Made by a program: the position numbers and the translations under genes
Part shown: in pieces, positions 1 through 64,000 of the stretch
Layout of the letters: each line of letters begins with the position of its first letter
How positions within the stretch are numbered: position 1 is the first letter of the stretch
Notes under the pieces: model-generated
Seen by the model: only the letters and a program-made list of their open reading frames with translations
Database searches by the model: none
Told to the model about the DNA's origin: nothing
Assembly (NCBI GenBank): GCA_016748015.1
Contig: JAAOMT010000639.1
Location: 1 to 64,000, forward strand
Direction of reading: 5' to 3'
Origin: Geosiphon pyriformis uo1
Lineage: Eukaryota > Fungi > Glomeromycota
DNA length: 64,000 bases

Positions 1-318
1 ACCCTCATTGGGGCGGGTAGAGACCCTTCCAAGAGGTTCTGTACCACTTGCCAAGGACTCTGCATCATATGTAATTTTCCAGCTAATTTCCCACTAACTC
101 AAAAGCAAAGTAGATGACAATCACTGCAGAAGAGAGGATGAAATCATCGCTCTCGGCACTTGGTTGCCGGTAGAGACCGTCAAAGAAGAGTCCACAGTTT
201 CCACAAAGTGGATGATACAAAAAAGGAGGTTGGCATAACCACCGCTCCCTACCCTCATTGGGGCGGGTAGAGACCCTTCCAAGAGGTTTCGTACCACTTG
301 CCAAGGACTCCGCATCAT
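1..318. repeat. Direct repeat, 250-bp offset (1-68 = 251-318)
   Basis: accctcattggggcgggtagagacccttccaagagg...gcatcat occurs at 1 and 251 with ~3 mismatches; the first copy is cut by the window edge. Confidence 0.9.
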
Positions 319-654
319 TCGTTAATGATAAAAATACATTCGCCTTATCTTTTGAAATGTCCCATTGTGGATTCTCTTTGGCTTTGGTAGAGAAGCGGCC
401 TCGCCAGGCACCATTAAGACCCGTCCAGTCGGCTGCAAAGGGAGGCAACACGAGAATCTCAGAACGATTGCTTTTTAAAAACTCAAGGTATGACCAATTT
501 TTGGGTGGTGTTTTCGTAAAATAATTGATAATAACTGTCAAAGACACGAATAAAATTTGGTATAAGCGGGTTACTGGGTTAATCTCTCTTTTAAAGAAGG
601 CTTTCTTTGACACTTACTAGCTTCACCAGGAAAGGGGTTGTCGGTTTCGTTCAT
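83..654 (-). CDS. Hypothetical spliced gene (MNETDNPFPGEA/IIINYFTKTPPKNWSYLEFLK...), 3' structure uncertain
   Basis: ATG at 654; exon 654-618; GTAAGT donor at 617; ...TTTGACAG acceptor ending 535; the splice joins in phase with ORF 83..613. Further introns or disruption by the local duplication are possible. Confidence 0.5.
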
Positions 655-944
655 TGTGGAAGACAGACAAGATGGTTTACGTATCGTATTAGGATCACGT
701 ACGCGTCATCCCAAATACAGTCAGGGAGATTTTAAATTTCGTAGATCAATTCTGGAATAATCCACAAAAAATTCTTGTAATCTAATTGGTGTTCAGCATT
801 ATTAGCATAGAGAATTTGATAATATTTTATTGTAGAAACATACTTTTATAAACACAAAGTTTCAGAATCCATAAGGATCCACACAACTTTACATAGTAGT
901 TTTTTATTAAATTGGATTTAAAATTACGTCTTGCTTTATAATAA

Positions 945-1991
945 ATGCCAAAGACTTACCCTGTTTATTTGAATCTCTTACCAGTGAATATGACGAAAGT
1001 CAATTAGTAAAATGTGAGACCAAAGAAAGTCAAAGATGGCGACATGTATTAACTAATATTGCAGCAGAAAGAATAACGGAAATAACTAAGTATCTTCCTA
1101 GATTAACTATATTACTTGACTCTCTAAACAATTACTCTTTATGTGAAAGACATTATAATCAGATTGTTGTTAAAAAGTCTTTTATTAAACGAATTACTAA
1201 ATCAAATGATTCAACTTTTTTAGATTTAGAAAAACAGAAAGAAAAAGACCAAGACTTTCTAATGATAACAAGTTGTTAGAATTAGAAAAAACTTTTTCTG
1301 ATTTTGGAGTCCAAGTATTCTTGCCATATCCAATATATGAAGTTTATATAAAACGGATACAGGAGCTAGAAGATATCAATCAGCAATTATTATCTGAGAA
1401 TGCGACATTAAAGAAGCAATTAGATGAAGCATTTAATAATCAACAAGGTCGTATTAAATCCATAACAGAAATCGCCAAAAGGGAACGAGGTAATTTGTAT
1501 AATGATATAATAAGTTTGAAAAAAAATCATGAACATTTTAGTCTAGATAGTCTTTTAGAGTATTGTCCTTTAACATGGCTTGCAAAACGAAATCCAGTCA
1601 TTGTAAGATTTATTGAAACTCTTACTCATAATGATGAAGTGTGTTGTAGCAGTTGATGCTATATACGGATCAAGGCACTTAAAATGTTTCTGCTATTAAT
1701 TTAGCCACTTCAGCAATCAAATATTCAGTAGCAAGATCGAAAATGGTCATTGATATTGATAATCATATTATAAATTCCGGTTGCTATAAAAAGTTTACTA
1801 ACTGGTTAGAAAGTTTGGCTATAGAACAGTCAAAGCTTCCCAAAGGATTTTTATTTTTAGCCTTTGACAATAAACAAAAAGGTCAAAAAAATTACTTAGT
1901 TGGTGTGAAAACGTATTTATTGGGTATATATCGGAATCCTCATGCTCTGAGTTTTATTACTGGTCACATTTCTCTTCCTAAGGAAAGATAA
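945..1991 (+). pseudogene. Frameshifted remnant: THAP-like C2CH N-terminus, coiled coil, transposase-like FxAFDN segment
   Basis: Joined frames read PCLF..VKCETKESQRWR..LCERHYNQ, then ORF 1273..1656 (coiled coil), then ORF 1743..1991 (FLFLAFDNKQKGQKNYL); several frameshifts and a truncated end. Family assignment is inference. Confidence 0.4.
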
Positions 1992-2538
1992 ATTCGAACT
2001 CCGTTCCCAGTTGATTTGCTTGAGCAATGTCCTATTAACAAACTTGTTCCCGGAGGATCTCATTGGGCCATTATTCTCGCTTGTAGGTCTGTTAATTCTT
2101 TCTCCCAATACGGAGAAAAAGTAATCTCGTTAGCCAAAGTTTGATCCAGAGTAATTTCATTGATACCTGCAGCAACAGCCTCCAAAGCACTACCAGCCTC
2201 TGAAGCACCACTAGTCTCCAAAGCACCAAGAGCAGCAGTACTGTACCATATGTCAACTATTATTAAAACTCTTATAATACCTGCAAACAACAAGCCAGAT
2301 ATAATAGTTCCGTTATTGTCTTCTGATGGTGGTGGCGACTTATAAAGAAGAGTAATTGAATGTTGTAATATTTCAGAAATTTTAATTTTTTGATCATCAC
2401 AAGTATTGACAAGTAATTATTTATCATTCAAATTAAACAACGTTTAAATGAAAAAAATATTCTAGAAAACCACCTATATTTAAAATAAATTCTAAACGTC
2501 ACTTGAATTCAAAAAATTCTCTTTCTCTGAAGTGTGAA

Positions 2539-5500
2539 ATGCTATTTTCAACACTCAAATTTCCCGGTACTCCCTTCAATGACAACAGTTCTCAAAGCGT
2601 TCAACAACACTCAACCATCCATTACCCAACCTTTATTGCTCAAGCTCAACTTCAGCTCAACACACTGCAGAGTCAGGATGTTGGTAAGTAATTTGAGGAA
2701 AAAAAGTAAACGAATTTTCACAACTTTATTTTGAAAACTTTTGGTTTTTCAACCAAACTTTCTTGCCAAAAAATATTTCATTCTAAAATTTCTTCGTTAC
2801 TAGAGCTCCAAATTGATGACTTAAGACGCCGACTCGAAACCTCTCCCGGCAACCCGTATGTCTATCAGGCTATTTTCTCCCTCTCTGGCAATTACCCTAC
2901 AAACCTCGAGGTGAAGTTTCTTCTTGTCAAAGTTTTGGAGGCTCATGGTAAGTACGACAAAGCCCATCAAATTCTTCAGGATATTCTTCAACTTGATCCA
3001 CGAAATATCCAAGCAAGAAGCGAGCTTGGTTATATCTACACACTCGGAAACGCCCCCGAACTCGCCAAGCAAATATATAAGGAGATCCTACAATTGGACC
3101 CCGCCAATTGGGAAGCTCTCGGTAAATTTGAGGCTGTTATCAATATGCACGGTGATGAAAAACAGCTTCTTGAAATTTACAATCTCGTACAAATAAAACT
3201 TTGGAGCAATCCTTCCTTGGTTAAACCTTACGAGACCCCAATGTTTTTCAACCTCCACAAAGCTACTGCTGATCTATTAAGGCTCGCCAATGATATTAGC
3301 GGATGTGTCGAGAATTATGGAAAGGCTCTCCAAATTGCATTTAATGAAACTTTAGGGGCTGTGTTAGTTCAAACCTTCAATCATACCTATTCTGGACCAC
3401 CCTTATCACCAGTAATGATCTTTCCTCAAGACATTGTCAACATCAAATCCCTCCTTTTTCCTCAGAGCAATGGCAATTTGCCCGGAGCTGAAGGGCTTCT
3501 TTCGGATCAACATAAGCAGGATTTTGTTGTAGCGACAACTGAGGTGACTCTTCAATTAGTAGAGCTGATAGATGAACACCCATTTATTATAGCCAATGCT
3601 ACCTGTGTCGACATGGAAGATTTACCTCATCTTTCCCTTCTAATCCTTTACATGGGGATCGCTCTTCGCCCATCCCCTCGTGGATATCGAAGACTTGCAG
3701 AAATATTGGCAACTATCACCGAGTCTCATATTCTCATCAATTCTCAAGGTCAGCTACGGCATTGCGATGGCCCAACCCTTGCAATTGAGTATTTGAGATT
3801 AGCAGTTGGCAGTGACCATAAAGACATAGAAGCCCGAGAACAACTTGCGAAACTGCTTGTTGTTCAAGGACAATATAACGAAGCTCTTTTTCACTATAAG
3901 AATCTTCATCAAAACTCTCATTTAAGCCCAGATGCTGTGAAAAGTCTTATTTATTGCAATCGGGCTCTGGGATGGCAGGCAAAAAATCGAGGGGATTTTC
4001 CAAAAGCGCTGTTCCATTGCCAACGTGCTTTAAGCTTCCGATCTGATGATTTGGAAGCTCTTTGCTCTCTTTGGAACGCGTCTATCCATTTTGGTCATTG
4101 GAAAAATCGAGGTAACCTCGTTGTTGATGGTGTAAATGGGATGCTTGTTGACAACCAAGGAGTTAGATTCACGCCGAAACAGCCCAGTGGTCTTATGGCT
4201 CTCATTGACACTGGACTCAAATCCCATCTTGATATCGCTGCTCATTTTGGCGATGATGTTATAAATCAATTAGGCGGAATCTATCCTTTTTTAACCGAAA
4301 TGACTCGTGGCCTCGATTCTAGCGATCCCCTCATCGACTTTCTTCAGGATATTTTAGTGGACGCATGGACTCCCACTTCAAGACCGTGGATCAATGAGGG
4401 CAGTTGGATTATTCGACTTTCCCAACGCATTAGTAAAAGTGTTCAACGGCGCTGGTATATAGAGACATATGGTGCCACTATCTCTAGTAATTCTCTCACA
4501 CGCTCACCGATCACAGATCAGATAAAATCAGTGTATTTTCGGCCCAAACTGCCAAAAATGTTACCAGAACCTCCAAAGCCTGCGATCGACCCCTTTTCTG
4601 CTTTTACTTATCAACTTTCCCCACGACAATTAAGAATTATTTCCCATTATGCCGCCCTTGGAGTTGCATACAACTCAATGAATCTAGACTTTTTGCCTGA
4701 ACATGTAATTCCGCCTCCGCTCCCTCCAGTTCAAGGCAGGTTAAAAGTTGGATACATAAGTTCCGACTTTAGAAATCATGCTTTAGGCACTTTAATGAGA
4801 TCTGTATTTGGCTTTCATAGCCGTCACAAATTTGAGGTATTCGGGTATTCCTTGTGGAGTGACGAAGGTCCAGAGCATCCTATTCGCACAACAATTAAAA
4901 ATGGCTGTGACCATTTCTATGACGCCTATGAAGATTTGCGGAGTGGTAGGTTGTCAGACCGCAAAATTGCAATCCGGAAGCTAATCCAGCGCATTTATGA
5001 AGATGGGATTCACATACTAGTCAATCTCAATGGGTATACAGCTCATGATCTTAATGAAGTGTTTGCAGTTCGTGTTGCACCAATTCAGATCGCACACAGT
5101 TTTGGTAAGGATGTTTTTCTAATTTTCCCAGATTATTCTAATTGTAAACTCTTGATTTTCGCAAATGTTTCTTGCCTCCAAAACTCTTAGCGGGGCCATC
5201 TGGTGCCGGTTGGATCGATTACATGATTGCTGACAAAGCTGCGATCCCCGAAACTGTGGTGTCGAGGTCCGCCTCTAGGGTAGCTCCGGCACCCGGAGAC
5301 ATAATTGATGACCTTGATCCTGAGTCTGATGATGACACCTGGTCATTCAACGAGAAGATGATCTATATGCCGGATTCATATTTCGTAAATGACCATCGGC
5401 AAATAATGGCTGATACCCCTTTTGGTATCCTCTCTGAATCGAATACCTCATGTTCCCCCTCTTTGTCGAATTCGATTAAAACTGATAATGACCTCTGGCG

Positions 5501-6688
5501 GGAAGCGTGTAAGTCTCGTTTAAAAAAACGCAAAGAATTGTTCCCCAAATTGCCCGAGAAAGCCAAGATATTTGCTTGTTTCAATCAGCTCTACAAGGTT
5601 TGTATTTTTGATTATTTATTTTCAGTATTAATTTGAAACTTTTTACTTATAAATATATATTTTTCATTTAATTTCGAAAAAAACACTTTGACATCTTCGA
5701 TCCTTTAATTTGCTTTATATTTTTAATTTCCAAACTATCGTGTATTGATTATATTGCTCATCCTCCTTAAAAAAATTTTGTTTCCATCCTAATATATACT
5801 ATTTTCTGGATATCATTCAACTCTTCACATCGATTTTCTCTCTTAATTATTAAACTCAAACATAAATTAATCAAAATCCAATGCTTTTCTTCAAAATTTG
5901 CTCACGTCCGAAAACTTTTGAATCAATTAACCTAATTAATGATACTTTTATGTTTTCCTTGCATCTTTTATCAAATCCATATATCAAACCCATTGATTCT
6001 TTTATTTTCTTAAACCCGAAATTTCATTATCTAGGTTGATCCGGTTGTTTTTAACTCGTGGTGCAATATATTGCGCAAAGTTGAAGACTCTTTTTTATGG
6101 TTATTAAAATTCTCCGATGGTGGTGATGCAATCGGCAATCTGATGCGTCAAGCAGCGCAATGGTTTGGCGAGGAAATCCCCAAAAGGATTCTGGTCACGG
6201 ATACTGTACTCTTCACAGAGCACATTTCTCGATGTCAAGTCCCGGATCTATTTTTAGATACACCGATGGTAAATGCTCACACGACTGCTTGTGACGTTCT
6301 CTGGCCAGGAACCCCAGTATTAACCCTGGGTGGGCCCAGTCATAGGATGCCACCACGTGTGGGCATAAGCCTTCTCCGTGCTGCCTTTACTGGAACAAGT
6401 CGACCATATGAATGGAAAAATTTCATTGCTACTGACATTGAGGACTATGAAAATAAAGCAGTTAACCTTCTCAATAATTTATATTGGAGGCCTGTCACTA
6501 CCCCCACTGGTGACAAGTGGTTGGAGATGTTTGGTGACTTGATGGTTGCTAGGCGCGTGTTGTTTTTGGGGCGTGAAAAAAGCCCACTCTTTGATACTCA
6601 AAAATGGGTGCGGAATTTGGAGAGGGGTTTTGAAATAGCATGGCAGCGATGGGTAAATGGAACTGAAGGCGACAATATTGTTCTCTAG
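2539..6688 (+). CDS. OGT: O-GlcNAc transferase-like protein (TPR repeats + GT41 catalytic domain), 4 exons: 2539-2683, 2804-5104, 5191-5597, 6035-6688; ~1168 aa
   Basis: GT41 motifs GRLKVGYISSDFRNH, DGIHILVNLNGYT, F/AGPSGAGWIDYMIAD, PDSYFVNDH, FNQLYK/VDP, DLFLDTPMVNAHTTACDVLW, SPLFDT; TPR-like helices N-terminal. All three introns are GT..AG and join in phase (3507 nt total). Confidence 0.92.
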
Positions 6689-8027
6689 GTTTTCAATTCG
6701 TTCACGGACATATAGATTTTTAAAATTTTGGGGCTTTTTTAATATCAAGATATACTCGACTATCACTTTCCTCCTGCATCTAAAAAGACTTACCTACTCT
6801 CCTATTGATGAAGGCTTCAAGATCCGGAGTTAAAATCCACGGTGAGCAGGAATTTTTTGTTTTTTTATCAAAAGTTCCCAGAAAATTTTATGGTTTTCTC
6901 GGGTTTTGGTGGCTTTGCCAACTGAAGAGTCCCTTAAGCAAGGATGAAACCCAAAAATGGAATAATATGAGATCTGAGAAAGGATATAGTTTCAAAGGTG
7001 ATCGTAAAAAGAATTCATGTTTTGTTCCAGAATACAATTATTTATCATCCCTTTTGAGTTACAACTAGCGCAGCGAAAAGTGGTTTCATCTTTTGAATAA
7101 TATCAATTAAATGGATTGTAATCAATGACATGGTTATTGAGCTCGAACAACTCCATATTCGGATAATAGATAATATTTTGTTTCCCGAACTAAATCATTG
7201 AATGTGCCCATTCATCATTAACTATGTGTTGATTCAAAGGGACTTTACATCAAATAAATCCGCATGATAAAAATGTTAAATTTATGTGAAAAGAAATATT
7301 TAACGATAAAATACCCAAATTTCATTTTTTGGTATGTAATTCTTTGGCCACGTGAATAAAAGTTTTTTGAAACCATTAGTAAAAATATTTAGCTTTAAAA
7401 ATTTTCTTTATTAGAACAAAAACTTAAAAGTAGAATAAAATTATCTTGACTTTTTTGAAATTTATATATTATATAAATAAATAAATATTAATTGGTTTTG
7501 TGTTATATGTTCAAACTACTGACCAATTAACTGTTACTTGTCATTTGATTTTTAAAAACTAATGTTAAAACTGATAATAAGCTTGTTTTTTTAGTTTTTT
7601 CGTAAAAAAAAAGGTTTTTTTTAATGTTAAATCATATGTATTTTATTAATGTATATTAATTTAAACAATAATTAAAAACCTTGTAAATTTTATTCAAATT
7701 GTAATTTATAATAAAAAAAAGGATTTTCATAAATTATTAAAAGCTGTTAATGTTTTTAAAATTAAAAAATTTGTTAATAGGATAATAGTAAATATTAATA
7801 TTTTAGTGTAATATAATATAATATAAATTTTGATAATTATTATATATAAAAAACACATAAGTTTTTTTATTATAATAAATATATATATATAGTAAATTAA
7901 ATTAATAATTAAATTGTGCTTTGTTAAAGCATATAAAAAAATTTAAAAACAATATAAATTTTTTAACTCTTTATTTATATATTAATAAGTTTTTAATTTA
8001 TATTAATTTTTTAAAATATTTATTGTA

Positions 8028-8823
8028 TAGTGTGTACAACTTAGTTCCAACTACTAAACTTGATAAAATTCAAATCACTACTTCTTGTTCAAAAAAAAAG
8101 ATAATCATAGAATAATAAAACTATTTAAATTAAACAATATTATGTTTTCAAATTTTCTGTAAAATAATTTTTAATAAAACTATAGTGATTTAAAGTTGAA
8201 CAATTTTACTATTAAACTAATAATTTGGCCATCTATATGTGATCAACATATATGTTCATTGCTAATTGGCTAATTTAAGAATAGTATATTAATTAAACTT
8301 CCTCTAATCATAATACTAGCTTTCAATGTGATACTAAATTAACTAATTTATTAAATATTAACTAATTTATTAAATATCAACTAATTGTAATACTGAATCA
8401 GGAACTCAGCAATATGAATGGTATTTTTTAACTATAAATTCTGTTATTTAATTTGTCAAGTCTTTTTGATATACATCCATATAGCCAAATGCTTTTTTTT
8501 CATATCAATTATAATTATTAATATGTAATTGTTCTTTTTTTTGTACACAAAATAATGGTTTTTATTCATTTTGTGGTATTTAATATCTGATTGTCTTAGT
8601 TCTATCACTGGTATCTTTATATATATATTACATGTGCAATTAAAAAGAAAATTAAATATTTTTAAACATTCTCTAATCAGTCGATTCTTCTTAATCTAAT
8701 ATGGTATGTTACCTAAATATGTAATCCAAGAACTTGAATTTACACCAATAAAATTACAACATTGCTGTGTTTCATGATAGCAGATTGACATCTCAAATTT
8801 GGCCACTTAAGTTGTACACACTG
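8028..8823. mobile_element. Non-autonomous Tc1/mariner-type MITE
   Basis: Left end TA|TAGTGTGTACAACTTA-GTTCCAA; right end reverse complement TA|CAGTGTGTACAACTTAAGTGGCCAA; TA on both flanks; no transposase ORF inside. Confidence 0.75.
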
Positions 8824-9616
8824 TATAACAAACTTTAAAATTTAAAGTTCAATTATTAAGTAAATAAATAGTTTTTTAGCAAACAAAAATTATTATAAAA
8901 AGTATTTTTAAAAAAAGTTGTGTTAAATTGTTTATTAAATAATAATATAATTATGCTGTTTTTTAATAAAATTAAATTAATTAACAATATTATAAAAGAT
9001 TAAATATGCAAAAAAAATGTTTATAAAATTATGTTATCTATATAAAAATTATTAAATTATGTAATTTTAAATGTTTTTAATAATATTATAAATAAAATTT
9101 AATAAAAAGTTTTTTAAAATTGTCACAAATAATTTAATAGAAAAATAACCAATTATTAATTTTTAATAAGTTTTAAAAACATTATAATCTTATAATTCTT
9201 AATTTGTTACTAAAACTATTAAATTTTTGTTGTATATTAAAAAAGTTCTAAATTTTTTAAAAAAAACTTAAATATTTATGATTTTTAAATTTTATAAATA
9301 AAAAAACGTTTTAACAAATATTAAACTTATTGTTTTAATTAAAACTAATAAAAAATTTTGTTCAAAATTTTGTTAAATTATATTTTAATAACTTATAAAA
9401 AAGAAAATATTTTAAATACTAATACCAAATTTTTAGTAATAATAAAATATATATAATTCTAACTTCTTTCTTTTGTTCATTCCAAATTTCCAAAAAAGAG
9501 CCCATAATTTTCTGAAAGAAGTTTTTTTTACTATTCAGCACAATATTTTCAAACCGTTTTTGTTTAATTACAAGGCCACTGTTGGTCCTAGTATTGCCAT
9601 TCTGAACAAGTCTATT

Positions 9617-11400
9617 ATGGAGCCTGGTTTTAATATTGGTGTCAAGTTTATTGAGTCTAGAAAAAAGAGGAGGAGTGGTGCTTTGGAGGATAATATAAGT
9701 AATAGGAAATTTGCTACTGCTAAGGCATCAAGTGGTCATTTATGGGGTTTTAAGACAGGCAATACTACTGAATCAGATAGTGTAGACATGGAAGAAGAAT
9801 CTTTGGTTAAGAAAACCAGCTTTGATTATGGAAAAGATGGCATTATTGCTGGTAAAGACTTAGAACAAACTTTTAAGAGTTCAAAAATTCAGACTAAAAG
9901 AGCACTGAATAAACTACTGAGGAAAATTGACCTCTTAGACAATGATGGTAATAACATTTTCTCGGACAAACCTGTGGTTCTCCCTCCCCCTTTGAAAAAC
10001 TTGATCAATATTTCTGTTAGAAGATCTTTTGCTCTGGACATCAGTTTGGACAATGTTGTTGGAAAATCTGCTCAGGAAAAGCTTATGATAATCAGAAAGT
10101 TATTTTCAAAAATCAATAGTTTTGGGAGGTCTCTACCTTCTCAAAGTTTGCTGGGATTATTAGAGTAACATTCACTTCCAAATTAAGTTTGGCACAGGCT
10201 TCTAAAAAAGCTAAGAAAGCGAAGATCTTGGTGAATGTTGATCTTAAAAAATCATCTGGGCACTCAAATCAGACTGTAATAGTGAAGGAAATTCCTATTG
10301 GAACTTCGGCTAAGACTGTGCATACTGTGCTATCTGAATTTGGTACAGTAGTATTGATCAAAATACAATTGGTGGGATTGTGGCAAAAAGCTGTAGTCAA
10401 ATTTGGTAAGATTGAGCAGGCTGATTTGGTCACAGCTTATTGGTCTATCTTAATTGAGAAGAATACTGTGCATGTAGCCAAGACTAATCAAAATAAAGAA
10501 TTATGAGATACAAAAAATCATTATAGGACACTGCTTTATACTCTGCCAATAGAAACAAATACTTATAATGTCTGAGACTTTATTGGTTCTGTAGATGGAA
10601 AGACATGTGTAATCAATTGTCATCTAGTTACATATTTTCATGTCAGATGTGCTGTTGTTTGTTTTGAAACAGCCAAATCCTTGAATGCCATCATAGAAAC
10701 TACTCCAGTCTTGAGAAATGTGAATCTGTATTGGTTTCATTTGGGTTTTTCTAAATATGCTAAATGTGAAAAAGTAAGTCATATATTATTAAGCTGTTCT
10801 GTGGGTGGGAATCTTTTCTTTGGGAGATCTTCTTATAAGATACTCTCAGACTTGGATAAAAGCAGACTGGCTACCATTTATGTTAAACATTTGGCTTCTG
10901 TGGCATATTCTGTCACTTTTGGTGGAATGTCTTGGGCAAAAATTGCTGGTGAATCTTCGTTTCTTCCTCTCTCTGTACATAGTAATTTGGTCAATTCTGG
11001 CTCCTCTTCGGAGATGAAGCCTACTCTGCCTGTTATGGTTGATATTGAAAAAAAGTTTGCTATTTTTGAAAGCAGTCTTACCAGTCTCGCAGGGCAAATT
11101 AGTGAGTTGGCTAAGAGATTAGATTCACTCATGTCAGCAGTTCTCCAGCCTAGCTCTGGATGTCAGCTGTTGATGACCCCTCCATCACAGAATCTAGTGG
11201 GTAATATAGTGATGGAAGAAAGGTTAGGTGGAACCACTGGTGGTGAGACTGCTGCAAAATTAGTTTCTTCTGTCTCTCCTAAAGTAAAAAGACTAGAAAC
11301 TATGCTGGAAGGACTTTCTGCTTCAGTTTTGAGTCTAACAGCAAGATTTAATGGCTCAATTTTGGCTGGTAGTGCATTTCCCAATCCTTCTTCTCAATAA
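9617..11400 (+). pseudogene. LINE-A ORF1 (RRM-like segments, degenerate zinc knuckle, coiled coil)
   Basis: ORFs 9473, 10189 and 10681 are consecutive fragments; VIVKEIPIGTS..LSEFGTV; YAKCEKVSHILLSC; homologous to LINE-B ORF1. Confidence 0.75.
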
Positions 11401-14400
11401 CTAGTCTAGTTTGAAAGATTGCTATGTGCAATTTTAGGAGTATAAACAATCTAGCTAAACAAGAAGATATTGTGCATTGGCATAAAAACATAAATAATCT
11501 GGTTTTAATTTTCATGGAAACAAAGCTGAGAAAAAAAGTCCATCCATGAATTGTTGACAAATTTAGTGATGTTCATGTGTTTACTTTGGGTATAGACTCT
11601 GGTTATTTGGGTTTAGGTGTTGCTGTAATCATGGACAATTCTTTGGCCAGATATGTGTATAAAATTTTTGAGATACCTGGTCAACTCTTCTTTATTAAGT
11701 TGCTTTTTAAGAATAAACTTTCTGTTTCAATTTTGGGGCTCTATGCTGGTGTCTCTTTTGCAGTTCATTTCTCCCAAGCTGGTGAGATCAATTTTCTTAT
11801 TGCTAAAGCTGTGAATGAATTTTCTTTCATTATTCTTGATAATAACTTCAATAAAGATGGTTCTCGTAGATGTGCCAGTTACAATAAGTGTCTTGATTTG
11901 GGTTTGATTAACTTTTTGGATGGGTGCTTAGTAGCCAAGATACTGACATGGTGCAATTTTTATGGTGTCACCAGAATGATTAATTACTTGTTCATTTCTT
12001 CTAACTTGGTCAATTTAATAGTGAGCTGCAGTATAACTGATGTTGTGGACTATTTTAATACTGATCACAAAGCTATTGCTGTCTCTGTGAGTCTTAGTAG
12101 TTTGTTAGATGTGCAATTGTTTTTGCTTCAAAAGCAAGCTAATAAGGATTGTTAGAAGTTTGATGTCAAAAATGCCAATGTTGCAAAATGGTGTAAGTTT
12201 AAGAATGCCACAACAGCCAATACTACTATGTTCTTAGATAAGTTTGCTAAGGCTGTAACATTTTCAGATCTGGATGCAATGTGGGCTGTTGTTCGCAAGA
12301 TAATGGTTTTTTTAGTCAATAGTACTTTTAGTAAGAAATGGTTCAAGAGTTTCAATAGTGTTTTTACCAAAGAGTTTTCTAGGTTTTATAAACTTGAGTT
12401 GTTGGTGTCAAAGTTAATAAAGGCTTCTTGTTCGGCTTCTAGTAAGAATTTTGCTTCATTATTAAAAACTTGGAATAGACTTGATAATGGTAACAGCAGA
12501 AGTGAAATCTCTTTTTATTTCTGGTTCTAGTTTTGATGTTGTTTGTTCCAAGCTAGTTAAGGCAAGGAAATTTTATTGCTCTTCCAAATTGTTAAAATTG
12601 AGGCATGCTGAGGAGTTTCACATTAAACAGGCAATTTGTAAGAGGATAGAGAATTTTGAGTTGGACAAAAGTCATATTATCAGGAGTGTGCTAGAGCATC
12701 CCTTTCGTAAAATGGTGTTGAATCATTTAGTTGTGAATAAGGAGTTGGTTTTGGAGCCTAAGTTGGTTAAATTTAAGATAGATATGATTATAGAGGGTTG
12801 GACTAGAAAACATCAGATGGTCAATGATATTGTCAATAATTGAAGTCATTAATATCAACCTTTGGAGTATGTTTTTGATAAAGCTTTTTCTGGTGTGATG
12901 TGTTCAATTGGATTTGATGAATTATATGAAGTGGTTTCTAATTTGCCTGATGGCAAAGCTGCTGGCCTCTCAGATATCTCAAATGAGCTATGGAAGCATT
13001 GTGATGAATCAGTTCTTAATTTGCTTTTGGTGCTTTTAAACTTTTGTTTAGCTTGTGAATCTGTATCTAGTTCTTGAAAGGAGGCTTGGGTCTTAATGAT
13101 TCCTAAGCCTTATGACTAAAAGAATGTTCTGATGAATACTCATCTTATTGCTTTAATTGAGATGGCTTGCAAGATTCTTTCCAAGATTCTCTCTAATAGG
13201 ATTTCTTTAGCATGCAGCATTTTTGATGTTCTTCATGAGAACAATTTTTCAGTTTTAAAAGGCATGTCAACTCAGTTTCCTATTTTTGAAATCAGTTTGG
13301 TTATTGAAAATGCTCTGGAAAAGAACAAAAAGCTTTGGCTGGTTTTGCAAAACATGTGAAAAGCATATGATTTGGTTAGCTAGGAACATCTTAAAAAGAG
13401 TTTGGTCAGGATTAAGATGTGCAGCAAATTTGTTTAATTTTTTGGTAATATTCATAAAAATTGTACCAACAAAGTTATGACAGATTTTGGTTTGACAAGT
13501 GGTTATCATATGTATGATAGTCTGAACCAAGGAGAAGTTTTTTCTCTCTTTCTGTGGTGCATATTTTATGATCCTCTGTTGTGTAAAGTTAAGCATCAAG
13601 AAAGTGTGTGTGAGTATAGGCTGAATTCTCATTTTGTTTCCAAGAGTGGTTACATTGAATCTCAGGCTGGACTTTTTTCTTTTTTTACTGTCAGCACTTT
13701 TGTTAATAATACAATTTGGATTGGTAGCAGTCAGAATGCTACTCAGCATATTCTCAATATTGCAAGTGATTTCTTTCAAATTAATGACATTTCAATCAAT
13801 AATGACAAAACAGTGGTCATTCTTATTAATAGCAGGATTAGCACTTCTTCTCTTTCTATTAGTGGCACACTTATTTCTATTGCTAAAAAGAGTAAATCTC
13901 ATTAATACCTGGGTATTTTTCTTTTGACTGAAGGTTTTTTGAAGCCTAGTTTGGCAAAGGCGCATTCAGATGTTCACTTTTTCATCAATTTGGTTCTAAA
14001 AAAAGTGGTCTCGGATAAGCAGTTTTCATATTTGGTGTCAGCAGTACTTTATCCTATAGTAAGTTATAGGATGCAGTTTAGTTTTGTTCCAGTTGGTGTG
14101 TACAACAAATGGGATGCTCTGATTCATAAGGGGCTGAAGATCAAGTCTGGCCTGCCTCTTGACTTTTTAAGTGACACAATTTATTACTCCTCTTTTTATG
14201 GTTTGAAATCCTTTGCACAAATTCAATCTGAGAGTAAAATTGCTTCCCTTATTAGCTTTGCAAACTCCAATGAGATTCTAAGTCATTTGTTTTCTCCCAA
14301 ATCTCATGATTTGCAAGTTTTTTGTTAGTGTTCTGTTCATTCTTTGTGTTTTCTGATTCGTATTTGTGTTGATGCTTCTAATAATTTCTTAACAGGCATG

Positions 14401-14646
14401 GTTTGTGTTCTTTGTAATTGCAGTCTGTCTATTAGTGGCTCTCTGGCCAATCTTTTTCATGGTTGTGGTGGGGTTTCTATGTCTGTTGCCCTTGGTGAGT
14501 TGATGTTTTTCAAGTTTCTTCCTTTTTTTCAATGATATAGTATTGCATTTGTGGATCAACTTTATGATCATCATGATGCTGTCTTTAATTGGTACACATT
14601 TAAGTGGTAAAAGAGGCTGGACCCCTGTGGATCTGTTCCTAAGTGA

Positions 14647-15631
14647 TGTTACCAGACAAAATTAGAGATATTGTTTAACATGAAATTACCCTTATAAATC
14701 TTATCATTAGTTAGCATATATTATTATTTCAAATTATCACTTATTACATTAGCAAAATATATCCGAAATTATCATTTAATTAATAACCCAATTTGTACAT
14801 AACACAAATATAACCTAATTGCGATGATCAATCATGCAATACCCCGAACTATGTAACATTTAAAAAGTTTGCCGAAATTTGTAGAAATTTGCCAAAATAA
14901 TTGATAGTTCACCGAAATATTTAATAGTTCACTGAAATAATTTGTAGTTCACTGAAATGTATCTTTAGTTCAGCAAAATTGTAGAAAATAGCAAAGTTCG
15001 AGTTCATAGAATAGTGTTACGACAAGTTGTATAAAAAAAGAGTGTCTCTCTTCGAGAAAATGTATCTTATTTCAGATTTAAACAATTAGAATAATCTTTT
15101 ACACCCAAAAGACAAATAAATATCAAATAATTCAAAAAAACCAAATTCTTAAATTATTTCCCTTGAAATTAACCAATTCCTACTAACAGTTTGAAATTGA
15201 CTAGCTACCAATTTCAGTAAACTGTTAAAGCACTTCCAGGCCTGAATAGAAAACGTTTTCCTTGATAAAATTTTATTTCTTTTACATTTCTTTTATTTTT
15301 CTTTCCTTTTCTTATTACAAATCATTAGGGTAGTCTACAGATAAGATTTCTGTAAAAGAGTTGACTTTCACAGCAAAGTAACTACACATATTTTGTAAGC
15401 TTCCAGACAAGCAATTCCTGGGAAAAAGTTAACGTTTACTACAACATAATTACATAAAGTAACTGGCACGGAATTGGCCATTCCACTTATAAGCCCAGCA
15501 GTTCAAATTATAGGAGATAATTTGAAGATAAATTCAGTTATCGGAGGTTCAAACACTTCCCATAATCGTGAATTAACAGCATTACAACAAACATACAAGA
15601 GCTAAGAAGAGACCAAAAACCTCCAGTAACA
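14647..15631 (+). mobile_element. Solo LTR (985 bp), same family as the LTRs of the 45669-55466 element
   Basis: TGTTACCAG...CCAGTAACA; 4-bp TSD GTGA/GTGG; collinear with 45669-46640. Confidence 0.93.
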
Positions 15632-17389
15632 GTGGTTTAAACTCTTTACTGCATTTCTTAATATTGTGGATTTGTCTTCAGCTCTTTCTTCAGTGTCAAG
15701 TGGTGTTGGTCTTCTGAACATTCTTGGCTCTAGCAGTTTTATGTTTGTATGTAATCATCTGTTTCGGGTTGGTACTGGTAGTTTATCTGTATACACAGAT
15801 GGATCTCTAAAAGGTTTGGGCACAGTTGGCTGTAGGACTGGTGTTGCTGTTTATTTTAAAGACATTGATTTGGGTTTGGGTATTGGAGTATCGAGTTTGA
15901 TGTCATTTACTTTGGCTGAGATGCAAGCTATTGTATTGGCTTTAGAGTGTGTTTCTTTGGCTAGCTTTGTTCACTTGTTTTCAGATAATCAATCTGCTTT
16001 GGATGCTTGCAAATTGGAATTGGTTTTGGCATGTCCCAATTTTCGTAATTAGTGTTGGGTTAAGTATTGCCATATAGTTAATATTATTTATGGAAAAAAT
16101 TTGAGTGTTAGTTGGCACAAGATAAAGGGTTACTTTGGCATCTCAAGAAATAACCATGCTGATTCACTCATTGATAATGTGTCTATTTTTGATTGGTTTC
16201 TTCTACCTTGTTGTTACAGGTAATTATTTGGGGTCTTAAATCAAATAACAAATTCATAACTTGGTACTTAATTGATATAATTGGTTGGTAATATCTGAAG
16301 GTGTTGTTTTATCTGAAGGTTTGATGGATCTGAAGATTTTGTTGTGGAGTCCTTTGTATAATAGACAGAGATTTAAGTATTGTCTTTTCTGTAGCCTCCT
16401 GGAATTGCAATTCTGTCAAATTTTTTTCTTAGTATGATGGCCAGTAATCTTGGCAGAGATGCCCTTCTGGTAAGCTATCCTTAAATTCTCAATTCTTATA
16501 CCCTTTCTTTGAGGTCTTTTACCAGACTATTCTTGATGTCAATAACTCAGCACTTAATCTTTTTAATTAATTAGTAAACAACAAAAAAAAATAAAATAAA
16601 AAAAAATAAAAAAAATAAAGAAATAAAGAAAATAAAATAATAAATAAGTGTCCTGTTAATAGCTGTAATCAAAAGCTATTGTGCCAGCAGGTTAAGTAGT
16701 GGATAATAACATTAATATAGGAGTGATTTTACTTCAAGTTATAGTATTTTATCTTTTGAAGGAAGGATATTTAATAATTATGACCTGTGAGTCTAATTGA
16801 CTAATTTTCTAACTTCTGATATTACTGCTATATATACATAATTTGAGTTCTACAAAATTGCTCACATTCTCGAGCAATGTTCTATAATTTTTTAAGCAAT
16901 GCTCACATTGCTGAGCAATGTGCTATGATTTCTGACATTGCTGAGCAATGTGCCTGTAATTTTTGACAATGTGCTTATTGCTGAACAATGTGCCATGATT
17001 CTCTGACAATGTTTTACATTGCTGAGCAATGTGCTCATATGCTAAATACTATTCTCTTATTGGTCTATTTTCCCTATCTGTTTTTTCTTATTATTTTCTT
17101 GTATTCTTTTTCTATGAGTAACATTATTTCTTCCTTTAATATTGAGCTTCTGCAAAATCTTCTAAATTTTTCTTTTGTATCAATGTTGTTGCTGTAATTT
17201 CTATTGCTATTTGTAAATCTAATTTTATACATGACTGAAGTTTTTAACTATAGTGGTCTGTTCAGAATATCAATTTCAAATCTTACATCTGTATTATGTG
17301 CATGTTTAAACACAATGCCCTTATTATTATCACTGAATTTAGTTAATTCCTGTTCCATTGTAAGATCTAGAAGCATGATATATTGTTCA

Positions 17390-17650
17390 GTGTTTGAAAT
17401 GGAGTTTGAATTTATTGTTGACAGAGTTTGAATCATTGTTGTTATTAATGGAGTTTGAATTGTTGTTGTTATTAACAGAGTTTGAATTATCGTTGTCATT
17501 AGCAGAGTTTGAATCATTGTTGTCATTAGTGGAGTTTGAATTGTTGTTGTCATCAGCAGAGTTTGAATCATTGCTGTTATTAGTGGTGATTGAATTATTG
17601 CTGTCATCAGCAGAGTTTGAATCAGGATTAAGTTCCGATTCCAATTCCCA
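17390..17650 (-). repeat. ~27-bp minisatellite encoding Asn/Asp/Ser-rich DSNSADDNN repeats
   Basis: gagtttgaat(c/t)attgttgt.. units; ORF 17387..17692. Confidence 0.8.
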
Positions 17651-17819
17651 TTTGTTTTTGCTGATTGGCTCTTTTTCGAATATATGATGCATGGGAGTGG
17701 ATTGTAACTATGTTTCAATATTCTAACTCAGGACTGTTAGGTGGGTTTTTCTGATTTATTAGTACTGTAGAAATTAGGTAAGTTTTTTTGTATGATAGCA
17801 GTGTTTGGAATTTATCAGA

Positions 17820-18680
17820 CTTTGAATGTTCAGGTTTTTGAATAATTCCCAGAGTTTGAATTGCTAGAGATTTAATGAGTTTTATTGACAGTAAGTTTTT
17901 TTGTACAATAGCAGGGTTGGAATTATCGGGTTTTGAATATTTGGGCTTTTTAATGATTGGATCTTGAATAATCAGAGTTTTAACAAGTTTTAATGAGTTT
18001 ATCAAAGATAAGTTTCGAATGTTCGGGGTTTTAATGATCAAGTCGGAGTTTTAATTTAACAAGTTTTAACAAGTTTATCAATGGTAATTTTTGAATGTTC
18101 GGGGTTTTTAATAATCGGGTTTTGAATAAACAGAGTTTTAATTTAACGAGTTTTTAACGAATTTATCAATAGTAATTTTTGAATGTTCGGGGTTTTAATG
18201 ATTGGGTCTTGAATAATCAGAGTTTTAATTTAACAAGTTTTTTAATGAATTTATCAAAGATAAGTTTCGAATGTTCAGGGTTTTAATAATCAGATTTTGA
18301 ATAAACAGAGCTTTAATTTAACAAGTTTTTAATAAATTTATCAATGGTAATTTTCGAATGTTTGGAGTTTTAATGATTGAGTTTTGAATAATCAGAGTTT
18401 TAATTTTAACAAGTTTTTAATGAATTTATCAATGGTAAGTTTCGAATGTTTGGGGTTTTAATGATTGGGTTTTGAATAATCAGAGTTTTAATTTAACGAG
18501 TTTTAATGAATTTTTCAATGGTAATTTTCGAATGTTCGGGGTTTTAATGATCAGGTCTTGAATAATCAGAGTTTTAATTTTAATGAGTTTTTAACAAATT
18601 TATCAATGATATGTTTTGAATAGTCAGAGTTTTAACAATTGGGTCTTGAATAATCAGAGTTTTAATTTAACAAGTTTTTT
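17820..18680. repeat. Tandem array, ~87-88 bp unit, ~8 copies plus 2 degenerate longer copies
   Basis: gaatgttcggggttttaatgat... recurs at about 18017, 18093, 18181, 18269, 18356, 18444, 18530, 18618. Confidence 0.9.
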
Positions 18681-21600
18681 AAAAGTAATAATAAAATAAG
18701 GATTTCGCAAATACTAAGTGATTTTTCTTTGTTTTCTCTTGGTCTGCCACTTTTCTGCATGGTTGTTGCTGGTGCTGGTTCTCTGTTGGATTATACCTCA
18801 CAGGAAGCACCAAATATTATAGGTAATTATTTAGGGTCTTAAATCAAATAACAAACTCATAACTTGGTGCTCAATTGATATAATTGGTTGGTAATATCTG
18901 AAGGTATTGTTTTATCTAAAGATTTGGTGGATCTGAAGGTTTTGTTGTGGAGTCCTTTGTATAATGGACAGAGATTCAAGTGTTGTCTTTCTTATAGCCT
19001 CCCAAAATTGCAATTCTGTCAAATTTCTTTCTTAGTGTGATGGCCGGTAATCTTGATAGAAATGCCCTTTTGGTAAGCTATTCTTAAATTCCCAATTCTT
19101 ATATCTTTCCTTTGGGGTCTTTTACCAGGTTATCCTTGATGTCAATAACTCAGTGCTTAATCCTTTTAATCAATTAGTAAACAACAAAAGAAAATAAAAT
19201 AAAGAAAAATAAAAGAAAATAAAGAAATAAAGAAAATAAAATAAGAAATAAGTGTCCTGTTAATAGCTGTGATCAAGAGCTATTGTGCCAGCAGGTTAAG
19301 TAGTGGATAATAATATTAATATAAAAGTGATTTCACTTCAAGTTATAGTATTCTATCTTTTGAAGAAAGGATATTTAATAATTATGACCTGCAAGTCTAA
19401 TTGACTCTAAGAGTCCTACTGACTTTCAGTCTTTTTAATTTTGAGCCTAATTGACTAATTTTCTAACTTCTGATACTACTGCTATATATACATAATTTGA
19501 GTTCTACAAGATTGCTCACATTTTCGAGCAATGTTCTATAATTTTTCAAGCAATGTGTCATGATTTCTGACATTGCTGAGCAATATGCCTGTAATTTTTG
19601 ATAATGTGCTCATTGCTAAACAATGTGCCATGATTCTCTGACAATGTTTTCATTGCTGAGCAATGTGCTCACATGCTAAATACTATTCTCTTATTGGTCT
19701 ATTTTTTTTATCTGTTTTTTTTACTATTTTTTTGTATTCTTTTTCTATGAGTAACATTGTCTGAGTAAACATTTTTTGGTGGCTGATGGCAGTATTATTT
19801 CTGGCATTTCTAGACATTTTATTCATGATATTTATTATTTTGTCTGTTGTGTGCATTGGGAGATTGGTTCTGGCTCAAAGTTTTTGCCTTATAGTTTATT
19901 TTCTAAGATTGATTGGCACTAGTTTTCACTGGTATGGCATCCTGATTTGCACATGACTGCCAGTTATACCAGCAAGGCCTCAGCTAATACACGCACTTAT
20001 TTTATAAAAGCTCTGCATCGTCAGTTGCCTGTAGTTGTTCGAAAGCACTTTTATAATAAATGTTATCCCAGTGTACCGTGCTTGTACTATGACAAGGTAG
20101 AAGTATCAGATCATGTGTTTTTTTGTAGGGTTGATGAGTCTACTTGGCATCAAATACTGGAATCCCATGTAAATTCTTGGAAGTTGCTTTCAGGTCTTTC
20201 TCATTTCTCTTCGGGTGTGCTCCAATTGTTGTTGACCTGTGTTTCTGATTTTTCTTTATTAATGGCTTTTTTTAAGGGTTGTGTTTTTAATGATTGGTTT
20301 CGTGAAGTTATTTCTATTTTTTGTGATCCCAAAATAGCTTGTTGTGAGGTTGTTGAGTTTGTGTGCTCTCTTAGTCTTGATTTTAGGGATAATGTTTGAT
20401 TGGTTCATGCTAAACATTGGACATATATGGAGAAAAATGACTTGATTTCTTTTGATGATTCAGCTTTCATATTGGTTTCTGGTTTGACTTCAGGGTTTTT
20501 TACTGGTGTGGTTAAGATGCTTGACATAGCTGAGGCTTTTGGTGTATGTTTTGGATTTTGCAAATCTTGTTTGTTTTTTTCTGGGATAGGTGATTTGGTT
20601 TCAGTTCATATAACTGTATAGTGTTGTTCTGATCAGCCCGAATGGCTGGTTGCATGTAAAAAAAACATGATTCACATCTAGTATAGATCATTTCTTTGAT
20701 GTATAAAACTAGGCTGTGTTTGAACCTTTACTTGTTAAATAATAATAATAAAAATACTAATAATTTTTAATATTAAAAAATACAAAATATAATTAATTTT
20801 TTAAAATATTTATAATATAGTTTAAAAAAATTAAAATATATAAAAAATTTATTAAACTTTTTAACAGTATTTATAACAAATTTTAATTTAAATAATAATT
20901 ACCAAATTTATAATAAATTAGATTAAAGTTTTTTTTTTATTAATATTTTATGAGTGTAGCCCAATCACTATCTAGTATATAGAATCAAAACTATGAATTC
21001 CAATTAGATATAATTCACACATTTACCATATGTAACCAGTCACTCAGACTAATTAAAACAACACTATACTCCTATATAAACAGTAGCTTCACCACCTAAG
21101 CCAAAAAAAAACAAGCAAGGTTTGTAGAAACCAAAACTAATTCTAAATGAATCATCAATATCAATTAATCTAGCCACACTATCTGATAAAATTGGCAACA
21201 AGCCAACAGACACCACAGGCACTATTCTTAAATCACCAACTAAATTATTCCTTTTCATATTTATTCTAAACCTAGACCTAAATCTCCATAACTCAAAATA
21301 GTATAGAACACCTAAGCCATATACAAAATCAACCAAAATTCAAATCACCTTTTTACAATTATCAAAAATACATACTGTTTTCTTAAACTACCCTACAAGC
21401 ACAAAGTTTTTGCAAAGAAGAGCATACAAACCAACATCAAATAAACACAAAAGAAGAGATTCCACAACTACAGAATAAGCAAGAAAACAAGAACCAGCCA
21501 AAGACTTCCAACATAAAATATGTTCAAACAAAATCACTTTGCGAAAGGTAGACTCTTTACAACATGTGAACACATAATTAGAAAACTTAATCTCACCACA

Positions 21601-24600
21601 ATGCAAACATAAAACACTAGGATAATGTTTGTCATAAAGCCTCTTTCTAACAGCAACCAACAGTCTTTTATAGACAGCCTTCATAAAATAAGTGCACAAG
21701 TTGGCAGAAGCTTTGTTTATAAACTCTAACAGCATGTGTAAATCAGAATGTCAAACAACCACAATATGAACCCAATCAACATCATGAACTAAAAAACCAC
21801 CTAAAACTTTAGAGCCAAGACCAATTTTCTAACACACCCAATTTACCAACCTAAAAATGTCCCAAACAAAATGATAAATATTACCAGAAACCAACAGATC
21901 ATTAGCCACAATAAAGTATTTATATGTATTAGTTGATAACAGCAAAGAAGAATGAGCAGCTCTCTTTGCCAAAGCATTTGTGCAAACATTACCTAGAACT
22001 TCTGAGTGGTCTTTAATCTTTGACCAAACCACAGAAATGTCCTTACTAATAATCAAATTTGCAATATGTCTTCTCTTTATTCAACAACAATTATGAAAAT
22101 CAAGACCAGGCAACTCCAATTCTGAGACACATGTATCCAAAATGGTTTAACTGTTTAAACACACCACTACCAAACAAAAAGAGAGCACACATTCTAGAGC
22201 CAAAGCAATAGCCTGTAATTCAGTCATTGTAGAAAACAAATGTTCAACAACCTGAACTCCAATGCCCAAATTAATCTCAAAAAAAAATACAGCAGCACCT
22301 CCAGCCACATCAACAGAACCAAGTCCTTTCAAGGAACCATCTATATATATAGTAAAAATATTTGACCAAATTTCAAGCAAGCCACTCTTAATATTAGAAA
22401 ACTGATCAGATAACAATATTCAACATAGAATCCCTATTAGGAAATGCTGATGTAAATACAGCATTATGCAAAAACTTTGACACTAAAACAAACCAAAAGG
22501 GCACAGGTTTCTTAGAGTTTAATCTCTTCCAACATCAGAATGTCTTCCAATTTAAAACTTTGCCACATTTGTCTAAAAATCTGTCACAGAAAGCCATATC
22601 AAAACACTTTAATGAACTAACACAATCATAATACAATGATAGTCCCAAAACTTTCAAAACAAAAAACCTGCCAGGACAACAAAAAGCACAAGACAGATTG
22701 TTGGTCATAGAAATACCATTGTCTAAAAAAACCTGCACAATTCCAGCCAAAAAATTGTTTAAAGAGCTAACACACAACTACACAGAATATTGCAAAAAAT
22801 TCAGAAATACTTAGCCTAAAACCTGCAAATCCAGAAATCTGTGCTCAAAAAGCTAACTAAGAATCTCAAAAGCATTAGCAAAAACAACAATTCACACTAA
22901 CTTCTCTTCAGCCTAAATCTGCTCAAATGTTTTCAGATTATATAATACAAAATAATACAGCACTTTACTTGGAAAATTACATGACAGCCCAGTTTTTGAT
23001 TTAAAATCTTTCTTAACCAAAGCATTTCAATGCCAGCAAACAGCAAAAGGGATAAAACTAAACTGAATGTGGTAGCCAACAATGGGCTGTAGAACTGCTG
23101 AGACCAAATACAAGAACTACTTATCTGAAATTGCCATTCTTAACAGCATATTGAAAAAAAACTTAACATTAGATTAAGTCTTAGCCAAACTGAGTTTGGA
23201 TAGACTATTTGTAGACAAAAAAATACCCAAGTACTTGTGAGGTACACCACATTTGGCAATTGAAATAGGGGATTTACTAATCCTAAAAGCAGCATTTTTA
23301 ACCCTCCTATTAATAAAAATGACAACTGTTTTGTCATTATTAATTAAAATGTCATTATTAATTGAAATGTCATTAATCAAGAAGAATTCACTGACAATGT
23401 TCAATATAAATTGTGTAGCAGATTGGCTATTTCCAATTCAGATAATATCATCCACAAAAGCTCCAGCTGTAAAAAAAAAGATTATTCCACCCATGTTATC
23501 AATTTTCTCTATTTTGGCCACAAACTTGGTATCAAATCAGTAATTACATACACTTTCCTGTCTTTTGACTTTGCACAAAAAGAAGTCATAAAAAATTTGC
23601 CAAAGAAAGGAAGAAAACACTTTATTCTGATCAAGACCATCAAAAACACAATACCCATTTGAAAAGCCAAAATCTGTCATAATCCTGTTTAATCTATCTT
23701 TATAAATCTTACCAAAAAATTCAATAAATCTCTTACATATTTTTATATGTTACAAACTAGCTTTTAAGTGATGCCACCCTACTAAATTATATGCTTTATG
23801 CATATTCTGCAAAACCAACCAAACCTCTTTGTCTTTTTCCAAAGCATTTTCAATTACCAAACTGACTGCAAAAATAGGAGACTGTGTTGAAGTGTCTTTC
23901 AAGACTGAGAAGTTATTCCCATAGAGAACACTGAATTTACTGCAGACAAAAGAGATCCAATCCAAAAAAATTTTAGAAAAAATCTTACAAGTAGTTTCAA
24001 CTAGTACAATAGAATGAGTATTCATCAAGATGCCATTCCATTTATAAAATTTGAGTATTATTGAAATCCATGCCTCTTTCACAAAAGCAAAATAGCACTT
24101 GACTTCAAACACAAATTTAAAAGATACAGAAAACCCTTAAGAACATTATTATTACAATGCTTTCACAATTTGTTAGAAATACTACTGACACCAGCAGCTT
24201 TTCCATCTGGTAAGTGTTTAACAACTTAAACCAACTCATTAAAACTGACAACAGTCATAATACCAGAAAAAGCATTGTTATCTACATATTGTAAAAGAGC
24301 ATATTTATGAGTCCAAAAATCAGGCAAAGGCCCAAAAAATGAACACTTTCTGGTCTACTCTTCTATTATAATATCAATCTTAGTTTTAATATTATTAGAA
24401 TCCAAAACCAGCTCACTATCAACAACCAAATAGTCGAGAACCACTTTATGAAATGGCCTATCCAATATACTCTTAATTATTTGGTCTTTGTTTAAACAAA
24501 AATTTTCTATTCTTTTATCAATGGCACACCTAATAGCAGCAGACTAAACAGTCTTAGATTTATGCATTTTGGAACAATGGTAACTCTTTTAAATCTTGGA

Positions 24601-26400
24601 CAAGCAACTAAAAACCTTTATACTGCTAGTGCTATTACTCAATATGTTTTGAATTTCCAAAGCCTTAACTCTATTAGCAATTAACCAAGCACTAAGTAAT
24701 AAGTCAGTCCTAGAGAAATCACCAGATTGAAGAAACTTAACCATTTTGGCAATCAGCAGTTCCAGTTTAAAAAACTTAGAAAATTGTTTGTTAAAAGAAC
24801 AGTTGATATCACAAAATTAAAGTCTAGAAAAAATATCATCAGCCAAATTCACTATCACTTTCTCCAGCAAATTCCACATAGTATTAAGATCTCTACCAGC
24901 ATTCATAAATGAGAACTTACTGATTACAGAAAAAAACTTGACAAAAATACACTCTTTAAAACAAGCCTATTTGGGAACATTTGCACCAGCAATTTTAAAC
25001 TTCCAATAATCACTGTTAGCTTATTTGTGCAAATCATTCAAATGAAAATCCAAAAGTTCACCCAGATCAACTGACATTATGACCACTTTGTGATCAGTAT
25101 TAAAAAAATCAGAAGCAGAAGCAACCTTATAATTAGCAATCACTAATAATAAACACTTACTGACAAAAATGTAGTCAATAACTTTTTTGACCTTTCTTGA
25201 ATTGCTCCATATAGAAGCCTTGGCCAAATGATAATTTCCAAATGAATTAACCAAATCCAGATCCAAACAAAATTGAAAGTTTGCATTTTTTTTAGATTTA
25301 TTTTTATTAAAATTCTCATTTAAGACCACAAAAGTACTAATATTAACTACTTTTGCTATAAAGAAGTTAACCTCAACCACCTGACCAAACCTAGTTTCAG
25401 TAGAGACACTGTTACGGGATGGTTTTCTTGTTATATTTAATTGCTGATATCCCGCTTTAATTGCAATCAGTCTTTCGTGAGTTCCTTAATTCTATTTGTG
25501 TGATAATGTCACTGTTACACTGAAGGCTTTCTTTTTACTGTTGTGATGTAAGTTATTCTTTAATTCTTGATTGTTGTGTGTGTTTATGTACTCCTTCTCA
25601 GAGGCTGAACTGAAATCTACTCACTGTCTGGGGTCTTCTCTGAGGCTATCCTTGCAATTGCCTGATGTGTTTCTCTAATCTAGAAACACAGAATGTTAAT
25701 GGTCTTTANNNNNNNNNNNNNNNNNNNNNNNNNNNNNNNNNNNNNNNNNNNNNNNNNNNNNNNNNNNNNNNNNNNNNNNNNNNNNNNNNNNNNNNNNNNN
25801 NNNNNNNNNNNNNNNNNNNNNNNNNNNNNNNNNNNNNNNNNNNNNNNNNNNNNNNNNNNNNNNNNNNNNNNNNNNNNNNNNNNNNNNNNNNNNNNNNNNN
25901 NNNNNNNNNNNNNNNNNNNNNNNNNNNNNNNNNNNNNNNNNNNNNNNNNNNNNNNNNNNNNGGTTGTGATAGTTCCGTTTTAAATATTCTTTTTCATTTC
26001 TTTTTGATTTTTAAAGATTTCTTGGGATATTTAATTTGAAAGTATGATTTAAAGTGGAGTTTGTTGGATAAAATTAGATCTGTTGCTTGATAAGTTATGA
26101 TTTTTATTACTTGATTTTTTTTTATTTCCCAATATTAAAACTACTGTATATATACATGTTTGTAGTTCTATGAGAAAATACTTTCTTTTTGATATTTCAA
26201 CCTGGTGTTTGCTGCTATCACCAGTTGGTGTTGGCTGCTATTATGAACTGGTGCTTGCCACTATCGCGAGATGGTGTTTGCTACTATGTTAATCATTACC
26301 TTTCTAAGATTATTACTGTGCTATATTATGATTGAATAGTTTGTATTATTTTTATGATTCTTTTTTCTAAATTCTTAAACCGTAACATTATCCCCTCTTT

Positions 26401-26894
26401 TCAAGATTGAGCTCCGTCGAAATCGAAGTTAATTTCTTCATTAAATTCTAAGTTACTATAGTGGTTTAATACTGTGTTATTAATTTGTTGTTGTAATTCT
26501 TGAAATTGCGAGTTGGTAAGTCGTCCAATACTGTTGGTTGTTATTATGTTCATGGTTGGGTCCAATAATAATTTGTAACAGTTTTCAAATGCTTTGAAAA
26601 TTCTGTAAACTGTTTTTGAATGGAATGTAGTGTTGGTTTTTCCAATGAAAGGTTCTAATAGTTGGATAGTTGTTTTGTCAAACACTCTAGTTAAGTCTTT
26701 TGAGTATAATGTTTGTATGTTCAAGTGCTTTCCTAGTTGATAATAACAGTAATTAATTGGGAATTTCGTTTTCAAGTTGCTAAATGTGTCTGGTGTTAAT
26801 TCACTTATTTCTATTTCTTCCATTATTAATGTATTGCCCAATGCTATCTCTAATTTTTCAATAACTTTGCTAATAAATTTGTTGTTATATTTGG
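26401..26894 (-). CDS. Gypsy-1 ORF3, unknown function (5' part in N gap)
   Basis: ~160 open codons ending DFDGAQS* directly at the PPT; homologous segment in Gypsy-3 (53859-54484). Confidence 0.7.
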
Positions 26895-27160
26895 NNNNNN
26901 NNNNNNNNNNNNNNNNNNNNNNNNNNNNNNNNNNNNNNNNNNNNNNNNNNNNNNNNNNNNNNNNNNNNNNNNNNNNNNNNNNNNNNNNNNNNNNNNNNNN
27001 NNNNNNNNNNNNNNNNNNNNNNNNNNNNNNNNNNNNNNNNNNNNNNNNNNNNNNNNNNNNNNNNNNNNNNNNNNNNNNNNNNNNNNNNNNNNNNNNNNNN
27101 NNNNNNNNNNNNNNNNNNNNNNNNNNNNNNNNNNNNNNNNNNNNNNNNNNNNNNNNNNNT

Positions 27161-28339
27161 TCCAAGTATTTCGTGAATATAAAATGGTCCATCCCACTTG
27201 TGATCAAATTTTCCACTCCACTGTTTTTCCATTTTTGTACGATGCAACAATACTTTATCTCCAATTTTGTAGCTAATTATATTATCTGGTAACTGGTTAT
27301 TATGTCTCACTTTTTGTTGTTCTTGTGATTGTTCAATATTTTGTGCTGCTTTTCTTCTTTTGTTTTCTAAAGTTCCCATTAATTTGTATGTTCTTCTAAG
27401 TAGTGTTTCCTGGAATGTTGCTTCCGTGATAGTGTCACTTGGATAAGTTGGGATAGTAAGTTCAATGGGTAATGTGGCTTTTCTTCCATAAACTAGTTCA
27501 AATGGTGTAAATTGTGTAGTATCTTGTTTTACTGTTCTATATGCTAATAGTACTGCTGGTATGAACAAATCCCATTCTTTTTCATGTTCGTTACTAATTT
27601 TCGCCAGTGATTCACATAATGTGCAATTAAATCTTTCAACTAATCCATTTGTTTGAGGGTGGTATGGTGATGACAGTGGTCGCTTGATTCCAAATTTTTG
27701 GCTAAGTTCTTTTAAGGTGCTGTTTACAAAGTGTGTGCCTTGATCTGATAGCAATTCTTGTGGACATCCATGTCGGCAAATTAAGTCTTCATGTATGAAT
27801 TGAGCTACGGAAATAGCATCAGCTGTTTTAATAGCTCTAGCTTCTGGCCATTTGATGAGATAGTTCATGGCTACTGCAATATAACGGTTGTTTCTTGTTG
27901 TTATTGGTAAGGGTCCAACTAAATCAATTCCGATTCTGTCAAATGGCTGTCCAACTTTTATTGGTCTTAATAATTCCATTGTTTTTGCTCCTCCTCTTCG
28001 TTGGCATGGGTCACAATTTTTTATGTATTGGATTATGTCTGAACTCATTTTTGGCCAATAGTAATGGCTAGTTGCATGTTGGATGGTTGCTGTTTTTCCA
28101 AAGTGGCCTGAATGAATATCTGAGTGCATGTTAAATAAGATAGTTTCTTTTTCATTCGTGGTTATAACTCTTAATGGATTATCTGGATTTTGTCGATTCC
28201 GGTAATAAAGTATGTGATTTTGGATGAAATAGTGTTTTGCTAATTTTTGGAGCTTAATTAGCTCTTTTACTGGCATTTCTTCGTCTATTTGTAGTGTTTC
28301 CAAGTATTGGCTGAGGTTTTTGTAAAGGTGGTTGTTCAT
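27161..28339 (-). CDS. Gypsy-1 integrase, separate ORF (3' end lost in N gap)
   Basis: Own ATG at 28339; HSDIHSGH..CDPCQ, IGIDLVGP, SDQGTHF, NGLVER, WDGPFYI; no stop before the gap. Confidence 0.9.
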
Positions 28340-28368
28340 TGTTGTTGTGGCAGGTGGGTTGGTGATTT

Positions 28369-31300
28369 TTATGTGTGTTTCATTCTTGACAAACAGTCGG
28401 CATTAGCATTTTTGGTACCTTCTTTGTATTTGATAATATAATCATATGGTGCTAACGTTTGTGACCATCTGGCGTATTTTTCTTTTAGTGCTTTCTTGTT
28501 ATTTAACCAGACCAGACCTCTATGATCTGTCGTAATCTCAAAGAGTTGGTACCGTAAATATGTGTCAAAGTGAACACAACTCCAGACTACTGCTAAGTAT
28601 TCAAGTTCATGTGTTGCATAGTTTTGTTCCTGTCTCTTATACACATCTCATTTGTATCATCCAAGTAGACAACAACGGATTGCCACAGGATTCCAGAGTA
28701 AATTATGTCCATTAGTCTTTGGAATGTCGCGGGAGTGTTTGTTAATCCAAATGGCATTACATTGAACTCATAATTGCCATTTTGTGTTGTGAATGCTGTT
28801 TTATGCCTGTCCTTTGGGTCCATTTCCACTTGCCAGTACCTACTGGTCAAGTCCAGTGTAGAAAACCATTTTGCTCCTCCAAAAACNNNNNNNNNNNNNN
28901 NNNNNNCTAAGGTACTCAAAAGCTTTTTGTTGTGCTTCAGTCCATTCAAACTTCACATTTTTAGATAGTAGGTAATTAAGGGGTTTGGCGATGTTTGAAA
29001 AGGTTTCTACAAAGTGGCGGTAGTAAGATGCAAGTCCTAAAAAGCTTCTAACTTCTGAAATGTTTCGAGGTACTGGAAAATTTTTCACTTTGTCTATTTT
29101 TGATGGATCTGGTTTTATTCCATCTTTTCCAACTATGTGTCCTAAAAATGCTAGCTCATTTTTCCCAAAGAAACATTTTTCTAGATTTAGTTTAAGTCCA
29201 GCGTGTCTCAATCTCTCAAAAACTTGTTGTAAATGTTGAAGATGATCTGTGAATTTTGACGAGAAAACATTTGTATCATTCAAGTAGACAACAACGGATT
29301 GCCACAGGATTCCAGAGTAAATTATGTCCATTAGTCTTTGGAATGTCGCGGGAGTGTTTGTTAATCCAAATGGCATTACATTGAACTCATAATTGCCATT
29401 TTGTGTTGTGAATGCTGTTTTATGCCTGTCCTTTGGGTCCATTTCCACTTGCCAGTACCCACTGGTCAAGTCCAGTGTAGAAAACCATTTTGCTCCTCCA
29501 AAAACGNNNNNNNNNNNNNNNNNNNNGCTTTTAATTGTCGCTGTTGGTCAGGATCCATTGTTCCAATGTTTAATTTGGCCAATTCTTCTGGTGTAAATTG
29601 ATAGCATTCTACTGGTTGTTGCCAATTTATTGAAGTGAGTTCACAGTAGAGGGCAATTTCTGAGAAATTTAGAATTTCTTGTGGTGTTGACGTGTTTTTT
29701 AGCTCCGTTCCGAGGTATCCAATGATGGTATCTTCCGGAATGTAGACGGGTTCTTCTGTGGTGTTTGCGATAGGAATTTTTATCCATTGAGCTTTATCAG
29801 CTGGAATAAAAAGGTTAGTAAGTCCTATGAGAAACTGTTGGCAAGTTTCTGGGTAGGGCTCAAATATTAGGTCTTTTTCTTTAATTGTCCTTTTTATTCT
29901 TATTTCTGATTTTCCATATGGTAGGAGCGTGATGGACCACTTATTTTTAATTACTTCGCCTTTTTCCTCTATTGTTTTAGCGAAATTCGCTTCAATTCCT
30001 TTTTCTGTCAATCCGAAACCAAAAGTTCCTCTTGTTGTTTGTGACAATTCCTCACGATTTTTCACTGGCATGAATTTCCCAATTTTTACCAATGGTAGGA
30101 AAATTGCTTGTGCAATCTTTTCCTTAGATTCAATGGTATAAGGCTTTTCTGAATTGTTCTGTAGCAAAACCATCAAATTTCCAGTGTATCCAGAGTGAAT
30201 TACTCCTCCTTGAATGCTTATTCCTTTTTTCGTGAGGCTTGATCACGACGCCATTTGAACCATTATTCCTGGCAGAATTTCAACCGCTATTTTTAGGTCG
30301 ATTTTGGTGATGTTCCTGGGTGGTAACGTTGTGGATTGGTCTTCTGGATAACGTAGATCAAATCCGGCGTCGGTTGGATGGGCTCTTTCGGGTATTATTC
30401 CTAAGTGCCCGTTGTCGAAGTATTGGATGTCGGTCACCTGTTCTATGTCAGTATAGGCTACAAATTTTTCTGACTCGGGACCGTCAGGTGAGTCTTGTTG
30501 ATTTATTGATTGATTTTGAGACTGCTGATTCTCAATTTCCATTTTTCTTTCTAAGTCCCTTTCGTCTTGACACTCTTCACAGCACTGATTTTGGCACGGG
30601 ATGAGACAGTTTTCGCAGAGGTAAGTGTTGATTTGGGCAAGGTATTGTTCTTGCTCTTGTCAAGTGGGGCATAGTTGTTGGTAGTAGTCCTGGAATTCGT
30701 CCACTGGGTTGAACATGTTGTAGCTGGTGACTTTGTCAGCTACTTCGGCTGACTCTTTCCAACGTCGTATTTCTTCGGCGGTTCCTCCTCTTACTTTGGC
30801 TTGTGTGGTGTTGTACAACTCGTCCTTGTCATGTGGGTAGTGCTGTAGTCTTTTTAACGCTCTGTTGAACGCTGCTTTAAACGGCGTTCCTCCTCTTACC
30901 CAGTCACAGATAAGGATCGTGTATTGGCAAGTTGCGTCACACGTTCCTCCTCTGCCTGGTAAGTCGTTCCAGTCGCACCCTCTTGGTAACGGTTCTCCAC
31001 AAGCGAAGCACGGTTCCTCGTCCCATTTTCCGTGTCTTTCTGGGTAACCGTATTTTTCTTTGTTACAACGGTTACAATAGTAGTGGGTGGAGTTTCTTGG
31101 GTCTTCGTCCAGTGCGCTGCATGCAGTCATAGACGAGAGTTTTTTCTTGTAAACCGAGCATTCTAGCTTTGGTCTGTGTCGCTGGTGGTTTCTTCGTGAA
31201 CTTACCTGGTTCCATTCGGATCTTTCTTCGCTGGTCCACGTTGATATGGCTGGTAGTCCTGTTCTTTGGTCATCAGCCCAAGAGAGCTGATAGGTTTCGA

Positions 31301-33878
31301 TGGCTGGTAGTGCTGGATTTTCTTCAAATTCAAAGGTAGGTCTTTGGTTGGTGCTGGGTTTTTGGAAGTGGCCACAGGTGGCTGGAATTTTGGCCTGGTG
31401 GCCATTATAATTGATCAGAAGCTCTTGGGTGGTCCAGTCTAGGGTGGCGTTGGCTTTTGTTAGCCAGTCATTCCCTACTAACGCTTGATATTGTGTAGCG
31501 TCCATTACTAATACTTTTGTAGATATTACTATGCCGTTAATTTCAAAAGGGAATGAGTCGATTTCACCATAAGGCAGCTTTGTACTTCCATTGGCTGTTA
31601 TGATTTGGGACATCGCGGCACGATCAACTTTGAAACCCAGTTGGTTTACTAGTTGAAGCGTTACGATGCTTTCAGCAGATCCGCTGTCTAAGATAAGTTT
31701 GATTGGGGTATTGTTTACAGTGGCTTCCATATACATAGCAGTGATTGGGCGTTTTTCGTCCAATGCTGCTCCACTGAACATAGCCTCGTTTTCCTCTAAT
31801 TCAAAAGGAAAAATAGCTGCGAGGCTGCTATCTTTGGTGGCAACTGCTGGTGGTATTGTCTGGCTCAATTTGAAGGAATTCTTGGTTCTGTTTATGTTTC
31901 TACCATCATTGTTTCCGATGATCAGGTTTTCTGGTATATTAAGGTAAGTTTGTTGATAATTTTGGTAGTTTAGATTGGTTTGCTGATTGGTTCCGGCGCA
32001 GTTTGGATTCCTCTGGACCAACGCGTTCTGGTTCCACATGGGCTAATTTCGGGCCTCGGGACGCCAATTCGGGTTGGCTATCATGGGCTGTTGCTGGTAA
32101 GCTCCTTGATTTTAATACATGGTGGGATATTGGCATGGTATTGGCGTGTACTGGTTTCTGGGCATTTGGGGTGGCGCGTAGTAATTATTTTCGCGTGCTT
32201 CCTGCATCATTCGCGTTCGACATTGACTAATCAAATGTCCTATGCGTTTGCAAAAATGGCAGGCGCGTGTTTCTGTTCTGAATTCCTGGCGCGACGAGCG
32301 ATTATTTCGACTGTCGCTGACTTCCTGGCTGCGTCTTTGGGGTGGTTGGTATGTATTTTTTCTCAGATCCGGGATGAGGTAACTTTCTATTTTCTTAGAG
32401 AGTTCCTCTCCTAATCGCGTTACTCTTTTCTCTAATGTTTCTGTCTTATTTTCCTCCATTACCATGTTAACCATTTGACTATGATTAGCTTCTTTCTCAG
32501 CCGATTCAAGGGCTCTGGCGAGCATAATGGCTTCTGGTAAGGAATTAGGGTGGGCAGGGCGTACTCTTCCTAAAATGCTGCTTTTTAATCCTCTAATAAA
32601 CTGATTTAAAACCTGAGGATCAGTATAGTATCCTTGTTCAATCACTTCAATCTGACGGTAAATTCGATTAAATCGAGCAAGGTATTGGGTGACAGTTTCA
32701 CCGGTATTTTGCTTGATAGTATTGAATTCGTTCTGTAGTTGGATTACGGCATTTGGGTCGCTAAAATACTCCAGGAGTGCATTTTTAAATTCGGCAAAGC
32801 TCGTGGGTTTTGTTTTCAGGCTTTGATACCATGAGTCGGCTGTGCCTTTCAGGAAGAAAGGTAATGTTTGAATTGCTCTTTGGTCGTTCCAGTTATTTGC
32901 CTGGATGGCTTTTTGTGCTTCTCTGAGCCATGTGTGCACGTCCATTTCTTCTTCCTCTCCTGAGAAATCTGTTAGTCTTGTAATGTATGGTGTGGTCATT
33001 TTGTTGCCGTTTTCTGCTGGTGGGTTTATTGGTCTAAGAGGAGGTGGGATGATATTTTCTTGAGTGTTCCTAAAAGTGGCTTCCCTTATATCTGGTTCTT
33101 CCTCTTGCTCACGAGTTTCTTGGTTTCTGGACTGGCTGCTTGTTCTAGTGACTGGTCTTGTGATTGTTTTTTCGCTGGTCTCTTTTTCGGATTCTGATTT
33201 AGACTCCTCTTTACGGTTTTCAAACCCCGTTCTAAATTTTGGCTGAAAAAGAGGGTTTTGGAATAGTGATGAATATTCTCCTGTAATTGGTATGTCTCCC
33301 CAGTTACGTTGTTTAATTTTATCAATATAACTAGGAGTTCTTGGTATTTGTGGAGTTGATGTTGATGATAATGCAGCTCCTAAAGGAATTTGTATCTTAT
33401 TTTCTGATGAAAAATGGTATGATTTATCTTCTGGTGAATAAATACGTTGTTTCTTTATTGATTGAGTGACAGTTTTTTTTGGCGTTTGAGCTGGTGTTTC
33501 TAGTTTTTGCTGGTTACTTTCCTGATTAGTTTTTAAATTTTCTTTGGTTTTGTTGGCGCGTTCCCTAGTGTTTCCTGTGGATATTGGAAAATTTTCATTG
33601 GCATATTGCTCAATTTCTCGATAGATTTTGACAATAGTTGCGGCTATTACTGCTACTTTTTTTGTAGTGTATTGTGATAATTCTCTATACAATCCAAGTT
33701 TTGCATCATGTGGTTCTTCTTCCTTTCCTATATGATAATTTATTCTGGCATTGATATAATAAGTGAGGGCAGATTCTGCTGGACAACACCCTTCTGGTAA
33801 TCTAAGATCACTCTGATTTTGTGTGTAAATAGCATGGCAGAATTCAAGAACAGTAAGATTAGGGGTTTTTGTCGCCAC
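28369..33878 (-). pseudogene. Gypsy-1 gag-pol: Gag (capsid, CCHC), aspartic protease, Cys-rich domain, dUTPase, RT, RNase H
   Basis: ORFs 33878, 32039, 30542 and 30176 are all one frame, separated by single in-frame stops; CHFCKRIGHLISQC, LILDSGS, DAGFDL/GVIHSGYTG/RGTFGFG, VMPFGL..YLDD, ELEYLAVVW..TDHRGL..NADCLSR. RT/RH part has gaps and an artefact. Confidence 0.92.
28630..28648 (+). other. Nextera/Tn5 mosaic-end adapter: assembly artefact
   Basis: Exact CTGTCTCTTATACACATCT at a chimeric RT/RNase H junction beside short N gaps. Confidence 0.97.
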
Positions 33879-33940
33879 TTTTGTCTTTTCCTTTTTAGCA
33901 ATGAATTATTGCTAATTATTATTTCCTTTTTGATTTTCTT

Positions 33941-33960
33941 TCCTCGTAGGGTTCACCAAA
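33941..33960 (-). promoter_or_regulatory. Primer-binding site of Gypsy-1 (TGGTGAACCCTACGAGG)
   Basis: Starts 2 nt after the LTR CA; TGG complements tRNA CCA; tRNA identity not determined. Confidence 0.8.
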
Positions 33961-35181
33961 TGTTACGGGATGGTTTACTTGTTTATTTAATTGCTGATAT
34001 CCTGCTTTAATTGCAATCAGTCTTTCGTGAGTTCCTCAATTCTATTTGTGTGATAATGTCACTGTTACACTGAAGGCTTTCTTTTTACTGTTGTGATGTA
34101 AGTTATTCTTTAATTCTTGATTGTTGTGTGTGTTTATGTACTCCTTCTCAGGGGCTGAACTGAAATCTACCCACTGTCTGGGGTCTTCTCTGAGGCTATC
34201 CTTGCAATTGCCTGATGTGTTTCTCTAATCTAGAAACACAAAATGTTAATGGTCTTTAGCACTTTTCTAATTCTCACAATAAAGCTTTTATCAATTAGTA
34301 ACAACGTGAATAATCTTGATCAAGGATTATTCTTCCAAGGGATTCAGTTGATGAATGATAGTTTCATTCAATAAATAATACAAGTAAGTTTCTTAATATT
34401 TTGGGTTGTGATAGTTCCATTTTAAATATTCTTTTTCATTTTTTTTTGATTTTTAAAGGTTTCTTGGGATATTTAATTTGAAAGTATGATTTAAAGTGGG
34501 GTTTGTTGGATAAAATTGGATCTGTTGCTTGATAAGTTATGATTTTTATTACTTGATTTTTTTTTATTTCCCAATATTAAAACTACTGTATATATACATG
34601 TTTGTAGTTCTACGAGAAAATACTTTCTTTTTGATATTTCAACCTGGTGTTTGCTGCTATCACCAGTTGGTGTTGGCTGCTATTGTGAACTGGTGCTTGC
34701 CACTATCGCGAGATGGTGTTTGCTACTATGTTAATCATTACCTTTCTAAGATTATTACTGTGCTATATTATGATTGAATAGTTTGTATTATTTTTATGAT
34801 TCTTTTTGCTAAATTCTTAAACCGTAACAACACCAGCATACAAGCCTAAAACTGTAACTAAAAGCTTGCTTTTGAAAAGAAGCTGAACTAAAATAACACA
34901 ACCAGGCATCTTTTTAATCTTGGAGACATGTTGAACCAAGAAATTGTTCATAATAATTATCACATCAGCACCAAAAAAACCCTTATTCAAACCAGATGTA
35001 AAAATTCATACACCATTAAATTTGTTTATAATTTAAGATCTAATATTAGACTTCAATTTTATTTCAATGATTATTAAAATTATATTACTAGAGTTTATAT
35101 GTCAATACACAACATCTTCTTGCTTAGCTGGCATATTGATACTATAAACATTACACATAATAATCTTTTAGATCAAATTAC

Positions 35182-37033
35182 TTATTGGGAAAAGAAAGGT
35201 ACTTGAGAACCCAACCCAGCACACAACTGATCTAACTTTACCAACATTAAACCAACAGAAACATCAAAAGCCACCAACTTAGATTCTAAAAAGCTCACTT
35301 TAGTAGTCAGCACTTTTGAACTACTTGGACCCAGAACTGAAACATTAGAGGTGATGGAAAAAAGAAGCAAAAACACCAGCTTAGGACTATTCAAAATTAT
35401 TGTTAAACTCAAATCCAAATTGGCAGCCATTGGAATAACCAAAACTGGAGAGGAATAAAAAGAAGCCTAAAGCATTAATTCTAAATTGCTGAGCTTGTGC
35501 ACAATACCAGAAACCTGATCTGTTAAAAGTTCCAAAAAACATTTTAAGAAGGCCAAATAAGCATTTAGGAAAAAGTAATTAGCAAAAATAGGAAGAAAAG
35601 TACCACCTGAGCTTGAAACACCGGAAGGAGAGGAACCAAGACCAGAACCAAAGTGAGAACCACCAAACAAATCAGCAAGTAAGACCATTTGGGCCCAAGA
35701 TTTGCCACCAAAAGCAGCAGGATAAGAGATTGGAACACTTTTTTTCTCATACAACTTGGCAAGCTAAAAGCAAACTTTCTCAGAATTAACTCTTTTAAAG
35801 GATTTCTTTAATAATAGCAGTATAGATACATTTGATGCATTACATTTGAGAGCTGAATGTTCAAAATGCTTACACTTTTTACAACAAACCAAATTCATCT
35901 TAGTCCAAAAAAGCTGTACTCTATTAAAGATTGGCTCTATGTGAAAGACAGATTCCAAATCCTCATTAGAGTCAAAACCAACCACAATATAGCAAACTTT
36001 ATTACCAGTTATTATAGATCTATTAATGATGCAAATTTTCTTACCAGCCCCTTCTAAAAGAGTCTCAAGATTATATACAGTTGTTCTCACTGACAAGATA
36101 AACAAAAATGCTTTGAACTGATCTTTAGACACCCAAATCTTACAATCTTCAACAGCTTTGGCTACATGCACAGAATTTTTTCTAATCAGTAATAACCATC
36201 TTGAAACCAATTGATCAGCTTGATTTAATTTGGCAAACTTCACTACATCTTTCTGCCACATCCCAATCAATTGAATTTTAATTGACTTAATCTCTTCAAA
36301 TTTAGATACTGCAGCAATGATTATATCCTTAGGGGTGTCTATGAGAATTTTTTTAATTACTATAGCCCAATCTGACTTCATTTCTTGTCTTTTAAGATTG
36401 CTGTTTATGTTAATCCTTTTTTCTCTGATCAATGAAGCAGCTATTTCTATGCTTTTTTTAAAGTAAAGATAGATCAAATAATCTTTTCAAATTTTGAGGA
36501 GGTGGTGGCCTCTCCAAAACTATTGACTGATGAAAAAATTTTTCTAATAAACTGAGTCTTTACTATCACTGATTTTTTTTCCACAGTTGAGAAATTAATA
36601 TCTAAAGCAAAGAATTTTCTAATAAGCACTTCAACCTGAATTTTCACTACTTTGGGATTAACTCATCTTTTGTCAAGAAAAATATTAAGAGAAGAAAGGA
36701 GATAAACAATATTTTTATTCATTTCAAAGTCAATAATACCAATAAGAGAACTACCAATTAAATCATTACTGACTTTCTTAGCTTTGAGAATTGTTACAGC
36801 TAAACTGAAAAAAAAACTACTATCTAAATCTATTACAGCACTACCAAGCTCATTGTCACTACACTTACTGTTTATATCCGAATACATGCCATCATTGACA
36901 CCAGATTTGGTCAGAAAAACATCTTTTTTATCACCAGAGTATTTAATATTGTCAACAAAAACCTTTTTTTTTAAGAGAAAGTACCATTAACAGGACTATG
37001 AAGAGTAATTTTTGAAGTCTTTTTCTTAGACAT
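35182..37033 (-). pseudogene. LINE-B ORF1
   Basis: IVIKKILIDTPKDIIIAAVSKFEEIKSIKIQLIGMWQK; CKKCKHFEHSALKC knuckle; ends FSQ* like LINE-A ORF1 (SSQ*). Confidence 0.8.
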
Positions 37034-40000
37034 ACTGCTATCCAAAGCAGTTTTTAGGTTTACCACAAAAAGATTATTGGCTTGAAAAATGTTGAAAGTA
37101 ATAAAACAAGTGAGATAAAAAACAAAAACTTTTTTTTTAAAAAATTGCTCTTTGGGGAATTTGAACAAAGGAGAAAAAAAAGTTTTTTTTTATTAATTTA
37201 TGATTTTAGATTAAAGTAAGATGTTTTTTTTATAATAAATTTTTTAATCTACTTTTATATAAAATAAAAAAACAAAATTTATTATTATTATTATGTAATT
37301 TTTAAATAGATTATTAACACAATAAAATAAAATTTAAAAATAATATGATTTTTTACTTAATAATTAAAATATTTATAAATAATATTACTTAAATTTAAAA
37401 CAATTATGTTTTAATACAAAATATTTTAAATGTAATTAATAGTTTTTTTATTATTAAAGATTTAATAAGCATAGCTCAACTATTATTTAAAAATTAAAAA
37501 CAAACTAAAAACTTTAAAGCTAAATATAATTCATGTACTTTTTATATATAACCAATTACTTGAGCCAGTTTAAACTATGCTATATTAATATAACAAAAGA
37601 AAACTTATTCAAAGCCAATATCTTTTGAATTAAATCAAACAATTTAATATTACAAAAAATTAATCCAACTAGTTATTTGGCTGTTTTTAAGAGATTAGTT
37701 TTAATACTATTAGACTCATGTATCCAAAAAAACATCAAATTAAAAAATGTATAATTATCAATACCAATTGGAAAATTCAAATTACCAAACATGTTGATAT
37801 TATCTATACAGCACTTTTTTTTTAGTAAAACCACTTTTTTCTCTAACTTACTAATAACTCTGCTAAATTTATTGACTTTGTGACTAAAAATACTGTTTAA
37901 AACCAAATTATCCTTAATAAATTGTTTAAATATAGCAATTAAAAAACCAACAGACTTAACAATTGACTCAATTAATGCAAAATGTTTGGACAAATCAGAT
38001 TTCAAAGAAATCAACTAAAAAAACATTAAAGAATTATTAATAATTACAGAAAAGAGAACAGAAATCATTAAAAATAGAAACTTAAGAAAGCTCAAAAAAG
38101 CAGAAGCTTTGGCATAAGACTTAACACTTATAAAACATAATATGAATATTTTAAAAATCTTAAACTTCTTAAGAGAAAAAAATAAAAACATCTTATAATT
38201 TACAGTTAGATAGTTTATTTTTTAATATTAAAACAGTACAGACAACTAAAAATTTCTTACTAGATATAGCATTTTTTTAATGTATTAGTTTTAACTACTA
38301 TAGTATTACTCATAGAAATTAGAAATATTATAGTTAAAAGAATAGTCAATCAAAAATAGACATAATAATAAAAGAATTTCAGAATTCTTCTAAAGGAATT
38401 ACAGGATTTCAGAATTCCAGAATCTTAAAATTCTTCATAAAAAATTCCAGAATTCTTCTAAAAGAATTATAGGATTTCAGAAATCCCATATAATACTAAT
38501 TATATATATATAGCAGTAGCATTAAAAGTGAGAAAAAACAGAATTCAGTTTAGTTTTAGTTAGTATTCTTTTTTTTATTCATTAATTAAACCTTTATTTT
38601 ACAGATAGTTAATATCAACTGAAGTAAATTCACCAAAATATTCAATAAACATACTTATTATCATCCAATCTATGTTATTGTTGTTTGATTAAAAATCTCC
38701 ATTACTTATCTGTTATTAATACTCCATGTTGATAACATTTAATACTTAACTATACTAGAACAATAGCTCTTGATCATGACTATTAACAGAATACTAATTT
38801 CATATTATTATTTTTTTATTTTTTTTATTTTTTTTATTTTGTTGTGTTTACTAATTAATTAAAGAATTAAATATATAAAATTATTAACATCAAAAAAACT
38901 GGTAAAAGACCCAGGAATAAGAATAAACACTCAGAATTTGAGGATAGCTTACCAGAAAACTGGTCATTAAGCTAAGTAAAAATTGACAAAAAAACTTTCT
39001 GGAAGACTACAGACACCAAAACATACCAACTCAAAAGTTGAGAAAGAAACTAGAAATATTATCAAAAAATATCACTATTGAATCTCTGTTTATTATACAA
39101 AAGACTTAATCAACATCTTCAGATTACTAACACCTTTAAATATTACCAACACTATCAAGCTATTAAGCACCAAATTACAGATTTGTTATTTATTTCAACT
39201 ATTCAAATAATTATTTGTAACATTTAGTGCTTTCTATAAAGTATAATCTAACAAAAAACTAGCATTAACAGCAATTATCAAAAACAGTAACAGAATCAGA
39301 AAAAACAGAAACAAACTATTTGGGATTCATAAAGACTTTATTCCAACACTATTAAACTCATTAAAAATTAACAAGTAACTATTGGCCAGCAGAATCCACT
39401 TTTAACTTTTATGTCAACAAAAAGATTTAGTTTCATTTAAGAGACCAAAGAAATTCGGAAACAGTACTTAACAATATCTATAGTAAATTATTCTAAAATA
39501 CCATACTTCCACAAAATTATTTGTTTACTTCAATAATCACAGAAATCAATAGGAAAATTGAGAAACACACAAACAGCAATTTCTTATTACCTTCACAAAC
39601 AATGAAAAAAAAATTACAAACACCAGCAGAAATACCAAAAAGAATACAACTACTTACTTAGAAAAAACCAAGAATTATTTTATCCATTCATCTGTTATAT
39701 TATTATATTTTAAGAAGTACTATCAACATAATATCAGCAGATATGTTCACATTAACTACGAAATTACCATTAACTAGAATCCCATTTTAAAGTAAACAGG
39801 AAAAACTAAACTATTGGAAATCTACAATGAATATTTTAAGAGATTTAATTTGTAACCAATTATGTCATCAGAATATTGATTACCACTATCAGTTTTTAGA
39901 AAATAACCAATTTGGAAGAAAAAAAAAATAAAGATCAAAAATTTAATTATCAAAACTCAATCCTAGAAAACCCAAAACTCTAAACTCTAATTATTCAGGC

Positions 40001-43000
40001 TCAGCAAAACTCGAATAATTCAAATTCTGCTCTTATTGTTTTTCAAAACTTATCTTCAGTAATTATAATCAACCCACCACCAGTTGTACCAATTGCCAAA
40101 CTGCAACAACAGTTACAACCACCATTCTAACAACAATTTCAACAACAATCTTAACCACAACTTTAACAACAACAATTCCAACCACAACTATTATTTGTAC
40201 CAATGGTCTATATATTAATTGTCAAGTTAGAAAAGTTTATTAGTAAAGAAAACAATGTCCAAGTATGACTTAACAATGTTGTCAAAGCAATTACTATTAA
40301 TAATTGGAATAATGTTAAAGCTCTACAAGTCATTTTATACTTTTTGCAAGATATTGCCAATTTATGGTATTAGAGTTTGATCAACAAACTTATTATCTTT
40401 GACATGTTTAAAACCAAAATTTTGAGATATTTTAGCAATAACAACAGTATTAATTATTTGACAACAGCATTTACTACCATTAAACAAAGTGACACAAAAA
40501 CAGTTACCATTTACTTAAGACATTTTCACAGAAATCTGTGCCAAATTCAAGTCATTAATACTGATTATTTTACAATATCACAAATCCTGAATCAGTTTAT
40601 CCATAGCCTATACAGTAGTTTTTTACAACATATATGCTCATTATATTCACAAACACTTTAAGATATAGTCATACATACCAGAAATTTCAAATTGGCTAAA
40701 TTAAAAACCAATTACATCCAAGCCATAAATCTAGTAATAAATAAATCATCTGACTTGGATTTTAAACTGAAGCAATTCAGTAATTTAATCAATCAGAAAT
40801 TGGAAAGATATTTAACTAATAATTAAGCAATTTATCAATTTCTATAATATTGTGAAAATCCAGGAAATTCCAACCATATTTAATAATAATCACATCTATT
40901 ATCATTATTAAATTAGCAATAACAACTAAAAATACATAATTGTTACTACTGTGATAAGCAAAACCACTTAAAAATAGACTATTATTTCAAAGAAAATAAT
41001 TAATGATCAGGAAATCAATATTGAAATCCTGATCACAGATTTTAAATCCTAAACTATACCAGTAATCAATTACCCAAACAATACCAATATCAGCCATATT
41101 ATTTTTAAATCACACAGCCAATTTATCAGCCACCAATCTATCAGACACCAACATTTGTAATTTATCAACCACCCCAGCCCAAATTATTTATCAGTTCCAA
41201 CCAAATTAGAATCAACTTCAGAACTTATTTCAAAATAGAAATCAAAGACTGAGAACTACCCAGATTTGCCAGAGTTGGTAATCAGCAATAGTAATGTATC
41301 AACCAATCTCTAGTTTAACAGCTTAGCAATCTAAATTATGACAACTTAATCCAGAAACTAACTATATCCAAAACCTAAATGCCCAACACTATTTAAGTCT
41401 CTTAATATTTTTAAAAATTGCCACATCCAATCCATTGAAAACCAACCAAAAACAACTTATACCAACTAGCAACATTCTATCAACTACTATTATAGAAAAC
41501 AAATTACTTGCCACAATATTTTTTTTTGAAATTGAAGAATTAGTTCTCACACTATTATTTAGTAGAACTATTCTTGAATCAAAACTCATTATTGTCATGT
41601 ATACAGATATCAAAGTCAATAACCACCTAATCAAATTAATTTTGGATAGTAGTTTAGCAGACAGTATTATTATATAACAACTCATAGACCAATTAGGCTG
41701 CCAAGTTAATTGTGTTGTTAGCACCAGAATTATTATAGCTGATGGAACTACCAAAACACCTATTGGAGAGATTAACAACTTCTCTTTTGAAGTCAATAGC
41801 ATTATTGTATTTATTAAAGTATTGGTAATAGAAACCACCTAATACCAAGCTCTTATTAGTAATAACTGGCTGTCCAGAACTAATGTCATACTCAATTGAA
41901 ACACCCAAAAGCTACAACTTAGCCAAAACAGTCAATGTACTAGGGTACTAGTCATGTACAGCCACTTTAAACCAAGCAACACCATTTAAAATCCATTGAT
42001 TGAATTCGAGAAAAAAAGAAAAAACCCACTTAAGAAGTCTACCAAGTGTTATGAACCAAAAAAAGTTACAACAATTTATTGCCAATACTTACCTGAAAAA
42101 AAAAGAACAAGAAAAAAAAAATCTTAAGCAACCATCTTTGCATATATACCATATATTATCACCACTTAAAGCCAGCCAAATTATTATCAACCCAAATTAG
42201 TTTGCATTGATTGTGACAAGAAATTGTCAACAATGAGTGTATGTTGTAATGATAATAAAAAATGGCTAATAATAATAAGATACTACTGTTATTCATGCAT
42301 TCTAAAATATTTTGAATGACCAATAGGACAATGAACCATGCCTTGCTTGTGAGGAAACTCTTTTAAACAAAAAAATATGAAATAACATTTCTCAACAAGA
42401 AAAAACATGTAACAAATCATGCCAATACATAATTCTTATAAGCAATTGGATAAGAAAAAAAATGCCAATAAATGCTGTTTGAAGAAAAACTGTAAAATGC
42501 TTGAACAGTTGTTTACACAATAATAACAAAATCTGGAGAATGGCAATTGCCAAAATCAAAGGCACATCTTCAAAAAAATAAAAACAATTAAAAATAACTC
42601 ACCAGAACTTAAAGAAATTATTTGGATCTCAAACTTTGATATTATTTTTAATGTTATGGATCCAAAACAATTCCACTAACATTATCAAAAATTAGCACTC
42701 ACTAAAAAGAAGCAAAAACAACAGTTAGAAGAGTTAAATATCTAACTATGTGACTATTGTTTAATACCATGTGACTTCAAGTATTGTAATGAATATAATT
42801 TTATTTACAATCTATTACCACAAATAATTTATTTGATTTCCAAGAAAGAAGAACCAATTAGCAAATGTACAGCAGAATTGAAATCAAAATTTAATCTCAA
42901 TTCAGATTCTAACAATGATAACAACAATGATTTCAATTTTGTTTACTATAGCAATAACAATAATAATTCAAACTTCAATTTAAAACCCAAGCAATATATC

Positions 43001-46000
43001 ATGTTTTCAAATCTATTTATATGGCAGAAACTAAAATGATTCAGTAATAATAATAAAAATATTATGTTAGAATGCATGCATATTATTAATGCAAAATTTG
43101 ATCTGAGATATTCAAAAAAATATGTTATAACATTGAAGCCCAATATGTATACATGTATTGACTTAAAAATAGCATTGAAAATCTTAGCAACAACAATGGT
43201 TTAATTAACATTCAGATTTAGTTTAACAAAAAAAGAAATCAGCATTAGAGGAGAAATAATTAATACAGGATATATAAGAAATATTATTGCAATACTACAA
43301 AATAAATCAAAAAATTCATATATAATTGAACCAAATAAAAACATAATACAGACAATATTCTTATCTCTAGTAAAAATAGCTTAGTTAGTTTCAGTAGAAA
43401 AAAAAAAAGTTAGGAATTACAAGAAGAGGAAAAAATGGATTTAGATCTATAAATAGAATAAACATACTAGTCAATATGGCAAAAAAAAAACAATTGATAA
43501 GAGAGAAATTATTTTCATTAATCAATCAGTTTTCATTCCATTATATGACTAGTATATATTAATAATAAAGATAAAAGTAAGAAACCAGTTCCAGATTTTT
43601 GATGCAGAATCAATTATTTGTGAATCAGAAAAAATTAGAATCACCAATTTCTACATACTGGCCAAGAACTGTAAGCACATCAAAATTTCCATCTATAATA
43701 CAACTGAAGACACCATTGAAATACTAAGTGGAACCATCATCAAATACTTAAGCACTGAAGTTAAAAACCAATTACCAAACACCATTCCAGATTTTTTACA
43801 GCTTTGTAAATATGTAGATATCATATTCCAAACAATATATAAACAAAAAAAATGTTATTTGCTCCAACCAGAACAATTAGACCAAATAAACTTGGAAAAC
43901 TTAGACCCACTTCAATGTATGCAGCTCAAAATACTACTCAACAATTTTACCAACATTTTTGCCAGTAAAAATAAATTTGGTAGAACTGATATCATTCAGC
44001 ATTAAATTAAAACTAGAGATGCTATGCCAATTAAACAATAAACATATCAAGTACCACCAACAAGTCATAAAATTATCTGATAAGAAATTAACAAAATATT
44101 AAACAATGAATTAATCAATCATTAATGAGTCTATGATTATTATCAGTAGAAAAAAATGGAAAAATCTACTTTTGCATGAATTACAAAAAACTCAACAGTG
44201 TTACTTATAGAGATAACTATTTAACTCTATGAATTCAAAAATTATTCAATGTATTTGAAAAAAAAAAATGGTTTTCAATATTAGATCTAGACAGTAGTTA
44301 TTAGTAAGTAGCCATAAACTCAGCCAACAAAGAGAAAACAGTGTTTACAACCAGGAAAGAGAACTTTAAATTTAACATTATGCCATTTGACTTAATGAAT
44401 ACTCCAGCCACTTTCCAATGACTAATGAAAATTGTCTATACTAGATTATTATGAAAGTTAGTAATAGTCTATTTAAATGATATCAATGTGTTTTTCAAAA
44501 CATTTGATAACTATCTTCATTATTTGCAACAAGTATTTGAGAGACTAAGAAAAGCTGGATTGAAATTGAATGCAACCAAATGCTTTTTTGGCAAAACAGA
44601 ACTAAAATTCTTGGAACATATTATAAGCAAAAATAACATTAAGATGGATCCAGACAAGATTGAAATAGTCAAAAATTTTTCAATACCAACCAACTTGACA
44701 AAACTAAGAGCATTTTTGGAATTTGGTTGGATATTACTATTATTTTATCCAGAACTTTTCCAAATTAGTCCAACTACTTCATTAGTTTTAATCCAAGAAT
44801 GTTAAATATAAATAGACAAAAACTCAACAAAAAACTTTCAACATCTTGAGAAAAAACTTATTCAAGTCTTAGTACTAATCTATTCAGATCACAGCAAGCT
44901 ATTTATCAATATTACTGACATATCAGGTCAAACATTAAGAGCTGTATTGTTTTAAAAAAAGCCAGATGGAAGAAAACACTCAGTAGCATATAACAGCTGA
45001 AGCTTGAGCCCAACTGAAAAAAACTATAGAACTTCAATATTAGAACATTTGGCTATCTATTGGACTGTTATTGAATAGAAGAAATATTTAAGTCAAAAAT
45101 TTGATGTATACACTAATCACAAAAAATTAACATCAATTCAGAAACAAAAATTTGCAGACAACTGTTATACAAGATAGAAAATAGAACTATTACTATTTAA
45201 TTATACAGTACATTATAAAAAGAGGAAAAAAAATGAAAATACTAATAATTTGTTATAAATAAAACAAATTTAAGAACATTTTAACCCAAAAATATAACAA
45301 AAAATAAACACACAAAAATATTAACAACTCCAACATTATATTAATACTTAACTGTTCAAATAGAAATTATCTCAAAAGGAACAAAACAACATAACAATCA
45401 AAATATTTTATTATCTATCAAGATATATTATACCAGAAAAACAGAAAATATTCAGATCAGCCATTTAGAGTCATCACAGAATCAGAGAAAAAAACAATAC
45501 TATTCAACATGCACTCAGATCAAACAACAAAATATTTTTATAAAAAAGCAACCATAGAAAGAATTAGAAAAAAATATTATTGGCCATCTATGTATTCAAA
45601 TATTATCCAATATGTTTAAAATTGTGATGTTTGTCAGAGAAGAAAAGAAACAAAATCCAGTAAACCACTGTTACCAGTAGAATTTAGCTATTAATTAGCA
45701 TGAAATTACCCTCATAATTTTTATTATTAATTAGCATATATTATTATTATTTCAATTATCACTTATTATTTAATCAAATTATTAAATATCATTATTCAAT
45801 CAATAATCCGATTTGTACTCTAGAAATTAAGATGATCAGATTACACAATATTCTAAACCATTTAACATAGTCAAAATTCGTCGAAATTAATGAAAATTGG
45901 CCGAAATAATTAATAGTTCAGTGAAATAACTTGTAGTTCACCGAAATGTATCTTTAGTTTACCCAAATTGTAGCAAAGAAAAAAAGTGCAAGTTCAAAGA

Positions 46001-46640
46001 CTAGTACTACAACAAGTTGTATAAAAGAAAAGCTTCTCTCTTCAAGAAAATATATCTTCTCATAGTATCTTATTATAGTACTTTACTTTAGATATCTTAA
46101 TTAAAACAAATTACCTTTTACACATTCAAATAAAAATTAAATATTCGAAAACCAAATCCTTAAAATTATTACACTTGAAATTTTCTCAACACAACTAACG
46201 TTTTGAAATTGATTAGCTACCAATTTCAGTAATCTGTTAGTAACTCTAGACCCGAATAGAAAACATTTCTCTTGATAAAATCCCATTTCTTTTACATTTC
46301 TTTAATTTTTCTTTTTTTTTCTTATCATAATCATTAGGGTAGCCTACAGACAAGATTTCTGTAGAAGAGTTGACTTTTACAGCAAAATAACTACACATCT
46401 TTAGTAAGCTTCCAGATGAGCAATTCCTGGGAAAGAGTTGACATTTACTACAATGTAACTACATAAAATAACTGGCATAGAATTGGCCATTCTACTTATA
46501 AGCCCAGCAGTTCAAATTATAAGAGATAATTTGAAAATAAATTCAGTTATTGGAGGTCCAACTACTTTCTAAGAACATAAATTCACAGCAAATCAACATT
46601 AACAACACTCAAGAAAAGAGACCAAAAACCTCTGGTAACA

Positions 46641-46658
46641 TTTGGTGCTCTCTCACGG
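46641..46658 (+). promoter_or_regulatory. Primer-binding site of Gypsy-3
   Basis: tt TGGTGCTCTCTCACGG immediately after the 5' LTR. Confidence 0.8.
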
Positions 46659-46685
46659 AAATAACACAGCAATAACAACTTCAAA

Positions 46686-49600
46686 ATGGTGATTACATTA
46701 GATACAACAACTCTAGAGTATTATCAGTCAATTTACAGTCACTGTAAGCAAAGATTCAACATTTCAGATGGAATTGAAGTTGTCAAGAAATCAGTTTGAA
46801 AACTGCATCAACAATTATTTTTTTGGAAACTACAACATTTCAGAAGTTAAAAACAATCTCTACAATAATTTAATGCACTATTCACAATTAAAAACAGAAG
46901 ACCTAAACAGTGAAACACTTTTTCAAAAACTTAATTTTAACATTATTGAGTATTGTAAAGAAAAATACCCAGTACAGTCCAAATACTCTCTTAACTTTAA
47001 ATCAGAACCAGAAACAAGCAACAAAGACAAACAAAAAGTGAAACAACACTCAAGAACCACTCCAAACACTCCAATATTACCTAAGACAATTGCCAAACAC
47101 TTGCAAACATCTGAACAAGAAACCAGTGTCAAATTACCACTTTCTATTACACCATTTCTAATTTCACTTGCTCAACCACAAACACCAAATTTACCACTTA
47201 ACTGTTTCTCCAAACCAGAAGATTTTCAGTCACCTAGAAATTCTATTCAACAGCAGGAACCAATATCAACCAACACTACAAATTTCTAAAAACTGAATGA
47301 TATTAATATTATTGATTACTTACAAGAAAACAAAAGTAATTATTCAGAAAACTTGGAAAGTGAAAAAACTGAATCAAAACAAGAAGAAGAAATGGCAACT
47401 GTTTATATTGCAAAAATTTCAGAATTCACTGGCAAAGACAATAATACCACCCCTCAAAAATGGCTTGACAAAATTCAAAAAACAGGAGATGCAAATGGTT
47501 GGAATGCAGCTAGAATGCTCAAAGCAATCCCATACTTTTTCCAAAGAACTGCAGAAAAATGGTTTGAAAATTTGGAAGAACTATTTGAAAACTGGCAAGC
47601 ATTCAAAGATGCTTTTTTACAACAATTTATTAACAACAACACTTCTATTATTCTCTGCAATTGCTTTTACAATATCAAACAAGAAACATCTGAAACTTTT
47701 TCAACGAATTTGACAATTGGAAACCAATGACTACTATTCCAATGCTCAGATTCTGGATCAATTTATAGCAGGATTAAAAGACAAATTGATTAAAAAAGTC
47801 CATCCACATGTACCAGCAGACTTAGCAACTGCCATTAGACATGTTAAGAACTATGAAATGGCAATAAAAGAAGCAAACTACACCAATCTTGTAAACTTAG
47901 CTATTGAAAAAACCAGCTCAGCAGCTGAAGAGAAGATAGACCAACTCACAAAAAAAGTTGAAAACTACTTTACAAACCAACAACAACAGCAGCAACTACA
48001 AAGATATCAACTACCACAATAATACAACCAAAACAACTTTGGATTACCACCCAACAACCAACCTTAAAATTGTTATTATTGTGGAATCTCAGGACATTGG
48101 AAACAAGATTGTAGAAAATTACAAAAAAACCAACAAAACAGAAGTAATCAATGTTACCCTTCATCACAACAATCTTACTACCAATCTCTACCACCAACTT
48201 ATTATTCACCAAGACCACAAAATCAAAACAGTTACTATCAACCAGCTCTACAATCAATTTAGCAACAATATCAGCAATCTTTACCAATTCAGCAATATTA
48301 AACACCACCCACTCAACAATATCAAGTACCAGCCAGAAAATTGGTCCAACAAAACCAATTCACACCACAAAACCGTTTTTTAAAAGACAACAACAGATTT
48401 AACCACAATAATCAACTAGTTCCTCGGAATTCTGTTCAACAAAGACCCACTCAGTTTTATACTCAACCCAGTTATTTAACAATGCAAAAAGAATCAAATT
48501 TTTAACAAACTGCACTTTCTAAAGGTAAAGCTATAGCACCAAAATCAAATCCTTTTAACAATACCATTCTACCAGCTCAAATTGCCCAAAATGCCAACCT
48601 CTCAAATATATTTCCATTCAAATTTAAAGCAAATGAATCACTATTCTTGCTTAGTAATGCAGCAGCTAATAAACAAAAAGCTATTATTGCCATGTACACT
48701 AAAGCTACAGTAGAAGGAAAACCCATCCGATTAATTCTAGACAGTGGATCCACCAAAAGTATTATTATCTACCAATTAATACAACAGCTTTAAAGAACTG
48801 TTGACAGACCAGTCTAAACTGTAATTGTTACAGCTAATGGCATGAAAAAAACCCCAGTAGAAGAAATTAACAACTTCCTATTCACCATTAATAAAATTAT
48901 CATTCCAGTCAAAGTTCTAGTTATGGATGCACCCCAATACCAAGTTCTTGTCAGAAATGATTGGCTTCTCAAAGCCAATGCAAACTTAGACTGGGAAACT
49001 CAGGAACTCAAAATCTTATATTAAGGACAATACACTATAGTACTTGCAACTTGTGATACTTTTAACAAATGGTCAGAAAAAGTCCCAGTGTTCAAATTTG
49101 AGAAAGAGAAGAAAATGCCACTTACTGAAACCTACATGGCTCTTGGATTAACATCCAATTGGGCTGAAAAAACACAACAAGAGATTTTTGAAGAATTAAG
49201 AAGATAGAAGAAAGTTAGATATTTTACACCAGAACCATAAAAAGAAGCACTATACATTCCACTAAAATGCAAAGATTGCAAAAAAAAGCTTTTATCTATG
49301 AGAGCCTGTATTTCTCCAGAAGAGAAATATGAAACTCACACCTGCTATTTCTGCAAAGCATGCCATAGAAAACGATTTGAATTCCCAAAAAGAAGTAAAA
49401 AATAGGACAACACACCTTGTCTTACATGTGGAGATATGCTATCAGAAGAATACAACTGGATTGATGTTGCAATGAGGGGAGGAGTATGTAATCAAACCTG
49501 TCAATATGTTCTATCAATTTCGAAAAAAGTTAGAAGAGAAACACCATTTGATGCAGCATACAACAGTGCTCTTAACAAACTGTATTACTATCCTTATGAT

Positions 49601-52238
49601 GCTGAAATGATTTTTGACTTAGCAATGGCATTAATCAATAGAGCCACCCAAAAAGATGTCTGCCAAATGAAAGAAGCTGAATACATTGAGTATATCATGG
49701 AATTAGCTGGATTTGATTATGAAAATGAAGCAAAAACATACCACCAAATTACAAATTATACATATCCAACCAAAAAAGCTCAAATTCAATAATTAGAGCA
49801 AATGAACATTTAATTATATGAAGAATGTATTATGTCTTGTGATGACCAATGGTGTTTAGAATGCTATGCTCTTAGCATTCCTCTGCCAGATGAGAATGAT
49901 AAAAAAAAATCGAATTTGGAGTATTTGAACTAGTAGAAAAACTACCAACCACACTCATCTATTTTCTTAAAAATCAACCACCTCTATAACTTAAATATTT
50001 CAACAACCATGACCAAGGAATTAGACCAGAAAAAGCACACAAGATTGATGCTGGATATAATCTAAAATACCCAGAAAAAGATACTTTGGTTCTCCAACCA
50101 AAGTTCTTGACAAAAATCAACCTAAAAATCGCTTTTGAAATTCCATCTGGAGCAATAGTTCAAATTGCATCTAAATTATCATTGGCAAGCAAAAAAATCA
50201 ATGTTAGAAGAGGAGTTATAGATGCAGGATATACTGGAGACATTACTATCATGTTGCAGAATAAAACAGACTAATTATTTAAGATTAAACATGCTGAAAA
50301 GATTGCCCAAGCAATTTACCTATTCCTAATCAACATTTCGGGTTTACAATCAGTTAACAACAGAGAACAATTGGGAAAAAATAAAAAAAATACAAGGTTT
50401 TGGTTCAACTGGACGATTTACAGTGCCAGTAAATATAGCTTTCAATACACAGAATAAATCTCATCAGATTCTTCAACTTCCCCAACCAATTACTATTTCA
50501 CTTTTTGGAGAACATCACAAAATCTACACTTGCTCAAAACCCACCACTATCCAACAAATCTGTTTAAAGCATGAAATTTCAATCCCAAACGTTTATATTC
50601 CCAAAGGAATAAAAAAATTTCAAGTTATATTCTACAACCCCAATAATTACCCTATTGTCTTATTAAATAAATTAGAAATTGAAATCATCTACAGCAATAT
50701 TTTTCAAGATAAAAACTCTTAAATTGTTTCTAATTTTATCGAAATTATAAGACATATACTACTTCTAAATCTAAACATCATCCCTACTACTGAAAACTAT
50801 TATCTGTTGGAAGAAAAACTCTCTCAAATCAACATAGGTCTCTTAGAGTCCCAAAAACAAAGACAATTGAAACAATTGATAGCTGAATCTGCAAATATAT
50901 TTGCAAGAGACAACAATGACCTTGGAAAAACTGATATTGTCCAATACTAAATCCACACAGGAGATACTCTACCAAAACAACAACAAGCCTATTAAGTTTT
51001 ACTGCTAGCCACCAATTTATTAGAGAAGAGATCCAAAGAATGCTCAATAACGGATTGATTCAACTATCAAGAAGTCCTTGGGCCTCATCAGTAGTACTTG
51101 TTAAAAAAAAAACGGAAAAATCAGATTCTGTGTAGATTATTATCAGCTCAACAGCATAACAATTGGAAATGCCTACCCATTTCTAAGAATTGATAACATG
51201 CTAGATGTCTTAGGAAAAGCCAAGTTTTTCTCAACTTTAGACTTGAAAAGTGAATACTGGCAAGTCGAAATGGACCCAAAAGATTGATCCAAAACAGCAT
51301 TTACCACTTAAAGAGGAAACTATGAATTTAATATTATGCTTTTTGAACTCTGCAATGCACCAGCAACATTTCAATGACTCATGAATGTTGTATATGAAAA
51401 ACTCTTGTGACAATCAGTAGTTGTCTATCTTAATAACACTAATGTGTACTTACCAAGCTTTGAAGCTCATCTTATTCACCTGCGAGAAGTTTTTCAACAA
51501 TTATAGAAAGCAGGATTAAAGTTAAACATTGAGAAATGTCATTTTGAAAAAACAAGCCTAATCTTTTTTAAACATATTGTTAGTAAAGATGGAATCAAAC
51601 CAAATTTTAGAACAATCAATGCTGTCAAAAACTTTCAAACCCCCAAAAATACCACAGAGCTACAAGAATTTGTAAGATTAGTCTCCTACTATCAAAAATT
51701 CATAAAAGAATTCTCAAAAATTGCCAAACCACTCAATTATCTTATCAACAAAAACGTGCCATACAAATGGACTAAAGAACAACAAAAAACTTTTGAAATC
51801 TTCAAGACAAAATTAACAACAGCTCTAGTTCTTGCTTATCTAGATTTCAATAAACAATTTCAATTAGTCACTGATGCTTCACACATAGCATTTGGTGCCA
51901 TTCTATCACAATTGAATGAAAATGGCCAGGAGCAGGTCATTGTTTATGCTAGTAGAACACTCAAGCCAACAAAACTCAAATATGGCTCAACTGAATTAGA
52001 AGCTGCTGTAGTTATTTGGGCTATTAAACATTTTCAACAATACTTGAAGAATGGAAAAAAATTTGACATAATAATTAACAATATTGGCCTCAAATGGCTC
52101 AATAAAAAGAAAACTGAACAAAGTGCCAAACAGTCTTGATGAAATAACTTCCTAGCAGACTACAAATATATTGTATACCATAAACCAGGAAAACTACATA
52201 CCAATGTTGATAGCCTTTCAAAAATGAGACAAAATTAA
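46686..52238 (+). pseudogene. Gypsy-3 gag-pol (Gag, PR, Cys-rich domain, dUTPase, RT, RNase H)
   Basis: CYYCGISGHWKQDC, LILDSGS, GVIDAGYTG, GFGSTG, SPWASSVVLV, VTDASH..ELEAAVVIW, ends VDSLSKMRQN*. Confidence 0.88.
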
Positions 52239-52293
52239 CACCACCAACAAATTCACTACAACTTACTACTACCAACAAAACAACAAAACAACA

Positions 52294-53660
52294 ATGGATT
52301 CCAAAAATTACAACAATTTTAAAAACTATTTGGAGACTCTTATCATACCAGAAAATTGGTTTCCAAGTAAAAAACATTGATTACAACACCAATCCAAACA
52401 ATATTTCATTCATCACAACAAAACTTATTACAAAAATTGTAGAAATTAAAACCAACCATTCAGATTAGTACAGAAAAACAAAAAAGAAACAATCCTATAC
52501 AACATGTACACAGATTTTTCTTCAGCACACTTAGAAAGAAATGAAACAATTCAAAGAACTCTTGAACATTATTTTTGGCCCTATATGCAAAAAAACATTT
52601 GACAATATATAGAATTTTGTGATAGTTGTCAAAGAAAAGAAAAAACTTGTCTCACAGAATCTTTAAATCCAATCAAAGTTGGACAATCTTTTGACAGAGT
52701 TGGAATTGATTTAGTCGGACCATTACCTATCACAATCCAAGGAAATTGTTATATTGCAGTTACAGTAGATTATCTTACCAAATGGTCTAAAACTAGAGCC
52801 ATATAAAAAGCAGATGCAAAATTAGTAGCAAATTTCATTTATGAAGATATTATTTGTAGACATAGATGCCCAATTGAACTCTTATCAGATTAAGGAACAC
52901 ATTTTGTAAACAACTTAATACAAGAAATTTGTGAACGATTCAATATTAAAAGACTCTTATTATTATCTTATCACTCTTAAACAAATGGATTTGTAGAACA
53001 TTTCAACAAAACATTGTGTGAATCTTTAACCAAAGTCTCAACAGATTTTGAGCAGAAATAAGATATCTTTATTCCATTAGTGTTACTAGCATACAGAACA
53101 CTAAAACAAAATACTATGAAACACACACTATTTGATCTTACTTATGGAAGAACAGCAACATTACCAATTAATTTCACAGTAGAAACATACCCAGTACAAT
53201 CAATCAATAAAGAAAATTTTCAAGAAACACTCTTCTTAGTACATTAGAAGGAAAGAGACACATAGCAGCTACTCATATTGAACACTTTCAAGCCCTACAA
53301 AAAGAAAGACATGACAACAAATTACCATCAGTTACCAACAAATTTAAAGTTGACAATAAAGTTTTCTTACACAGAACTAAGGCTAAAAAACAATAAAATT
53401 GAAAATTTGAACATAAATGGGATGGATCATTTTATATTCACGAAATTTTAGGCAATGGATTATACAAGTTAAGACTTAATGACAAAGTATTAGCAAAAGT
53501 TGCACATAGAGATAGATTGAAATACTATTATTCCAGAAACAATCCTGAATCATTAATTTCACAAATTGGTACATATTCTTCTTTAATTAATCCTAAAGAT
53601 ATTCCTCGAAATTTAGAACCAATAATTATAATAGAACAACAACCAAACTTGAACACTTAA
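52294..53660 (+). pseudogene. Gypsy-3 integrase (separate ORF, decayed)
   Basis: ATG GAT TCC AAA AAT TAC at 52294; CDSCQR, VGIDLVGPLP, WDGSFYIHEILGNG. Confidence 0.85.
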
Positions 53661-53858
53661 TTCAACATAATTTTACAATAATCTTTTAATAATACACAAA
53701 AACAAAAATAGTAAATAATTACAAGAAATATCCAAACCCAAAAACAAATAAAACCCCATATCCAAAAATAATTTTCTTTATTCTCTTTATTAATCAACCA
53801 TTTTTATCATGATTATTTTTGAAATATCCAACAAATATTTCAAAAATTAATATTAGCT

Positions 53859-54484
53859 TTGAAAACATTTCCTGACTTATTCATAACAATTAATGGAAGT
53901 CAAATTAATTACATTCAGAAAGAAACTACAGCTCCAGTAGTAAATAATTCTCAGAATTATTACCTCTATAAAAGAAAAACAAAAAATTACTCTGGAAATC
54001 AATTACCAGAACTTTTGAAGCAAGCACTGAAAAAAAACCTTTTAATTGCCCCTATTGACATTCCACCAAATGCCACAATTCAACAAAAACTTCTACTATT
54101 TTTTAATGAACAGAACAATGAATATACACTTATATATAGATATTTTTGTATTGGAAAACCACTTTATGAATGAAAACTGGAACTTGAAGCAACCAACATC
54201 ACTCCTGAGGCTATACAAAAACAAATTCACAATGAATTCAAAATAGCAGCTGGATCAACAAACACTTACTACAAACTTAGAGCAGCAGTTAGACTCTATA
54301 ATTTATTCAACACTTGTGAAAACGTCCTACAAAATCCAATACTCCATCCAATGAAGATTTAATACATTGGAAAGCTCACAAAACTGAAATTTCAACAATT
54401 TTCAGACCAGATCACTTCAATTATCTTGGACTACTATCTTAATATCACAGATAGTACTTGGACTTTGACGGAGCTCAGTCTTGA
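53859..54484 (+). pseudogene. Gypsy-3 ORF3, unknown function
   Basis: YRYFCIGKPL..AAVRLYNLF..YIGKLTKLKFQQF, then DFDGAQS* (one frameshift) abutting the PPT. Confidence 0.65.
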
Positions 54485-56550
54485 GGAGGAGATTATGTTA
54501 TCAGTAGAATTTAGCTATTAATTAGCATAAAATTATTCTCATAATTTCTATTATTAATTATTATTTCGATTATCACTTATTATTTAATCAAATTATCAAA
54601 TATCATTACTCAATCAATAATCCGATTTGTACTCTAGAAATTAAGATGATCAAATTACACAATACCCTGAACCATTTAAAATAGTCAAAATTCGTCGAAA
54701 TTAATGGAAATTGGCCGAAATAATCAATAGTTCAGTGAAATAACTTGTAGTTCGCTAAAATGTATCTTTAGTTTACCCAAATTGTAGCAAAGAGAAAAAG
54801 TGCAAGTTCAAAGACTAGTACTACAACAAGTTGTATAAAAAAAGAGCTTCTCTCTTCAAGAAAATATATATTCTCATAGTATCTTATCATAGTATCTTAT
54901 TATAGTACTTTACTTTAGATATCTTAATTAAAACAAATTACCTTTTACACATTCAAATAAAAATTAAATATTCGAAAACCAAATCCTTAAAATTATTACA
55001 CTTGAAATTTTCTCAACACAACTAACGTTTTGAAATTGATTAGCTACCAATTTCAGTAATCTGTTAGTGACTCTAGGCCCAAATATAAAACGTTTCTCTT
55101 GATAAAATCACATTTTTTTACATTTTTTTTATTTTTCTTTTCTTTTCTTATCATAATCATTAGGGTAGCCTATAGACAAGATTTCTGTAGAAGAGTTGAC
55201 TTTTACAGCAAAATAACTACACATCTTTAGTAAGCTTCCAGATGAGCAATTCCTGGAAAAGAGTTGATATTTATTACAACGTAACTACATAAAGTAACTG
55301 GCATAGAATTGGCCATTCTACTTATAAGCCCAGCAGTTCAAATTATAAGAGATAATTTGAAGATAAATTCAGTTATTGGAGGTCCAACTACTTTCTAAGA
55401 ATGTGAATTCACAGCAAATCAACATTAACAACACTCAAAAAAAAAGACCAAAAACCTCCAGTAACACCACTAATACCAATTAAAGTGAGACAACCATTTG
55501 ATTGAATTGGAATTGACTTAGTCAGACCATTAACAATAACCAGTAAAAGCAATTAGTATATAGCAATAACTATAAACTATCTTACAAAATGGCCAGAAGC
55601 AAAAACAATTCAAAGAACAGATGCAGAATTTATAGCCAAATTCATCCACCAAAATTTAATTTGTTAATATAGATGTTCAAAAAATTATTATCAGATCAAG
55701 AAACTTATTTTGTAAACAGAACATTAACAAAATTAAGTTAAATATTTGAAATCAAAAAATCATTATTATTACTATATTATTCACAAACAAATGACTTAAT
55801 TAAAAAGCAATAGCAAAAATCAGCCAAAAAAACCAGGACAAATGGAATTTGTTTATATTATTAGTATTATTTGCTTATTAGACAATAAAACAAAATATCA
55901 CACAAACAACACCATTTAAACTTGTTTATAATAAAACAGCAACATTATCAGTTGAGATAAATATCAACACATATTCAATGGAATCAATAACAGAAGCCAA
56001 CTTTTAAAAAACATTGCTAAGAAGAATGTATAAATTAATAGAAATATTGGAAAACAAAAGATAAAAAGCAGCTAATAACATTCAAAGATTACAAAAAAAA
56101 CAAAAAAAATAACATAATAACTAATTACCAGATAAACCAATTGAATTTAAAATTGGAAACAAAGTACTTTTATATTATACCAAAGCAAAAAAACAATGGA
56201 ATGAAAAATTTGACTCTAAATCAGACAAATCATTTCACATTGAAGAAATTCTAAAAAATAAAGCTTATAAACTAAGATAGAACAACAAAATTTTAGCTAA
56301 AACAACACATAAAAATTGACTAAAACTATATTACAATATAACATTATCATCTATCAATAATATTTTACAACTGGGAGTATAAGGAATAGTAGTTAAACCA
56401 AATAAAATTCCATAAGATTTAAAACCAATTATCATCATTAAAGCAAATACATCAAATTGATTTATTATAACAGTATATAAAAAATTAGCAAGCATAACAA
56501 AACAACAAAAAAAGATGAAAATTACTAACAGCATCTATTTACTTACACAA

Positions 56551-58158
56551 TATTACTTATAAAATATAAGAAGTATATTAGTATATAAATTAGCCAATCA
56601 GAAGTAGCCATAGTAGATATAGAATTCTAGGATTTCTCTCAAGAGAAATCGCAGAATTCCAAAAATTTCAAGATTCTCATACAAAAAATTGTAAGATTCC
56701 AGAATTCCAGAATTCCTGATGTGAAGAATCAAGAAATTGAGGAATCTCAATTATATATATTGTTACAGATAATTATTTGTAGTCTCAAAGCAAATAACAG
56801 ACTCATAACTTGGTGCTTAATTGATATAAAGATGTTGATTTCTGAAGGTTAACTGTATTTGAAGGTTTTTGTGATTTGAAGATTTTGGTTAAGTCTTTTG
56901 TATAATAAACAGAGATTCAATAATTGTTTTTTAGTCGCCTCCCAGAATTGCAATTCCATCAAATTTCTTTCTCAACATAATGGCCAGTAATTTTCTTGGT
57001 AAGCTATCCTCAAATCTATGAGTTCTCTACTCTTGTTTTACAGATTTTTTACCAGTCTCTATGATGTCTGTAACTCAGTGCTTTTTAATCCTTAATTAAT
57101 TAGTAAAACAAAAAAGAAATAACAAAGAAAATAAAAAAAAAATAAAAAAATAAGTCAAAGCAATTGCAAGTTAGTATCCTGTTAATAGACATGATCAAGA
57201 GCTATTGTTTTAGTATAATTAAGTATTAGTTACTATTAACATAAAGTATTGATAGTGGAAAATAGATTGAAATAGTAAATAATTATTTATTGATATTTGT
57301 AATGTGGAAAGTTGCTTAGATCAAATCTAAACTAAAAAATCTGTCTTTTTTGCTTCTAATGCTATTGCTATATATACCTAATTTATGTTCTATGAAATTG
57401 CTTATATTTCCGAGCAATGTGCCCTAATTTTCTAATATTGTTTCATATTGCTGAGCAATATGTTCATATGCTAACTACTACTCTCTTATTGGTTTACTAT
57501 TTTCTATATCTGTTTTTTTTATAAGTGTCAATATATAGCAGTAACATTAGAAATAAAAAAGACAAAACCTCTTAGTTTATATTTAATCTAAGCAACCTTC
57601 TATATTACAAAAATCAATAAATAATTATTTGCCATCTCAATTCACTTTTCACTATCAACTCTTCATGTTAATAGTTGCTAATATTTAACCATACTAAAAC
57701 AATAGCTTTTGATCACAGCTATTGATGAGATATTAACATTTATTGTTTTAGCTTATTTTTTTATTTTATTTTATTTTATTTTATTTTGCTTTGTTATTTC
57801 TTGTTGTTGACTAATTGATTAAAAAATAAAAACATTGAGTTATTGATGTCACAAATAGTCTGGTAAAAGACCCAAAAATAAGGATATAAGATTTATAAAT
57901 TAACAGATAGTTTATCAAAAGAGCACAACTGCCAAAATAAACCAGCCACCACATTAAAAACAGAAATTGAGATAATAACTTGATAAATCAACCAAAACCA
58001 ACTATAGTGAATCTCTGTCTATTATACAAAAAACTCCAATCCAAAAAAAAACCCTTGAAATACAAACAACTTTCAGATATTACCAACTATATCAAGCTAT
58101 TAAGCACTAAGTTATGGTTTGTTATTTGCTTTAAGATCCCAAATAATCACTTGTAATA
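56551..58158 (+). mobile_element. Solo LTR (Gypsy-2-like U3) in the 3' region of Gypsy-2, itself interrupted
   Basis: TATTACTTAT...TGTAATA (mutated termini); TSD ACAA/ACAA; gaattccag repeats; ~834 bp once the nested LTR is removed. Confidence 0.85.
56761..57530 (-). mobile_element. Solo LTR (16212-element family) inserted in the TATA-like box of the 56551 LTR
   Basis: TGTTACAGA...AGTGTCA; TSD ATAT/ATAT; collinear with 16212-17123. Confidence 0.88.
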
Positions 58159-61100
58159 ACAACAACTATTATAACTAATTTAACAACAGAAATCAAGTCT
58201 AAAAATTATCATTAATAAACACATAATACAGTACAAAAACAAATAAATATCATAAAAAAACCAAATTAAAAAACAATATTCTAAATACTACACTTCTGAG
58301 AATACAGTAAATAAAATAATGAGAAAGATAGAAAAGACATTAAAAGATCCAAAAATATTAATACCAGAAGATAAATTGATCTTAAAAAATTAGAACCAAT
58401 GAATACAACAAAATTCAAAGAACTTTTGTTATTATTAATTAGAACCACAATTAAAAATCAAAAACTTATATACTAACAAAACAAAAAAAAATTTGATCTA
58501 ACTTAACTACAACAAATTAAACAACTTGTTAGAAAAAATAATTTATTCACATATGTAAGAGTTATTTATTGACTACAGATAGGATTTCAAAACAGATTAG
58601 AAATATTATTACACTCAACAATAAATACTGTAACTATTAATCAATTAAAAAAATTAATCAATGCTTAATTTGAAAAATTGCAAATAAAAATTACAAAAAC
58701 AATTCTGAAAAAAAAAGCTATGAAGTTAATCCAAAAAAAAAAGCTAGAAAGTTTAAAAAATTTTAACAGAGCTCAATATTAAAAAGAAGAGAATAATGTT
58801 ATTTATAGAAATTAAAAATATCATAGTTAAAAAAATAGCCAATTAGAAGTAGGCATAATAATAGAAGAATTCCAAAATTTTTTTAAAGGAATTGCAGAAT
58901 TGCAGAATTGCAGAATTTTTCATAAAAAATTGCAGGATTCCAGAATCCCAAAATTGCAAGATTTCAGGAATTTTATATAACACCAACTATGTATATATAG
59001 CAGTAATATTAGAAATAAGAAAAAACAAAATTCAGTTCAGTTTTAGTTAGTATTCTTTTTCTTATCTATTAATTAAACTCTTATTTCACAGATAGTTAAT
59101 ATTAACTGAAGTAAATTTACCAAAATATTCAATAAATATACATTTTATTATTCAATTTATGTTATTGTCATTTGATTGAAAATTTCCATCATTCATCTGT
59201 TATTAATACTCTATATTAATAACATCTAATACTTAATTATATTAGAACAATAGCTCTTAATTATGGTTATTGACAGAATACTAATTTCTTATTTTTTTTC
59301 TATTTTTTTATTTTCTTTATTTCTTTTTTTTGTTGTGTTTACTAATTAATTGAAGAATTAAATACATAGAATTATTGACATCAAAAAGACTGGTAAAAGA
59401 CCCAGAAATAAAAATAAATACTTAGAATTTAAGAATAGCTTACCAAAAAACCAGCCATCAAGCTGAAAAAAAAAATTGACAGAAAAATTTTCTAGGAGGC
59501 TATAGATACCAAAACACATCAACTTGAGAGTTGGAAAAAAAACTAAAAATATTATCAAAGAATATTACTATTGAATCTCTGTTTATTATACAAAAACTCA
59601 ACCAGCACTTTCAAATTACCAATATTTTTAAATATTACCAATACTATCAAGCTATTAAGCATCAAGTTATGAGTTTGTTATTTATTTCAACCACTCAAAT
59701 AATCACTTATAACAACAGTTTAAATCAGATTAAGATTTAAATATAATCAAAGCAAACCGAAAATAGTGACCAGAATTAGAAAAACAAAAAATAAAACAAG
59801 TCTAATTACCAATTTAAAAGATTATATTATTAATCTTAAAAACAATATAACCAGAAAAAAAATTAACCAAAGAAAAAATTCTAATACTATTCTTGCTTAC
59901 TAATACTAATTAATAATTTAAAGTAAATACAATAGTATTTAGTTCTTTAAAATAAACAATAACATATTATTAAACACCAACAGATTTTAGTATAATACAG
60001 ACAATTTTATTAAAAACATCAAGTATTATTTTAATATTAGCAGTAAACATATCTAAAAGCATATTATACAAAACAACAGTAACAAAAAAAGAATTAGACT
60101 TAAAAATCACCAAATATTTGGCAATTTTAAGAGTAGTTAGGTGAACAAAACTTGTAAGCTCAACTAAAAATAAAGTATTTAAAAATTTTTGAAAAGCAAA
60201 TTCCATGCAAAAAAGCTTTATATTGTGTTTTAATATTAATTTAATATGCAAAAAAGCTTTATATTGTTTTTTAATATTAATTTAATATTCAAAAAACTAT
60301 GCACAGACTAAAAAACAGTCTTAATATAAGTCAATTTAATTTTAAAAGTAGCATTAGACACCAAAGTAAAGACTTCTCATTTAGTAAATTTTTAATAATT
60401 AAAAATGATTTTTCAATTATTAGCAACAGCACCAAAAATCAGCAGAAAAGATGAATTAATTTTTATTTAATCAAACCAGTTTCCAAAAACAGGTAATTTA
60501 ACAAAAAATTATTGTTTTGCTTTAAAATTAGTAATAATCTGTCAAAAAAAACCATATTTGGCAATATAGTTAATAGTTAATTTTGGTCTATCTTAGATAA
60601 TATATTAAATAATATAATAGAAATTTTATCTAAAATTTTATCTAAAATTACAAAAAAATTTAGTATAATAATAGCAAAAGTGAATAATTGCTTTTATTTT
60701 TTGGAATTCTTGGTTTTTTTGACCATTTTTAAAAAAATAATATTAGTAACACCAAAGTTTTTTTAATAAATAAAGAAAATTCTTAAGATAATGTATTAAA
60801 TTTATTGTTTTTTTATAAATAATTTAATTTAAAAAATTGCTATATATAATATTTATAATAAAAAATTTGGTAATATTATTTTAATTATAACAAAATTAAT
60901 TAAAAATAATAATAATTTTTAACTTAAACATAAATTTAAAAAATTAAAATATTTTGGTTTAATAAAAATTTTGGTTTTATAAATTTTAATAAAACATTAT
61001 TGGATATTTGTTTAAGATTATTAAAATTGTTAATAAATTTTTAGTAATTAAATTAATATTTAAAAATATGTTATTTTTCTTAATAATTAAATTATATATA

Positions 61101-61578
61101 ATTATATTTATTATAAAAAGTTTTTTAAGATATTATAATAAATAATATAATTACTATAATTATTAATAAAAGTAATTTTATAATAATAAAAACTTTAGTA
61201 AAAATAATACAAAGTTAATTTTGAGAAGTATTTAAATTTAAGTTTATCTAATTTTTTTGTAAATATTTTTACTTAAAACAATTTTAAAAAAATTTTAAAC
61301 TTTGTTTTTATTAATAAAAATTTGTTTAATATTTTAGTTAATTAAAAAATTAATAATATAAAAAAATTTATTATTATTAATTATAATATTATAATTAAAA
61401 TTTTTAATTTTTAATTCTTTTTTAATTATAGTTAATTATATCTGGAAATGCTTATTATTTTGCTAAACAATTATTCAATGTAGTTAATTTTGTCAAATAA
61501 AAAACCAGATGTGTTGATGGCATTGTTATACTTAAAAAAGAGAAAAATAATACATAATCAAAAAAGAGAAAAACACAT

Positions 61579-64000
61579 TGTTACTTATAGAAAATAGGTA
61601 GAGAAAACCATATAAAAAAAATAGACCAATAAGGGATCAGTATTTAACACATGATTACATTGCTTAGCAATATGGAGCATTGGCAGAAAACATAGCATAT
61701 TGTTCAGCAATGTGAGCATTGTTCAAAAAAATCATAGCACATTGCTTAAAAATGTGAGTGATCTTGTAGAACCCAAATTATGTATATATAGCTATAATAT
61801 TAGAAATAGAAAAAACAGACCTCTCTAGTTTAGATTTAATCTAAGCAACCTCTTAATTCACAATCATCAAATAAATAATTAGTTTTATCTCAATTCACAC
61901 TCTACTATCAACATCTCATGTTGATAAAACTTAATACTTAATCACATGAGAACAATAGCTCTTGATCACGACTATTAATGGAATACTAACTTATTCATTA
62001 CCTTGACTTATTTCCTTATTTCATTTTCTTTTATTTTTCTTTTATTTTTTGTTGTTATTACTAACTCTATTAAAGAGGATTATCACACAGAGGTACTAAC
62101 GTCAGAATATAGCACTAATAAAAAACCCAAAAATAAGGGTAGGATACTCGATTGAGGATAGCTTACCAGGAAAAATACTGGCCATCAAGCTGAGAAAGAA
62201 ATTGACAAAACTGTGGTTTTGAGAAGCTACAAATAAAACTATTACTACTGAATCTTTGTCTATTATACAAAGAACTCAATCAAAACCTTCAGAGAAACAC
62301 ATCTTCAGATTTCCAACATTAACAACAGCTTTGAGCACCAAGTTATGGGTTTTATTACTTACTCTAACATCCCAAGTAATCATTTGTAATATTTGGTGCT
62401 CTCTATGAGGTATAATCTTACAGAAAACCAGCACCAACAACTCCATCCAAAAGTGGCAGAATCAGAAAACGTAAGAGCAAACCATCTAAGATTTACAAAA
62501 TTATTATTTCAACACTACTGTTAACACTTGAGATTAATCCCAAATTACATATCAGCAGAATCAGTCTTTAACTTTTATGTCAATGAAAGAATTGTTTACT
62601 TATTAGGAACAGCAACAAATACTGAATCAGCAAGAGAAACTTTTTACAACAAATTAATCCAAAACAGCAGCTTACCAACAAACTATAATTTCACATCCAT
62701 CATTACTAAGATTAATAAAGAAATTAAACATCATACACAACAGAGATACCCAATTACCTACACAAGTAAAGGCAAAAGAAAACTACAAACATCAACAGTA
62801 ATACCTAAAGGAATACAACCACCTACTTGAAAGAAACACAGAGTTGAATTACCTACTAATTCATCATATCATTATACTTCTGAAAGTGCTATCAATATTG
62901 CATCAACAGGTGTGTCCACATCAAACATGACATCAACATTTGGATGATTTCCATTTCAAAATAAACAAAGGAAAAAAGACTTATTAAGACCATATAGCAC
63001 ATATTTTAAAGGATTTAAATCATGATTGCCAACACCATTAGGATTTCAATCATCACCACCTCAACCAGATTTTGGAACTGTGAGTCCTTAAGAAGTCACA
63101 AAATTGGAAGGAGAACAAGAAGAAAAGGAAGAAGAATCTGAGGATCAGAAATTTACTTACCAAAACCCGATTCCAGAAAACCCAGAATTTGGAATTTTGA
63201 ATGCTCAAACTCTGAAAAATCCAAATCAAGAAAATCTGGAAATTAAAACTCCGAATTTTCAAGCTCAGCCAAATCAGAATGATTGAAACCCCGAAGCAAT
63301 CAATTAGCTGAACTTACCTCCAAATATTATTATTGATCATCCACCCATTGATTCAATAGCACAACTACTACTACAGCAACTTATCCAGCAACTGATTCAA
63401 CAACTGCAACAACAGCTTCAATTACCAATACAATAACAGCAACCAATTGCACCAATGGCTTTTGTACCAATTGTAAAACTTGAGAAGTTCACCAACAAAG
63501 AGGATGACACCCAAGCATAGATTAATGATGTCGCCAAAGTCATCACCACAAATAATTGGGATGACACAAGAACAAGCAAGTCATCCTATATTTCTTAAAG
63601 GATACCACCAACTTATGATATTATAGCTTGGCCCAGAAACCCCAAAATTTTAATGCATTTAAAATAGAATTCCTAAGATATTTCAGTGATAATAACAGCA
63701 TCAACTGCCTGGCAAGTACTTTTACCACCATAAAACAAGGGGACACAGAAGCAGTTACCACTTACTTGGGACGTTTCCACAGAAATCTGTGTCAAATCCA
63801 AGCTATCTAAGCTGATTACTTTATAGCACCACAAATCTTAAATCAGAACATCAGAGGCTTATGCAGCAGCATCCTCCAATAAGTATATCCAATGTATCTG
63901 GTAGACCTTCCTACCATAGTTACTTATGCTAGAGATTTTGAAACTGCTGAGTTAAAAGCCAATCACGCCCAAGCTGTGAATTTAGTAATGAATGGATCAT
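61579..64000 (+). mobile_element. Gypsy-4: 5' LTR (61579-62391), PBS and decayed gag; runs off the window
   Basis: TGTTACTTATAG...TGTAATA; PBS TGGTGCTCTCTATGAGG; gag fragments 62528 and 63628 homologous to Gypsy-2 gag. Confidence 0.9.

Follow-up and report, generated by a model that had tools for sequence, protein, structure and literature searches.

The window, by which we mean the whole 64,000-nucleotide stretch of DNA analysed, is AT-rich, fungal-type DNA that is dense in repeats. It contains three Ty3/Gypsy-type elements, here called G1, G2 and G3. G1 lies on the minus strand at positions 34829-25410, bounded by LTRs that have TG...CA ends and are 98% identical to each other, and flanked by a 4-bp target-site duplication, GTGT. 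The 5' LTR (33961-34829) is followed by a PBS-like TGG stretch and by a single frame of 1479 codons for gag, protease (PR) and dUTPase (29466-33905), which carries four nonsense stops and in which Pfam recognized Retrotrans_gag, Ty3_capsid, aspartyl protease and dUTPase. Reverse transcriptase (RT) and RNase H come next (28372-29505; Pfam RVT_1 and the RT-RH profile), with the C-terminal end NADCLSRMKHT. Beyond a stop and spacer (28340-28371) is a stand-alone integrase (INT) ORF (27161-28339; Pfam Integrase_H2C2 and rve) that starts with an ATG at 28339 and runs for 393 stop-free codons to an N gap at 27159. It encodes an N-terminal extension, the HHCC domain, the DDE core and the start of an SH3-like domain, the remainder being cut off by the gap. 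A third ORF, ORF3, has its 5' end in the N gap, and its 3' part (26401-26892) ends at a polypurine tract. The 3' LTR (25410-26387) contains a further N gap (25709-25961). About 260 nt before the junction with INT, the RT-RNase H stretch of G1 is partly duplicated and mis-assembled, with a 258-nt duplicate, N gaps and, at 28630-28648, a 19-mer that resembles a transposase adapter. The RNase H/INT junction itself is contiguous and N-free.

Integrase is separated from RNase H in all three elements. In G1, the TAA at 28371-28369 is followed by 29 nt that are C/A-rich, unstructured and free of AUG, and then by the INT ATG. G3, on the plus strand (45669-55466; LTRs at 45669-46640 and 54496-55466, 92.7% identical; target duplication CCAC), is nested in the integrase of G2. 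Its RNase H ends in VDSLSKMRQN directly before a TAA (52236-52238), and a 55-nt G-free spacer leads to the INT ATG at 52294 (junction 52236-52296). The G2 junction (45271-45306, plus strand) has a decayed RNase H end, a TAA at 45271-45273, a 30-nt spacer and a decayed start, ATA, at 45304, from which the reading I-N-T-Q-K-Y-*-Q-L-Q-H-Y-I matches the N-terminal pattern of the family. The G2 integrase is in two parts on the plus strand, at 45374-45682 (INT profile positions 26-128) and, past the G3 insertion, at 55437-56343 (profile positions 113-421). The frame offsets from RNase H to INT are +2, +1 and 0 for the spacers of 29, 55 and 30 nt, confirming in G1, G3 and G2 the claim of the initial annotation that RNase H stops and INT begins again a short distance on in three different frames. 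Nonsense changes are present in all three copies. G1, G2 and G3 form a single RT clade (SH-aLRT 99) and so are witnesses to one ancestral split, not three.

The spacers proved to be far more variable across the lineage than in the window. Distances from stop to AUG at 11 junctions were -4, 29, 30, 55, 62, 63, 74, 102, 110, 117 and 521 nt, and all three frame offsets (0, +1 and +2) occurred. The AUG was at most 117 nt from the stop at 10 of the 11 junctions; stop and start overlapped as AUGA at one (L017), and the longest spacer was that of L009 (521 nt). There was no AUG within the spacer at 8 of the 11, the exceptions being L009, with eight upstream AUGs, and L008 and L088, with one each. Where the initial annotation gave spacers of 29-55 nt, stop and start in the lineage as a whole may overlap by 4 nt or lie as much as 521 nt apart. 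As to base composition, C+A was 0.90 in G1, 0.88 in G3 and 0.77 in G2, compared to about 0.6 in the flanking coding strand, but 0.49-0.73 in eight spacers from outside, so C/A richness is a local trait of the window elements and is not lineage-wide. The coding strand has many G-free runs of at least 29 nt (G1 has 8 in 7.5 kb, G3 has 30 in 7.8 kb), and spacer composition alone is thus weak evidence. No structure was predicted in the G1 and G3 spacers, and the TURBS-like motif UGGGA was found within 150 nt upstream of none of 19 INT starts.

The separation of INT is shared by many related proteins. A search for homologues of the G1 INT, limited to proteins of 216-688 aa, found 1692, and among the 120 nearest that were listed, 96 have a Met exactly at G1 INT position 1 (45-54% identity). 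Another four carry that Met behind 1-16 extra residues, and 20 begin further in. Median pairwise identity among the 96 was 0.48. Because this search favors short proteins, longer proteins were searched too. Five of the 120 listed were at least 40% identical: four gene models made by NCBI for mycorrhizal fungi and P0176, which is outside the main INT clade. In two of the gene models, P0122 and P0123, RT is joined to INT but the end of RNase H and the first helix of INT are missing, and the INT portion of P0123 is 93% identical to the stand-alone protein P0085; such joins look as expected from an invented intron. A Rhizophagus irregularis model, P0125, has RT and INT fused through a long insert, as judged at the level of the gene model only. 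From the RNase H side, 189 full RT-RNase H domains were ranked; the eight best are without INT and six of these end 2-25 residues past the motif, although the RT-RH profile was derived from split elements and its protein matches may end at stops or contig ends. Judged by pN of 0.20-0.28 versus pS of 0.63-0.74 (both uncorrected), INT is under purifying selection.

Genomic loci and trees pointed in the same direction. All nine close loci from outside the window in which RNase H is present together with the start of INT (L001, L004, L006, L008, L009, L016, L017, L084 and L088) are split, and intact ORFs lie on either side of the stop in L001 (1479 and 418 aa), L017 (1577 and 418 aa) and L006 (688 and 423 aa). 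By the same test, RNase H is open into INT in distant loci of about 30% identity (for example, L019, L033, L035 and L045-L047). The INT tree has a 43-row clade (SH-aLRT 93) made up of 31 stand-alone proteins, eight split loci, three gene models and one truly fused element, P0126/P0415, nested inside it. In the free RT tree, 11 fused rows are mixed into a weak 33-row group. Both trees exclude multi-copy chimeric proteins, and the INT tree includes every fourth stand-alone INT and 9 of 39 rows in which INT precedes RT. Constraining the split elements to one clade was not rejected for INT (p-AU 0.365); for RT, with P0126 added after the trees had been seen, p-AU was 0.923 and lnL was 72 higher. 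A single origin of the split is compatible with the trees, but is not established by them. The initial annotation had suggested a plan of Gag-PR-RT-RNase H, INT and ORF3 as separate reading frames, and the outside sequences support it as the fixed plan of an old and wide lineage of Gypsy elements from mycorrhizal fungi. Nor are the youngest copies fused: an R. irregularis family of 42 near-identical members is annotated as stand-alone INTs that begin with the same Met.

The conserved Met appears to be used as a start codon. A occupies position -3 in 16 of 19 INT starts, whereas among internal Met codons it does so in 25 of 82 (p 4e-5, for rows that are related and not independent). The AlphaFold model of G1 INT (pLDDT 82.9) opens with a helix at residues 3-15 of the N-terminal domain (pLDDT 90 or more), and its best fold matches were the PFV integrase (top) and the Ty3 integrase 7q5b (E 3e-21). 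The Ty3 integrase has an N-terminal extended domain (10.1101/2021.07.27.453949). Since Met1 opens a folded domain and is followed by a Ty3-like extension, we infer from the model that the Met is placed where a mature integrase would begin. No chromodomain family was listed for any of the 120 INT homologues listed, the C-terminus of G1 INT itself being cut by the N gap.

A sister branch carries a candidate RNA element, not part of the initial description, next to the INT start. In seven loci of this sub-lineage, about 41 nt that can form three helices lie 0-30 nt before the INT AUG; 91.8% of cells are paired, and 9 of the 14 pairs show changes on both sides. The pairing score was above that of 500 of 500 shuffles and of all slid controls. 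The element keeps U-G and G-U pairs, which point to a structure that belongs to the sense RNA. A model built from six loci, with L085 held out, gave L085 a score of 46.7 bits, and this locus adds more compensatory changes. When nine loci, six of them motif-bearing, were compared with Rfam 15 at E ≤5, nothing matched across the motif, in a search that can miss very short RNAs. In the 64-kb window there were no pattern matches to the motif; the sole match to the model (13218-13263, minus strand, 22.5 bits) has no integrase beside it and was treated as chance. The viral contig collection gave just three distant loci and no exact match to the motif. The nearest match to the R. irregularis family represented by P0090 is the motif-bearing locus L010 (72%), and hence this family may carry the motif as well.

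ORF3 is a recurrent third gene of these elements. That of G1 is 96-98% identical over 94-140 aa to Geosiphon pyriformis proteins, which places the G1 family in Glomeromycotina, and a homologous ORF follows INT in L001, L004 and L084. Pfam had no match for ORF3 of G1 or L001. The model of the L001 protein, made with seven sequences, has a confident all-helical domain (pLDDT 86.5). Foldseek found no match to it at E ≤0.001 in the PDB and viral libraries, its best structural alignment had a Z of 5.2 and an rmsd of 3.5 over 80 residues, and comparison with the Atlas gave chance-level matches alone (130-138 of 256 features).

The reading that we favor, with a probability of roughly 45%, is that INT is made directly on the full-length genomic RNA, through termination after RNase H, a short scan and restart at the conserved AUG. 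Ribosomes would translate Gag-PR-RT-RNase H on genomic RNA, terminate past RNase H, scan the short spacer and start again at the INT AUG, with the spacer acting as a cis-element that is unstructured in the window and a small three-helix RNA in the sister sub-lineage. INT output would be lower than that of Gag, and INT would enter particles by binding its own RNA, or Gag or RT, in cis and not within Gag-Pol, a packaging route that we infer in its entirety. Restart is favored by the position of the AUG, which across the 11 junctions is near the stop, may overlap it and is usually the first one met, and there are precedents for restart after long ORFs in SART1, CHV1 and HvV190S (PMC10275272). It is disfavored by the rarity of stop/start overlap, by the remote AUG of L009 and by the lack of UGGGA, and a review, in the part available, regards ordinary reinitiation as improbable where the upstream ORF is long and a gap separates it from the next (PMC3894237). 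The fused P0126/P0415 inside the INT clade and the fused model P0125 also count against restart. A leader that is G-poor, A-rich and unstructured, with a strong start context, is equally typical of a 5' UTR. The chief rival to restart, possible although in our estimate doubtful, is a subgenomic mRNA from which INT would be translated in a cap-dependent manner, with the spacer as its 5' UTR; it could arise from a promoter inside the element, close to where RNase H ends, or be spliced from the 5' LTR region. The A at -3, the unstructured, G-poor leaders and the tolerance of a long spacer in L009 would all fit such an mRNA, and foamy virus Pol is made from a spliced one (PMC3705302). However, there is no AG dinucleotide in the spacers of G1, G3, L004 and L008, no upstream YAG is at a shared position across nine junctions (L004 has none within 150 nt), and neither the AUGA overlap of L017 nor the generally short distance from stop to start would be required.

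Other explanations account for less of the data. The spacer could be an internal ribosome entry element, independent of upstream translation, of an A/C-rich type in the window and of a structured type in the sister sub-lineage. The covarying helices just before the INT AUG in seven loci would suit this, as would L084, the sister of L001, which has an unstructured spacer in the place of the motif that L001 carries; but the structure is just about 41 nt, occurs neither in the window nor in most loci, rests on a model made from six of the seven sequences and could equally be a packaging or protein-binding signal, and we consider internal entry improbable. It is very improbable that a continuous Pol is restored from the transcript, whether by splicing out a small intron that spans the stop or by recoding. 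The fused P0126 proves that fusion is structurally possible and the models P0122 and P0123 do join RT to INT, but they do so by deleting the end of RNase H and INT helix 1, and the INT of P0123 has a close stand-alone counterpart in P0085; a frame-restoring GT-AG intron is absent from four of nine junctions tested and none is common to the other five, and frames vary while the Met and its context are conserved. Variable frames together with a conserved Met exclude frameshifting, read-through and decay; a fixed frameshift or read-through is ruled out by the occurrence of all three offsets. That the stops merely reflect decay of dead copies or errors of assembly might be suggested by the nonsense changes in all three window copies and the mis-assembly near the G1 junction, but it is hardly credible: the same boundary is present in 96 of 120 listed homologues and in nine of nine outside loci, several of them otherwise intact, and the young R. 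irregularis family is split likewise. The outside split loci and the conserved Met refute it. Going beyond restart, we offer as a speculative and rather unlikely extension that these are naturally tricistronic LTR retroelements, in which the C/A-rich spacer and the 41-nt RNA would be interchangeable cis-signals driving restart or internal initiation of INT, and the same RNA region or the ORF3 protein would load free INT without fusion to Gag-Pol or release by protease.

In textbook packaging, the integrase of an LTR element enters particles by being made as part of Gag-Pol. A large, old and still-amplifying fungal lineage that drops this rule would represent a second solution for the expression and packaging of INT, and it offers very short natural signals for the translation of a downstream ORF in eukaryotes. 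LTR elements make up 41% of the genome of Geosiphon pyriformis (PMC11952901), the home of the G1 family, so that the architecture affects much mycorrhizal DNA. There are practical consequences: pipelines requiring an unbroken Pol would score these elements as dead, and the RNase H/INT junction leads gene predictors to invent introns that span it. The young R. irregularis family makes the architecture directly testable.

By structure and content, these are Ty3/Gypsy elements. They have two LTRs and a short target-site duplication, the order Gag-PR-RT-RNase H-INT and a Ty3-type capsid, RT and integrase. As in yeast Ty3, for example, there are TG...CA LTRs, PBS-like and polypurine sites, a 4-bp duplication and the order gag-PR-(dUTPase)-RT-RNase H-INT, and the integrase has the N-terminal extension and the HHCC, DDE and SH3-like domains of Ty3/Gypsy integrases. 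A dUTPase between PR and RT has been described for fungal elements (PMC6431247). In fungal surveys, Ty3/Gypsy INT is described as the domain with which the pol polyprotein ends (PMC3248453). This trait, usual for Ty3/Gypsy but not superfamily-defining, is absent here: INT is a separate, AUG-initiated ORF and is followed by an ORF3 without family or fold match. In the open-access literature, to which neither Repbase reports nor most subscription journals belong, we found no account of an LTR element whose integrase is encoded separately. There was no case of separate INT in the available portions of PMC6839031, PMC5911963, PMC13524379 and PMC6431247, and no discussion of element ORF structure in those of two papers on mycorrhizal transposable elements (one of them PMC11952901). 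The Ty3/Gypsy variant with a separate integrase cistron is real and lineage-wide, and apparently undescribed in print.

Several known systems share one feature or another with these elements. Among the elements with INT before RT, which we take to be Gmr1-like, the Pol of P0192 and P0207 ends two residues past the same RNase H motif, indicating that the truncated RNase H end is a complete RNase H. Their INT is upstream of RT and inside the polyprotein, in contrast to the downstream INT here, and they form separate clades in the RT and INT trees. In the non-LTR element SART1 and the fungal viruses CHV1 and HvV190S, a downstream enzyme ORF begins with an AUG of its own, located at the stop of the preceding ORF or close to it, and RNA structure near the junction matters (PMC10275272). 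Stop and start overlap in those systems, but they are neither overlapping nor adjacent in the window (29-55 nt apart), spacers of 29-521 nt are present at 10 of 11 junctions, and the host is an LTR retrotransposon. Foamy virus Pol is also a replication enzyme that is produced separately from Gag and reaches the particle in a different way (PMC3705302), although there the whole of Pol is separated, by splicing, and here INT alone. In Ginger DNA transposons, which have terminal inverted repeats and no RT, a Gypsy-like integrase serves as a stand-alone transposase. The elements described here resemble Ginger, compared by description and not by sequence, in having a free-standing Gypsy-type integrase, and differ from it in that LTRs and RT are present and INT lies between RNase H and the 3' LTR.

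The integrase start codon of several outside relatives of the window elements was closely preceded by a conserved RNA structure of ~41 nt with three helices. This structure was just 5' of the integrase ATG in locus L001 (4462-4502) and was likewise a short way before it in L003, L005, L007, L010, L013, and L085. Covariation across the structure was strong in these seven loci, and a search of Rfam gave no match. L084, the sister locus of L001, had an unstructured spacer in its place. L084, L085, L086, and L088 are fungal-type retrotransposon contigs that were deposited as part of bacterial genomes, one of them a Ca. Glomeribacter assembly, and are most likely contamination from the host or sample.

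In one sub-lineage, RNase H was followed by an acidic Pol tail of ~315 residues (L001:3494-4438; L084:2-1146; protein P0324). This tail has a Cys/His cluster, its basic C-terminus is conserved, and it precedes the stop before integrase. The Gag ORF of L006 (1-2916) has a long Cys-rich repeat array and a PPPNN/PPPID repeat ahead of capsid. In L006, pol overlaps gag and is read in another frame, in contrast to the single frame in G1, L001, and the split locus L017.

In the window, G1 (30243-30659, minus strand) and G3 (about 49200-49900, plus strand) have a Cys-rich, zinc-finger-like region between protease and dUTPase that had no hit in Pfam. G3 (45669-55466) is inside the integrase gene of G2, with a 4-bp target duplication. 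The RT-RNase H region of G1 holds a mis-assembly, comprising a 19-mer (28630-28648) that we take to resemble a library adapter, a 258-nt duplicate (28649-28906 and 29268-29525) adjoining it, and adjoining 20-N gaps. Elsewhere, there is an O-GlcNAc-transferase-like gene (2710-5190, plus strand; TPR and glycosyltransferase family 41 by Pfam), and, between two repeats spaced ~2.6 kb, a 27-nt unit is repeated in tandem in 7 copies and an 88-nt unit in 8 copies (17397-17651 and 17979-18684).

ORF3, the reading frame after integrase (G1, 26401-26892, minus strand; L001:5890-6330), encodes a conserved protein family that was all-helical in a predicted model (pLDDT 86.5), with no match by sequence or by fold. 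Its final codons enter the polypurine tract in G1 and G3.

Gag, Pol, and integrase were truly fused in proteins P0126 and P0415, a pair nested among the split elements and a candidate for secondary re-fusion.
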